DNA of 64,000 bases from Monocercomonoides exilis PA203. Lineage: Eukaryota; Protista; Preaxostyla. The stretch lies in contig LSRY02000042.1 in NCBI GenBank assembly GCA_001643675.2, positions 620,001 to 684,000 of the forward strand, in the 5' to 3' direction. A program made the translations under genes and the position numbers. Under the pieces are notes generated by a model. The model worked only from the letters and a program-made list of their open reading frames with translations, searched no databases and had not been told where the DNA came from. Shown piece after piece: positions 1 to 64,000 of the stretch (positions are counted from its first letter, which is position 1; each line of letters starts with the position of its first letter).

Positions 1-350
1 TTGAGTTCAGATATACAAAAGTAGCGAAGGGAGGTTTCAGTGAGTGGATGCTAACATCCTTTGCTTCGCATTCCCCAACAATTTCTGTTTGCCCCGAGGC
101 CAACAGCTGCGAGTACAGAGATGGAATGATGTGTTGCACTCCAAAGCTCAATGAGTGGCATGGCATACTGAACTCTCCACATTGCTTGCTATTCTCGTGA
201 TTTCTTGTAATAGAAGACACAAATATCATCTCACTCTTTCATTTCACAACCGTCAGCAGAAATCTTCTTCATCTTCTTATGAATCTGTTGTAAATTTGCA
301 TATTGCAAGTTCTTTCTCAAAGGCTTTCAGAAATCTGCGACAAATTTGAG
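1..350 (-). pseudogene. Fragment of beta-helix/CGxxxxPC-module surface-protein gene (runs off window edge)
   Basis: Minus strand reads EMIFVSSITRNHENSKQCGEFSMPCHSLSFGVQHII..., the same module as QIFVSSQ...ICGPFDEPCKSLCEGIKHL in the giant ORF. The frame is broken by stops upstream of ~230. Confidence 0.6.
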
Positions 351-1726
351 ACACAAAAAAAGGTGTAAAATTATTAAAATATAAAGAAAAACAAATTGCA
401 AACCATCAATGTTTGATAGAATTTTTGTTCAATCCCACTTGTACAAGCTGTATTTACTTCCATGAAATGTTATTATTCATTTTGAGCGACATAAAATTCC
501 TATTAATAAAAAACTTCAATGATAATCGCTGTTTTTGTTTATTCTTTAAAAGAATAAAATAAACCATTAACAATTCACTGGTCAGTAATTGAATGATAGT
601 TAAAGCAAATATAACTCTTTTTCATTGAGAATTTTATATTTTTTTATTTTGATCAACAAATCAAATATATAATTTTTTGCTTCAAACATTTTCTTTTCAT
701 GAAGAAGATTGCAATTAACAGATAAGCATTTTCGTTATAATTTTAATCTTTTCATAAAAATAATGGTAACGGAATGATTATATATTAACTGCCATGGGTC
801 ATGTTTTTGATCTGATGTCACTTTTCAAAAAAATTTAGCCATATTATTTTTCGACGAAACCTATTTTTATAATAAAGTATTGTCTGTTGAAATGAATGTT
901 ATTATCAAATGCCAAAAGGATTCAAAAAAGAGGGAAAAAAAAACAAATAAATGGAAGATGAAGAGATTGAACCAAAATGGAAAAAGAAAGTGAAGAAGAA
1001 GGGGAAGGAATCAATTCAAACAAAAAATGGATGCTTGTCAAAGGAAAGGACAGAGACAAAAAAAGAAGTTGTTCCTCATGAAAGGAGTGATTTCAAAAAG
1101 CAAACGTTGTTCAAGATGTGATGTGCTCCTAAAAAGAAGTGAATGTGTTTCATGCAATGGAGTGTATTTGACTTTGTTAGAATAAATGAATATTTTATTC
1201 AAACATGACACTGAAATCGTCGTTATCAATTGAAACTGCAAGGATTATTCCAGTGCGAACAATGATTTTTGAAACTTATCCATTTGTTGGAAGCACTTCC
1301 AACATGTGCAATCATCCTTCATTCGTCAGATAGAGTTTCTGATTATTCGATAGGAAGAGAACAAGGAAGTGGAAGGTTGTTGAAAGCTCTTGAAGAAAAA
1401 GTATCAAACGATGATAAATGTGAAGATGGTTGCTTTTTTTTTGCAAAAATGATCTGGCAAGAAAAAGCGAACATCCATTTAACACGCATTTCTTCTTTCT
1501 TCTTTCATTTCGATCCTCAAACCATCTTCATTACAATTTTGTAAATGAACAAGCTTTCCCTGTTCTGTTCCTCACATTTGATTATCATTTGATTGCTTCA
1601 TCTTCTTCAGAAAAGAGAGAGAATCACCACAGATCAGTCGAAGTCAATTGGTCTTCGTTCACTCCAAAACAATTCTTTTTCGAGCTTCTCCAATCTCTTT
1701 TCCACGAATTGTCATCAAGAAAACAG

Positions 1727-3124
1727 GGCAAATTAAAAGAATATCGGAACTTTCAAATTATGATTATTCTTGTTTCTATTGATTTCTTTTGTGTTTATAA
1801 AGTATTTAAATGAGAAAAAAGCTGTCGGAAAACGTTTCAAAAAACTTACAATAATTTTTTATTCAAGCTGATCAAATGAAAATTTTTGCTTATTCATCAG
1901 AATAATTAGAAGCACCCTCTCCGTCATCAACGCTGTTTGAATCTTCTTCTTTTTCATCATCACGCGGTCCATGCAGTATATCGTCAGCATCAGGAATTTC
2001 TTCATTTTCTGAAAAATCAATTTCTTCATCAACAATAATGGGTTTTTCTTCTGGAATAAAATGAATCATTTTTTGCAAAATATCGACAAAACTTGGTTTA
2101 AGATTCCTTTGAACAAGCCACATGGATAAACAATCAGCAATGAATGTTTTCCTTACTCCATGCTTTGGAAAAAACGCTCTTAAATGACTCCACAACCCTT
2201 CAACTGTATTAGTGCAAGCGCCGGTTTCTGGATCTTTGAAGTTCCTTTTATGACAGACCGTTATATGTTCATAACCTATATCTTTAAGACAATTGTAGCT
2301 TTTCCATTCATCACTAATAATTGTTGTGCCTGCTAAAATCCTTTCTTGAATAATAGGGATCAATGTTTCTTTTTTCCTGTCTGGCACGATGATAACAAAA
2401 TTTGTTCCAGCTCCTCCTCCTTCCTTCCTCTCAACTCCTCCGAAAATCCACAGCAAATCCTTCTTTCTTCCTCTTCCATATTTCCTTCTCCTCCAAACAG
2501 CCTCATCTATTTCGACGTATTTTCCCGGTCCTCCTAATTTCGGCATCGTTTCGTTCCAAATTTGTGTACACACAACTCTCACAACGCTTGTCCAGTAACC
2601 AATAGTTGGATATGAAACACCCGTCAGCAAATGAATTTGTTTTAATCCAATTCCAATCCAATAGTACAATAGAATCTGCAAAACAATATTTATTGGTAGT
2701 TTCATTTTGGAAAATACAGAATTTTTAAATATTGAGGTTTTTTTTCGGCAAGTTTGATACCAAAGATATTTGTAACCTTCTGTTTCCTCCCTGATTCTCC
2801 TTTTGCTTCTGCATTTAGAGCAATCCTTGGTAGAGAACTCTTGAAAACCTATGAAAAACCAATTCCACGTTTCTTCTTTGTCATGGAAGATCGTATTCAA
2901 TCGAAATACTGTTTGACTATTTTTTTCCTCTTCAGATCTTGCCATTAAACTTTTTTGATCACAAACCATAGATTAGAATTTTTTTGACTTTTCCATGTTT
3001 TTTTAAACTTCTTAAAAAGTCTTTCCGATAGCTGAAAATTTACATATTGAATCAATATATAATATAAATGACTTTCACTATTTTTTGTGCAAAATTGAGA
3101 GTTCCGATATACTTTCATTTTGCC
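1727..3124 (-). mobile_element. Complete Merlin / IS1595 (ISXO2-like) DNA transposon, 1398 bp
   Basis: Imperfect 33-bp TIRs: GGCAAATTAAAAGAATATCGGAACTTTCAAATT from 1727 versus GGCAAAATGAAAGTATATCGGAACTCTCAATTT (revcomp, ending 3124), 28/33 identical. Perfect 8-bp TSD GAAAACAG at 1719-1726 and 3125-3132. Encloses a transposase ORF. Confidence 0.95.
1890..2969 (-). CDS. ISXO2-like (DDE_Tnp_IS1595/Merlin) transposase
   Basis: Motifs LGGPGKYVEIDEA, WIFGGVER, TTIISDEWKSY, HITVCHKRNFKDPETGACTNTVEGLWS give the D-D-E triad. Also a partial N-terminal Zn ribbon (CSKC...YQTC), an HTH-like segment and an acidic tail. Confidence 0.93.
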   Translation of the reverse strand: MVCDQKSLMARSEEEKNSQTVFRLNTIFHDKEETWNWFFIGFQEFSTKDCSKCRSKRRIREETEGYKYLWYQTCRKKTSIFKNSVFSKMKLPINIVLQILLYYWIGIGLKQIHLLTGVSYPTIGYWTSVVRVVCTQIWNETMPKLGGPGKYVEIDEAVWRRRKYGRGRKKDLLWIFGGVERKEGGGAGTNFVIIVPDRKKETLIPIIQERILAGTTIISDEWKSYNCLKDIGYEHITVCHKRNFKDPETGACTNTVEGLWSHLRAFFPKHGVRKTFIADCLSMWLVQRNLKPSFVDILQKMIHFIPEEKPIIVDEEIDFSENEEIPDADDILHGPRDDEKEEDSNSVDDGEGASNYSDE

Positions 3125-4866
3125 GAAAACAGCAACTCAAAATAACTTCAGAAAAGGAAATACGAATGAATTTGTTGATTATTCAATAAAGCATTATCAA
3201 CGTTTGTTCCAATGAAAGAAAGTTCACTTGCATCTTTTCTTCTAAAAACATCTATCAAACATATTGTTTTTTCTTATTTTTTGATCGCTCCAAGTTCCTC
3301 TGACCATCTGGAAGTTTTTGAGAGAATTGCCTCATTCTTTTCAAGTGAAATGATGATAATCATGTGGTGAAAAAAGAAATGAACACATTTTCAAGTTTTT
3401 TAACATTGGACAGCGATAGGCATTTGAAAAGTGGGAGAAACTGTTTGCAACAAAAGATGTCTGATTTCTGAGGAACACAGCAACACATATGCCTTTGTGG
3501 GTGAGTGACGTTGAAAAACAGAAAACATTTGGAAAATTCCACTAATAAATGAAAAAAATCTCTAAGAAGAACATTGAAGTTGAACTTAAATGAAACTTGT
3601 TAACTGAAAATGATTGGCAACAAAGAGTTGTGAAGGAAGGGATAGTAATACCAATATGATAGCGATTAGAATGACAATGTGACCGCAGCATGATCTTCAT
3701 CCATTGAGATGTCCAAACGAATTATTCGTGTGTTAGTTTGGAAACGAAGTGATATAGTCACTTTTTTGAATGATTAATGCAAAGAAAACAATAATCTTCT
3801 TTTTGTCTGATCATCAACTTGCTTCTAAAGAAGTTGGAAAATAGAATTGTTCTCTCCTTTCTCATTCAAACTGAAAAATGTCTGAGATAAAAATAGAGTA
3901 ATAACATATCTCTGTTCATAAAGATCAACGCAGCTCATCAGCAACTGGTCTAATGTTGAACTGGTAGATTATCTCTCGGTTTTTGATCAATAAAGAAAAA
4001 AGGCATTTCCTTTTTTGTCATTTATACGTAAACTTCAAAGCTGTCATTTTTATTGCACAAAGAAGAAGATTGTCCAATCCTTGTGAGAAAATAATTCTCT
4101 AACACAAAGAATTGAGTGATTTCCTTTTCTCTTCTCATTTGTAACAATTATCATGCTTTTCATTTCGTTAACCATTTTCTCAGCAAAAAAGCATCTCAAT
4201 CAGTGTCACTTCCCTGAATGCCTTGTTACAAATCAATTAGGATTATTCTTCATTTTTGAGTTTTTCATCTCTTGAAAACTCAAACATATGATTTCAAGTT
4301 GAATTCTTTACAAATGATTGCCCCATCGTTATGAAAAGAAATCAAATGTTATTTTCAAAACTTTTCCTTCGGTTATAAAGAAATAAGTTTTGATTTTCTT
4401 CTTTTGATGTTCGATTCATCAAACAATGAAGTTGTTATCTGATATTTTTTCCAAATTCAACTGCTTAAAAAATCTCCAAAAATGGTCGATGCACTATTTG
4501 AGAAAAAGAAGAAATGAAAACACACAAACCAAACAAATTTCTCATTTGAAAAATAATGCAATCAGATCATTTTTGTGAAGCCTTCAAAAGCACAAATCCG
4601 TATTTTCTTCCAAGAAAAATAGGAGGAATGGTATCAATGATGTTGTTTCTGGATTTCAACGAGTTTTTATTTTCATCAATTTTCTCATCATTTTGTATCT
4701 TTGTTTTTGCGTGAATGACAAAATATGAACATTTATTGGATTTAATGATCTGCACAAGGACAGGAAAATGCTGACATTGAACCGTTTTATGGTGTGTGCG
4801 TTTGAATTCACTTAAAGGAGTGGAGATTCCAATTGATTTTATTGTTTTTTTCCAAAAAAAAAAGAT

Positions 4867-6176
4867 ATGTTTCCTGAATTTGATTTTGCAGAAGAAGAGG
4901 AAAGACTGATGAAAGAAGAAATGAACGGAATGCTGGAAAAAATGGACAAAGAAGAGCTGAAGCCATTTTTCTCGAAAGAAGAATTCGATGAAAATTACGA
5001 ATTGATTTTGAAAAACAAATATCCATTTGAAAAAGCGCTTGATTTGCTGAAACATGTTGGGTACGAAAATGCAATAAAAACAACAGGGCACTCAATCTTT
5101 ACAGACACTTCCTTGAAGAAAAGATTTGAGAGGAAGATTATTTTTGAAAATGAGAAAACAGAAGGAAAGGATGAAAAGCTTCTGATAGATCTTTGCGAAT
5201 GCTATATTTTGCTTGATAGATGGTTTTCTTATGAATTATTACCAATTTGTATGTCCTGTCTATTGAAAGTTGCTTTGAACAGAAAGGAAGACAAGGAATC
5301 ACTAAAAGAAGTGGAAATGGATCTTCTTGCCTTGAGCAATGCTAGATATCAGGTTTGAGAGCATTTTTCCCATTTTGATATTTTTGCTTTTTTTTCTTTT
5401 TTTAAAAGGAAATTGAGCAAGAATTGTATCTGAATGAGATCAAAGCGATCATCAAATATCATCAGGAGCATTGCAATCTCACTCAGCTTGCCTATCAGTC
5501 TGCTTGGCAGATTTTAATAGACCAATTATTCTTCGATCATAGTCTTGACCATGTTATTGTGAATGAGCTGCATTGCGCTAGAGAAGCAAAAAGAGAACTG
5601 GAAGAGCTGGCAGGGTGTGTGGATTGGAAGAGAAAAGAGGAAGAGGAAATAGGAGAAAAAGAAAGCAGAGAAGCGAAAATCCTCAAACGATGGCTTCAGA
5701 CTTCGGCGTTTTTCTTGGAACACTGTCGGCTGTGGAATGAAGATATTGTTGAGCTTTTCAACAGCATTGTTCAGATATTTCAGGTGGCAAAGGATAATCA
5801 CAGAGACATTAGCAGAAAATGCATTGATTGCTTTCGATATGCTAACTACAACAGAACTGTTGGAATAGACCTCTTGCTGGAAAGCGGAGTGGTTGATATC
5901 ATGCTCGAGGAAACTGTCAAGAATAAGGCCGAAGACATGCAAATAAAATATTATTTGAATTTTTTCGAAGTTGTCTGCAAAAGATTGAAAGAAATGGAGG
6001 AAGAAGGAATGGACGAAGCAAAGCGAAAAGAGGGAAAAAGAAAAATTCATGAAAAGGAAGAGGAAGAAGGATTTGAAGATTTCATCATCAGTTTTCAAGA
6101 GATTCTGCCACACTATACTCTTTATCATCGACATTCTGATCGGATTGATTTCTCTGATTATGTCATTCGTCTCTAG
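4867..6176 (+). CDS. Lineage-specific helical hypothetical protein (expanded family), 2 exons 4867-5352 + 5409-6176, ~417 aa
   Basis: Phase-0 intron 5353-5408 (GTTTGA...AAAAG) joins two ORFs. Motifs KLLIDLCECY, CLLKVAL, IIKYHQEHCNLTQLAYQSAWQ and KEEEEGFED are shared with 61798-63138. The true 5' end may be further upstream. Confidence 0.8.
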
Positions 6177-6239
6177 AGACAATCTTTCTATCAGTTTGAT
6201 GTGTTTGATAATGATCTGAAAAGCATGGAGAAGCAGAAG

Positions 6240-6280
6240 AAGATATAAAAGAAGATATAAAAGAAGATATAAAAGAAGAA
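6240..6280. repeat. 12-bp tandem repeat (GAAGATATAAAA)x3
   Basis: Directly visible. Confidence 0.8.
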
Positions 6281-7466
6281 GATGATGATGATAGCACAAG
6301 CAGATATGTCAGTGATGCAACAAGAAGTTAGTTCAACAACAAACGACAAACAAAGAAGCCGAAGGAAAAGCTGGAGAAGAGATGATATATCACAAGAACC
6401 ATCAATTTCATGAACTGATGGAAGCATCTTCCTCCTCAATAATCCATCCAAGCATGCAGATTAATCAGACTTTGGATGAACTTCAATGGATTTTTGTTGA
6501 ATCTTCACTTCAAACAAAAGAGGAAGTTCAAATAATTTTCTTTCTTCGAAGGATGTTCTTCTTCTTCTTCTTCTCCATTTCATCCACAACAAATATGTAT
6601 TGTTTCCTCTTCTCCCTCCTCCTTCTTCACTTTCTTCATCATCGTCAACATCTTCTTCTTCTTTCTCTTCTTCCTTTTCTGTCTATTAATTGCAATCAAA
6701 GAGTTTCAGCAGTCATTTCTGTTGCAGCTCTTTTATAATCAAGTTGATGTCATCATCATTCATACCAATTCTGAAAGTGTTTTTGAACTTCATTCTCCCT
6801 TCAGCTTTTACAATTCAACTTCTCAGAAACGGGGAAAAAACACTCTTTCGAGGTTGGTTTCATTGTTTTTGTATGTAATAAATTGTCTTTATTTATTCTG
6901 TGATGTGATATATATGCTTTTGGAGAGCATGTTCTTTCTTATTTTTTGTAAAAATTTTCCAATTTGTATTTATGAGTTATTTTTATTTTATTTATTTATT
7001 TATTTTTTGATAGTTTTATTTTGTCATTTCGGAAAATGGCACATGATGTTATTTAGAAGTGTTAGCAATATAAAAGCGATATGATGAACGAAATGTAACA
7101 AATTTAAGTTCTCTTAAACATTTTTATTGTTTTTATGTATTGAAATCTTGAAAGAAAAGAACTGCCATAAATTAAATGATGATCGTCAAAATGAATAACT
7201 CTAAAATTCTTGAGATTTTTCTTTTTTGAAATAATTAAAATTCTCGTTCCAACAAAGAACACAAGATTATTCAAATTGATTGAATGTTCATTTATCAAGA
7301 TTGCTGTTTTGAAAATTAAAAGATAAAGTTCATTTTTATCAAACAATCGTTTTTTGATTTGAAGAAATATGAGGCAATATACTTTCCCTAAAGAAAAAAC
7401 AAAGACTTATTCTTAACCTTTTATTTCATTTATTCATTATTAATCAATCATTCTATTGAAAACATA

Positions 7467-9476
7467 TAGTGTGATATATCAACACGAATATTTTTTTATG
7501 ACAAATTTTATTAACCCATTTTTCATATTTCATTATTGTTTTTTGTATATAAGGAAAAGTCAGCAGTTAGAAAAATTAATTAAATAACTATACCAAATCT
7601 CTGATGGGGGAAGATGTATGTGATAGCTCCTCCATCTTTGATAAGTGCCCACCCCGAGGAGATTAGGTTATTGCAACGGGGCTTTCCAAGTTTGAATGAG
7701 ATCGAAAAATCTTTTTTCTTGACAAAAAAATATTTTCTAAAAGAATTAAAAAAAGATCATTACTGGACTTTTTTTTTAAATGAGTGTTGTCGAAAATAAA
7801 AAAACAACAAGGATTAAAGAAAATCAGATGTTTGATGAGATCCTTTCAATATCGCCATATTGAAAGTTGATTAGAACGTGTTGCAATAATTATTGCAAAT
7901 GGAGAAGCTCGGGTTGCTGATGTTCCCAACATGAAGGAATTTACTCGCACGGCAATTGATAGTGCAGTGACAGCTTTGGAAAAAGGAAGGAAGGCAGGGA
8001 AAAATGGAAGACCAAAATTATTCAATCAGGAAGAAAAGAAAACTATATGTGGAGTGCTGAAAATCGAATGTGAAAAAGGGACAAGTTACAATGCCGCGCA
8101 AATGAGGAAATGAGTTTGTCACAATTATTTATTTGTAGTATTTATCAATTTTTTAAATATTCAGATGAACACTGTTATCAATGATAGGAAAAAAGACGAC
8201 TGCGACGAAGAAGATGAAGCAGTCAACATTTCAAAAGCCCATCCATATCAATTCACCAAAAGGAATACTGAACGAAAAGCTTCTCACCATCGAAATGTTG
8301 ACATCCAAAGGCTCTTTGCATCGAATCAGCAAACTCTCAATCCATTTTCACTCTTCGACAAAACCTTCATGATGATCATCATTATACTAACTCTCTCATC
8401 TTCAATATTGATGAATCTTTTCTTCTCCTTTCTGATTCTTTCACTTCTCTTGTTTTCCATTTTTCAGACATTCCTGCTTCTTTCTCCAAAACACCGATGA
8501 ATATGCTGAATGCAACTCCCATCGTTGCAGCTTTTGTTTATGGCTCCTCCCAAAAAAGTGTCGTTCTATGGCCTTGAAGGAAACTACCTAATGAACGACG
8601 CCTTGTTCTGAACTCACAACTTGATGTGCGGGGAGAAAATGAAGGCCGGATGACTGAAGTACAATTCATCAAATACGCAAAAGAAGCTTTGCACCCAGGG
8701 ATCATACAAGAGAAGAGAATCTTTGAAGAAAAGTGAAGAACTGTGCCTTCTACTTCTTGATTCCCATTCTTCGAGGGTACTGCCAGACTTATGAAAGAAG
8801 TTTGCTGATTCTTCAATAGACGTTGTCTCCTTCGTTCCCCACACCACTTTCATCGCACGGACATTGGATCGTGGCGTCTTTGCCATATTTATAAAAACTA
8901 TTAATGCTAATTATGAAGTACATTCATGTTCTTAAATTATTTTGTGACGAGAAGCACAAAATAATGTGGTCTGACAAGCTTTGCAAACCGTTTTGATGAC
9001 TTCAACAATCAAATCATCATTTGTAAAGAGCGTTATGCTGTGTAATCAGTTGCATGAAGTGTTAGCGATGCTTCCAAAAAACCTTCCTTTTCTCTGAAGA
9101 AAAGAACAAAAAGGTTTGATTATTTTGGAAAATTAATCACTGACGAAGAATTTTTAATAGAATAGAAAAAAGAAAAGGATGAAAGAAAAGAGTCAAAAAT
9201 TGATTAAAAAGAGCATAAAGAAACTGAAAAGGCTTTGTTTGAAGATGAAAAACCGAAAAAAAGAAAATTCGATTCATAGAAAATTTATAATGATGATTTT
9301 TCTGACGATGGAAAAAAAGAAAGAAATACTCGAAAAATTGTGAAACGAGAGCTTGTTGATTATATTTATTATTAATATTTTTTTAAAATCGAAATCAAAA
9401 AGCAATAGACATAATTAAACATGTTTATTTTTTGTTCGGGTTTTCCAAAAAATATTCGGTTCTATATATCACCCTG
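7467..9476 (+). mobile_element. Decayed pogo/Tc5-like (DDE_1) DNA transposon, ~2.0 kb
   Basis: Degenerate TIRs TAGTGTGATATATCAACACGAATATTTTTT (7467) and CAGGGTGATATATAGAACCGAATATTTTTT (revcomp, ending 9476), 24/30. TA at the left flank, CA at the right. Contains a transposase pseudogene. Confidence 0.75.
7836..9375 (+). pseudogene. pogo-like DDE_1 transposase pseudogene with intron 8114-8164
   Basis: Across frames: GKNGRPKLFNQEEKK (HTH linker), IFNIDES, LLDSHSSR, VSFVPHTT...LDRGVF (DDD triad). Several stops and frameshifts. Confidence 0.85.
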
Positions 9477-9554
9477 CATTATGTTGAAATATGTTGAAAA
9501 CAAAAGAAAACAACACTTGGAGCAAAATTCAAAAATTAAAAAAATATTGTTCTT

Positions 9555-9855
9555 TATTGTCGATAAGCCTCTGCAACAGACCGACATTTTTTAAGCCTCT
9601 CGACAAGTCGACCGACAAAACTGTTATCTTATTTTTGATCAGTTTTTTTAAAATGAAAAAGAGAACGAAATTAAATAAAAATATTTTTCATTATTATTTA
9701 TACATCAATATTTTTACATAATGAATATTTTTTTTCGAAAAAAATTTTTTCCAGGAAAAAGATGAAGAATAACATTTATATGGGTTATCGACAGATCTTT
9801 GTCGAGATCAGTCGAAGACAAAGATCAGTCGTTTGACAAAGATCAGTCGAGCTAT
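9555..9855. repeat. Cluster of short direct repeats and palindromes (TAAGCCTCT x2; AGATCAGTCG x3; TCGACA-N6-TGTCGA)
   Basis: GACAAAGATCAGTCG at 9817 and 9835, AGATCAGTCG at 9805, inverted repeat 9788-9805. Confidence 0.7.
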
Positions 9856-10419
9856 TAAAAAAGTCAAAATGATGATTTTTTCTTCATTAATTGTCAGTCT
9901 TTCCAATTTCATGTGGAAAGAGAACTTGGATGTTTTGTTGAAACTTATTGTTTTTTTGAAGTTTGTGTTTATTTCTTTTTGTAATTTCAGAAAACAGAAA
10001 TATTCTAGTTTTTATTCTTTTGCTTTCCAAAACAAAACTTCATATATCGACTAACAATAAGAATGAGTTGTTGGAATAAATATTTATAATTTCATTTGTC
10101 TTGATCCGTTTTTATTTTCTTAAACAAATTAAAAAACTTTTGGAGAATCGAATCATTTGATGGACAAGAAAATATGTCGTGGATGATTCCATGATTTAAT
10201 GAGAGCTTTCTTAATTGTTCGTAAAAAAAATATCATAAAGTTTAAATTGATAAATAAATATGAGAAATAATTCTTTAACAAAAACCTTTCTTATTTGTGA
10301 AAGGTGAGAAAAAGAACTGAATTCGATAATAATACTTTATTTTGGAAAACGAAAATTAGTTGATGATAGAATTGGATATTCCAAAATATGTGATGGCAAT
10401 TGTTGGGAGAACATTTGAG

Positions 10420-12400
10420 AGCAGGAAAGATTAACAGGAAACGATGACAGTGATGCAGAAGCTGATGGAGCTGTGTGCAGAGCGGGAGCGCATTGTGAAG
10501 AAGTTAATTGTGGAAGTGATGATACAGCCGGACGTGACGATGAGCATCACGTTATCAGGGATTGGCTGTTTGGGAGGAGATAGAAGAGAATAGAAGGGGG
10601 CGTGGGTGGGAGCGGGAGTTTAGCATCGGATGGAGCATTGCAGAATTTGAACTCGGACAGGAAGAGAGAGAGGATGGACGAGTTTGTTGCAATAGGGGCG
10701 GTTGTTCCGCAGTAAAGTGTGCCGTCAATAGCTCTGCGGGATGGGACGAATGCGATTTTGCAAACGTGTAACTGAAACGGATTTTCAAAACGTGCTACAA
10801 CTTGTATTATGTGTTTGAGGAAAAGTGGGATTCGCTGGGGATGTGTGTGGTTGATCTTTCGGTGGGTCCGCTGGCAGCGTCTTCGGCGTTCCGGTGGATG
10901 TCGTATCTCCTACAGGTGGGCATCGAGATAGCATCTGGAACCTTCCTCTTTAAGTGTAACATCGGCACTGCTGCTTTGCATCATGGCGAACACCCTCTTC
11001 AGACTTTAATGATTTTGCTGCTGTTGGCTTCAGATCTCTTCGAATTCAGGTCTCAACTCAGCACATTTGCTCAAACAGATGTGTTGAAAACCTGCTTCAA
11101 TAAATGCTCTCATCTAAAACATATGTTTGGCCTGAAAAAACTCAGCTCTCCGGCTTCGGCTATCTCAAATAACTTTTATGCTCGATTATTTGCAAATAAA
11201 GAGTTATACAAAAGTGTAAAGTCACTCAGAGACAATACACCTACCGATAACGAAAAAAGAGATATAGCAAAGACTTCAAAATTTATTTGAGCCGTTGAAC
11301 TCAAATCACTTTGGCCAATAATTGAAAAAGGAAAAACACCACATTTCACGATTTTTGCATCAGTGACTGTTCTTATGATAATCTCAACATCTTTTTCAAA
11401 TTTAAGAATAAGTTGAGTGCTGTAATGACTCATGGTGTTGAATGGATAGATTTTATTGATTCCACACGCACGTGTGTCTTTGGCATTTTGTTGTGTTTGC
11501 ACTGAGGAAACAAATCTGACTTTTCCACTATATTCTGAGCCATTCACTCTTATCAACTATTGAAACCGGAACTGCACCAACTCCATTTAAAATATTCCTT
11601 GTTAAATAGAAACTCGAATCGACGTTGAATGTTGATGAGCTGCAAAGAAGTTCATCATGTCCTTCTTTCATTCATGTGCTATCATTGAAAAATAAGAAAA
11701 ATAACTAATTTCCGTTGTTCTTAGCAGTTAATTGTTGACCAACTGCTCCTCCTGAAAGAATTGAATAGAATGTGCAAAATTGGAAGTTTGAAATGACAAC
11801 TTGATCAGTGCAACTCCAATATTCAATTGCTCCTCTCGCACATCTCCTGTTCCATTTGATTGACTGTGATCAAAAATGAACAAAATACATACTCTTTTTG
11901 TTTTTCTGTTTTCGTTAAATAGAGTTCAATTGAATCTCCATCGTTGTCCGATGAGTAGTTTTGAAAGATGCAATCATCAACCATCGATTCAGCACACATA
12001 TTCTCAACCATCATTCCTCCACCTCCATTATCCGTACGAACGTTTGCTGAACTGCGAATAATTGAAGAATGAAGCACAACGCATTTAACGATATTCAAAG
12101 CATCTATTCCTCTCACCCTTGTCGAAGAAGAATGACATCTTGAAAAAGAACAATACTCAAATTTCTGAATGGCTTTATCATTGTCGCGTACATAAAGAGC
12201 ACATCCTTGGGGTTTATATTTTCAAACAAATCGCTGAATTCAAACAATAAGCTAAATTTGGTGATCATTTGCTCCATTTATAACGTTATTCAATTCTCTA
12301 AACCTGATGAAAAGACAAAAACACGAATTGTGCAACCTTGTCCAAAATGCATTCAGTTTGAAATATGATGAACACAAAGAACAAATAAACTTGTTAATCA
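10420..12400 (-). pseudogene. Decayed beta-helix surface-protein gene
   Basis: ORF fragments 11823-12116 (NGGGGMMVEN...CIFQNYSSDNDGDSIEL) and 11176-11556 (RFVSS...DTRACGINKIYPF..., LFSLSVGVLSL) match modules of the giant ORF's ectodomain. Many stops; boundaries approximate. Confidence 0.65.
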
Positions 12401-13009
12401 ATATTCAAATCATAGAGGTGAATTGAACTTTAAGTGTCTTTCCCTTGATAAAGCATGATTATCAAAACAAATCAAAACACGTAGAGGAAATGAATTTTAA
12501 AATTGATCAACAGGAATAATATTTTTTGTTTTTCAATTAATTCTCATTTAATACAAAATTTTTAAAATAATCTAGCTATTTAAATTTGTTGAGCTTGATA
12601 TTAAACATGATAACGGAATAAATTAAAATCAAACACAGAAAACCATTTTTATCGAAAAATAGAAAATTTAAATGCGAAATAATTATTCGACAGATGACTG
12701 CCAGCTCGACTAACAAATCACATACAAAAATTTTGTGTCGCAGAGGCTTAATTGTCGATAATTTTTTTTTCCTTTTTTTAATATCAAATTTCAAGAAAAA
12801 AAGTTGAAAATGTGAATAAATGAGAAACTGCATGTGATTGTGAAAAATTCTATAATAATTGCACATTTTTTATCAATTGTTATGTCAAAAAGCACAAAAG
12901 TCTTTTCTTTGTGCAAAACTTAAAATTCGTTATTTCATGAAAATCACAAAAAATTTAAACTTTTCATATATAATAAATGGGTATGATCAATAAATATTGA
13001 AGTTTTTTT

Positions 13010-15187
13010 ATGTCAACAACACCACGATCTTTGAAAGATGCAGACGAAAGAACCAAAAAGCAACAAACACCACATACCCAACGGTCCGCTGTGCTGACAC
13101 CTTCAAATTCGACTCCTCAATCTTCAAGAACATCTTATAGAATTGCATCAAATTTAGTCGAGGAAGGCCTAGCTGGATCTCTTCCCGTAAAAACAATACA
13201 TCGAAAACATCGTCATACAACTAGACACAAAACAAAACCGGATGAAACAGAAGAAATCGAGGAAACAATCCATTTCACAATAAAAAATAAAAATGCAGAG
13301 GACGAACAAAATAGAAGATTTGACACACAAACTGATGAAAGAATTAAAACATCACAAGAAAAGGAATATGAAGATGATAATAAAGACATCATTGAAAAAA
13401 CACCCAGAAGTTCAAGAAAAAACCGAAATCTTCAAGGGCATCATCACACTCCACAGAAAAAGAATTATACGGAGACATCTTCAACTCCAAGAGAGAGAAC
13501 GTCACGATCACATCACGCTCATTCTGGTTCTTCGTCTGCGTTGTCCTCTTCAACAACTCCATCTGTAAAAAAATCCGAAAGAATTGACGAAACACCTTTT
13601 TATAAGGAGATGTCTCCTTTTTCGTCTCCTCAGCGCTCTCAACCGCAGTCAAGTCCTCTTCTTGCGCGTCAAATGTCACCACAAGCGAAATCATTCTATC
13701 CGACGTCAACACTTTCACATCAGTTGGGTGTTCCTTCTTCATCTATATTACCGTCTCCGTCTTTTTCAAGTTCTTATCCTTCTTCTTCAGGTTCGATGCA
13801 ATCAACTGAAGCTTCTTCTCTTCGCCCTCCCCTTTCCCCTCGACTGAGATCACCACCTCGACACCCGGTCATTCCGCACTCTTCTTCTGCCGCTGCTGCA
13901 AGAGCAAAGACAGGTGCTCCAATGACGTCACTTCACACTCCAATTCAACCAACTTCTTCGTCTCTTTTTGAAGGATCAAGAAAAGAAAGTGCTTATCATT
14001 CACCAGCATCAGAGAAAAGCCGTCATTCGACAAGAGATAAACGAAGCGCAAGAAGAAAAGAAGAATTCGATGAAGAAAGAGATTATGGGAAAGTGTATAA
14101 TCCATCTGATAGGACAGCACGCGATTCACTTCCAAGCGAAAGAAATGTTATTAAAGAGAGAGAAATAGATGCTGATGAGGAGAACCACAGCGAAGAAGAA
14201 GAAGAGGAGGAGGAGGAAGATGAAGAAGCTGATCACAAAAGAAGTGAAGATTCAGTGGAAGATGAAGGATGTGTAGCTGAAGGGAGACTTGAAGATGAGG
14301 AAGAGAGACAAGAAGATGAAGATAAAAGTGAAGGCGAAGACGAATACGAAGACGAAAATCAAATGAGGGGAGAAGATGAAGACCTGGATGAGGGAGAGAA
14401 CAAAGGCAGATTAGAAGATGAAGAGGAGGAGGGGGAGGAAGAGGAGGAGTATGCTAAAGAAGATGCTGAAGAATCTTCTGCATCTGATTCATCTCTTCCA
14501 TCGCCACTGCTGACTTTTAAGCCCAAGCAGACTGTTTGCCAGTGCACATCAACGCCGTCTCGCTCACCACATCGCACAACCCCACTGCTTTCATCATCAT
14601 CGCCATCCTCTTCTTCTTCTTCTTCTTCTTCAAATTCTATGCGCTCTCCTTCTTCTCTTCATTCTCGGAATACTCCAATCAGCATTCGCACAACGTCTTC
14701 TCCTCTGCCTTTCGGCTCCAGCCGCAGCGCAGCTTCGAATTCACCAAAAGTGGCTGCGACGAATTCTCCTCTGAAATCTTCTGGCCTTCTCGGCACACTC
14801 TCGCCTTCTGGCTCGCCTCGTACGCTTCGTTCGACAAGAACAGTTATTGCTGATCCAAACGGGGAAGATTCGGGAATATGCGTGATCGAAGAGATTGAGG
14901 AGGAAGAAGAAGGCGACGGATATATCAAACATACTGTGAAAAAGATAACAACAATGCACAAGTCTCCTCAATCTTCACCAATTAGTCATCGTTCTTCAGC
15001 GTCAAAACACCTCAATCACTCTAGCACATCAAAGCCAATCTCTGAATCTCCTCTGCTTCGGAAGAAATCGCAAAGGATGTCGGAAACAGGCGCTCAGCAA
15101 GATAAACCTCCTCGTAGTCCTCCTCATCAATCAACTGGTATTCTTCAACCAGTATCTTTGGTTAGATCAAGATTACATAAAACTTAA
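13010..15187 (+). CDS. Ser/Pro/Glu-rich disordered hypothetical protein, 725 aa
   Basis: Long uninterrupted ORF with coding-like GC, many SP/TP motifs and a central acidic tract. No recognisable domain. Confidence 0.8.
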   Translation: MSTTPRSLKDADERTKKQQTPHTQRSAVLTPSNSTPQSSRTSYRIASNLVEEGLAGSLPVKTIHRKHRHTTRHKTKPDETEEIEETIHFTIKNKNAEDEQNRRFDTQTDERIKTSQEKEYEDDNKDIIEKTPRSSRKNRNLQGHHHTPQKKNYTETSSTPRERTSRSHHAHSGSSSALSSSTTPSVKKSERIDETPFYKEMSPFSSPQRSQPQSSPLLARQMSPQAKSFYPTSTLSHQLGVPSSSILPSPSFSSSYPSSSGSMQSTEASSLRPPLSPRLRSPPRHPVIPHSSSAAAARAKTGAPMTSLHTPIQPTSSSLFEGSRKESAYHSPASEKSRHSTRDKRSARRKEEFDEERDYGKVYNPSDRTARDSLPSERNVIKEREIDADEENHSEEEEEEEEEDEEADHKRSEDSVEDEGCVAEGRLEDEEERQEDEDKSEGEDEYEDENQMRGEDEDLDEGENKGRLEDEEEEGEEEEEYAKEDAEESSASDSSLPSPLLTFKPKQTVCQCTSTPSRSPHRTTPLLSSSSPSSSSSSSSSNSMRSPSSLHSRNTPISIRTTSSPLPFGSSRSAASNSPKVAATNSPLKSSGLLGTLSPSGSPRTLRSTRTVIADPNGEDSGICVIEEIEEEEEGDGYIKHTVKKITTMHKSPQSSPISHRSSASKHLNHSSTSKPISESPLLRKKSQRMSETGAQQDKPPRSPPHQSTGILQPVSLVRSRLHKT

Positions 15188-15276
15188 GATTCAGTTTTGC
15201 GAATTCAGACAATTTTTCACAAAATTAAAAAAAAAAACAAAGTATGCTCAAAAAATATTTTTATATAACAAAGTAT

Positions 15277-15636
15277 TTAAGATTGATCAGATGATGCTTT
15301 TTTTCTTGTTGGACATTGTTCCTTCAGCAATTCTATCTTCGCTTTGAGTTCTTTCACTTTTGACTAAATTGAGAAATATGTGTAATAATTTACAAATAAC
15401 TTTTTAATTCAAACTGTGCAATGATCGCTTTCGTCAGATATTTCTGTGAATTCTTTTAGTAACTGTTCATTGAATTGTTCATTTTCTTTCTTTTGAATTT
15501 TTATTGATTCATACAAATCTGATAATTCCTGTTGAACATTATCGACTGATTCATAAATGGGGATAGCCAAGTATTCTTGAGCTTCTATTGCTTCTTGTTT
15601 TTCTGTTGAATTTAAATTTATTACCGTTGCATTCAT
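15277..15636 (-). CDS. Small coiled-coil protein, Snapin/Pallidin (BLOC-1 subunit)-like, exons 15636-15415 + 15363-15277, 102 aa
   Basis: Phase-0 intron 15364-15414 (GTTTGA...TTTAG) extends the ORF with SKVKELKAKIELLKEQCPTRKKASSDQS*. The family call is by-eye similarity only. Confidence 0.6.
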
Positions 15637-15706
15637 TGAAAATCAAATCTCGAAATTTAAAAAAATTATTTAAGGGTTGAAGTCCTTTAATTCAGTTTTT
15701 AACTGA

Positions 15707-16980
15707 ATGGCGATGATTGTTTTTATTTGTTTGAGCTTGCATACTGCATTTGCATGGAATTTGAGAAAACTTGCACTTGAAATAAATTCAAGAAACGGAA
15801 TTTCGTGGACTGCTGGAATTAATCCTCGATTTGAAGGAATGAGCGAAGAAGAATTCCGGCAAATTAATGTTGCAAAGCATAACCCTAATAGCTTCACAAC
15901 TCCGTTTGAAGATGAAAATGAAGATTTTCAAGTGCCAGAGGAATTTGATTCTCGGTCGCAATGGTCAAGTTGCCCAACAATAGGCCATATTTATGATCAA
16001 GGGCATTGCGGAAGTTGCTGGGCGATGTGCTCTTTTGAAGTCTTGCAAGACCGTTTTTGCATACACTCAAATGGTTCAGAAAAGCCATGGCTTTCAGGGC
16101 AGGATGTCACTTCTTGTGATAAAAGATCATATGGTTGCGGAGGGTTTAAACACATTTTTCTTTAAAGTTTTAATTACAAATAAAAATGTTTAAATGGATT
16201 GGTTTTAAAATATGTATATACAGTGGTTGGTCCTCAACCGCTTTCTCATATTTCCAACAGAAAGGAATACCTACTGAGCAATGTGTTCCATATTTAATGG
16301 GAACTTGCAAGCATCCAGGTTGCTCAACTTGGCCAACTCCCCAATGCAATCGCACATGCAGCGGAAATGCATCGATTAATTATGAGGTTTGTTCAGAATT
16401 TTTATTGTTTATTACAAATTTCCCTTTAATAAATTCGATGAAATTCATTTATTTTTTAACAAAGAACGATAAGTATTACGCTGTCTCTGGATATAAGATA
16501 CGAGCGGATGAAAAAGCAATTCAACAAGAAATCATGCGAAATGGACCAGTTACAGCTGTCTTTTCAACATACGATGATTTGGCCGTTTACAGAAGAGGTG
16601 TTTATCAACATGTTGCAGGAAAAGCTCAAGGTCTTCATGCAATAAAAATTGTGGGATGGGGCGTGTGGAGAGAAAGCGAGCATCCCATGACAGAAGAGGA
16701 GAAGAGAAGAGAAGAAGAAGAGAAGAAAGAAAGCAAAGAAAAAAGAGAAGACAAATGGCATGATGCAAAGCAGGAGCTCAAAACAGATGAAAAAGAAAAA
16801 GGTGTACCTTATTGGACGATTGTGAATTCTTGGGGACTTGATTTCGGTATGGATGGAATATTACTAATCAAAAGAGGATCGAACGAATGTGGAATAGAAT
16901 CTGATGTGTATACAGGAATGCCAAAATTGTCAAAAACTGTTGACAGAAAAATTGGAAAAAAAGAAAAGACATATTATTGA
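15707..16980 (+). CDS. CTSB: Cathepsin B-like papain-family (C1A) cysteine protease, 3 exons
   Basis: Signal peptide; propeptide SWTAGINPRF; PEEFDSRSQW; QGHCGSCWA, GLHAIKIVGWG and NSWG catalytic motifs; NGPV; IKRGSNECGIE. Introns 16144-16223 (restores CGGGW) and 16387-16464. Confidence 0.93.
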
Positions 16981-17505
16981 GACAAGCAATTTAAAGTGAT
17001 GCTTCAAAAATTAAAAGTTATTATATTTGAAAGTTTATTATTTGTTTGTTTTTAAAGTTATTTCACTTCAAAAACGTTTTTTGTACTTAATTTCTTCTTT
17101 CATGTGTTGAATTTTGAAAAGAACAGTCCTTTCTTGAAAAAAGAAAAGTACATGTTGTTTTCTGTCTTTTAGACAATATATCTTCGATCGTAAGACATAT
17201 TTGAAGTGCATCCTTTTTCATTTTTTATCAATCAATTTATTTCCAAAAAAAAAATGTAATTTTTTAAGATATGAAAATGCATTCCCAGCAAAAAAATTAG
17301 ATAATGGAGCAATAACAATAATAAGAATTGATGAATTAATTAACTAAAAGATACAAAAGTTACCAAAAGTTTCAAACAGTCAGCTTAATCAAACAGTTTT
17401 AGTAACATTTCATTTCCGTTAACCGCAACGAGAATAATTTTCATAAGTTTCTCTATTATTCATGCAAACAATTTATCGAAGAAGTGATTTTTTATTTATA
17501 TTATT

Positions 17506-19035
17506 TCATTCTTTGCCATCTTGTATGTCGTCAGGATGCTGAATTGCCTGTGGCGGAAGTACAAACGAAGAGCTTTTGTTAGGCTCATCAAGCAATAAAG
17601 CAGGGTCATCAAGTGGCGGAGGTGAAAACACAGAAAAAGGCAAAGAAGGGTTAGAAAAGGAGGAATATTCAGATAAAGCAGAAGACGATGAGCATTGATA
17701 GCGTGGAAAATGCATTGTGTTGTGTGACGTTGTGGAGTGGGAAGAAGGAGACGAAGGAATGTCAATTAAAGAAGTGGCATTGATAGCAGTATTTGAATAA
17801 GGAGAAGAAGAAGATGATGATGATGACAATGAAGAAGAAGAAGAAGAAGAAGAAGATTCGTCAAGAGAAGAAGAAGAAGAAGAAGAAGATGATGATGATG
17901 ATGATGATGACAATGAATGAGAAGGAACAACAGGCAACTGTGACGAAGAACGAGCTTCCTGCAATTCTTGCAGTTGGCTTTGCGGAGAAACGGTCGAGGC
18001 AGCACGATGAGAAGCTCTTAGCTCTTCCAAAATCGAATGGGCCAATTCAAAATGAGTCTGTTCAATAAAAGTCTGCTCATGTTCATTTGAATGTCTCCTT
18101 TTGCTTTCTGCATCAGAAGGCTCGCTTGGAAAAGGAGGCATTTGCTGCTCCACTGAAGCTGAGGACACCTTTCTTGCCAAAACTTTGTTGGGAGAAGAAT
18201 GAAACGGGTTCCATTTTCCAACGTCGCTGTGCAAAGCTGGTAATTCATCTGCATTCGTCACACTGAAAATGCGATTTCGCTTATTTTCAGATCGACTTTT
18301 CATCATAGAATTTGATAAAATGGGAGAATTGCGAAAACCATGAGGCGAAAAAGTTGGCGGGCGGGCAGGTGCAGGAGGTAAAGTCATGTGAAAAGGTGGA
18401 TGTATTGTCTTTTCTGGATTTTGATTAAAAAATCGTTCAAAATCGGAAAGAGTTGGAGGAGGCGGAGGCGGAGGAAGAGAATGTGAACTCTTTTTTGAAC
18501 TCAAAGGAAGCTTTCCATATAATGTAGAAATATTTTCATCTTTTGATAAATCCTTTAACATCTCAGGATTGCGCAATTTTTGATATTTTTGTTTGTATTC
18601 AAATGAGCGATTGTAACTAGCTCCAAGCGTGTGCGTAGAATCACTACAAAAATTCAAGCAATTCTCCTGTGAAGATAAGCGAGATCGGGAGGGAAGATCT
18701 GAAGTTATTATTGAGGGTGGAGTTTGAATTATCTTCGTAGAATCACTAGGATTCACGCCATGCGCTTTAAGAATAGAGGTAGGGATAAATACAAACTTTT
18801 CCATCGGAACAGATAATGGAGTATGAACAACATGTGAATAATCTATATCTTCATTTTCTGAAGAGAAATCATTTCTTAATGGTTCTGTTCGTCTTAATTG
18901 AGCAGCTTGAAGTGCCTCCGTTAACGTAGCATGTTTTTTTTGAACTTGCTTTGGATAATTGCGTTCACGAAGAGGAAAAGAAGTTTCGGTCATAAGAAAA
19001 AAAATCAATTCATTTAAAAAAATAATTACTTTCAA
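17506..19035 (-). CDS. Ser/Pro-rich hypothetical protein (~495-509 aa)
   Basis: Long ORF with polyproline and poly-Ser tracts. The first ATG (MTETSFPL, ~18993) is the likelier start. Confidence 0.75.
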   Translation of the reverse strand: MKVIIFLNELIFFLMTETSFPLRERNYPKQVQKKHATLTEALQAAQLRRTEPLRNDFSSENEDIDYSHVVHTPLSVPMEKFVFIPTSILKAHGVNPSDSTKIIQTPPSIITSDLPSRSRLSSQENCLNFCSDSTHTLGASYNRSFEYKQKYQKLRNPEMLKDLSKDENISTLYGKLPLSSKKSSHSLPPPPPPPTLSDFERFFNQNPEKTIHPPFHMTLPPAPARPPTFSPHGFRNSPILSNSMMKSRSENKRNRIFSVTNADELPALHSDVGKWNPFHSSPNKVLARKVSSASVEQQMPPFPSEPSDAESKRRHSNEHEQTFIEQTHFELAHSILEELRASHRAASTVSPQSQLQELQEARSSSQLPVVPSHSLSSSSSSSSSSSSSSSLDESSSSSSSSSLSSSSSSSSPYSNTAINATSLIDIPSSPSSHSTTSHNTMHFPRYQCSSSSALSEYSSFSNPSLPFSVFSPPPLDDPALLLDEPNKSSSFVLPPQAIQHPDDIQDGKE

Positions 19036-19292
19036 TTCCTACAGCATAACCATTACTTTTTTTTGAACAAAAATCATTTTCGTTTTTAATAGTTGTAAAA
19101 GATAGCAAGAACGATAGTTGGAAGTTTGCTTGGTAACATGTTAATAAAATAATGATTTCCGAAAACGAACTTTGTTTAAATTCAAAATTACTCCATTTTT
19201 TCAATAAATATTTTATTAGGGCAGCAAAATTGAAGTGTTAATCTTTTGAAGCTCCTTTTATATCGGACAACAATACCTCCATTTTACAAATT

Positions 19293-22008
19293 TTGATGTT
19301 TGCTGTAACAACGTGTTTTTTTACTGTTTTGACTCTTCTTTTAGCCATTTCGTTAAATATCTGTTTTGTGGATATAAAAAAGAGAATGACTGATAAAAAG
19401 TCGCAAGATCATATGACATCATCAAAGGTTATAAGGCCTCCAACCCCTGTGAATAAAGTTGCATCATACGTTGGATTCGCAATTGATTCAACTGGAAGAC
19501 TTGTAATGGAATTAGAAGGAGGAAAAGAAAAAATTCGACCAACTCAAAAAGAAAGACATGCAAAGATGCATGAAAAACAATTGGATGGAACTTTTAATCC
19601 ACCTTTTCCGTTTCCAAGAGCGAGAAATAAAGAAAGGAAACAAGCAAACACAATTACTCATCATAATGAACCGTATTTTGAAAAGCATGCGTCAAAGACT
19701 CGGCCAAAGTCTGCTGTAATTCCAACCGAAACCAGAGAAAAAAGCAGCGCAGAAATGAAAAGATTAGCTATTCTTCAGAGATTAACCGCCGAGGAAGAAA
19801 AACTGAAGGAAAGAATCCAAAAAGCAGAGCAGCAGACACTTCGCTTCAGCATTCTGAAAAAGCAGAAAGAAAAGCAGAAAGAAAAGCAGAAAGAAAAGCA
19901 GAAAGAACGCGAAAGGCAAAGGCTGACGAAAAGAGCAAGTCACACAGCTGACCCGACAGAAGGAAGAAGAAAGGAGAAAGAAGCAACATGCTATCAGAAA
20001 ATGCTGTTGGCAGAGGACAAGAAGAGGAAGGAGGAGGAAGCCAGGAAAGAGAAAGGCATTGCAGAAGCGCTGCACAGCTGTGTGTTTCGTGTAGAAGGAG
20101 GGATGAGCGATGATTTGAGTGCAGAACGAGAGTGCTATGCGAAAGGAGAGGAGAAGAAGACGCTGGTTGAGCTGGCTGTTGGGAGAGGAGCGAAAGACAG
20201 AAGCAGGACAACAGCACTTCAGAAAATAGAGCAAATGGAACAAAAACATACAAAGAAGGCAAAGGAGAGGGAGAGGGAGAGGGAAAGAGAGAGGGAGAGG
20301 GAGAAGGAGAAAGAAGAGGAAAGACGAAGAAGAGGAAAGAAGGAGAAAATTCAGGAAAGAAGAGGGGCTGAAGACATTGTTGAGTATATCAGCAAGACCA
20401 ACAACACATTCAACAAAACTGCCCCTGTTCATAAATCATCCACTCATTCATCATCTTCTTCCTCTTTTTCTTCCTCTTCCTCTTCCTCATTTGATGACAG
20501 CGTCCAAGCACAAACACTCACCCAAGCGCTTGCCTCTGCGCAGCTGATGATGTCGTATTCTTTCTCTTCTCCTCTCTCTGCCCAGCCGAAAGCCAAAGGG
20601 AAAATGCCATTTTCATTGGAGACTCCGTCTTTTGCACCAGAAATCCCGTTTCCTCCAGTGCCTGAATCGATTGGAGAAGGAGGAGTGAAGGAGAAAAGAG
20701 AGAAAGAGAGAAAGGAGAAGGAGAAAGAGAAAAAGGAAAAGGAAAAGGAAGAAGAAGAAAAGAAGAAAAGGGGGAAAGAAGGAAGAGAAGAGAGAAAAGG
20801 AGAAAGAAGAAAAGGAGGTGTGAGCGAGGATAAGAGCAAGGAAAAGAAAAAGAGGAAAGGAAAAGAGAAAGAGAAAGAGAAAGAGAAATTGAACGACAAA
20901 GGAAAAAAGGCGAATTCGAAGGCTAAGGCGAATAAAAAGAAATCAAAAGATCGAAAGAAAAAGGAGAAAATGGAAGATAAACATCATTCACAATCATCAT
21001 CATCATCTTCTTCTTCTTCTTCTTCTTCACCCTCCTCTTCCTCCTCTTCTTCCTCTTCTCCCAAGCTTCATCGTCATCATCGCAAGCACGAGCACAATCA
21101 TCGCCATCGCCATGATTCCATTCTCAATCTCTTCAAAACACAAAAATTTGGCTTGTCAAAAGCAGAATTGGAGCATATTGACACAAACACAGAGAAAGAG
21201 GAAGAGGAGAAAGAGAAAGAGAAGAAGGAAAAAGAAAAGGAAAAGGAAAAAGAGAGGAAAAAGGAGAAAGAGAAAGAAATGAGGAGAAAGAGGAACGAAG
21301 CGAAAGAGCACAAACAAGAAATAGGCAAACACAAAATGACTGAAAAGATTACAATGCAAAGGAAAACAAAAGAAGAAGAAGAAGAATTGAAAGAAGTGAA
21401 GGAAGAAGAAGAGGAAGGAGGGAAGGAAAAAGAAGAAAAAGAAAAAGGAAAAGGAAAAATTAGCATTCCATTTTCTGTTGATCGTCTTCAACAGCCAAAA
21501 TTATCAGCAAAGCCATCTCCTTTTGATTCTCTTCCTCCTCCTCCGCCTTCTCCTTCTCCTCTCCCTTCTTCTTCTTCTCTTTCTTCTTCTTCTCTTTCTT
21601 TTCCATTTCATCCACAACAGAATCTTTTATTTCCTCTTCCTCTTCCTTCTTCTTCTTCTTCTTCTTCTTCTTCTTCTTCTTCTTCTTCTTCTTCTTCTTC
21701 TTCCTCATTAGCATCTCCTCCTCCTCCTCCCTTTTCTCTCTTCAATTCCTGTCCTGATATACGCCCATTCACTTCTTCTTTATCTTCATCCTCCTCTTCT
21801 TCTTCTTCTTCCTCTCCTTCTTCTTCTTCTTCTTCTTTTACAACAAAAGACATTAAACTTTCTCAACATCAACATATTCAACATAATCAAATGATGAATG
21901 AGCAATCTCATCTTCTTCCTTCTCCTCTTAATTCTGCTTTCTCTTTGTTTCGTTCTTATGATCATCTACCTCTATCGTCATCAACATCTTCTTCTTCTTT
22001 TCCTTCTA

Positions 22009-22039
<31 letters not shown>

Positions 22040-25000
22040 ATTGAATACAACCAACCAAAATGCAAATAATTCACATATTGTTTGTGATAATTCGGTTAGT
22101 AATATTTGTTCTCTTCCTCCTTCTCTTCCTCAATCATTGTCTTCTTCTCATTCTCCTTCTTCCTCTCCTTCTTCTTCTTCTTCTTCCTTTTCTTCTTCCT
22201 TTTCTTCTTCCTCTTCTTCCTCTTCCTCTTCTCCTCCTCCTTCTTCTTCTTCCACGACTTCTTCCTCCTCCCCTTCATCATCATCATCTTCTTCTTCTTC
22301 TTCCTTTTCCTCTTCCTCTCCCACTTCCTCTCTCCATCCACATGTTCCCACAATGCCAATTCTTCTCCATCGAAGCTCTTCAGACAATGCAATCGCTCCT
22401 TCTTCATCTGCACTGAACAAACAAGATGATAACAGCAATATAAATAGCATAAATAGCATAAACAGAACAAATAAAGATAATGAGAATCAAGAGATGAATA
22501 AAAACAATAATAATAATATTAATATTAATATTAATATTAAAGATGTTAAAACTACCAATAACACCCATTCCTTTTCTTTCCCTTCTTCTTCTCATCTGAT
22601 TTATCCTTCGATCTTTTCATACGCCCAACAAAACATACACAAATTGAGACAAACAAAAACAAAAGGAAAGAAAAAAGAAACAGAAATATCTTCTTTTCCT
22701 CTCTTTGTTTGCCAATCTTCTTCGAATGTGATAAAAAAATCGAATTCTTCTTCTTCTTTGCCTATTTGCTATTCATTCAATGAAGAAAAATCAGATGAAA
22801 AGAATAAAAGAAGTGAAGGAAGAAGTGAAAGAAGTGAAAGAAGAGAAAAAGAAAGAGAAAAAGAAAAAGAAAAAGAATGTGATGAAGATGATGAGGAAAC
22901 GAAGAAGATGATGGGGAAGGAGAAGGAGAAGGAGGAGAAGAAAAGAAATGAGAGGAAGAAGAGAAAAGAAGAGGAAAGAAGAGGAAGAAAAGAGAGAAGA
23001 AGAGGAAGGAGAAGAAGAGGAAGAAGCATAAAAGCCAGAAAAGTGGATAAAGCAGAAGGAGATGAGACTTCGTTGATTGGTTTTCTGTCATCGCTTGTAT
23101 CACAACATACTTCTTATCCTGCAAATTATTTGAAATCTTCTTCTTCTTCTTCCTCTTCTTCCTCCTCCTTTCCTTCATCTTCTTCTAATGTTAATGTTAA
23201 TGTTAATGCAATTCAATCTGAATTTATTAATTCTTCCTCTTCCTCTTCCTCTTCTTCCTCATCAAATAAAGCAGAAGTTGACAACACCTCCTTTTCTTCC
23301 ATTTTGACATCAGCTGTTGAAGTCTCATCTCCTTCTCCTTCTCCTTCTTTTCGTTCTTCTCGTTCTCATTTTTCTCCTCTTCCTTCTCCTTCTCCTTCTC
23401 CATCATCATCTTCTTCATCATCATCATCTTCTTCAAAGACATCTTCCTTCCAGACAGTGCATTCGAGTGATGTCGACAGCGAAGAAGAGGCGATGAGGAT
23501 GATTACACAGAAGATGAGCCAGCTGAGGAAGGAGAAGAAGAAATGGATGTTGATCAGAAGGAAGATAGAGATTGTGTCAAATAGACTGTGCTATGGAGGA
23601 AGAGGAGGAAGAGGAAGAGAAGGAGGAGGAGGAGGAGGAGGAAGGAGGGAAGAGAAGAAGGAAGAGAAGAAGACGGAGGAGAAGGAAAAGGAAAAGGAAA
23701 AGGAAGAGAAAGAAGGCGAAGATAGGGAAATTGATGATGTTAATAGAAATAATACAAAGAACAATGAATCAAAAGCAATAGATGAAGATAACAAGGACAT
23801 CACAAATGAAGATAAATGTGAATGCAGTCATCGAATATCACACCATTCTCATTCAATTTCGTCCTCTTCTGTTTTCTCTCCCTTTTTTGTGTCTGCCCAA
23901 TTGTCATTGAGCGATGCACCGAATGAAAGAGAAGGAAAGAAAGCTCATAAAAAACATGAGCATCATAAGCATAAGCATAAACATAAAGAGAAAAATATTG
24001 AGAAAGAGAAAGAGAAAGAAAGAAAGAAAGAGAAAGAGAAAGAGAAAGATGAAGTCAAAGATAAAAACTATAATTCCAAAAGCCAAAAGAATAATCAACG
24101 CAAACACACGTATCATCAAAGGCATCATTCGATGATTGAGAAGAAGCCATCTTCTTTTCCTCTTTCTCCTCTTTTGTTGAATGCTCATATTTCTCATTCA
24201 TCTTCTCCTCCTCCTCTTCGTCTCCATTCTCATTCGCATTCTCGTTCTCATTCACTTTCTTCTGATCATCCTACTTCTTCTCATTCTCCTTCTTCTGCTT
24301 CTTCAACATCTTCAACATCTTCCTCTTCTTCTTCCTCTTCAGCATGGTTAGGTTCTTCATTCTTTTCTTCTTCTTCTTCCTCCTCCTCCTCCTCTTCTTC
24401 TTCTTCCTCTTCTTCCTCTCCTTCTTCCTCTCCTTCTCCTTCTCCTTCTCTCTCCTCCTTCTCTCTCTCCTCTGATGAAGTCATTTCTCTCTCTTCCTTC
24501 TCCTCTTTCTCCTCTTTCTCTTCGATCTCTGAGCCTTCTCTTGTCTCCACCCCTTCCTCCTTCCTCACCCTCCTCTCTTCCCTCTACTTCACCCTCTTCG
24601 AAAACACCCTTCCTTCTTCTCATCATCCTCCTTCCTCTCACACTTCATCGCCTGACTCATTCAATCAAATGAATTGCGCTAATAATAATAATAATAATAC
24701 CTTCACATTCACAACACAAAATATGAAAGGAGGAGGAGCAGAACGAGAAAGAGGAGGAAGATCACATTCACTGCCACCTTCTTCTTCTTCTTCTTCTTCT
24801 TCATTTCCTTCTTCCTCTTCCTCCTCCTCCTCCTCCTCTTCTTCTTCTTCTTCCATCACAAACAAACCCTTCTCTATATTCTCCTCTTCATTCCACAACA
24901 CTGTCAAAGGAAGAGAAATGTTTCATTCTCTTTCTCCTCCTCCTTCTCCTTTCTCTCCTCCACCAGCACATTCATTCCACACGCCTCTTAATTTTGTTGT

Positions 25001-26702
25001 TCCTCTTTCTTCTCCTTCTTCTCCTTCTCCTTCTTCACCTCATCCTCATTTTTATAATCAAAATTATCATATTAATAATATTTATAATAATATTCTTCAT
25101 TTACAGACCCATCCTCATACACAAACACAAACACAAACACTTTCACAAACACATTCACAAACACATTCATATTTTCATTCACATTCACATTCACATTCAC
25201 TTCCACCATCACAATTGCCATCTTCCTCTTTCTCTTATTGTAAACCAACCTCTTCATTCTTCTCTTCCTCTTCCTCTTCATTTTCTTCTTCTTCTCCTTC
25301 TTCTTCTTCTCCTTTCTTTTCTTCCTCCTCTTCTTCCTCTTCTTCCTCTTCTACTCATTCGCAAGCACATTCTATTCAAAATCAAACAAGAATAAACAAA
25401 GATGATGTTACTAATAAGAAGGATATTATTAAATCCAAAGGAAATGATAAGGAAAAGGAAAAGGAGAAAGAGAAAGAAAGAGGAAGAGGAAGAGGAAAGG
25501 AAAGAAGAAATGAAAAAGAAAATGCTTCACCAAAAAAGATAAGCAATGCAAACAACACATTCATGTCTGTCCTTCATCCATATGATGGAAAACAAAATAA
25601 AACTTTTCAATCTTCTTCTTCTTCTCCTTCTCCTTCTCCTCCTTCTCCTTCTCCTTCTTCCTCTTCCTTTTCTCCTTCATTTCTCAGCCAGAAAGAGTAC
25701 AGCCATTCATCTGCTTCCATTTCTGACTTCTGTCTGATCGACTCTCCTCTCTCACAAGACGACCCCCAAAGACATCAGCTCAGCATCCCTCCGTTTCTGA
25801 ATGCCATTTCTTCTTCTTCTTCTTTTGCTTCTTCTTCCTCTTCTTCTTCCTCCTCATTTTCTTCTTCTTTTCCTGTAAAACAAATGATTTTGCCTTTATC
25901 TTCATCATCATCATCATCTTCTTCTTCTTCTTCTTCTTCTGATCTTTCTTCTTCATTCAATTCTTTTGATAGAAACGCTTCTGTCAGCTTGTCAGCACCA
26001 ACATCATTCCTTTTGGATGAAGCAGAAACAGTCAAATATTCGCTTCAATCTGTTCCTCGTTGCTTTCCTCTTCAATCTTCTTCTTCTTCTTCACATTCTT
26101 CTTCCTTTTTCTCTTCTTCTCCTCCTTTGCCTCCTCCCCCTCCCCCTCCGAAACCTCTTCCATTGCTTTCTTCTTCTTCCTCTCCCTCCGTTTCTTTCCC
26201 TTCTTCTTCTTCTTCTTCATTTTATTACCCACTTTCCATTGAAAAAGCTGATATGAATATTAACTTATCAAATTCTTCTTCTTCCTCCTCCTCCTCTTCC
26301 TCTTCTCCTTCTTCTCTTTTTCATTCTTTTCATCAGCCCAATCAGCTTTTTCTGTCTCAATCGCCATTCACTCACTCAAAATATCATCTGTTTCATCCAC
26401 AAACAGAAGGAAAAGAGAGAAATGAGAATGAAAAGAGAGAAGAAAGAGCATTAAGAAAGGGAGAAAGAGAAGGAGAAAGAGAAGAGAGAGAAGAAGGGAA
26501 AGAAGAAGAAGAAGAAGAAGAGAAGAGAAAGAGGATGAGGAAGAGGAGGATGGAGAAGAAGAGGTGGACGAGAATGAAGACAATTCAGCAGAGATTGACT
26601 GAGACAGGTGCATCTGAGACAAAAGAATTAGATGAAGTCGATTTTGGGCTGAGAGATAACTGCGATTGGGATGAGGACGAAGAAGACACAGACGAAAAAT
26701 AA
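19293..26702 (+). CDS. Very large low-complexity protein (poly-S, KE, HS, N tracts), ~2440-2469 aa
   Basis: 7.4-kb stop-free frame across microsatellite-like tracts. Likelier start MTDKKSQ at 19386. No recognisable domain. Confidence 0.75.
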
Positions 26703-27318
26703 AGGGAATAAATAAAGTTAAAGAAAGAAAGAAAGAAAGAAAGAAAGAATAAATAAGAAAATTTGATTAATAATTATTTATTATTATATTGATATATTTT
26801 ATTATTTTGTGAACTTGTTGAATTATGATTATTATTATTATTTTATTAATAAAAAGTCTGCTTTCTTTGTGTTATTCTTACAGAAATAGATATGCATTCT
26901 TATTTTCTTTTTGCTGTATTAATGTGAATATGATAACTTCTTCGTTTTTCCTCTTGTTTGACGTGGCTGTGCAAAAGATTTTATTTTATTTTAATTTAAT
27001 TTTTTAATTTGTGTGTAAATCGCAAAATCAAATCCTTTCTCTTATAATGTGAGGCTTTTCTTGTTGAAAGCATGTTGCAATTGCAAACAGCTTGATATTG
27101 TTCTTTTTTTCAGTTCAAATTATTGTTTAAACGAGTTTATCACACATTTTTAGATTTTGAAAATACAGGAAATGTTGTTCAAAATGAGAATTTTTGCAAT
27201 CGAATAAAAAATTTTGCAAACAAAATAATAATAATAATTTATTCAAAATCGAAAATTCAAAAAAAAAAAAGATAAAAATTATAAAAAAATAAAATAAAAT
27301 CAAAATAATAAAGAAATA

Positions 27319-27354
<36 letters not shown>

Positions 27355-28399
27355 AAAATACTTCCATCTTTGGGAGTCAATAAAATGAATGAAAATTGAA
27401 AAATCATGAAAAGATAAGAAGAAATATTTAAAGCACAACAACTATTTCAACAAAAACTGGATGAATTACAAATGCGAAAAGAGGAAAAATGTCTGAGATG
27501 GCAAAAGAAGAACTGTGAAGATTTAGTCATTTCAAAACATTGCAAACGAGCGTTCACAACAACAGTCATTTGGTTGGGATAAATATTTGATTTGAAGTAT
27601 TTGAAGGACACGCATTTTCCACGAATTCGTAATTGATCAAGTTTATTTATTATTATATGACACAGCATGAACGTTCGATTCATTTTCAATAACAACTATC
27701 ATAACATCTTATAATCCTTTTCATTGAAAATTTACACTTTTTGTAATCCTCTTTTTCACTCAATTTTCTATAACAGTTGAATAACTTTTCGATGAAAATA
27801 TCTATATCATTATAGGATTCTTAGCATTCTTCAGTTGAACATGAAAGAGCTTTTTTCATAATAAATATATATTAAACTTATGCTTTTTTGAACTTTCCAA
27901 GAGTTTCATTCTCTTCAATAACAGAAAATTAATTTTAGTTGTTGGAAGAAATCAGAAAGATTTCTTTTATTTTTGAAGATAAGTGAAAGAATGTGGAATA
28001 ATGTTATATGAAAGCGTGGATTACAATTTTTTAATAATGAATATTTAAAAATGAAAGAGTATACTTGGAAAAAGCAACACATCATTGAAACTGAATTTTC
28101 TTCTGGAAATATATCAGATGCATCATCTCTAAAAAAAGTATTTCTAAAAATAGAAAAGAAATTGAATGGTTTGACACAAAAATGTTTCATGAGTCAAAGC
28201 ATTCGTCAGGCTTATTTGACATATGAGGAAAATGTTTTTTTTTTTGAAATAAAAAAAAAGAAAAAAAATTGAGAAAAAATGATGATGGATATACAATTAT
28301 AAAGATATTTGGTTGGACAAAAGATTGGACATATTACTCATTGTGGATGCGGATATTGGATTTTAACTCAAATACCACATTTTTTTTTATTAAGTTGAA

Positions 28400-29758
28400 T
28401 TAAGATCTTCTTTTTTTCACCACAATGACAATCACCACGATTGCAATTGCAATCACGACAACAATCGGAACAACAATTGCAACAATCAATCCAACGTTCG
28501 ATTTCTTTTTATCTTCTGTTGCTGGATCGTTTTTTGGATTATTGTGTTTCTTCACGTATTTCTCAACAATGTCTATTGGTTCTGATTTTGAATCTGCCGC
28601 TGCCTTTATCCACCCTGCATTAGAATCATTGTAATCATTGGCAAACTCAAATGCATTATCTTGATTGCAGAATTCTTCAATATCAGGAGCAATAATGAAC
28701 AATGAAGTAACAGATGAATTTGCTGTGTTTGAGCTGTCAATTTCAAGATTGTTTGCTGATGGTAGCTGCAGTTGTGATGCTGCCTTTGGTAAGTCAATGA
28801 ACAGTGCGCCTGACTTTCCGTTTGGGGCTGTACAAGATTTAAATGTGCATTTTCTTTTTCTTCCAATGGAAACGACAGAAACATTTGAGCGAACCCACAT
28901 CTCCACACCAGCTGTCTCTCCATCTTCTGATTTTGCTTCATTCACTGTTAATCCATCAATTGTAATGTTAGCCGGCTGACTTTCTCTATCAGATATGTAA
29001 ATTGCTCCTCGAATCTCCAAATTCACTTTCTTTATGTCCACGCCATTCAATGATACTTCACTTGCTCCAGAGATATAAAATGGACATGCAGAAAACAAAA
29101 CAGTGTTGTATTCATCTGTGCATGTAACATTTTCGATATAGACTTTTCCTGTGTCCACAACAACCAGTGCATGAACTTTTGGAGTGTTATGCAAATGTTT
29201 TATTTGATCAATTCTTTGTGATTGAAAAGCGGATCTTTCAAATCGACAGTTGTTGATGGATAGTGATGATGAACCCTCTGGAGCATAAATAAGGAATGCC
29301 CAGCTGGGATTAGACATGGGGAAAATAAACTCCAAATATTCATATTCAACAGTGTTTTTGCACTCCAATAAAGACATGGTATTTCCAGGGACTTCACAAT
29401 TAATCTTAACCTCTTCATTATCTTTTCCATCACTTTTGAATCCTCCAATAGTTATTTTCGTCTTATCAAAAGAAATCACTTCTGCATCAAGTGGGGTTGC
29501 ATCTTTAATTACTTTGATTGTCAAACTATCTCCTTCTTGATTCAATTTTGACAAGGCATTTGAAAAACTGTTCACTGCTTGATCAACTGAAGAACCATCG
29601 TTCCGTGCTCCTCCGCTTTGTCTAACATAAACTTCAGTCAAGCCAGAGTTTTCAATTTCTTGAGTGAGCACAAGCACAGTCGCAATAAAGAGGAAAGTAC
29701 TTTGTTGCATTATTGATGATGTTCTTTTCTCTCGGTAGCAATAGATCTTTACTCTCAT
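28400..29758 (-). CDS. Type I membrane surface protein with probable right-handed beta-helix ectodomain
   Basis: Signal-like N-terminus (MQQSTFLFIATVLVL); VYVRQSGG..NDGSS, INNCRF and FKSCTAPNGKSGALFI beta-helix-type motifs; C-terminal TM GLIVAIVVPIVVVIAIAIVVIVIVV followed by KKRRS. Confidence 0.85.
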   Translation of the reverse strand: MRVKIYCYREKRTSSIMQQSTFLFIATVLVLTQEIENSGLTEVYVRQSGGARNDGSSVDQAVNSFSNALSKLNQEGDSLTIKVIKDATPLDAEVISFDKTKITIGGFKSDGKDNEEVKINCEVPGNTMSLLECKNTVEYEYLEFIFPMSNPSWAFLIYAPEGSSSLSINNCRFERSAFQSQRIDQIKHLHNTPKVHALVVVDTGKVYIENVTCTDEYNTVLFSACPFYISGASEVSLNGVDIKKVNLEIRGAIYISDRESQPANITIDGLTVNEAKSEDGETAGVEMWVRSNVSVVSIGRKRKCTFKSCTAPNGKSGALFIDLPKAASQLQLPSANNLEIDSSNTANSSVTSLFIIAPDIEEFCNQDNAFEFANDYNDSNAGWIKAAADSKSEPIDIVEKYVKKHNNPKNDPATEDKKKSNVGLIVAIVVPIVVVIAIAIVVIVIVVKKRRS

Positions 29759-30120
29759 TATATGTATCAGATAGATTTCAATCTATGGTGCCACCTTGAA
29801 TGTATTGTGCGCCTGTCAATATTGCTTCTGTTATCAAAATACATCAAAATGTTTTTCAATTCAAAAACTTTATGTGACAGTAATTATCTTAAATGCTTTA
29901 ATTATCACATAATTCTTCTTTGATCGCAAAACAATAAACCATCAACAAAACTTCAATTATTTTCATCTCATTTGTTCTTTAACATCCAAAAACAAAAACA
30001 GACTTCGAGAAAAAAATTTTTGTTTTTTTCAAGATTATTGATGTGATGTGTTGTTGATTATTTTGTGTTTTTTCTTTTCTTTTCGTTTTCTTTTTTTTTC
30101 TGTTTATCTTTCTTTCATTC

Positions 30121-30173
<53 letters not shown>

Positions 30174-30229
30174 GCACTTTTTTCTTTATTGGAACCAAAA
30201 TTTTTTTGAAAAGAAAAAAGTTAAAAACA

Positions 30230-31801
30230 CGTCAAAAAATACAAAACTCGAATCAATTACTCTTTTTTCTTTTCTTTTTCCATTTTCACATTCAAAGGAA
30301 TCAAATTCATAACTTGTTTCATCGTCATCATTCTTTTTTTTTTTGAACGTCCTTTTCACTTTTTTCTCCAAAAGCAATTCCTCTTCTTCAATTTCCTTTT
30401 CCTTTTCAACAATTTCTTCAATTTCTTTCTCTCAATATCTTCAATTATCACCTTGTTTTTTTTTTTTATTATAGTCATTCCATTCATCAAGAAGCTTTTC
30501 TTTTAATATTTCTTTTCCGAAGAAGTCGAAACAATGTGAATGAGAAGGAATGAAGTATTGAGAAGACTGAGGAAGCTTCGACAGCACAGATCCAGATCAA
30601 TTGTTGAGGACTCCGCTGTTGTTGAAGGCTTTTTTGATGACTGATGGGGTGAATGCTGTGTGAAGGGCTTGTGGAAACACATCGGCGGCGGCTGTTCTTT
30701 TTGAAGATGAGGAGGTGGATGATGGAGAACTGTTATTGCTTGAAAGTTCCGACTATAACACTGCAAACACGCCTCTTTCCAGCGGCTGCGATATGTGTGC
30801 GGTGTGTGGAACAAATGTGACGACGTCTATTTCATCTTCCTTAAACTTTCTCCATATCGTTGGATCTGCTCGCGATGAGTGTGAATCCAGGGAAGAAGGC
30901 AACAATGAGATTCTTTTCGAATTCGCTTTCTTTTGTCAATGATAGCAGGCCGCAGGACTGTTAAGGTGTATTTTTTGAATGTTGTTTTGTCCATCCAGCC
31001 GTTTGTATTTGGCCATATGTCAAGCGACGGCGTTAACAGTATTGTCAGTTCTTTCGGAAAATTTGCACTCGACCACAGCACGACAGACGGAAGCGAGAAG
31101 CCATCAGCAGCGATTCCAGCAACGAGAGTGGCATTCGGCATCCGTTCGGCAGTTTTTTGAACCAACTTTGTTCATCTGCGGGATGAACAACTACACCACG
31201 TGTAGAAGTTGGAATGTGAAGCGAAGATTCATCGATATTGAAGATTATTTCCTCTGGATATTTGTTTGCATCGTGAAATGAATGAAATTCTGTGTTCCAC
31301 GGCTTTAGGACTTTCTGACAAGATGCTGCAAGTCTGTTGATATCAACTTGCTTTGGAAGCTATGACTTCAATTCCGGATGGAGCTTTATGAATGCGTTAA
31401 CAGTCTTCAGAGTTGCTGTTTTTTTTCTTCTTTTCTTCATTTTCTCCTTCTTCTTCACTATCGTAAATTATATTTTCCATCCAAATACCAATTAATATTC
31501 AATTCAAATGTCAATAGCAAACCAGATCACGGGCTTTTCGTAACGAGAGGCTTGACCCAGATCGGGATTCAATTGCAACTTCTTCCAAGAATTGCTTTTC
31601 TTTTTCACCGCTGATAATTGGTGGGTGTCCAACTTTTGCAATATGCCTGCCGTTTTTTATTGCTTTTCCAGCGTGCTCCAAAGATTTTTTGCTTATTCCA
31701 CCGTATTTAACACCGTCGACCAGCCTGACAACATTGTCATGAACAATGTGTGCAATCATTTCCGATCTTGAACTATATTTTCTGTAACGAAATGCAGACA
31801 T
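30230..31801 (-). pseudogene. Second pogo-like DDE_1 transposase pseudogene (intron 31481-31522)
   Basis: KVGHPPIISGEKEKQF, IIFNIDES, NGWMDKTTFKKY, LDSHSSR, TFVPHTAHISQPLERGVF across frames. Homologous to 7836-9375, with stops and frameshifts. TIRs not found. Confidence 0.85.
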
Positions 31802-31904
31802 TGCTTCCTTCAGCCGCTTCTGCGCTGCTTCAGCTTACTTTTTCACTAGTAATTTCATTTATATATTATGGGAAATGTTTATTAACATATTTTTTTTAAT
31901 ATAT

Positions 31905-32159
31905 AGGTAATTATTTTTGAAACCATAATTTTTCAAACAAAAATTTCTGTCTGAGTCTTCATTTAAAATGCAGATTAATCGATACTGCAAAGTTTAAGCT
32001 GCTCTAAAGATTGTTTTTAAAAATACGTTCTCGAATAGAGTTTTTTCAAACAAGTTTAATGTTTTTTTTCCCTTCAAAAGAATAGTTCCTCTTCCAAGAA
32101 ACAAAATTTTAGAATTACAAACACCCCGAAAAATGTTATGATTTCAAAAATAATCACCC
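31905..32159. mobile_element. MITE family A copy (255 bp), TSD ATAT
   Basis: TIRs AGGTAATTATTTTTGAAACCATAA / TTATGATTTCAAAAATAATCACCC, with ATAT on both sides. Confidence 0.8.
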
Positions 32160-32196
32160 ATATTTAAATTCTTTTTAAAGAATTTTTAATTAATAT

Positions 32197-32464
32197 GGGG
32201 AAAAATACAGACTTTCAAGCATTTTTTGCACAAGGCATTGAAAAATTGCTTCACTCATAACTTAATTTCTCTTTCTCAGATTTTTAAATTAATGAGATTT
32301 TAATATCCATAAGAAGGCATCATTGATGAAATAACAAAATGCTTTGTGACATTTCACGAATGTCAAAAAATGGACTCATTTTAAATGTGCTTTTTGATCG
32401 AAAAAATTCGATAAAAAGTACAAATTTTTTCAGTGAAAGTGCTTGAAGTGAAAAATTTTTCCAC
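32197..32464. mobile_element. MITE family B copy (268 bp, inverted relative to the other two), TSD ATAT
   Basis: Reverse complement of the 34922 and 36165 copies along its length. ATAT at 32193-32196 and 32465-32468. Confidence 0.75.
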
Positions 32465-32899
32465 ATATTTAAATTTTTGAATGAATTAGAAATATTTACA
32501 AACCTAGGTGCAGTCCAGTTTCTCATGAAAGCACAATGGAAGGACTTGAACCCTTCCACATGAAAAATTGGATTTATTTCAAAATTCAAATATAAGAAAA
32601 CTTGACATTTGAATATGTTACAGAATTATTTTTTATAAAATATCATTTGTGTGAAGGATTAATTATCTCTTCAAATTAAAAGTGCCGATAAAAAGAAGAC
32701 TTTATACACTTTTGTTTCGGTTGACAATAAATAAGGGAAGAGGAAGAGGATAAAGATGAAGAAGTGAAAGGAGGGAGAAACACAGTTGTTGAAGTTGAAT
32801 GGATTGATATAAATGATAATTCTTCACTTTTCTATGTGACCTACTTTTCAAGCATTATTTCCTGGAAAGTGATGTTCTTGATCTGTTTTTTGAAAATGA

Positions 32900-34270
32900 A
32901 ATGAGACTGGACAAACAAATGAACAATTGAAAACAAGAAAAGAAAAGGATTTGGTGGATGTGCTGGGTTGGCGATGTGGATCAGGAGTTGCTCCTTTGAA
33001 TGTTATGAATTGGTATCAGCAGACTCAGAAGTTTCAACAAAGTGACTTAGTGCAGAAAAGAAGGGATCGTAGACTCTGTATATGACATTCCTGAAGACGT
33101 AACAATAAATGTGGGAGATGCTCCCCACACTGTCTGTAGGGCACATCAAACCAATAACTTTTTCGTCAAAAAAATGTGATTAACGCTGATTTTTTTGATT
33201 TCACAAGGATTGATTCATGTGGCTGTAAAGGTTTCTTTCTCAATTGGTGAGAAAGACGAGAAGACTGCGAACGATCAACATGAACTGAAAGTTAACACTA
33301 TCTTAATAAGGTGATAATTACACACAGTGGCGATGAGATGGAGAAAGTTTATTCATTGAGACATCGCCAAATGATATTCTTTCGAAGCTTGATATTGCAC
33401 ATTTCTTTTGGTTGAGCTATGCAGAAATTAACGGAGAAGATTTGCTGTGTGTTCGCAAGGCCGAGGAAGAAAGTTGAGCAGAAGGTGAGTGAAAAAAGAA
33501 TGCATGAAAGTTAAATGAAATTCTCGATTCAAAAATCTTTTTTTTTTAATGACTCCATGTAAGAAAACTTGGCTGAAGCTTCAGATATCGAGAAAAAGAG
33601 TTTGAAAGCGAGATGATTGCATTTGTTGATGGAATTGCGTCTGACGTTTGTGAACAATTCTTTCATTGAAAACGATAAAAAAGAGATAAAGGGGAAAAAG
33701 TGAAGAAATGATAAAAAATAAAATAATTTCTTTAAAAGAAATTCGAAAAAGTGATTAAAAAGAGTATTCAATTATCTGTTTTATTGAATGAAGTTTTTGA
33801 AATTCAATCTTTGTTTTCTTTGGTTGTTGGCATGCTATTCTTGAATGGGAATTGGGCGATTGTGCAGCCATTGAAGAACGCATCGTTGCTCCTTCAGTTT
33901 GAAGCGATGTTGTTGTCGAAGAAACAAAAAGTGATGAGTTTAACTCCACACATCCAGGAATATGCATCTCCGAAGCATTGCTGCACATCCTCCTGAAGTT
34001 GAAGTTGATGCCAATTAATTATTCACGAATTGGCAATCATAAACCAATAATATCTCTGGTTTATTATTCGGATAATTATGAAATGTTGGAGAATCAGCAG
34101 CATCACCATTAGAATTTGAAATGCATTTGTATTTGGTGAGCATGAATTGACCATTTTCTGGGAACGCACCAATACCTAAATACCAGCCAGTTCCGCACCA
34201 AAATGTTATTGAACAATTTTCAATCCTCTTATCTGAGAACAAAAAACACAATTTGATTGTGGATTGCAAA
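32900..34270 (-). pseudogene. Decayed beta-helix surface-protein gene
   Basis: Fragments such as LLVYDCQFVNN*LASTSTSGGCAAML...FCFFDNNIASN*RSNDAFF resemble GGA/FxxN repeats. Many stops; boundaries approximate. Confidence 0.5.
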
Positions 34271-34921
34271 CATATTCTGTACTTCTGCGAACTCAGAAAA
34301 GTTTGTGAAGTTAGAATTACCTTAACTAACATAATTTCTAACTTTCTAATAATAATAATACGCAAGGTTAATTTTTTTAAATATTGTCAAAAAATCAATA
34401 TGCAAATGAGAGATTTCAACAAATATAAATACATAAAAATGTGTTCAAAAAAAGATAAAAAGGGACAAAACACAATCTCAATTTGTTTCTTTTGATTAGC
34501 TAATTTGCATGATGCATTGATCAATTAACGATTCAAAAGAATTCGCGTTGAAAACTTCAAATAAAGATGAAAATTTTAAATTATGGGATTGATCAAATAA
34601 TGCTTTTCGATGAAATTCTTGTTAAATAATCAAAATACTATTCCACAAAAAAGTGCTATTTTTTTGTTATTCATTTCTATTTTGTTGAATAGAAAAAAAT
34701 CATTAAATCGAAAGAGGTATTTTTTCACACTTATTCACCGCATTTAGTAATTATTCCTTTTTTATTATTTTCATTGAGAAATCAAAACTTTTTCCATCAA
34801 TTTTGCGAAAGCTTGTTAACCATCAATGATCTTTAATGTTCTTTTTTCAGTTGCAATTTTAACTGAAATTGTTTTGAATGGTTAATTTGAGAAAATTCGA
34901 AGACAGAAACAGACCTAATAT

Positions 34922-35191
34922 GGTGCAAAATTTTTTCCTTCAGGAATTTTCACAGAAAAATTTTGCACTTTTGATAACTTTTTGTGAAAAAAAAATTCAT
35001 TGAAAATAAGAACAACTTTTGTATTAGGCGTGAGTTCATAAAATATTTCGTTATTGTTTCAATGATGAATGTTTTCACATATGAAATAATAACTTATTTT
35101 GAAATCTGATAAAAATGCAAAAAATTATGAGCAAAACATATATTTTTTCATTCATGCAAAAAAAAAAACCTGAAAGTCCCAATTTTCCCCC
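34922..35191. mobile_element. MITE family B copy (270 bp), TSD ATAT
   Basis: GGTGCAAAATTTTT...TGAAAGTCCCAATTTTCCCCC flanked by ATAT/ATAT. Colinear with 36165-36432. Confidence 0.75.
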
Positions 35192-35391
35192 ATATAATGA
35201 ATACAGATAACAAAGAAAAAATTCCTTTATTCAATTTTTGAAAACTTTTGAACTGAATCTTGATGTTTTAAATAATAATGTTGTTGCTTTTGAAATTGAT
35301 TTCCATGTTTGATTTCTGTTAGATTGTAACTTTCATGTTTTTGACGCTTTATCTTCAAATGGAATAATCAGCATTGTTTGGAATAATTCCG

Positions 35392-35452
<61 letters not shown>
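35392..35452. repeat. A61 homopolymer
   Basis: Directly visible. Confidence 0.95.
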
Positions 35453-35454
<2 letters not shown>

Positions 35455-35925
35455 GGTTTTCCTCCTTATTGAATATTTATGTGACATGACAAGTTATAAA
35501 ATCCTTTGTCTGTGAAAAGAAAAAAAAGAATAATTTTTTTTATTTTATTGAAAATTAATAAAAATAAATAAAATCAAATAAATGAAATTAAAACAATATG
35601 AAACAAACGATATCGAAAACTTTTGAAGATTATATAAAGAGCTTTGGAAAAGATTTGTTGATTGCAATTTAAATATTTGTCTTTTTCTCTTTTGTCATTG
35701 ACTGTAAGTGGCTGTCAGTGATGGTGAATGACAAATTGCGACAAAAAAGTGCTTCAACTGATATTTCCTATCAAAAAAAATGTTAGGAACTTTATCATAT
35801 TAATTTGTAATATTATTTTTAAAAAATAATAAGAATTGTTGAATGTCGATTTTCAGATTGATTGTTTATGTTATTAAGAATTGTGAATTCGTTATGAAAA
35901 ACCATTTTTGACAAATTAAAAATAT

Positions 35926-36140
35926 GGTTCATTATTTTTGAAATCATAACTTTTTTCGGGGTGTTAATTTTTCAAAGAATGAATGCCTTTGGGAAGAAAT
36001 TTTGAATTCAAATGCTAAAATTATCACAACTGTTTCAAAAACAGATGCATAATCTGAAATTAAAATAAAGAGTTCTTGAATATGTCCGTTCGCTTTTCAC
36101 CGTGCATTTGAAGATATTCAAAAAATTTTTCTTTCAAAAA
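35926..36140. mobile_element. Partial MITE family A copy (inverted)
   Basis: ATAT followed by GGTTCATTATTTTTGAAATCATAACTTTTTTCGGGGTG, the revcomp of the right end of the family A copies. The second TIR is not evident. Confidence 0.6.
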
Positions 36141-36164
36141 ATTTTGAATAAATATATATGATAT

Positions 36165-36432
36165 GGGACAAAATTTTTGATTTCAGGCATTTTCATAGAA
36201 AAATCATGCACTTTTGATAAGCGTTTTGTAAACAAAAAATCCAATAAAAATGGGTTCATTTTTTGACATACATGGAATGTCACAAAACTTTTCTAATAAC
36301 AACTTTTATGGCTTTTTGCTGTAAAGAAAAACCAATTTATTTTGAAATCTGAGAATGATTGATAAAGTTATGAGTGAATCAATTTTTTTATGCTTTGTGC
36401 AAAAAAAAGCTTGAAAGTCAATATTTTCCCCC
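36165..36432. mobile_element. MITE family B copy (268 bp), flanks ATAT/TTAT
   Basis: GGGACAAAATTTTT...TGAAAGTCAATATTTTCCCCC. Shares GCACTTTTGATAA and TTATTTTGAAATCTGA blocks with the 34922 copy. Confidence 0.75.
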
Positions 36433-36938
36433 TTATCAAAAATTATCACACAGTCATTAAAAGCTTATGATAAAATCTTTAAGAAAAAAAGAGAAAATAT
36501 ATCTTTTAGGTTTTCATTTGGAAAAAGATGGTTTATCTTTTGTCAATGTGTTTATTAGGGTTGTATTTAACGAAAACTTTTAATTAGATCAACTGATTAG
36601 GGTTTTTTATTTAAAGAAAGGAAGATTTCTAAATAAAAATTTATATTGGTTTTTGAAAAAAGGTTTTCTCAGCTTTGAATCACTGTTATCAGAAAATCAC
36701 TTTCGAAATATCATAATTGAATCAATTAATAATTGTACAAATAAATAAAAATATATTAATTGATTTTTTTTTTCGGTCGTTATCTGCCCACTTACCAAAT
36801 ACAATAATTATAATAGGATATTATTTTGAATCTCCTCCTTTCATTAAAAAATTATCCGATAATCTTAATCATGGGTTGATCATAACCTAATTTGGAAGAA
36901 TAAAACACCAAATCAGTCTTTGATTGAACTAATCAAAA

Positions 36939-38144
36939 ATGACATCTCGCAAGCTCTTTTACAAGAATGCCGATCTCAAGGATCAGACCATCGTTATGCG
37001 TGTGGACTTTAACGTGCCACTGAAGGCAGATGGAACAGTTGACGATCCCGCACGTATTCATGCAGCTATTCCCACCATCAAGCACATTTTGTCAGTTGAG
37101 GGAACAAAGCTGATTCTTATGTCACATCTTGGTCGCCCAGATGGAAAAGTTAAGCCAGAGATGTCACTGCGCCCCGTTCTTCCAGTGTTGGAAAAAGAAT
37201 TGGAAGGAAAATATGTTGTCAAATTCAGCCCTGATTGCCAAAAAGCAGAAGCTGATGTTGCAAGCCTGAATGTACATGAAATCCTTCTTTTGGAAAATCT
37301 TCGCTTCTACGCTGCTGAAGAGAAGAACGTTGCCGAGTTCGCTCAGAAACTCGCATCATACGGAACATTCTATATCAACGATGCCTTCGGAACAGCTCAT
37401 CGTGCTCATGCTTCAACTGAAGGTATCACCAAATACTTCCCAGGAAAATGCGCATGCGGTGAATTGATGGGATTGGAAGTTAAATTCCTTGATGGAGCAA
37501 CTTCAAATCCAGTCCGCCCATTTGTTGGAATTCTTGGTGGAGCAAAGATCTCTGACAAATTGAATGTTGTCAGAAATCTCGTCCAGAAAGTTGACAAACT
37601 TATCATTGGTGGAGGTATGGCTTACACCTTCATCCGCGCCCAAGGAAAAGAGGTCGGAATGTCTCTCATGCAAGCTGATAAACTCCGCATGTGCGCTGAT
37701 CTGTTGAAGGAATACGGAGACAAGATTGTTCTTCCAATTGATGCTATGTGCTGCGAGAAAGTTGACTTCAAAGGCCGCAAATGCTCTGAACCAGTCCCTC
37801 ATTCAATGGATGACATTCCAAGCAACATGGAATGCGTTGATATTGGTCCAAAAACAATGGAACTCTTCACTGACATCCTTCGCACAGCTAAAACCGTTGT
37901 CTGGAACGGACCAATGGGTGTGTTCGAGATTGAGGAATTGTCAAGAGGTACCTTCCACATTGCAAAAGTTCTTGCTGACATCACAAAGGAAGGAGCAATC
38001 ACCATTGTTGGAGGAGGTGACTCAGCATCAGCTGTCTTGAAGAGCGGTGTTGCTGTGTCCCACGTTTCAACAGGAGGAGGAGCTTCACTCGAATTGTTGG
38101 AAGGAAAGAAACTTCCAGGTGTTGAAGCTCTTACTGATGCATAA
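36939..38144 (+). CDS. PGK: Phosphoglycerate kinase, intronless
   Basis: RVDFNVP, SHLGRP, LLENLRF, NDAFGTAHRAHAS, GGAKISDK, WNGPMGVFE, GGGDS and HVSTGGGASLELLEGKKLPG motifs. Confidence 0.98.
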   Translation: MTSRKLFYKNADLKDQTIVMRVDFNVPLKADGTVDDPARIHAAIPTIKHILSVEGTKLILMSHLGRPDGKVKPEMSLRPVLPVLEKELEGKYVVKFSPDCQKAEADVASLNVHEILLLENLRFYAAEEKNVAEFAQKLASYGTFYINDAFGTAHRAHASTEGITKYFPGKCACGELMGLEVKFLDGATSNPVRPFVGILGGAKISDKLNVVRNLVQKVDKLIIGGGMAYTFIRAQGKEVGMSLMQADKLRMCADLLKEYGDKIVLPIDAMCCEKVDFKGRKCSEPVPHSMDDIPSNMECVDIGPKTMELFTDILRTAKTVVWNGPMGVFEIEELSRGTFHIAKVLADITKEGAITIVGGGDSASAVLKSGVAVSHVSTGGGASLELLEGKKLPGVEALTDA

Positions 38145-38320
38145 GAAAATGAAGTAGCTTTAGGTTTGTTACATAATTAAAAATATGTATATTTTTATAT
38201 TTTTGAGAGAAATGATAAAAGTGAAAGAAAAAAAAATGAAATGAAAAAGATAAAAGAATGATGAACTATATCAATTGTCATCAAATTTATAAATTGTCTC
38301 AATGATGAAAACAAAATACA

Positions 38321-38410
38321 CAAGGAAAGTTGATTCGAACCCACTTTCTCATGTCGAGAAATAACTTCATACCTCGTAGTATGAAGTCGTCTTAGAGACT
38401 GATTAACTTT
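38321..38410 (-). ncRNA. tRNA(Leu/Ser)-like structured element or tRNA pseudogene
   Basis: Minus strand has TCTAAGACG (D-arm-like), a 9-10-bp hairpin, TTTCTC-GACAT-GAGAAA (long variable arm), GTGGGTTCGAATC (T-loop/B-box) and a downstream TTTT. No canonical anticodon loop or acceptor stem. Confidence 0.45.
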
Positions 38411-38913
38411 AATTTATTCAATATTTTATTAATTATTTTATCTTTGGCAATATTTTCACAATTGATTATAATTTCTTTGTCCATTCCATTTTTTCTATAT
38501 GCTGCTTTTTATTTATCAGACTACCGATTTCTTCTTAAGCAGTAAATGAAGTAGTTATTTTTTGAAGTTTTTAATTTGCACTTATTCTATTGTCTCTATT
38601 TAACCTTTCACCAAATATATTAAGTACTTTGACAACAAGTTATGTAATGGAAATAAAGCATTTTTATTAAATCATTGTAATAAACATGTTATCAGAACAT
38701 AAAAGAATAAGAAAAATTAAAAGAAAAGAAATAAAAATGTTGAACAAAATAATAAAACTTTTGGATAACAATTAATATCACAAGATGAGATAGAATGATA
38801 ATATTTCATAATAACACAAAAGAAAATAAAACATAGTGAATAGCAACAATTCAATCAGCACATTTGAAGTTGTGTGAAATGAGCATCTATCCATTCTACG
38901 CTAAAGAAGGCTC

Positions 38914-41900
38914 TCATTTCTGTTTAATAATTGCTTTTGGAACATAACCAGATTTGCCATCATTTTTGACAACATAAAACCATCCGTCTTGATTCTCATT
39001 GATAAACATCACATTTTCTCCCTTTTGCACACTCACGTCGCTGTTGCTCTTTGCTGTGTAGTCAGAAAGCGCCTAAAATGGAGTATTGATTTATCATTTA
39101 ATTTGATTTCAGTTTTTCATTTTAGAAAATTATTTGTAATAAAATAAATAATCAACGTAAAAATTTCAAATGAAAAAAAATATTGCATTAAATAAAGTGA
39201 ATCAAACCTGTCCGTTCACAAGCTCTGCATATTCATCCTCTTCGTCGTCGTCTTCTTCTGGTTCCTGTTTGCTTTTGCTTTCTTTTTCGCGCTTTTCCTT
39301 TTCCATTTTCTCTCTTTTCTCTCTCTCTTCTTTCTCCTTCTGTTCTTTTGCTTTCCTCTCCTTCTCTTCTCTTTCTCTCTTCTCCATCTCCTCCTTCTCC
39401 TTTTTGTCTCTCGAACTCTTAAACAACCCTCCCTTCTCTTTCTTTGCTCCTCTCCTTCTTTCCATCTGCCTTTTTGCCTCCATCCTTCTCTCTGCCTCAA
39501 TCCAACATGCTGAAATAAGAAAGGCAGCTTCTGTTTCTTGTTCAACAAGCTCCTTTTTCAGGCTCTCCATCACCCTTTTCGAACTCACTCTCCGTTTGTA
39601 GTCCTTCCACGTTGCACAAATCAATTGCACCCCCCGCTTTTGCCACATCTCCCTTTCAGCTTGCTCTTTCTCTCTCTTTTCCTTCTCCTCTGCCTCTCTC
39701 TGCGCTTTCTTTCTCTTCTCCATTTCCGCTTTCGCCTTTTGTCTATTCTCGCGACTGCTCCACGCCAAAGATATCAGCGTGGCTGAATCCTGTTCGTCTC
39801 CTTCGTTCATCGACCTCCAATCTTGCATGTCGCTTTCGGCATCTTCGCGCACATTCTTCGCAGTCCACAGACGAGAGATCAATGCAGCAGCTGCTTTCAT
39901 TTTCTCTGTTGCTTCTTCCTGTTTCTGAGCAAATGCTATCGATGATGAAATCTTCTGTCTTTTGCCTTGCCATTTGTATGATATGAATTTGGCTGAATCA
40001 ATCTGCTTATTGCGTTCTTTTTCATTACGGCTTGTGAGTTCTTCCAAAGATGCTTGATAAGACAAATGGCTCATCCACTTCTTCATCATTTCTTCTGCTG
40101 CCTTTTGTTCTATTTGTGCTAGCATTTCTCTTCTTTGAAGAAGAACTGTTTTTCCATCATTTGCTTTTGCTCTTTCTGCCCACAATGAACAAATAAGATT
40201 AATTGACTCAATTTGCGTCTGCTTCCATTTTGATCGTCTTTCATTCAAATGATTCAATGCGCCAACTTCTTCATTATGATTTCTCCATTTTTGAGAGATG
40301 ATTCCTGCACTTTCTGCTTCTTTCTTTTCGTCTTCCTTTCTTTTCTCTTCCATCTCCATCTTAGCCTTCTCGACTGTCTTCATCTCTTTCCATTTTGTTG
40401 CGATTATTGCTGCTGACTCGATTTCAACTTGTTCATCCTTTTCTTTTCTCTGCTTCATTTCTTCGATTCCTTTTCTTCGCATTTCACAATTCTTCCATTC
40501 AGATGTAATAACAATTCCTTTATTCTTCTCTTCTTCTTCCCACTCATTTTTCCTTTGTTTCATTACCTTTTCTCCTTCTTTTCTTTTCTCCATATTTCCC
40601 CACCACATTAACATCATTTTTGAAGCTTCAATTTCTTTCTTTTCGTTTGCCATTCTTCTGCCTATGATTTCTTCTTTTGCATTTCTTCTTTGTATTTCAT
40701 TCCTCCAGTCTTTAGTTATTTGTGCAGCTTTATGCTTTTCCGCTTGATCTTCTTCGTCTCTTCTTCTTTCGAGTTCTTTGGCAGAATACCTTTGGATCAG
40801 CAAATTTGCATAGCGTTGACTCAACACACTGCCTGAATAGAATCTTCTTTCTTTGTCTTTGTCCAATTTCTGTTGTAACACAGATTGAGCAGAATGTCTT
40901 TGACTCATCTTCTTCCATTGATTTGACAGCAAAGCTGCTGATTGAGTTTCTGTCTCAAATAATTTGCTCTTATTTTGCTTTGTGATTTCTGCGGCTTTTC
41001 GTCTTTGTATCAAATTGTTCATTTGACAAGTTATAATTGAAGCTTGTGTTTTTTCTTCCGCTTTCACATTTTCTCTCTCCTTTTCCATTCCTTCTTCTCC
41101 TTTTCTTCTTTCGATTGCATTCATCCATTGCCTCCCGATAACTAATGCTGCTTCTTTTTCGATGTTATCATTTTCTTTTCTCTTTTCCGCAATAACTCTT
41201 TCAGAGTTAGTTCTCATGTTCATTCTTCCAATGTGCTTAGCAATCAACTTTGCTGATTCTAATTCCAATGCCATTAATTCTTCTCTCCTTTTCCTTGCGT
41301 TCTGTTCTGCTTTTCCTCTCAACTGAACATCACTCCATTTTTTGGAGATAAAATCAGCTGAATTCTCTTTCTCCTCCTCCCAACTGCCAACTTTATCAAC
41401 AAACATCACTTTTCTTGCCTTTTTCTTGAGTAACACATTTCTGTAGCTGTTTGATATGACTGCTGCCATTCTGCTTTCAAGTGCTTCATTTTCTTCCTTT
41501 TTGATGTTCATCGCATTTTTTGCATTATTTCGAGAAATGGTTGATTCCCACATTTGACTTATCATTATCGCTGATTGTTCACGTGCTTCATTGCCTTCAG
41601 ATACTCTTTCGAACAATATTTGCTTTGACTTCTGTCTTTGTTCTGTGTTCATCCAATGCTTGCTGATTAATGCTGCTTCTCTTATCTGCTTCTCAAAATC
41701 TTCTTTTCTTTTGCTTTCTGTCTGTTCTTTGGCATAATTGACATTCATCTTTCTTCTCCATGTCTCTGCAATTAATGATCCAACTTCTCTCTCTTTCTTT
41801 TCTTGCTGCATTCTCTTTCCATTCATCTCTTCTTGCGAACGAATCCGACTTATTCTTTTTGCCCAGATCTTCGAAATGATGAATGCAGACAGCAGCCTTT

Positions 41901-44900
41901 CTTCATCGTCCTTCTGCTCATTCAGATGCAAAGTGTCTAAGGCATCTCTTCGATCCATCACATTCAACCAGAATTCGCTTATTAGCAATGCTGACTCTCT
42001 TTGGTTGTCAATATATTTCTCTCTCAGTTGTTTCATCTCATTTTTAGCTTGTTCTCTTTGCAAGTAATTCTGCTGTTGTGATTTGATGAATTTTGCAGCT
42101 GATATTTCCTCTGAAAGAAGGGTGCCTGTTTGCTCCAGCATTCTTTCTTTTGCTTTGTTTCTGACAACTTTGTTTGAATATGCCTCACTTATGATCTTAG
42201 CAGCTTTCGCTTCTTCCTCTTTGTTCTGTTCTTTCTTCTTCAAATATTCTGTTTGAGATTTTTGTCTCAAAATTGCTTTTTTCATTGACTTTTCAATTAT
42301 GCTTACAGCGTTAATCTCTCGAAGCTCACATATTCTGCGTTCTGCTTCATTTCTTTGATTGACTCTTGCCCAATACTCACTCAACAATATAGCTGCTTTG
42401 CTAATTCTATCGTTGTATTCATTTCTTTTCTCTTCCAAATATTCTTTTGCCTTCTCACGATTCATTTTCCTCCTCCATCCATCAGATATAAGCAATCCTT
42501 GAGTGATTTCAATGATTTCCTGCTTCTCCCTTTCCTTTGTCATTCTCTCTCTTGACTTGTCACGTTCATTCTTTGCAGTCCAAATGCTGGAGATGAAATT
42601 TGCTGATTTTGCTTGAGTAATTCTGTCTTCTTCTTTCTTTTTGTTCATTTCCGATTGGCTGGATTGCCTTTCATTCATATTCACCCACCATTTCTCAATT
42701 AAAACAGCAGATTGAATAAGATTGTTGTTGTATTCTTGTTTGTGCTGCTCATAAACTTTCATTGCTTCGTCTCTCTTTGTCTTTTTAGCCCATCCAATTC
42801 CAATTTGCTTCGCTGAGGAGAATTCAGCTGCTGAATGATTGCCTGATTGCATCATTAACACTTCCTTTGCTTTGTTTCTGGAGATCCGGTTGACAAAAGA
42901 CTGATAAATTGTTCGAATAGCTTCAATTTCTTTGTTTTTCACTTCTTCCATCAGTTTTGTGTGAATGATTTGAGCTTTTAGTTTCTGTGTGAGTGAAATC
43001 CAGTGAGTTGAAATAAAAGCAGCAGAATTTTGCTCCTTTGAATTCTGTTCATTCTGCAAAGCTTCTAATTGTTGTTGTGCAAATTCTCTATTTGTCTTCC
43101 TCTGCCACATATTTGTTATATTCCATCCAGCATTTCTTTCTCTTTCTCCTTGTACCTTTGCTTTTCTTTGCAGTTGCTCATTCGATTGCATTCGTATTGT
43201 TGAGTTCATCCATTGCGATGAAATATAACTGGCTGATTCATTTCTGCTTATCCTATCACTTTCCTGCCTTTGTTGAATAACATTCTGACTGTTAATTCTA
43301 TCAACCATGTTTAATCTTCCTCTCATAATCAGTTTAGCAGATGATATTTGCTTCATTTCATCCTCTTTAATGTGCTTCTCCTTCATCTCCATCGCTACAT
43401 CTCTGTTTTCCTTCTTCCTCCATCCAACACAGATAATTGAAGCTGCGTGTATTTCTTCTGTCAAAAGCCCTGTTGACAGCTCAGTCACAGTCATCTTTGC
43501 TTTCTCTCTTGTTTTCATGTTGGAAAAGGCCAATTGAATCAACTTAGCTGCATTTCTTTCCTTTTCGTCTGCTTCCTTTTGCAATCTAATCAATTCGGAA
43601 CATGCAAAATTGCGTGTTTTTGCATTATTCAAAGCAAGAAGAAGGATATTTGCGGAATATTTCTCGTTTTCTTTCTGCTTTTCTCTTCTATTCCACATTT
43701 CTTTTTCAGATATTTCTCTTTGTTTGCTTTTCAACCAGTCGTTTATAACAAGACTTGCTGATTCTTTTTCTTTGTTCTCCCACTCAATTCTCAAATTGCT
43801 CATTTCTTTCTCAGAACTCCTTCTCTTCATCGTCAATCTCCAAAAATGAATGATTTTCTTTGTTTCTTCAATCTCTTCCTTTTGTAACACATCCATTCTT
43901 CTTCTCATTTCTTCTGTTGCTTCCAACCTGCACTTGAATTCCTTCAATTTGTTTGATACAATCAACGCTGAATTCTTTCTGTTTTCTTTATCTTCTTCTC
44001 TTCTCCTCTCAAATTCCTCTTTCTTTTTTTCTCTTTCCATTTTGTCTTCCCATTTCACAGAAATCTCTTTTGCTGCTTTTCTCTCTCTCATTTCATCACC
44101 CATGCTCAACTCTTCCTTCATCTGCATCGCTTCCTCTCTTTTCAGTTGATTTCTCCTTTGTTTTGTTATAAATTCAGCAGATTTCTCTTCTTTTATTTTG
44201 TTTTCTGCTTCTTTTTCTGCTTTCGCATGAATCGCTTTTCTCCTCTCAAACATTCTAACTAAAGAAAGAGAAACCAAAATGGACGAATTTATTTGTTTAG
44301 TTGTGTCTTCATCTTGTTTGTGCTTTATTTCATTCTGTGCATCCAATCGAGTTGAATACCCTTCCCATTTGCGAGAAATGACTTCTGCACTCTCTGCTTC
44401 TTTCTCTTCATTTGCCTTTCTCTTCTCTTCCATCATCATTCGAGAACATTCAACTGTCTTCATCTCTTTCCATTTCTTTGTTATTATCTCTGCTGATTCT
44501 TTTTCATCTTTTTCATTCTTTTCTTTCCTCATCTTCAGTTCTATTTCTGCTCTTCTTCTCATCTCACAATCCATCCATTTCATGTTGATAACACCTCCTT
44601 TTCTCCTCTCCTCTTCTTCCCATTCGTTTTTCTTCTCTTCCAAATTTCTTTCCCCTTCTCTTCTCTTTTCCATGTTCCCCCACCACAACACCATCAATTC
44701 CACTGCTTCTGCTTCAATCTTGACACATCCTGTTTTCTTTTGATACATCATATTCGAAGCATCTTTCTTGTCTTTGTAGTTTTGAAGAGCTTTTTGAATG
44801 ACTTCTGCTGCTTCTTTCTCTTCCTCCTGGTTTATTTTATTTCTGTTGTCATATTCTTCTTTGGACTGAGTAACCAACACGAAAAGATTCCATTGTTTTG

Positions 44901-47900
44901 AGAGAATAGAAGCTGAATACTTTTCCTTTTCACTCCATCTCTCTCTTTTTTCACTCAAAACATCTTTTGATTCTCTTCTCCTCAGCATATTTGCCCATCC
45001 ATTTACAATCACATTCAATGAAGAAATAACTTTTTGTCGATTTTCTTCTCTTCTTTCTTCCAACTCTTCTTCTGCTAATTCTCTCCTTTGTTTATCCTTC
45101 CACGAAGCAGAAATAAGAGAAGAAGCATATTCTTCGTCTTCCTCTTGTTTGACTTTCAGTTCCTTTATGATTTCACTCGCCTCTCTTTTCATCTTCAGCT
45201 TCTTCAATCCATCAGCAATGAACATCATTGCAATAGCCATAATTCTGTCTTCTCTTCTCTTCCTCATCTCCTTCCACCCTTCCTCCCTCTTCTCCTTCTC
45301 TCTCCACTCCTCCATCACCCTCATTGCACTTTCGATTTCCCTTCTCTCTTCTTCCCTTCTCCTCTCCTCCATCTCCTTCTTCGCTTCTTCCGATGCCTTC
45401 TTCGCACTCCATCTGCTTAGTATCCTTTTTGCTGCCTTTTTTTGCTTAGCTTCTTTTATCTTCTGCAGATGTTGTGTCGTTATAAGCGAAAGATGATCCA
45501 AACGGCTCTTTCTGGCGGCTTCTGATGGAGACAGAGGAATTTGATGCTCTTCTTCTTTCTCTCTTTCTTCTTTTCCTCTTTCTTCTTCTTCTCTTTCAAT
45601 TCCTTTTTCTTCTTCCTTTTTATCATCAATTTGCTTAATATTTGGTGTTTTCACTCCAGACAATTCATTTTGTATGCTCAAAGAAGTAATTGTATTGTCA
45701 TTTTCCTTTGGATTTGGCTGTATCAACAGTGAGCTGTTTGAAAGATGTAGCATTCTAGCGACTGATGGACAGTTCATCAGAATTGGCGAGAGAAGAGGCT
45801 GTGGAGGAACAATATCTTCATATTCTTCGTCAATTTTGAGCTTTTCTGACTTTGCTTGCTTTTCTTTCTTTTCTGATTTAAAATTTCTTGTTTTGTTTGT
45901 ATTTTCTGATGTTACTTCGTTTTCTATTAGAATGTTAGTGTTTTCTTCCTCCAAATGTCCATTGCTCATTTCAGTCTGTCTTTTAACCTCTTTCTCGCTC
46001 TGCACAAAAAAAGACTCTTCTGAAAGATTTCCTTTTGCTTCTTCGATTTCTTCATTTTTGAATTCTTTCACTTTCTCTACTTCTTCTTCTTTTGTTTCTT
46101 CATCTGTTTCACTTCCACTCATTTTGATTTTTGTTTCTTCTTCATAACCATCTTTTGATTCAACACTTCGATTTTCCAAATTTTCATTAGCTGTTTCAAC
46201 AATAGTGGTACCTCTTCTTTCATCATCATCATCTTCTTCTTTTTCTTCCTTTTCTTCTTCTGCTTCATCTTCAACCATTTTATCTCTTTTCTCCTTCTTC
46301 TCCTCTTCCTCTTCTCCGTCATCATGTTGATGATGCATTTCAATTTCTTCTTCTCTTCCTCTTTCTATTTCATCATCTTCTCCTCCCTTTTCTTCTTCCT
46401 CTTCTTCTCTTCTTCCTTCTTGTTCTTCTTGTGTGCTATCTGAAGTATCTTCATTGATATCCCCATTTTGTGACAGAGGAGATGAGATGCTCAAAGAAGA
46501 AGGCGATGTTGGAGAAAGAACATTGTTAGAAAGAGATGAAGAAGGAGAAGAAGGAGAAGGAGAAGAAGAAGAAGAAGAGGAGGAGGAGGAGGAAGAAGAA
46601 GTTATTGTTAATGCGGAAGCGAAATAAGGTGGAGGAGGGGTGGAGAAAGAGGAAGGAGAAGCTAAACAAGAAGAAGAATGATGAGAAGGCAGAGGCGTTT
46701 GCTCTTCTGTTGAAACGAGTGTGGAATCAGTTGAATTCTCAGTCGAATGAAGAAGAGAAGAAGATGAAGAAGAAATGTTTTGATTGGATGAAGATAAATT
46801 AGAGGAAGAAGAAGAAGAGGAGGAGGAAGAAGAGGAAGAAGAAGAAGAATTCTGCTCAAATGAACCAGATGGAGAATGAGGAGTTAAAAGAGGATTCACA
46901 TTGACTTCATTTTCTCCACTGCTATTTTCTGTTCTTTCTTCATCATCATCATCTTCATAATTATTATTATGATTTTTGTTATTATTGTCTTCTTCTTCTT
47001 CTTCTTCTTCCTTTTCCTCTTCATCTGCTTCTTCTGTTCCTTCATCTTCTGCTTGTGTGTTATCTTCAGTTGGACAACTCATTTGACTCATGTATTGCTG
47101 AAATATCTGAGTGCCCACAACAGATGGATCAGGTGTTGAGGCAAAAGACGATGAAGACGAAGAAGAAGATGAAGCTGAAGCTGAAGCAGAAGCAGAAGAA
47201 GAAGATGATGAAGAAGCAATAGAATGAGCATTCATTCCATTGGTATAAACATCTTCATCATCATTATCATCTCTATTTCTGGATGTATTTTGATGAGAGA
47301 AATATTCAGTCAAGGAAGATGTGAAGAGGGCATTGGGAGAGCTTATCAATTGAGGCATTTGACTTTCTGATTGCTCAAAAGAAGAAGAAAAAGATGATGA
47401 TGATGATGATGAAGCACATTTCAATGGAGATATTTCAGAGGAAAAAGAAGATGAATCAGAAGATACTTCATTCATGTTGTTCATATCTTCCTTTTCGCAC
47501 ATTTCATATTTTTCGCCTCTTTCGATTGCTTTCATTGAATCATCGTCTGGTTCTCTTATTCCTTTCTCGTCATTTGGAATGAAGATGACTTGTGTGCTGG
47601 ATATCATCGAATTCTCTTCGGCTGCTTCTAAAATGGAACACGAAGAGGAAGAAGAGGAAGAAGCAGAAGCAGAAGCAGAAGCAGAGGAAGAAGAAGAAGA
47701 AGAAGAAGAAGCAAACACATTTGAATAATATTCCTCGCTGCTCATATCGATCATCTCGATGGCATCAACAAGAAATGTGTCATTTGGCGGGGGAGTCTTA
47801 AACACATGATGCGAATAGCAGCATTCCTCTTCCATTTCTGTGGAAGAGGAAGAAGCTGATGCTGAACAATTGCCATCTTCTTCTTCTTCTTCTTCTTCTT

Positions 47901-50900
47901 CCCAACATGTTTGTGTGCAATCTTCAATAAGTTCATCTTGTGGAGCAATTTTGACTGTATCTTCACTTTCAGCAGAGATTTCTGTTTCTTCTTGTTGTTT
48001 CTTCTTCTTCTTGCGAATGACACAGACACAGAGGATGATGATAATTACACCCAGAACAAGAGAGATAACAAAGAAGACAGAAAAGCAGATGATAAAGACA
48101 GTTAAATATCTTGCTTGGTTGGCACTTTTGATTGAATCAGAGACATTGAAAGGGAAAAATACAGAAGATGATTGAACTTGAGGATCACCAAAAAGCAAGG
48201 CAATTTGAGAAGATGAGGACAAATCCTGAGGAAGAGATGAAGAAGGTATAACAGAAACTATCTCATTCTCATTGATTGAGGAAGCAGAATCAACAGGAAA
48301 TGCTTTCGAAGATTGTTTGGCTTTGCTTGATGAGGAGAAGATGACAAAGAACAAATTGCATGGAATCAGAACAGATCCTGTTATCGTTATCTTCAAATTT
48401 TCTCCTTTTCCTCCTCCATTTCCTTCTTCTTCTTCAACAGCAACAGAATCGATCTTTGGAATGAACAAAGGCGATGCTCTTTCCTGTGCCACTCCTTTCA
48501 TTTCACACCCTCTGCTCAGCATCCACAAAGACGTCCCATTTTCCTTCCCGTCTCCTCCCTTCAGACTCGAAATGTCCACAACACCTGAATCAGAACACAG
48601 CACATTCCTTCTCACTGAAGAATAGCCTGAAACTTGAGGACTGTTCTGAAGAAACTCTCCATTTTCTATCTGAAGACTCCCTCCTCTCACGTCGATGCCT
48701 CCTTTCGACGAATTGGCTATGGTTGCATTCTGAATGACAGCAGCACAGCCAACTAAGCACATTATTGACCCATTCCATTCACACATTGAATTGTCTTCAT
48801 TTGATAATGATGACGACGACGATGATGATGGTATGACATTTGATTCAATAAGAGATTCTGCCTTGTCAGCAACGCCGTTCAAAACAGAATTAATAAGCTT
48901 CACATTTGTCGAAGAGAAAGCAAAACATATTTTTGTTGAGATAATCTTAAAAGGCCAAAGAACGAAGTCTTTTATCTCCAAAGTGCCTCCCTTTGCATTC
49001 ATCACTGAGCAATTGAGTTGGACAGCGTCTGCTTCTTGTTCACATTCGCAGTTCTCAAACTTGAATGTTCCGCTATTCATCAGAATAACACCATCTGCAA
49101 CGCCTGTTGTGCCAAACTGTTTCGTAAGCAGAAAATGAACTCCAGAAAATACACAGTTGTCTCTCAAATACAAGACAGCAGAGGAAGAAGGAGCAAAAAT
49201 CGTGTCCAAAGTGAGTTGAGCCTTCACTTTGACTGAAGATGAGGCATAACCAGCGTCAGAGCACACAGTCAAGTCGGAAAGAGAAGAAGAAAGTAGCAGA
49301 GGAGCATCGTGGTCAATCACAATGATACCGTGTGTGCCAGACGAGAGATGCTTGATGCCTTCACAGAGAGACTTGCATGGCTCGTCAAAGGGACCGCAGA
49401 TGCGAAGCGAGGATTGGGCTGAGTTTTGAGAGGAGACGAATATTTGGGTGTCTGTGTAGTAGTTGATGAGGGTATAGATGTCTGTGTATTTGTTCACATT
49501 CACTAAATCTGTGGCAAAGATGGCATTATTCCTGTCAAAGAGCGTTCGACTGAAGTTCATCTGAAAGATGTTGCTGCTAATTTGTGCTTCGATTGAATGG
49601 CAGCTGATGAAGATATCTCGTCCCAGCCCTGCTTCATTTGATGTGAAGATGACATCTTTGAAGAGCAAAGGAAGTTGAGGAATTGGATTTGGTATGCCTG
49701 CCGAGGGGTCAGACACACAGTCAACGAACATCCCTCCTCCACATCCGCCTCGCATTGAGGCAGAGCATTTGGCGAAAGAGCTATTTCTGATTGAAAGCTG
49801 CCCATCTGTTGGCACAGCAAAATAGCTGCTGCCTCCATCAAGTGAGCCATGTGCACTGCAGACGTCCCACGTGCTGTTGGAGACAGAACACTCAAACTGT
49901 GGCTGGAAAGGTGTTTGCAGCACAGCACAATTGCTGGACGATTGAACGATTGATTGAAAAGTTGTGTTTGAGATCGACAGACTCAGCGCTGCATTCCTTT
50001 TATGATTGTCAAATGTGTCTTTGTTTGATGAATGAGCATTCGAAATAGAAAGTAAAGACAAATCCTGCAAATTGATGTACAGAAAATTCGAAGAAGTGAG
50101 TGAAATTGAAGTTAGCGCATCTGAACAAAAAAGCACATTGTACATTAAGCTCATTGATTCAAAAGTTGTGTCAATGACGCTCAAAGAACCAGAAGCAATT
50201 TTTATCAAAAAATACTCCAAAACTTGTGATGAAGAAGAGCATTTGACAGAACATCCATCCAATTTAACTTCTCCATTTGAAGATGACAACAAGATTGAAT
50301 GGGGAGGTGTGAATAATGCAGGCAAAGTTAATTCAATGCATTGCAAAGAAAAGCTGTTGCTACTGCCAAGAATATAATCTAACGAATCAACAGAGCCAAG
50401 AGTACTTTCCAATAACAAAGCAGATGTTTCATTTGTTGCTGATGATTTGACAACATAATTTGTGACATCGCACGCATCTGCCAGTGTTGTTGAGTCCACC
50501 ACAAACATTTCCACTTGAGAAGGAGGTGGCGAAGAAATGACATGTTTCATTCCCATCCAGAAGGTGAAGCAAGGAATAGCAGCACTTCCACACCCAACTA
50601 CATCCGCTCCTGTTTCTGCAGATAAATAAATGGCAGCAGAACTGTAAGGAATAAAAAATGCAGCTAAGTTGATTCCGTTTTTGAATTTTTCGTTGTCTGC
50701 ACCAACAAATCCATTGGCATCGTCAACCCAATTTGTGAAACTGATGTTAAAATGAGTAGGATTTGCAGTGACATTCAGCTCAAAACACCAAAAGTACATG
50801 TTCTTCCCGCAGAAAGCGCTGTTATTTGAAAAATGAATGTTTGAGAAGACGAAATTCTCAGAATTATCAGCGCAGTGCAAATGCAAAAACCCTCCTTTTC

Positions 50901-53900
50901 CTGTTGTGGTTGAGCAGCCACAAGAAGAGACAGATGTTTGCACTGAATCAGATATCTCTGAAATGTCCAATGAGCCTGGATTTTTTAGCTCCAGCTCCAA
51001 AACACCACCTTTTGCACTGGATGAAGACTGAACGTGTTGGAATGAGCAGTTGGTGAATGAAAGGTTGTAGTCCAATATGGAAGAAAAGAGACAAGGAAAA
51101 GATGAGTCAGAGTTTGTAGATAGATTGGTGAATGTGCTGTTTGTGAAAGCTCGTGCTGATTGTGGTGTGGCTGCTATTTCGGGCACTGCAGAAATGACAG
51201 GCCCTGATTGCACAGTCATAAATGATAGAGCGTTGCTGTCATACACCATGTCCACTGAATATGCAATCGAAATAGGCGAATCGAAGAATCTCAAAGGAGC
51301 AACAGAAATGCCAACTGTGGAGTGCTCAAAAGTCAAATGACCAGTCCGCACAGAGAGAAGAGCAAATGCCACATCTGCATTCTGCTCCTGTCCCTGAATG
51401 GAACAGAAAGAAATGCTGATTGAAACTCCTTTTGAGCAAAGCAATGCTGTGAACGCACTTTTAAAAGTAGGCGGAAAGCGGATGCTGACCATTTCAAATG
51501 ATGTGGTGCCATCGTTTGTGAGAACAGCAGCTTCTCTTTCCTCACTTGAGATTGATTGGCTGAGATACAACTTCGACTGCTGTGCTCCTGATGATGATGA
51601 TGATGCTGAAGGGGCAGCAATCACGTGCTTGGATAACTGCAGCGAAATGTTCGATTGCACTTCTTCGACAATCAGCATCTTCAGCTCCGTCCCTTCTTTT
51701 TTCCACATCTTCTTCACAAACGCCACTGTCTGACACGGAAGAGGTAGATCTCCGCATTGGATGACATCCTGCCCTGTGGAATTCACATGCACCACATCTC
51801 TTCTGCGCGACCGCAGCAAGTCCAACAGGTCAGTTCCAGAAGAATACACACCGCTGTCTTCTCCTTCCATCCCACTATTCTCTGGTTGGTATTGATCAAT
51901 GTCAAAATTGAGAGATTCGAAGCTCACAGAATCCAAAAGGTTTTTGCAGATCAGATAGAAGTTTTTTCCTATTTGTGCTGTGTTTGCTATGAAAGAAGGC
52001 TCGGTGAGTGACCAGTTATGAACAGAAGAGGAGCGGCAATTAAGGCCAATACAACCTCCCTTTCCAGAAGCTTCCGAGCATCCACAGTTGGAAAAAGAGG
52101 AGTGGTCAATCAGAAAAAAAGAGTGTTCTTCGATGCTCGCACTGCACACACCACCGAAATGGCAGTTTCCGCTCACACAGTTTTTGATGGTGCTGTTGAT
52201 GAAAGTCGCACTCATTGCGCTGTTGGGTTTGAATAAGAGAACACTTGACTGAGCGCCATGGTTCATGATTGAAGAGAAAAAGCAGCTGGAGAATACAACA
52301 CCAGATTCCGATGGAGATGGAGATGAAGATGGAGATGAATATGAAGATGGAGATGAAGATGAATATGAAGATGGAGATGAAGTTTGGCTGTTTGTTGCTC
52401 TGCTTGTAGCACAATCAACAGTACAGAATGATTCAGCTAGAAAAGTTAGGTCACTCACGTTGACTGCATCAAAAGTGCAACACGAAGCTGCCTGTGTGAA
52501 CACAAACATGCTTTTTGAGTTGTCTGTAGCGCCTTGTTGAGAAATGGTGCAATTTGCCATCGAAAACAGGGCAGAAGAGGTGGATGCAAATGTCACTTTA
52601 AATGAGGCTGTTCCTTGAAAGAGGATGTCACAATCAGTGAAAATGGTTGATGTCCCTTTCGTAGACAACACAATATACTCATTTGAATGTGCTGTTATGT
52701 CAAATTTTATGAATGAAAATGCGATTTCTGTGTTGCTTGTGATCAGCCCAGCTGCGTCCAAAGGAAACTCAATAGGAGAAATCTTCAATGCTCCCACTTT
52801 CTTTGGAGATTGACTGCCTAAATAGGAAGTTATTGAAACATCGCTGAGATCAACTGATTTGGCAAGTTCTGATGAATTGATGATTTGTAAGCAGAGTGAA
52901 GGAATAGAAGAAGAAGAAGAGGAAGAGCAAGAGGAAGAAGTATAAGAAGAAGAAGAGGAAGAAGTATAAGAAGTCCTGCTCAATCTCTCCTTCCCACCGT
53001 TGAGTGTGATGCAAGGGCGAGCAAAGCTTCCGCACCACGGGGCATCGCTAAGCCCAGTTGAATCAACAGAAACAGTCGAAGCAGAAAACACAGTCAGAAA
53101 AATGAACAAATCAACGTCTTGTCCAATGAATCTGTCGTTGTCTGAGCCAAAAAGAGAGTTTTCTCTGTTTGAAATGGAAGAGTGGAAGGGAAAAAGGAGC
53201 GGGGTGACTGAAGAGACGAGAGAGGCACAGAAGAGATAGAGATCTCTTCCAATGGATGCTTCGTTGTCTGTGAATGTCAGCTGAGAGAGAGAAAAAAAAG
53301 AGTCAGAAAGAACAGTTGGTTGGGAGAAGGAGATCATCATGGCACCTCCTTTGCCACCTTGTTCAGAAGAAGAGGAAGATGAAGAGGAAGAAGAAGCAAC
53401 ACGACATTTGCTAAAAGAGGAAGAAGAAACAGACAAAACTTGGCTGGCATCTGATGCAGCGAAAGAGAAGCACCCTCCATTTGTTGCTGAAGGAGAAGCA
53501 GAAACAGAAGAAAGATCGAAGAAAGAGCAGTTTGTGATGCTGACTGAAAGAGAAGATGAAGCACTGGAACTGAAGAGACAGGAATATCCACCCACTTCTG
53601 AGCCTGTTGAATTAGTTTCAGAGGAGTTCATTGAGAAAGGTGCAGAAGAAGCTTCGAAGAAGAAGAGAGAGGCACGAGAGATGGATGAGATGTGGATGAA
53701 CGTTCTGTTGAGGGTGAGTGTGCCAGAGGAGATGAAGAACAAGGATGTTGTGACAAGAGGGAAGGAGCTGTCGCTGCTGATGTGTGTTTCATTCAGATGG
53801 ATGGCGCCATTTTGATGAAACAGATAGAAAATGGTGGGAGAAGGAGCAGCACTGGAGTTGTGCACAATCTGAACAGAAAGAACATTCAATGAGCCAGACG

Positions 53901-56025
53901 AGACAGAAAACAAGGCAAGAAGATTATTTGCAGCTGAAGGAGAAGAAGCAAAGCTTCTGATGAGCTGTGTGGTGATGACAGTAGAAAGGGGGTTGTCTTC
54001 AGTGCCTTGCACGCTCACTGTCCTTGTGTCGATGTCTGTGTTCTTTGTCTCGTGTGCGTGTGTGCCAGAGAGGCAGCAAATGACAGCTGGCTGAGGGGAA
54101 GACAGCTTCGTGGCAGAATGTGCCATTGTGCGGCATGGGTAGCGCTGGACAGAGCCACAGGCAGCATCTTCATCGTCGCCATCTGCAGACACATAGCAGA
54201 TTGTGAGTTCAGTTGTGACATCGTCTGCGAAGTGACTGCAAGTGGTGCCATCAAAAGTGCACATTCGCTTGTCTGATCTGTCTGTTGAGAAGCAGGAAAC
54301 GAAGTGTGGATGAGAAATGGACTCTAAAGTGGTGATGCAAACATCGTGGCCACAGGGACTAGAGACGTCTGCACACATACAGCCATCGAAGAGGAAGAAA
54401 GAGAATGTCGTGTGTGTTGTGATTGAGGAGGAGGAGGAAGAAGAATCTGAAAGAGGCTTCCATCTCAATGCTCCGCCGTAGTTGTTGCAGCCACAGCGGC
54501 GGAAGGAGCACTCGCTGAATGTCAAGCCAACTGTGTTGTCTTCAACTGAACAGCCACCGCCATAGAGTGTTGTGATGTTGTTGTCCAGAAATGTTGTCTG
54601 AGAAATGATGAGTGGCGAGTTGCCATCTGTTCCTGTGTGAAAGAGTGAAGATGTTTTGTCTGAGGAGATCGTTTGAAGAGAATGAGATAAATGAATATGA
54701 CGTGAAGATGGCAAGGTGGAATTATGAGATGAAGGTGAAGAAGCTGAAGAAGAAGAAGCAGCAGTAGAAGATAATGCAGATGATGGTAAAGAAGAACAAG
54801 AAACGCAACGAAGAGCTCCGCCTAATCCCTGTCCAAAGCAAGTGGAGAACAAACAGTTTTCAATCTTCAGATTCGCAACTTCTGCAACTTCTATTGCTCC
54901 GCCTGATGTTTTTGAGACGCAAAACGAAAGATTCGAGTTGATCACAGACATCATCTGGATGTTCTTGACAAATATTGCCCCGCCAGCTGCAGAAGAAGAG
55001 ATGCACCGGTCGAATGTGCAGCTCTCAATAGACAGCTTTGCTGTTGGCTTGTCTGCGAGATAGAGAGCTCCGCCGCTTCCTGCAGAACACTCAGAAAAGG
55101 TGCAGAAAGTGAAGCGATGATTTGTGTCTGAGGAGGAAATAACAGTTTGGTTGGTGAAGTGTTTTCGATCATAGACAGCGTTTGAAGCGGAGGCGCAGGA
55201 TTGAAATGTTGAGTTGAAATAATCAATGTTGTTGTGAGGTGCAATGTTTGATATGAAAGATAGTGAATGAGGAGATAAGCATCCTGAGAACAAGGATGCT
55301 TGAACAGAAACTGAAATTGATGACAACCTGGAGCAGTAATCGTTTATGTCTTGAAGATAAGTATGCGATACATTAAAAAATGTGCTGTGTTTAATGTTTA
55401 AGTTGGTGATAGTTGATGATAAAAATGAATAATGAGAATTGGTTAGAATAATAGAATTAATTATCGATGATTCCATATGAAATGAGCAATCAGATGGAAC
55501 GGTCATGGAAGATAATAAAGAACCAGAATTTATTGGACGCGATTGGGGATGATGCATTGAAGGAGATATTCTCACTGAATCAAAAATAATTGATCCTTCA
55601 ATTCTTTTTAAGGTTTTTCCTTCAAAAGGTGATATCTTCATGTTGCAAGAGAATAATGATAAAGAGGATGATGAAAAATGCATGACAAAAATTGTTGAAG
55701 GCTTAGAAGTCAAAGATATCCTTCTGAAACACAATGAAGAATTATCAATTAAAATAATTGAAGATGAATAAATTTCAGTGAGGTTATTGAATTCATGAGA
55801 GATGTTCCTCGTGTATTTAGACACATCTATTACGTTAAACTTTATTTGCTGAAAATGAAGTGAATTATCCTCAGGTTGCTCGCTGAAATCTGTTAAAAGG
55901 TGATTTTTGTTTTTCATGTAATCTTTATTATTTTTGTTGCATTCGCTTTCATCAATAATTTTATTTTCACATGTGCAACTCAAAAAATTACAAAGAAAAA
56001 GAAAAAGAATTATGAATAAATGCAT
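38914..56025 (-). CDS. Giant single-pass membrane protein (~5658 aa): signal peptide, beta-helix ectodomain, TM, 57 x 35-aa IQ-like repeats, C-terminal SH3; exons 56025-39208 + 39072-38914
   Basis: 16.8-kb ORF with GGAI/FxxC and CGxxxxPC modules, a TM at ~48016-48109 followed by RKKKKK, and a repeat rod at ~39470-45440. Phase-0 intron 39073-39207 (GTTTGA...TTTTAG) adds ALSDYTAKSNSDVSVQKGENVMFINENQDGWFYVVKNDGKSGYVPKAIIKQK*. Confidence 0.88.
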
Positions 56026-56060
56026 GACAAAATAAATAAGTCACATAAATAATATATAAT

Positions 56061-59000
56061 TCATTCAATGATCTGTTCAGTAAACTTCTTTTTCTTTCTA
56101 AATATGTTTCTTAAATTCTGTCTAGAATTTGTTGTTTTAACACTATCCCCTGGGCGATGAAGAGATGACTCAACATCATTTCGAACAGTTTCTTTTGATT
56201 CTTGAATTGGAAATGTATCTGCAGGCTGTTCTATTTCTTGTGGTTCTGTCTGCTCATCTGGTGCAATAGAGCTGTCAGCAATAGCTCTTCCTCTCTGTGC
56301 AAGCTCTTCGTCAATCTGCTGGTCGATGCCAAACCGCTTCAGTCTGCAGCAGGACAATATTCTGTCCCCAACATTGAAAAATGTGATGATGATGACAAAA
56401 ACGATGAGCAAAGGGAAGTAAACAACAAAGCCATCTCCGACAAAAGGCGCCACTTTCATCACGTTGACGACTGTGGAATAGACCATCACAGGCTGCGCAT
56501 CCAAATCGAGCTGAGAATAAGGAGAAGAGAGAGGGGTGTGGAGGAAGACGAGGATGTTCTGGCAGAGAGGGGCAGTGAGCATGGCAGACCAGCCGGCGAA
56601 TGTGAAGAGAGAAGGAGGATCAGATGAGTCAGGGACGAGATGGAGGAAAGAGAAGAGGCGGAGACGAGAGAGAGTGGAGAAAGCAGATAAGGCAAGGAAT
56701 ACGAGGAGGAGGAGGAGGAGGAGGTATTGGACAGGGGTGAAGGCGTGGGAGTGGAGAAGAAGAGAAAGAGGAGATATGTCGAGGGGGATGAACATGGTGA
56801 CCTCTCCCCACACAACCAGAAAGGACAGCAAAGCACACAGAATGGAGAGGATCTTCAGAGAAATGAGAGAAATGGTTGAATACTGAAGATGGGCTGGTTA
56901 GATGGAATAAATGAAGAGGGAATAAAAAAATAAAATAAAATATAAATATGTTTTTTTTGTTTGTTTGTTTGAAATCGAACAAAAGAAATAAGTGGAATAA
57001 AAAGAAATGTTAAATGTTGAGCATAAATAGGGAAAACTTAAAAAAAAAAGTACACCTTTTGCCTTTTGCCAGCCTTGTCCAATGTTTCTGTTCTGATAGC
57101 GGGAGATAGCTTTGTATGAAGTGAGATTGGCTTCGAATTCACTGTGTGAACATATGGAATATTATTGTAACATAATATCAATAATTAAATATGCATTCAA
57201 TAAACATTAAAAAGTCCGAAAAAATACTCATTCACAAAATGGCAGCACAACCAACTAATTTACTGACCAACCAATAAAATAAACTAACTTATAAAATATC
57301 AAAAATAAAAAATTTTTCTTCCTCATTGCACATACTGTTTTTCTTTGATAACATAATATTTCTCTCTCTTCAGCTTCTGCCTCAGCTGACAGAACATTTC
57401 TATTTGCGGATCTTCTTCCTTTCTGCACCTTCTTTTGCTTTCTCCCTCTCTTTTCGCTATTTTCGCTTTTCTTCTGTCTTTTGCCGCATTCTTCTTTTTG
57501 TTGTTGGCCAAATCAATTTTCACTGTTGTCGTATCGCTTGCAACACTAACTGTGCCTATTTCATTGCTATCTTGTCCATTCAGACTATACACCTCTTCTT
57601 CTCCCTCTCCCTCTCCCTCTTCTCTCTCGTCTCCTCCTTCTCTTTCGCTGTCACTTTCGCTTTCATAGTTTGCATCTGGTCTCTCAACATCCTCTTCTCC
57701 TCCAATCATCCTTCCATATTCATCTACAAACACTTCTTCTTCCTCTCCTCCTCTTCCTTCCCTTCCTTCTCTGCTTCTGCTTCGTCTACTCAGCAGCTCT
57801 TCATTCTGTCTGTCTTCTGTGTATTTCTGATGGAAGCGACTTGCCCTGCCATTTGCATCATCATCTGCATATCTTCCATCATTTCCTGTTCTTTGTGAGA
57901 GTGAATCTTCTCTCTTGACTGACTGGTTCTTCCCTTCCTCGTTCCTTCTGGCAGCAAGCGAAGTGACTGATTTCAATGTGCGCTTTCGATGAAAAGAAGA
58001 GAAAGGAAATCGAAAAGAAGAAGAAGATGTGGAAGAAGACGTTGAAGTGGATGAAGTGATAAGAGATGGGCAGTATTGCTGGCAATCCATAAGCTGAGTC
58101 ATAAAGTTTATTCAAATACAAAACACGAAAATAATAGCAAATTAATGTAAAAAAGATTAATTGCTAATTCACTGTTAAAAGATTAAAAATTAAATAATTA
58201 ACAATTGTGAGATGAACTTTTTCATAAAAAATCAAAAAACGATTATTCATTTTGAGCACACCTCTTTTCTAAGCGTGGAAAGATATCGATCATATTTAGG
58301 CTCTTTTTTGTGCTTTTCAATTACTTTGTCTATTTTCTGTTGATGCACATTCCAAAATTCAGTTGAAAAAAAATTATTTTAAATAAAAAAGTTTACAATT
58401 TCGTCCACACCAAGCATGTTTCAGTCAAAGAATTCACATTCTTCGTTATGGAATCAGAGTGCTTTGCAACTAAATACGCATGGTAATCTTGCTGTGCCTT
58501 CAAGTTTGATCTTCGCCAAAGTTTTTTCGGGATATAAATCTTGGATAAAACAAAAGATAAAAAGAAGTATAAAAAAGATCATTCAAAGTAAATGCAAACC
58601 AATCCGACTCCAAGCATTACAATGTACAAGCACATTTGAAAAAATGAAGATATTGCAATGACCAGTTGTTTTACAGAAAGCCTGGAATTTCAATTATGAA
58701 TATAAATTAAAAAAGTAATGCAAAATCAAGTTTCCTTAAAGCATACAAAGATATAACTCCAAATGCAATCAAAAAAATTAAGCCAATAAGTCCAAGAATC
58801 CCCCAGGTGAGGTAAAAGCGGCCATTTCTTTTTAATGAATAAAGCAATTTTTGCTTAAAAGTAAAACCTCCTGAAGAATACCATTCTTTAAAAAAAGGTG
58901 CAATAAGCCTATTTAACAAATTTTTATTCTTTCAAAATTTGCTTTTAAATAATGAATGCATACCAAAGGTTTGCAAAGTTTGTCCAATAAATGATATTCC

Positions 59001-59271
59001 AAAATATTTTCAGAGAATTTCCCTTGAATAAAAAGGAGGAAAATTTAGAGCATTTACTAAATGATTCATGTTCGCATCTCCATTTCAAATAACGATTAAA
59101 ATCAATTGATATTAAGACAATTTGTGAAAATGCTAGGAACAACGTAAAAACAACAATAATGATAACAAAAGGAGAATGCTTCTTGACATTTCCATAATGG
59201 TGAAAAACAAAAATTGCCAAGAAGAGGACCCCTATCTCCAAAAAAATAAATAAGATAATTCCAAAATCCAT
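56061..59271 (-). CDS. LMBRD2: LMBR1-family (LMBRD2-like) multi-pass membrane protein, multi-exon
   Basis: Spliced reading WNIIYWTNFANLW|LIAPFFKEWYSSGGFTFKQKL..., MLGVGL|IYIPKKLW, and C-terminal MKVAPFVGDGFVVYFPLLIV...DRILSCCRLKRF. Introns include 58909-58963. Internal small exons (56900-58400) are not fully resolved. Confidence 0.85.
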
Positions 59272-59285
59272 ATATTGGGTTTAAA

Positions 59286-61165
59286 ATGGAAGATCAAAAA
59301 ACAAATGCGTTTTCAAGGACTCATGTAAAGTTATTTGTTGGAAACTTACCGAAATCAGTTACTGAAAATGATCTTCGCAACGTCTTTTCACCATTTGGCG
59401 ATCTTGTGGAAGTTCACATTCTTCGAGACAGATATACTCTTGAGCCCAAGGGTTGTTGCTTTGTCACATATCACGATGGCGCATCAGCTGAAAAGGCAAT
59501 TCTTGAAATTAATGGAACTAATCCATTTAAAAGTGTTTGTAATTATTTGCGATGTGTTTGCGTCTGTAGTTTTTTTTCTTTTTTGTTTGGCAGGTTCCAA
59601 TCTTGGTCAGATTAGCAGATAGCGAAAAGGAAATACTCACAAATAAAATCTTTGTTGGAATGATACCTAAGCATTGGACTTCTGATGATTTAAAAAACTT
59701 CTTTTCCGAATTTGGACAAATAAATGAATCTATCATCTTGACTTATCCCACAGGAGATTCAAGAGGTGTGCAGATGGGTACTGTTTTCTGAGGAAATTTT
59801 TTTTATATTTGTTTTTAAAAATTGACATGAAGGATGTGGTTTTGTGAAATTTGCCTCTCGTGATGATGCTGTTCGTGCAATTATTCAAAAAAACAATGCA
59901 ATTGTTGATGTCTGAATCATTAAATCTTCATATTTAATTCGATTGATGAATGTTTTATTATCTCTGTATTTTGTGTTTTCTCATATAAATTATGCTCTTA
60001 TTTGATGCCTGAATATTTGAACGATTCTTTTTTCTAAAATTAAAAGGGATCTTCTGCTCCACTAATTGTGAAATTCGCTGAAAGCGACCGAGAAAAACAA
60101 CAAAAGCGAAAAATGCAACAGATGCGAGCTACTCTCGCTGCGAATGCTATGGCCTACAATCCATATTCTGTGTCTCCGCCAGCATATCCCCTGATCCCTC
60201 TCCCCTCAATGCCTCAGTTCATTCCTCAGGCAATGCCCGGAGGAGCTGTTTTTTATGCGCCTGCTTCTTATCCTATGGCCTCGCCGATGGTTCCTATGCC
60301 TACACCTGCTCCTTCCATTCCTATGGCATCTTCTATGGCATCTCCTGTTTCATATAATTCATCTCAGAGTGCTTCCAAGACTGGTACTGGATCTTCTTCT
60401 TCCACCTCATCATCATCTTCTTCTTCTTCTTCGTCGTCGTCGTCTTCAAATACAATTTCAGCTTCAAATAACACTTCAAATCCTTCTGCTTCTGCTTCTG
60501 CTTCTTCTTCGATTCAGACATCCTCCAATCCTTCAATGCCTTCAACTGCTGTTCCGTCACTTCCTCAGCTTGCTGGGATCGGACTTCCTTCTTCATTGGT
60601 CATGCAAAGTGTTATGCCTTCACAACAATTTGCTACGGCTCGGACACAATCAATGATGCATCCGGTTACAAGTGTGCTTTTAAATTTTATGAGAAAATTT
60701 TTATGCTATTTTTTCGAGTGAGTTTTTTTATGTTTTGATAAATGGAATTTAAAAAACACAATTAATTATTTTCAAATAATCATCGTTCTAATGATTTATT
60801 CTCCCTTTCTCATTCTTTCCCTCTTTTTATAATCTCTATTCTTCACATTCTACTTGTAAGAGCCTCACCCAGCCTTGAACTCACACGAGGAAGGGCCAAA
60901 AGGAGCAAATCTGTTTGTGTTTCACATTCCTCCGTCTCTGACAGATGTGGACTTGCTCTCTCTTTTCCAGCCGTTTGGGAGAGTGGTGAGTGTGAAGGTG
61001 TTTGTGGACTTTGCCACACAGGAGTCGAAAGGATATGGGTTTGTTTCGTACGACAACCCAGACAGCGCAAAGGCTGCGATTGCGGCGATGAATGGATTTT
61101 CAATCTCAGATGGATCTGTCATGGGGAGAGAGAAGCGGTTGAGAGTTGAATTGAAAAGAGAATGA
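59286..61165 (+). CDS. CELF: CELF/Bruno-like RNA-binding protein with three RRMs, 5 exons
   Basis: RRM1 KLFVGNLPK...KGCCFVTY; RRM2 KIFVGMIPK...SRG|CGFVKF...LIVKFAE; RRM3 [14 protein letters not shown]...[21 protein letters not shown]...KRLRVELKR. Introns 59535-59593, 59766-59832, 59910-60046 and 60672-60860 preserve frame. Confidence 0.92.
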
Positions 61166-61797
61166 GAATGCTGTTTGGTGGGAATGGTTTGGACTTTTTC
61201 ATTTATTGGAATTGATGAGCAATCATTGAAATAAGGAACTTGCTTTACGATGTTCTGTTGAAAGTTTCTGAACTTTTTCATGTTGCACTTCACCTTTTTT
61301 TGTTCATTCACTTCAAAGAAAATAAAGCAATCGTTGGAATTTTGAATTTGTAGCTTCTTCATTTTTGTGCATAACGTGAAGATTTTTTTCTTCTCTTTAA
61401 AACGAACAATAGAGTTTTTTTTTTTTTTTCACAGTTTTTTTATCCTTTTTTTTTTAATTCAATAATTGATTATTTCTTTTCATAAAGAAACATATATCAA
61501 AATGATAATTGAGAGAAAAATATTCCTGAAAAGAAACAGAGAAAAAACTGTTGTTATTAAAAAGGATGGCGTTTGATTCAATGAATAACTCAAACAACAA
61601 AGATATAAGTGACTTGAAATTGTTATTTTTTTAAAATATCTTTTCAATGAATTACTCCACAGTTTTCAGGAATTGAGTCTGGAATGCTTCTTTATGCCTC
61701 GACGAAGAAAATTATATTTTCTGAAAAAAATTAAAAATTGAGCATATAAATTTTTTAGTGCAAATTGTTTTGTTTTTTGTTTTGAAGTTTTCTTTAT

Positions 61798-63138
61798 TCA
61801 GAAGAAAATGAAAAAATCATTGACACTTCGTGAAAAACGACAAATTATCCGAAACACATAAGTGTATCCCAAAATAATATCTTCATATCCTTCTTCCTCC
61901 AACTTTGAGAATGCTTTTCTCTTCAGCATTTTTCGTTGCATTTCTTCGTTTTCGCTCTGCTTAAATTCTTTCAGCCAGCTTGTCAGAAACTGAAAGAATT
62001 CCAGGCAGCTTATTGTGTCATCATTATTCACTGTTGATCCACGAACATCCTCAAAAAAGAAACTTATTACTCCTCCACTTAAAATATCTTCTATGCAGAT
62101 GCGCTTTTTATACATTATAGATTTAAAAAGATGAATGCACTTATCAGCTGTTGTTTTTTTGTGCTTCTTCATTCTTCTGCATGTGCATACGAGGCAAGAA
62201 ATCACTTCAACGCAATCTGATTTGCCATTCGATGTTCTTAAAGAAAAAAATACATTAAGCACGTTTAACCATCTCATAATCACATGAGTGACTTTCTTTT
62301 CTTCTTCTCCTTTTTCATTTTTCTTCAATTCCACGCATTTCGACAGTTCTGCCAATTCTTGTACCGCCTCTCTCGCAAAATGAAGCTCATTAGCAATCAC
62401 ATATTCCAAACTACTTTCGAAGAAAAATCTGTTGATCAAAAATTGCCAAGCAGACTGATAGGCAAGTTGTGTCAGGTTGTGATGTTCCTGATGATAATGA
62501 ATGATTTTTTTGACTTCATTGATATACATGATTTTGTTCACTTTCTAAAAAGTACATAAATTGATAAAACATATGAATGCATGTCCATTGATCTCAAAAA
62601 GCCATCATACAATATTGTTAGGGAAGCAGCTCAAAGCCAGCAAATCTATTTCGGTTTCCTTTTGTTTTCCCTCGCTTTTATCATTGCATAAAGCAACTTT
62701 CATAAGGCAAGACGCGCAAACTGGAATCAATTCATCTCTCATCTTTATTTCATTTTCAAAAAGCATGAAGCAGCATTCGCAAAGATCAATCAACAATTTT
62801 TCCCTTCTTTCTTCTTTTTTCTTTAATTCCATTAAAATTAAGCTTTCAAATTTTTCACTCAATGAAGAAAAGCAAAAAGAACTGTTGTATATGTCTTTCA
62901 TCACTTTGCAATATCCAATCTGTTTTATCAGCGAAATGGCATTTTCCAAAGATAAGTTCTTTGTTTCAATCATTAAATTAATTCTATTTAATATGTCTGA
63001 ATCCAAAATTGAACACAATTCATTTCCGTTCATTTTTATAATCAATGTAATCATTTCTTCAACTTTCGCTTTTCGTTCAATCAAAGGAGTTTTTCCAATC
63101 TGCAGCAAAATATCTAATTGAAAATGTATTTTTTTCAA
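61798..63138 (-). CDS. Paralogue of 4867-6176 helical family, intron 62545-62610
   Basis: KLLIDLCECC, CLMKVAL, IIHYHQEHHNLTQLAYQSAWQFL and KLEEEGYED. Phase-0 GTATGA...TTTAG intron at the same position as in the paralogue. 5' end uncertain. Confidence 0.8.
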
Positions 63139-63524
63139 AAGTTACCGTTCAATTGAAAAGGAAAGTGGATGGGTACAAACTCATAAACATTTTTGATGAT
63201 GAGCACTTGAAAAATACAAGTGTTCATATTTCAATTCGAATTGCAAAAATTATAATTTTATTCGGTAAATCATTTTTTGAATTTGATTTTCTCAAAAAAC
63301 TTTAGCAATTAAAATGCAAACCTTTTCTAATTTCTTGCTTGCAATCATTTTGTTCAGTTAACTGAATATAACCCAAATGCAAAAAATGGTCCAAAAAGAT
63401 CAGGTGATTTCTTAATATTGTAAAATTCATTAACGTTTATAGCTTTAATATCATTTATTTTTAACTATTCAAGTGGTATTGATTGAACATTTATTGATTT
63501 ATTTTTCAAAAAAGTTCAAAAAAT

Positions 63525-63779
63525 GGGTGATTATTTTTGAAATCATATTTTTTCATTTCTAATTTTCGGTTCGAAAATTTTCATTAAATGCCAGTAAACG
63601 AACACTGAAAATTGAACAGGCTAATCCAAGAAATGTTTTTCTTTATTTTAGCTCAAATTTTTTGCTTTTGTAACATAAAAAATTATTTTCTCATTTGAAT
63701 TCAAAATCTTTTATGAGTGACAAAGAACCTTAAAAAACCAACAACCCGAAAAAAGTTATGATTTCAAGAATTATTACCC
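63525..63779. mobile_element. MITE family A copy (255 bp), TSD AAAT
   Basis: GGGTGATTATTTTTGAAATCATA...TTATGATTTCAAGAATTATTACCC flanked by AAAT/AAAT. Same length as 31905-32159. Confidence 0.8.
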
Positions 63780-64000
63780 AAATGTTCAAAAAATATTATT
63801 TAAAATATTATTAAAAAAGTTGTTCATTTCATCTCATGAATATATATATATATAGTTAGCGTTAAAAATGGTGGACACTTTCAATAACTGTGGGCAGTCG
63901 AATTTTCTCAACAACCTTTAAAAGTCGCATTTTGACAATAAACCCAATTATTCCCTCAATGAATGCAAGCTTTTGGAACACACATTAATGAAACAACTTT

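Follow-up and report, generated by a model that had tools for sequence, protein, structure and literature searches.

A giant open reading frame on the minus strand

The window, a 64,000-nucleotide stretch of Monocercomonoides exilis PA203 DNA (contig LSRY02000042.1), carries on its minus strand an open reading frame of 5607 codons with zero stops (39202-56025), followed by a predicted intron and a short terminal exon. The features of this gene are listed below.

55963..56025, minus strand: start codon and signal peptide, aa 1-21 (MHLFIILFLFLCNFLSCTC...); first ATG past an in-frame stop, Kyte-Doolittle 2.13
48109..55962, minus strand: ectodomain, aa 22-2639; from module alignment A2 and the paralogous modules in the genome
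49474..50658, minus strand: module 5, the modelled module, aa 1790-2184; AlphaFold2 right-handed parallel beta-helix
48016..48108, minus strand: transmembrane helix, aa 2640-2670; Kyte-Doolittle maximum 3.47
45457..48015, minus strand: RKKKKK and Ser/Glu-rich disorder, aa 2671-3523; from composition and the stop-free frame
39445..45456, minus strand: rod of 57 IQ-like units, aa 3524-5527; from the repeat HMM and alignment A1
39208..39444, minus strand: low-complexity stretch rich in Lys and Glu, with the acidic terminus of exon 1, aa 5528-5606; from the translation
39073..39207, minus strand: predicted phase-0 intron of 135 nt; from GT...AG, stops and GC content
38914..39072, minus strand: terminal exon, SH3 (52 aa) and TGA stop at 38914-38916; Pfam SH3_1

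From its sequence, the gene product is predicted to be one type I membrane protein of ~5,658 aa and ~634 kDa. An earlier note on this DNA had described the same architecture (a beta-helix ectodomain, one transmembrane helix, disorder, a rod of 57 units of 35 aa and a spliced SH3 domain), and both the sequence and the structural models agree with it, the splicing being predicted. The note had also held this combination to be undescribed. We sought the same layout in protein databases and obtained no match in any of those searched, so these databases hold no protein arranged in this way. The later database searches left out positions 39294-39341, which lie inside the Lys/Glu-rich segment.

Given the local base composition, the probability that the frame stays open by chance is 1e-60 for the ectodomain, ~3e-28 for the transmembrane and disordered part and 1e-70 for the rod. 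The linker between the transmembrane helix and the rod (883 codons) has no in-frame stop, where the two other frames contain 37 and 79. RNA runs from a second study contain 56-68% of the sampled words across 38701-48700, a region that includes the junction between the transmembrane helix and the rod. Taken together, the stop-free 5607 codons, the improbable openness of the linker and the words found in the RNA runs point to a single coding unit.

The predicted last intron is in frame, has the ends GTTTGA...TTTTAG, a GC content of 17% and seven in-frame stops, and may be compared with the mean intron of 119 nt in the M. exilis genome (PMC8767320). The exon behind it (38917-39072) matches Pfam SH3_1 with an E-value of 1.7e-11 and 44 bits (cut-off 22.9), and retrieves 152 SH3 chains from the PDB at E <= 1e-3, the best being p47phox (1.5e-11). 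The C-terminal domain is thus predicted to be a canonical SH3 domain on its own exon. This exon needs splicing to be expressed, since its frame lacks an upstream Met and stays open for just 52 codons.

We consider it quite improbable that this gene model is wrong, that is, that the ectodomain with its membrane anchor and the rod are separate products, that the SH3 exon is unused or that the junction is an assembly artefact. Separate products could arise by internal polyadenylation, an internal start or unseen splicing. Such an error would fit with the typical member of the family described below, which stops ~430 aa past the transmembrane helix, with the presence of soluble rod-only paralogues in the genome, and with annotation work on M. 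exilis that found models both wrongly fused and wrongly split (PMC8767320). However, an ectodomain-only product would find its next usable stop codon 2,900 codons away, the linker stays open against the odds given above, and the SH3 exon is not expressible alone. The junction is also covered at the DNA level, where 87-95% of the sampled words across 38701-48700 are present in the 2016 and 2022 runs, which come from the assembly's own sample.

A receptor-like ectodomain with an exchanged cytoplasmic tail

The N-terminal hydrophobic stretch (aa 1-21) would serve as a signal peptide, and aa 2640-2670 form the sole strong internal hydrophobic stretch, directly followed by RKKKKK. The ectodomain between them is composed of an N-terminal GGA[IL]-rich module and five further modules that each start with a CGxxxxPC cap (aa 623, 998, 1424, 1812 and 2210). 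It contains 99 Cys residues and 40 N-glycosylation sequons, and its linkers are rich in Ser. AlphaFold2, run on module 5 with alignment A2, returns an all-beta model with a pLDDT of 83.2 and a pTM of 0.86. In a Foldseek search of the PDB, this model finds right-handed beta-helices of tailspikes and enzymes in all of its top 50 matches; their scores are weak (best E 6.9e-4, TM 0.3-0.5). The ectodomain is accordingly modelled as six right-handed beta-helix modules. Structure prediction on segments had been suggested as a check in the earlier note, and it returned a beta-helix for module 5 and one helix for six rod units.

The nearest neighbours of module 5 among Atlas clusters are from Preaxostyla (0.96), followed by DUF1565, Chlam_PMP and Beta_helix clusters at 0.90-0.94, and these feature neighbours carry PF07602, PF02415 and PF13229. 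The module resembles DUF1565 and chlamydial Pmp-type surface proteins in predicted fold, GGA[IL]-type turns and start cap. In contrast to these, the M. exilis protein is predicted to be a eukaryotic type I membrane protein rather than an autotransporter, and it reaches no Pfam or NCBIfam model: the ectodomain matches no Pfam family, Beta_helix and Chlam_PMP included, and scores 11.1 bits against TIGR01376 (POMP_repeat, NCBIfam), under the 15-bit cut-off.

We further note that paralogous modules are widespread in the genome. A total of 105 were scored with E-values of 1e-32 to 1e-43, inside ORFs of 2000-4300 aa. [quoted passage not shown] The paralogues share with the giant protein a single transmembrane helix and the CGxxxxPC-capped beta-helix modules (27-31% identity), as well as a membrane-proximal domain (aa 2409-2624) that is the best kept stretch of the ectodomain among them (35-50% identity). 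By homology, the ectodomain and transmembrane helix are thus those of an ordinary member of a receptor-like kinase family with more than 100 paralogues, a point that the earlier note had missed.

The giant protein differs from these paralogues in its far longer tail and in lacking a kinase domain. In the spliced model the tail spans 2,988 aa (residues 2671-5658), made up of disorder, rod and SH3. No kinase remnant was found in it by Pfam or with the paralogue tails as queries (best E 0.09). The sequence comparison indicates that the kinase-like tail of the family is swapped here for the disordered segment, the rod and the SH3 domain.

A helical rod of regularly spaced IQ-like units

A repeat HMM places 57 units in aa 3524-5527, with neighbouring units exactly 35 aa apart in 51 of the 56 spacings (the exceptions are 33, 29, 36 and 25+26), which bears out the 57 mostly 35-aa repeats counted earlier. 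The consensus of the unit is [DN]EEKExE[SA]Ax[LIV]I[ST]xxWxNxxxRxx[AS]xxx[ML]xx[RK][RK]EE, with SAxLISxxWxNxxxR as its core. The 2004 residues of the rod include no Pro and 55 Trp, and Glu, Lys and Arg make up 38% of them. Six units are modelled as a single helix of 208 residues with a pLDDT of 90.5, and by this model the rod is a continuous alpha-helix of ~300 nm. The architecture and the helix model together support the earlier idea of a surface-to-interior tether of about this length.

The units are only ~21% identical to each other, and TRF does not detect a 105-nt repeat in the DNA. Identity by lag is flat (0.20-0.24), the one clear higher-order copy being units 8-11 and 47-50 at lag 39. 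The sequence has drifted to ~21% identity while 51 of the 56 spacings have stayed at exactly 35, so selection appears to act on the spacing itself. Each unit consists of a hydrophobic and basic patch of ~21 residues and, behind it, ~14 residues of charged Glu/Lys/Arg spacer. The hydrophobic columns are restricted to positions 9-29, on two helix faces, and the 3.5-residue harmonic is weak, which suggests that the units are discrete sites rather than parts of a coiled coil. A softer form of the same repeat, which had also gone unnoticed earlier, is found in three soluble paralogues of the same genome, and a soluble paralogue on C40 retains the 35-aa period.

Several profile comparisons relate these units to IQ motifs. 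Searched against 1.84 billion (1.84e9) proteins, the repeat HMM gives a total of four matches, with a sizeable composition-bias term. Three of the four are ASPM-like multi-IQ proteins (Pfam IQ 1e-66 to 1e-186), which align in register as A-x-x-I-x-x-x-W-R-x-x-x-x-R. The patch in the rod units has the geometry A-x-x-I-[S/T]-x-x-W-x-N-x-x-x-R. When hhalign compares the rod profile with a canonical IQ profile selected independently, the probability is 86% (P 4.8e-6) and columns 3-23 fall on 3-23. A profile search of the PDB with the rod returns a single match, the rdgC IQ peptide (E 0.11), and among named Atlas clusters those closest to the rod consist of IQ proteins (score 0.88). In the reciprocal direction, a canonical IQ HMM recognises about four units and scores the rod weakly, at 14.4 bits, where the highest-scoring of 20 shuffles gives 7.2.

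Position by position, the 52 units counted have Ile, Leu, Met or Val in all 52 at the Ile site, Gln in only two at the next (Ser or Thr in 31), the first Arg or Lys in 14, Asn at the Gly site in 22 and the distal Arg or Lys in 44. The full motifs IQxxxRGxxxR and [FILV]Qxxx[RK]Gxxx[RK] are absent from the rod, and IQxxx[RK] occurs only twice. With the whole tail as query, Pfam finds no family in the rod at E <= 1 or at the IQ gathering score, and none of the 44 matches of a genome-wide PF00612 scan falls within the giant gene. Taken singly, two of 52 units weakly touch IQ_SCN5A_C (E 0.022). At the level of sequence profiles, the rod units are therefore IQ-like and in register, and lie below the Pfam threshold for IQ.

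Like the rod, ASPM/Asp carries tens of tandem motifs of the calmodulin-site type on one long helix. In ASPM-type proteins, however, the Gln is invariant, Gly is common, the spacing is 23-27 aa and Pfam IQ is reached, whereas the rod has Ser/Thr and Asn at these sites, a strict 35-aa period and a charged spacer between its patches. ASPM-type proteins also differ from the giant protein in having ASH and CH domains and no transmembrane helix, ectodomain or SH3.

Alternative readings of the rod

An IQ-like core would direct attention to EF-hand light chains, not actin, as the ligand. We judge it somewhat unlikely that the rod works without light chains, as a bare ER/K-type single alpha-helix or self-associating spacer that sets the distance between membrane and SH3. 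The IQ-like pattern would then have arisen convergently, as an amphipathic motif through which the rod packs on itself or contacts a different partner. The content of Glu, Lys and Arg, the lack of Pro and the unbroken helix of the model are what such a spacer would have, and the failure to reach the Pfam IQ threshold and the weak reciprocal score point the same way. On the other hand, each unit has a conserved Trp, and two helix faces carry Ile, Leu, Met and Ala, all residues that would be exposed to solvent in a bare single helix, and the weak heptad harmonic argues against a continuous coiled-coil seam. The repeat HMM, moreover, retrieves IQ arrays and not the far commoner ER/K or coiled-coil proteins.

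A membrane-anchored centrin scaffold of the Sfi1 type, a filament that would shorten or stiffen with Ca2+ like Sfi1-centrin fibres and ciliate myonemes, is improbable in our estimate. The rod has much in common with Sfi1p, hSfi1 and the giant Sfi1-family proteins of ciliates: a long proline-free helix, a Trp conserved in each repeat, and broad spacing that hardly varies, with one EF-hand protein expected per repeat. Human Sfi1 repeats are mostly 33-mers, while IQ arrays are spaced at 23-26 residues (PMC2173958). M. exilis is flagellated and its genome holds many small EF-hand genes. The published Sfi1 consensus, AX7LLX3F/LX2WK/R (PMC2173958), is nevertheless absent from the rod: none of the 55 Trp lies in [FL]xxW[KR], LLxxx[FL]xxW does not occur, and there are only three LxxxLxxW triads. 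Pfam Sfi1 does not match the rod, and the repeat HMM retrieved IQ proteins and none of Sfi1 (a genome scan with PF08457 was silent everywhere, controls included, and is uninformative). Known Sfi1-family proteins include, to our knowledge, no membrane proteins. Highly improbable is a nebulin-like actin ruler with one 35-aa unit per actin subunit, the analogy drawn in the earlier note. Nebulin and nebulette share the ~35-aa repeat and C-terminal SH3 with the giant protein, and M. exilis has actin (PMC6759080). Unlike it, nebulin lacks both a signal peptide and any ectodomain or transmembrane helix. SDxxYK, already reported missing, and DxxYK are both absent from the rod, the tail has no Nebulin match in Pfam (E <= 1), the flat lag identity leaves no 7-unit super-repeat, and the conserved core fits IQ geometry instead.

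Proposed function

The explanation that we favour, tentatively and with a little less than even confidence, is a surface receptor or adhesin tethered to an SH3 ligand through a helix decorated with EF-hand proteins. Each IQ-like patch would bind one EF-hand light chain, which may be calmodulin, centrin or another small EF-hand protein. A tail decorated in this way could form a stiff rod, possibly tunable by Ca2+, that would couple the surface ligand of the ectodomain to a proline-rich partner held by SH3 up to ~300 nm inside the cell.

On a broader and unlikely view, IQ-like rods of 35-aa period with calmodulin or centrin would be a family of Ca2+-responsive filaments, with the giant protein as the membrane-anchored member. 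An array of extracellular adhesins would then be joined directly to a filament of this kind and, by way of the SH3, to the cell cortex or the root apparatus of the flagella, for transmission or generation of force at the surface by means other than actomyosin. M. exilis has no mitochondria and has lost all myosins, so any Ca2+-regulated mechanical connection from the surface to the interior would tell us something about alternative cytoskeletal solutions.

If the rod does bind ~57 EF-hand proteins, it would be a test case for how a decorated helix gets its geometry and stiffness from the spacing of its light chains. It would then also be the first membrane-anchored filament of the IQ or Sfi1 type, as we know of none before. 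As a bare spacer, the rod would still make this an unusual variant of a giant receptor, of much narrower interest. The tail exchange itself shows how the family, the largest in M. exilis, diversifies: the ectodomain is conserved, and the cytoplasmic output module behind it is replaced as a whole.

Between the membrane and the rod lie ~850 acidic, Ser/Glu-rich residues of predicted disorder (aa 2671-3523). They include a PPPPY motif at aa 3135, and the underlying DNA contains trinucleotide runs that encode Ser and Glu.

A single open frame joins ectodomain and rod, with a predicted spliced SH3 exon

The giant gene (38914-56025, minus strand) has one open frame 5607 codons long, in a region of 35-43% GC where the number of stops per segment is 25-186 in the remaining five frames. 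By chance, this frame would stay open with a probability of ~1e-60 across the ectodomain, ~3e-28 across the TM-plus-disorder segment and ~1e-70 across the rod, which bears out the proposal of an earlier note that a signal peptide, ectodomain, transmembrane (TM) helix, disordered region and 35-aa repeats lie in one stop-free frame.

Features of the giant gene (minus strand) and its protein
39202-56025, minus: open frame, 5607 codons
aa 1-21: hydrophobic signal
aa 2640-2670: TM, the sole strong internal hydrophobic stretch, with RKKKKK directly after it
aa 2671-3523: Ser/Glu-rich low complexity
aa 3524-5527: rod
39073-39207, minus: predicted intron, 135 nt, GT...AG, 17% GC, 7 in-frame stops
38917-39072, minus: SH3 exon, 52 codons, SH3_1 match at E 1.7e-11

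The exons were searched separately, each as its own query. Besides its SH3_1 match, the last exon matched 152 SH3 chains among solved structures, and the C-terminal SH3 domain proposed earlier is thus upheld. This exon is open for 52 codons only and lacks its own start codon, so it could be expressed solely via splicing onto the giant frame; splicing is predicted to yield a protein of 5,658 aa (~634 kDa). An AATAAA lies ~245 nt beyond the SH3 stop codon. Introns of M. exilis PA203 average 119 nt and its poly(A) signals are AAUAAA/AAAUAA (PMC8767320).

The ectodomain groups with a family of kinase-like receptors

The ectodomain is divided by five CGxxxxPC caps (at aa 623, 998, 1424, 1812 and 2210): a GGA[IL]-rich module at the N-terminus is followed by five modules of ~375-455 aa, and there are 99 Cys and 40 N-glycosylation sequons overall. 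No Pfam or NCBIfam model scored above cut-off against it. When the genome was searched with module 5 (aa 1790-2184), 105 scored paralogous modules were recovered from 4,603 first-look candidates (E 1e-32 to 1e-43), almost all of them in open frames of 2,000-4,300 aa. An alignment of 20 of these paralogues with the protein's own five capped modules, module 5 included, was supplied to AlphaFold2, which modelled module 5 as all-beta (pLDDT 83.2, pTM 0.86). The top Foldseek matches of this model are all right-handed parallel beta-helices, including PL6 lyases, GH87, pectin methylesterases and phage tailspikes, with weak scores (best E 6.9e-4). The earlier assignment of a beta-helix ectodomain accordingly stands. 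Among ESM-Atlas feature clusters, those nearest module 5 are Preaxostyla proteins (0.96), followed by DUF1565, Chlam_PMP and Beta_helix (0.90-0.94).

The largest gene family of M. exilis comprises 332 tyrosine-kinase or tyrosine-kinase-like genes (PMC6759080). Eight paralogues were sampled (loci L017-L024); all have a TM, their tails measure 300-470 aa, and seven of the eight tails match PK_Tyr_Ser-Thr, at model positions ~160-258 (the C-lobe) only. No N-lobe is visible in the ~275 aa that precede the match in these seven tails; this stretch is a conserved, acidic juxtamembrane region. On such profile matches, many genes annotated as 'tyrosine kinases' in M. exilis may encode pseudokinases or kinases whose N-lobes have diverged strongly. 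Tail L021, the eighth, gave no kinase match at all, so tails may commonly be swapped within this family.

The membrane-proximal ectodomain of the giant protein (aa 2409-2624) is 35-50% identical to the paralogues, and the position of the TM is common to both. Its tail shows no similarity to the eight paralogue tails, and a kinase remnant was looked for in it and not found. Judged by sequence, the ectodomain belongs to the giant kinase-like receptor family and is ordinary for it; with the shared ectodomain and TM and the unlike tail, the gene is a family member whose cytoplasmic output module has been replaced as a whole.

Another relative of this ectodomain family lies at 28400-29758 on the minus strand. 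As described earlier, it ends in a KKRRS tail; it encodes 452 aa with a signal peptide, a single module and one TM. Its TM end gave a weak Psg1-like match that stays below cut-off (E 7.8e-5).

The rod consists of divergent IQ-like units at a strict 35-residue spacing

A repeat HMM places 57 units, the number counted in the earlier note, at aa 3524-5527, and 51 of the 56 spacings are exactly 35 residues. Identity among units is ~21%, and Tandem Repeats Finder (TRF) detected no 105-nt period in the rod DNA; a recent origin from a DNA satellite is rejected on the latter result. Together, the two observations indicate that the units diverged over a long time while their spacing stayed at exactly 35 residues. 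Units 8-11 and units 47-50 form the sole clear block copy.

Across 52 units the conserved columns are E5, [SA]8, A9, [LIVF]11, I12, [ST]13, W16, N18, R22, [AS]25, [ML]29 and [RK]32-33. Hydrophobic columns are limited to positions 9-29, on two faces of an alpha-helix, and the hydrophobicity profile has a weak 3.5-residue harmonic. This confinement and the weak harmonic fit discrete binding patches between charged spacers. A continuous coiled-coil seam is disfavoured by the weak harmonic.

Several comparisons relate the unit to the IQ motif. The 35-column HMM of the rod units found four matches among 1.84 billion representative proteins; the best three of the four have 10-14 reported Pfam IQ stretches each (E 1e-66 to 1e-186), and two of these three carry the ASH domain of ASPM. 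In the domain alignments, A9-I12-W16-R22 fall on A-x-x-I-Q-x-x-W-R-x-x-x-x-R of true IQ motifs. A canonical-IQ profile, whose motifs were picked by regular expression independently of the rod alignment, aligned to the rod profile in hhalign with columns 3-23 on 3-23 (probability 86%, P 4.8e-6). The only PDB profile match of the unit is the rdgC IQ peptide (E 0.11), and the named Atlas clusters nearest the rod are IQ proteins (0.88, at lead level only). The units differ from the IQ motif in that the hallmark Gln is replaced by Ser or Thr and Gly by Asn. The full IQ consensus occurs nowhere in the rod, the giant protein does not reach the Pfam IQ threshold, in the genome scan as well, and no Pfam or NCBIfam family scored above cut-off against the tail. 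Also against membership, a canonical-IQ HMM recognised only ~4 rod units, at 14.4 bits, where the highest-scoring of 20 shuffles reached 7.2. By these profile comparisons the units are IQ-like and lie outside the IQ family proper.

Soluble rod paralogues occur elsewhere in the genome

The rod HMM detects weaker arrays in three further genes of the genome assembly (G000).

Rod paralogues in the M. exilis genome
L014:373-4947 (G000:C40:531373-535947), plus: soluble protein of 1,524 aa, almost wholly Glu/Lys/Arg-rich units
G000:C14:2255838-2264795 (loci L012, L015, L016), plus: open frame of 2,986 aa
L013:2898-7571 (G000:C1): ORF of 1,557 aa with a few rod-type units

The C40 protein has ~26-30 units, most spaced exactly 35 aa and often with Met for Trp, and its N-terminal 300 aa are pure (EEEERxKK)n. 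In the C14 protein, ~28-36 units (AAxxIxxxWKExKxxxEAK) spaced 35-47 aa apart occupy the N-terminus; beyond them come long Ser/Pro/Gln disorder and stretches rich in Glu/Lys. Six PPPP[IL]P / APPPP motifs lie in the acidic Ser-rich tail of the C1 protein; that it serves as an SH3 or profilin ligand is pure speculation. No TM, beta-helix ectodomain or nearby SH3 was found in these three paralogues. The sharing of the unit by three soluble paralogues indicates that the rod is a lineage-level module, and the giant gene is the sole membrane-anchored, SH3-tipped rod found in the genome.

The component parts of the giant protein are all of known kinds. None of the collections searched yielded their combination, the strict 35-aa IQ-like period or the membrane anchoring. 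Homologue searches came out blank for three queries (the ectodomain module alignment, the C-terminal piece of the rod, and the rod taken within full-length candidates), in a length-filtered collection apparently without this proteome. The earlier statement that no described protein has this combination agrees with the searches, although three of the four blank ones are weak, since length filters applied and the collections lack oxymonad proteomes.

Possible roles of the tail

We tentatively favour, at somewhat under an even chance, a receptor or adhesin whose helical tail is putatively decorated by EF-hand light chains and tethers the surface to an SH3 ligand. Each 35-aa unit is predicted to bind one light chain, the SH3 end would grip a proline-rich ligand up to ~300 nm inside the cell, and the stiffness of the decorated tail may depend on Ca2+. 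At least 28 EF-hand_7 matches in the genome score above cut-off, although M. exilis has no myosin head domains (PMC6759080). A bare single helix or spacer is a less likely reading, although one to be taken seriously. Six units were modelled as one unbroken helix (208 residues, pLDDT 90.5), and the 2004 rod residues include no proline, 55 Trp and 38% Glu+Lys+Arg. Both agree with the earlier proposal of a ~300 nm helical rod, the length that its residues give at 0.15 nm each. Structure prediction of one unit with the C-lobe of calmodulin (a single exon, L045:630-971, residues 42-114) scored 0.04, an outcome that weighs neither for nor against binding. The calmodulin gene itself (C56:154,240-154,775, within locus L045, G000:C56:153800-155200) has a ~90-nt intron after the first EF-hand, with donor GTATGG and acceptor TTATAG.

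The remaining readings fare less well. In its wide and constant spacing, the rod is nearer to Sfi1, whose human form has 33-mers, than to IQ arrays, where motifs lie 23-26 residues apart; this would suit an Sfi1-like centrin scaffold. None of the 55 Trp, however, fits the Sfi1 consensus AX7LLX3F/LX2WK/R (PMC2173958), and we regard this scaffold as improbable. A Pfam Sfi1 scan of the genome gave no matches, with its controls silent too, and so weighs neither way. A wrong gene model is given slightly less weight again: the SH3 junction is a predicted one, and the open frame is very unlikely to have arisen by chance. In RNA runs of a second study, 56-68% of sampled words over 38701-48700 are present, a figure that speaks to presence in RNA libraries, not continuity. 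Least probable is a nebulin-like actin ruler, an analogy that the earlier note had drawn from the repeat length and the terminal SH3, naming 7-repeat super-repeats as a nebulin trait. Unit identity is flat by lag (0.20-0.24), with faint bumps only at lags 6, 7 and 13, and a nebulin-type super-repeat of 6-7 units is rejected on this ground.

Neighbouring genes in the window

An ORF of 359 aa at 1890-2969 (minus) has an ISXO2-like DDE transposase domain (DDE_Tnp_IS1595, E 1.5e-19), here in a eukaryotic genome. The open frame at 19293-26702 (plus; 2,469 aa) is of extreme low complexity, with poly-Ser, Pro-rich, (EK)n and His-rich runs, and has no Pfam match; GC skew is strong there (-0.58 at 24-26 kb). 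Convergent with the giant gene is an intronless phosphoglycerate kinase gene at 36939-38144 (plus; PGK, E 1e-136); a Logan contig of 1,331 nt from run ERR12411576 contains its exact protein. On the other side, exons of an LMBR1-like membrane protein lie at 56061-58102 (minus). The stop of the last exon precedes the ATG of the giant gene by only 35 nt, and the promoter and 5' UTR of the giant gene must therefore overlap the 3' end of this neighbour.

Follow-up and report, generated by a model that had tools for sequence, protein, structure and literature searches.

A predicted membrane protein of Monocercomonoides exilis with 57 IQ-like units and an SH3 domain on its cytosolic side

Gene layout

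The window analysed is a 64,000-nucleotide stretch of contig LSRY02000042.1 from Monocercomonoides exilis PA203, a gut protist without a mitochondrion. Its minus strand carries a long open reading frame of 5607 codons (39202-56025), which holds a whole array of tandem units. The frame begins with a start codon and an N-terminal hydrophobic putative signal peptide (aa 1-19; 55969-56025), a call that is a reading of the translated sequence and not the output of a predictor. There follow a Ser/Cys-rich ectodomain with 40 N-x-S/T sequons (aa 20-2639; 48109-55968) and, again from the translation, a single transmembrane segment with a Lys run after it (aa 2640-2670; 48016-48108). The next part is a cytosolic low-complexity linker (aa 2671-3526; 45448-48015), assigned by its composition of Ser (21%) and acidic residues (Glu 17.5%), with Pro at 4.4%; against Pfam the linker gave nothing beyond sub-threshold noise. 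The array of 57 units of 35 residues (aa 3527-5530; 39436-45447) is succeeded by an ER/K-type stretch, likewise assigned by composition (Glu 33%, Lys 24%, Arg 9%), and then an acidic patch (aa 5531-5606; 39208-39435) which ends at a splice donor.

A putative intron of 135 nt, running from GT to AG, was read from the sequence at 39073-39207 (minus strand). The in-frame stop of the long frame falls within this intron, and by the same reading its removal fuses the long frame in frame with a terminal exon (38914-39072, minus strand) that encodes a 52-residue SH3 domain and the stop codon. Searched alone, the exon matched PF00018 (SH3_1) with an E-value of 1.7e-11 and 44 bits (cut-off 22.9) over profile positions 2-48 of 48.

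The ectodomain has no match in Pfam and belongs to a large paralogous family of at least 70 loci in the genome, with about 33% identity and mostly with open frames of 2300-3100 aa. In language-model features its nearest neighbour is a Preaxostyla cluster (0.97), followed by the DUF1565, Chlam_PMP and Beta_helix clusters (0.90-0.96), and its approximately 2600 residues look like a Pmp-type beta-helix. The gene product is a predicted type I membrane protein, with the ectodomain outside and the disordered acidic linker, helix, ER/K stretch and SH3 domain inside, in that order. Such a layout, in which a giant surface protein bears a cytosolic IQ-like helix of 57 sites and an SH3 tip, would be previously undescribed.

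The array and its units

The array was delimited by its register, profile and alignment, together with AlphaFold prediction and IQ likeness. The earlier note on this DNA had counted 57 tandem units between 39470 and 45440 at a strict spacing of 35 residues, with a 29-aa unit 31 and a 36-aa unit 40 as exceptions. Anchoring on the Trp column puts exactly 57 units in register, over nearly the same span, with precisely 35 residues between successive anchors in 52 of 56 cases. Both exceptions were found and two more lie near the array ends, the deviating intervals being 33 (units 2-3), 29 (units 30-31), 36 (units 39-40) and 51 residues (units 55-56). Indel-free runs extend over 28 units (anchors 3607-4552) and 16 units (anchors 4897-5422). 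The units share a mean pairwise identity of only 21.5%, and the 105-bp period was not seen by Tandem Repeats Finder in the array DNA.

With the Trp column numbered 0, the unit has Glu at -11 (37/57), Ser or Ala at -8 (47/57), Ala at -7 (40/57), hydrophobic residues at -5 (84%), Ile at -4 (45/57, with a large hydrophobic residue in 100%), Trp at 0 (41/57), Arg at +6 (43/57), Ala, Ser or Gly at +9 (56/57), Met, Leu or Ile at +13 (44/57), and basic residues at +16 and +17. The consensus given earlier agrees with this profile, which extends it by the part from +13 to +17. Large hydrophobics make up about 26% of the unit residues, and proline, at 3.4-4.4% elsewhere in the protein, is absent from all 2004 array residues. 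When the unit profile was searched against the whole genome, single units reached an E-value of 1e-8, far beyond chance.

Six variant units have Gly at +18 or +19 and the anchor Trp replaced by Leu, Arg, Phe or Tyr. These are, all on the minus strand, units 7 (44719-44823), 13 (44089-44193), 19 (43459-43563), 25 (42829-42933), 32 (42112-42216) and 39 (41377-41481). They recur at 6, 6, 6, 7 and 7 units (permutation p 1.25e-4), and these spacing statistics define a super-repeat zone at 41377-44823. Gly and a non-Trp anchor tend to occur in the same units (Fisher p 0.0013), and unit 19 is the non-helical, lowest-confidence stretch in the single-sequence model.

A second gene with the motif is present in the same genome, as a 2986-aa open frame with about 29-33 motif copies (contig C14:2255838-2264798). 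It keeps the same conserved columns as the units (hhalign 96.7%, P 3e-10), whereas its spacing ranges from 35 to 72 residues, mostly 36-47, against the 35 of the main array. Since the columns are kept while the spacing varies so widely, the motif appears to be the functional unit. No recognisable membrane segment lies ahead of the array in this second gene, which also differs in having a long low-complexity Gln/Pro/Ser-rich region, without an SH3 domain, after it.

Likeness to IQ motifs

The motifs had been described earlier as IQ/Sfi1-like. The IQ part of this description is borne out by profile searches and hhalign, but the units fail the Pfam IQ model and do not fit the IQ consensus, and the Sfi1 part finds no likeness in sequence. 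An exhaustive search of 1.84 billion proteins with the unit profile returned three matches only, and the top two are IQ arrays, one of them ASPM-like (E 2.9e-7, 24 matched stretches), the other an IQ protein of 857 aa; both score on Pfam IQ (E 3e-186 and 1e-66). The unit profile was aligned by hhalign to the IQ motifs of these two proteins with P 1.2e-5, and to 20 canonical IQ motifs from the same genome, picked by Pfam independently of the unit profile, with 79% probability (P 1.6e-5) in the IQ register. Both comparisons fall in one register, and reversed and column-shuffled controls gave P values of at least 0.067. Among solved structures the closest is the rdgC IQ peptide in its calmodulin complex, with an E-value of 0.22 that is not significant, and the nearest language-model cluster is an IQ family, with a score of 0.88 that is a lead only. 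The Pfam IQ model found 21 IQ motifs elsewhere in the genome and none in the units, even at E <= 10.

The motif of about 26 residues in each unit (-8 to +17) is probably a degenerate IQ motif. The features it shares with the IQ motif are the small-small-x-hydrophobic-Ile pattern and, counted from the Ile, an aromatic at +4 and an Arg at +10. Where the IQ motif has Gln it has Ser, where the IQ motif has an aromatic at +13 from the Ile it has Ala or Ser, and the Arg-Gly pair is gone. Both the missing Gln and the missing pair are key contact residues in IQ complexes. The likeness at the profile level could also reflect the convergence of short amphipathic motifs. Known IQ arrays (PF00612), such as myosin lever arms and ASPM with its dozens of IQ motifs, are likewise tandem on a long helix, but space their motifs 23-26 residues apart (PMC2173958). 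As the 35-residue spacing of the units exceeds this, compactly bound calmodulins would not touch. The unit array differs from the known IQ arrays also in its place, the cytosolic tail of a membrane protein, and in its host organism, from which myosin is absent (this analysis; also PMC6759080).

Predicted helix and comparison with Sfi1

AlphaFold drew four units as a single continuous helix with a pLDDT of 95.3 (about 95 in all five models) and seven units as 96% helix; the pseudo-alignment fed to it was drawn from the same protein, and a monomer prediction of this kind cannot separate a decorated helix from a self-associating one. The array is accordingly a predicted continuous alpha-helix, which would measure about 300 nm (about 0.3 µm) if fully helical. 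On a helical wheel the conserved columns lie near 340 degrees in the N-terminal half of the unit and near 200 degrees in the C-terminal half, and these two faces suit a clasp rather than one-sided packing. With a net charge of +2.7 in its core (-5 to +17), and an aromatic and a hydrophobic residue 13 apart, the unit has the sequence pattern of basic amphipathic calmodulin targets.

Kinship of the units with Sfi1 in sequence was considered and rejected, as the Pfam model (PF08457) matched none of the units and none of the 55 array Trp fits the core pattern [FWL]xxW[KRH]; by their sequence the units appear to recall Sfi1 in spacing and absence of proline only. In Sfi1 the fixed interval of 33 residues has been attributed to centrin-centrin contacts along a continuous helix (PMC2063913), and the backbone proteins of Spirostomum (GSBP1 and GSBP2), which BLAST cannot link to Sfi1, have a Trp every 69 residues (PMC9946354). 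All of these share with the unit array a proline-poor continuous helix and a footprint of 26-29 conserved residues per site. In each a conserved Trp also recurs almost regularly, every 33 residues in most non-fungal (higher-eukaryote) Sfi1, every 69 in the GSBPs and every 35 in the units. For Sfi1 and the GSBPs this regularity has been traced to how the geometry of the helix places neighbouring bound EF-hand proteins (PMC2173958, PMC2063913, PMC9946354). However, the hydrophobic partners of the Trp are at -4 and -5 in the units against -3, -7 and -8 in Sfi1-type sites, and the rotation between successive sites is 260 degrees at 35 residues against 60 degrees at 33 in Sfi1. The array protein also differs from Sfi1 and the GSBPs in its membrane anchor and SH3 end.

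A proposed decorated rod and its alternatives

The genome encodes canonical calmodulin, canonical centrin and about 20 further EF-hand loci, and these proteins are possible partners of the units. The reading favoured here, tentatively, is that the array may be a segmented helix carrying EF-hand light chains, through which the surface protein would be tethered to SH3 ligands. The choice of partner, the stiffening, the hinges, the tether role and any response to Ca2+ all belong to this proposal. A single EF-hand protein with two lobes, whether calmodulin, a calmodulin-like light chain or centrin, would clasp each motif, one lobe gripping the Ala-Ile-Trp face and the second the face formed by Arg-Ala-Met/Leu. 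The bound proteins would turn the helix into a stiff decorated rod of up to about 300 nm, in which the variant units would be softer sites every 6-7 positions. Contacts between neighbouring bound proteins on the continuous helix would hold the strict 35-residue period, which is how the 33-residue period of Sfi1-centrin is accounted for. With its SH3 tip docked on a proline-rich partner, the rod would hold the surface protein to an internal structure or at a distance from it, and might do so in a Ca2+-dependent way.

A self-associating rod is an unlikely alternative in which two or more copies, or fold-backs at the Gly units, would associate into a non-canonical coiled coil or bundle that buries Ile, Trp and Met/Leu between helices, with the 35-residue period equal to five heptads. 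The earlier note had raised this arithmetic, which is exact and implies that a Trp every 35 residues would stay at one heptad position. The hydrophobic content of the array needs burial somewhere, the breaks near variant units in the seven-unit model could be turns, and AlphaFold monomer runs draw coiled-coil sequences as long helices too. A heptad signal is nevertheless missing from the units, as the hydrophobic power of the averaged unit is 0% at period 7.0 and 6% at 3.5, and in the best register large hydrophobics fill 34% of the a/d positions (43% if Ala is counted), much less than is usual in coiled coils. Moreover, the conserved residues, Arg and Asn among them, occupy two faces about 140 degrees apart, the seven-unit model with its pTM of 0.28 predicts no confident packing, and in the C14 paralogue the motif persists at intervals not divisible by 7.

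The nebulin module has 35 residues and its super-repeat seven modules, and actin subunit spacing was the other alternative raised earlier. The array would then be a membrane-attached, nebulin-like ruler or stabiliser with one actin subunit per unit, a super-repeat of 6-7 units following the longer filament period and the SH3 domain as the anchoring end, which we regard as improbable. The layout does coincide with that of nebulin, nebulette and LASP (PF00880 plus SH3) in its 35-residue period, its super-repeat of about seven modules and its linker before a C-terminal SH3 domain. In nebulin the central super-repeats bind thin-filament proteins and the Ser-rich C-terminus carries the SH3 domain (PMC12130008). 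In favour of this reading are also the net charge of +1.5 per unit and the presence in the organism of actin and of several proteins that bind it (PMC6759080). However, the Pfam Nebulin model finds no match in either the gene or the genome, the SDxxYK-type motif is absent from the unit profile, and the nebulin-type modules are helix-plus-linker without sequence relation to the array, which is predicted as a single unbroken helix free of loops and proline. A helical unit would rise 5.25 nm against about 5.5 nm per actin subunit, so the register would drift by a calculated 1.5-2 nm or so per super-repeat. The conserved residues occupy two opposite faces rather than one lattice-facing side, and the C14 paralogue bears the motif at irregular spacing, with which a lattice cannot be followed. 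The array protein differs further from this group in that most of its super-repeats have 6 units and its N-terminus is a transmembrane ectodomain protein.

Least probable, and very unlikely, is a bare ER/K-type single alpha-helix spacer with no stoichiometric partner, in which the conserved residues would only tune helix stability or length, because charged residues are only 40% of the array, the top conserved positions (Ile, Trp, Met/Leu and small residues) would be solvent-exposed on a free helix and play no role in one stabilised by charge, and a spacer needs no exact period held through divergence to 21% identity. Its high predicted helicity is in keeping with such a spacer, as are the opposite-charge pairs, which peak at i,i+4 (207 against 143-191 at other spacings), and the ER/K-type character of the 13-residue spacers and of the final 76 residues.

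Organization of the giant gene

The repeat array belongs to a giant gene whose main open reading frame, of 5607 codons, lies on the minus strand at 39202-56025. The encoded protein begins with a signal-like hydrophobic segment (residues 1-19), followed by a Ser- and Cys-rich region of 2620 residues with 40 N-glycosylation sequons, a single transmembrane segment (residues 2640-2670) with a run of Lys directly after it, a Ser/acidic-rich stretch of 856 residues, the array itself (residues 3527-5530; 39436-45447, minus strand), and a Glu/Lys/Arg-rich tail of 76 residues. The open frame ends at a GT, an AG occurs 135 nt further on, and the frame then resumes for 52 codons (38917-39072). When searched against Pfam by itself, unjoined to the main frame, this terminal exon matched the SH3 model PF00018 over its full length (positions 2-48 of 48), with 44 bits (cut-off 22.9) and E 1.7e-11. 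Its assignment to the giant gene rests on the in-frame GT-AG intron, a putative splice.

A fragment of the ectodomain (residues 280-900) has at least 70 paralogous loci in the genome, with about 33% identity. Most of these paralogues have 2300-3100 codons in an open frame; only the giant gene reaches about 5600, which implies that the long tail is a single addition to a common surface-protein scaffold. The ectodomain has no significant match in Pfam; its neighbours in a language-model search are a Preaxostyla cluster and then the DUF1565, Chlamydia-PMP and right-handed beta-helix families. A literature search found no paper on the giant protein. Homologue searches with the array in the whole protein and with the tail alone gave no match in protein libraries that seemingly lack this organism's own proteins; these blank results say little about other oxymonads and are no proof that the array is restricted to the lineage.

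Period, conserved columns and age of the array

Anchoring on the Trp column (position 0) places exactly 57 units in register, the number claimed in the earlier note, and the spacing of 35 residues that it called strict is found in 52 of the 56 intervals between anchors. The remaining intervals are 33, 29, 36 and 51 residues, so that the 29- and 36-residue exceptions already pointed out are joined by two more. Uninterrupted runs without insertion or deletion extend over 28 consecutive units and then over 16. The identity between units is only 21.5%, and the DNA of the array shows no 105-bp period. Such low identity combined with such exact intervals indicates that the copies are old and that selection has kept the length and a few columns.

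On the N-terminal side, the conserved columns are Glu (-11), Ser/Ala (-8), Ala (-7), a hydrophobic residue (-5), Ile (-4) and Trp (0), and on the C-terminal side they are Arg (+6), Ala/Ser/Gly (+9), Met/Leu (+13) and basic residues (+16 and +17). The unit core from -5 to +17 carries a net charge of +2.7, and its aromatic and hydrophobic anchors are 13 residues apart. Proline, which makes up 3.4-4.4% of other parts of the protein, is absent from the 2004 residues of the array.

A longer order is superimposed on the units. Units 7, 13, 19, 25, 32 and 39 carry Gly at +18 or +19, with Leu, Arg, Phe or Tyr replacing Trp. These variant units are spaced by 6, 6, 6, 7 and 7 units (permutation p 1.25e-4), and Gly is associated with a non-Trp anchor across the units (Fisher p 0.0013). 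The overall similarity between units rises only weakly at lag 6 in the first half of the array (z 1.8) and at lag 7 in the second half (z 2.7). Units 47-50 (40219-40638, minus strand) and units 8-11 (44299-44718, minus strand), 39 units apart, are related by a more recent segmental duplication of about four units within the array, the former being the diverged copy.

Relation to IQ motifs

The units had been described as IQ-like, and this holds at the level of profiles and fails at the level of the family model and the consensus. The Pfam IQ model PF00612 (gathering threshold 20.3 bits) had no match on the 2108-residue tail at E <= 1 or on two 210-residue pieces of the array at E <= 10. The Sfi1 and Nebulin models were equally blank at these limits, and no other Pfam family matched the tail significantly. 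Across the genome searched (82,301,135 bases in 101 contigs), it found 21 motifs above threshold elsewhere and none in the giant gene; 101 contigs and ~82.3 Mbp are also the figures published for the Nanopore assembly of Monocercomonoides exilis PA203 (PMC8767320). The IQ consensus [FILV]Q-x3-[RK]-G-x3-[RK] gave no strict and one relaxed match in 1996 array residues.

The profile of the 57 units, searched against 1.84 billion representative proteins, returned three matches only, and the best two are IQ arrays. The first is an ASPM-like protein (E 2.9e-7, 24 matched stretches) with Pfam IQ at E 3e-186 in addition to CH and ASH domains, and the second is an 857-residue IQ array (E 4e-4; Pfam IQ E 1e-66). 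The sole match that is not an IQ array is a 255-residue protein (E 5.6e-4). This protein has five 28-residue repeats of an unrelated kind; its core, Ser-Ile-Ala-Phe-Ile-Ser-Lys-His-Trp, resembles that of the units. Among all solved structures, the top match was the rdgC IQ peptide of 8zlw (E 0.22, not significant), a structure which also contains calmodulin.

Direct profile comparison with hhalign gave 81% probability (P 1.2e-5) against IQ windows from both IQ-array matches, and 79% (P 1.6e-5), in identical register, against 20 IQ motifs of the genome which were selected by the Pfam model, independently of the unit profile, to guard against circularity. One reversed and twenty column-shuffled controls gave P of at least 0.067. 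A language-model neighbour search of the units also placed an IQ family first, with a score of 0.88 that is to be taken as a lead only. In the shared register, Ile(-4) corresponds to the IQ Ile, Ser(-3) stands in the place of Gln, Trp(0) is the aromatic residue four after Ile, and the second IQ Arg is represented by Arg(+6). Ser is the most frequent residue directly after Ile (25 of 57 units), Asn prevails at the position of the IQ Gly, and the Arg-Gly pair is absent. The array is an example of how far a putative binding motif may drift below its family model, yet a profile derived from the repeats still picks up the likeness.

Canonical IQ motifs occur in many genes of this genome, including genes whose open frames have 1500-3250 codons. 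The myosin head domain was sought in the genome and none was found, and M. exilis has been published as an organism without myosin (PMC6759080).

Comparison with Sfi1

The likeness to Sfi1 claimed in the earlier note did not survive the HMM scan. PF08457 (Sfi1) has no match in the giant gene or in the genome, and none of the 55 Trp residues in the array fits the core pattern [FWL]xxW[KRH] that was used by Kilmartin; the Sfi1 consensus is A-x7-LL-x3-F/L-x2-W-K/R (PMC2173958). What the two have in common is layout only, namely a proline-poor helix, predicted in the case of the array, with Trp at a near-constant interval (~33 residues in Sfi1, 35 here). A comparable case is that of the Spirostomum backbone scaffolds, which are beyond recognition by BLAST and retain the periodic Trp (PMC9946354).

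The prevalence of 33-residue repeats in Sfi1 has been attributed to centrin-centrin contacts, for which successive sites along an unbroken helix must be turned by ~65 degrees (PMC2063913). With 35 residues per unit, the predicted helix of the array would turn by 260 degrees. Compact IQ arrays have a spacing of 23-26 residues (PMC2173958), as against a footprint of 26-29 residues and a pitch of 35 here. This footprint and pitch would suit an extended, Sfi1-like mode of the predicted binding better than the compact IQ mode.

Predicted fold

Four units were folded by AlphaFold with an alignment of 12 non-overlapping four-unit blocks, all from the repeats of the same protein. The result is one helix over residues 2-139 with a mean pLDDT of 95.3 and a value above 93 in each of the five models. 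A seven-unit stretch modelled with no alignment is 96% helix (pLDDT 76, pTM 0.28), with breaks in unit 16 and in variant unit 19, in the latter with pLDDT below 50; the variant units are candidate soft spots in the modelled helix. The array would be about 300 nm long if fully helical (1995 x 0.15 nm). Foldseek found no match in the PDB for the seven-unit model, as is expected for extended helices.

Because four units are predicted as a single helix at pLDDT 95, a helix-turn-helix solenoid of TPR/PPR type is ruled out; it is also disfavoured by the small number of hydrophobic positions per unit. On the helix, the conserved columns lie on two faces about 140 degrees apart, those from -11 to 0 near 340 degrees and those from +2 to +20 near 200 degrees.

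A second gene with the motif

An open frame of 2986 codons on another contig of the genome (C14:2255838-2264798) contains about 29-33 copies of the motif, which match the profile of the array at 96.7% probability (hhalign, P 3e-10). Columns -8 to +17 are kept as in the array, and the intervals between anchors range from 35 to 72 residues. As the motif is kept here at variable spacing, the functional element consists of the 26 conserved residues, and of the two proteins only the membrane protein has the exact period of 35. The C14 gene probably has a short first exon, followed by an intron whose GTTTG donor is like that of the giant gene. Beyond its motif copies, the protein continues as very long low-complexity sequence with much Gln, Pro and Ser and many PxxP-like stretches. 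This Pro-rich region could be a candidate ligand for the SH3 domain of the giant gene.

A predicted light-chain-decorated rod and its alternatives

Long arrays of EF-hand-binding sites are present in motor lever arms, ASPM, centrosomal Sfi1 and ciliate myonemes. None is known that extends into the cytosol as the tail of a surface receptor and combines an exact period with a super-repeat and a terminal SH3 domain. In the reading favoured here, whose chances are put at slightly below even, each motif would be clasped by a two-lobed EF-hand protein, and the array would become a rod decorated with light chains. A two-lobed clasp fits because of the two opposite conserved faces, the basic core, the anchors 13 residues apart and the IQ likeness. 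Genes for possible partners exist in the genome, namely a canonical calmodulin (C56:~154261-154771; E ~1e-71 to calmodulins), a canonical centrin (C10:~240639-241063; E 5e-48 to centrin-2) and some twenty other EF-hand loci. Calmodulin-like genes lie at C1:~1418593-1419123 and C19:~1253113-1253367. The fixed period of 35 residues (260 degrees per unit) may be set by touching neighbour ligands, and the logic of centrin-centrin contacts in Sfi1 would explain it if neighbouring ligands touch here.

A broader proposal, which is rather unlikely to be correct in all its parts, is that IQ motifs have been re-used in a myosin-less lineage to make a membrane-anchored, segmented and light-chain-decorated strut of ~300 nm. 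Contacts between neighbouring EF-hand proteins would set both the period and the super-repeat, Ca2+ would switch stiffness or length, and the strut would couple a surface adhesin mechanically to an SH3 ligand inside the cell, as a scaffold of nebulin/Sfi1 type invented independently. If light chains do bind, the protein would be a natural strut of defined length, possibly Ca2+-sensitive, that ties internal structures to the surface of the cell in a myosin-free, anaerobic protist. It would likewise permit a clean test of the way in which ligand-ligand geometry sets the length of a repeat, for which the C14 gene with its free spacing is a built-in control.

Among the alternatives, a helical bundle in which the array associates with itself is unlikely. 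The suggestion that 35 residues stand for five heptads of a coiled coil is disfavoured, as the averaged unit has no hydrophobic power at a period of 7.0 (0.0%) and 6.3% at 3.5, and the best heptad register places large hydrophobic residues at only 34% of a/d positions; these values also argue against coiled-coil packing in a bundle.

An actin binder of nebulin type would account for the layout, since nebulin and the giant protein have 35-residue modules, super-repeats and a C-terminal SH3 domain in common. This likeness comes without sequence relation: PF00880 (Nebulin) has no match on the array pieces at E <= 10 or in the genome at E <= 0.01, and the SDxxYK motif is absent from the unit profile. 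The geometry is also different, as an unbroken helix is calculated to rise 5.25 nm per unit, short of the ~5.5 nm of an actin subunit, the conserved columns are divided between two faces, and the C14 paralogue carries the motif at irregular spacing. A nebulin-like function is thus decidedly improbable. The least probable is a bare ER/K spacer, as the array is only 40% charged with ~26% large hydrophobic residues, outside the composition of an ER/K single alpha-helix, ER/K-type sequence is found only in the spacers between motifs and in the last 76 residues, and the invariant Ile, Trp and Met/Leu and the exact period would be unexplained.

Neighbouring genes

Other open frames in the window are of varied kinds. 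At 1890-2969 (minus strand), a 359-residue ORF has an ISXO2-like/IS1595 DDE transposase domain (PF12762, E 1.5e-19) on this eukaryotic contig. A 2469-residue ORF at 19293-26702 (plus strand) has no Pfam match and includes a stretch of extreme GC skew (-0.58 at 24001-26000); it shows no similarity to the ectodomain and was ruled out as a paralogue of the giant gene. The 452-residue ORF at 28400-29758 (minus strand) has at its C-terminus a weak, sub-threshold match to Psg1 (PF14610, E 8e-5; 23 bits, cut-off 30.1). A phosphoglycerate kinase gene without introns (PF00162, E 1e-136) at 36939-38144 (plus strand) is convergent with the giant gene, whose stop codon is ~770 bp away. A Logan contig of 1.3 kb from run ERR12411576 also encodes exactly this phosphoglycerate kinase.
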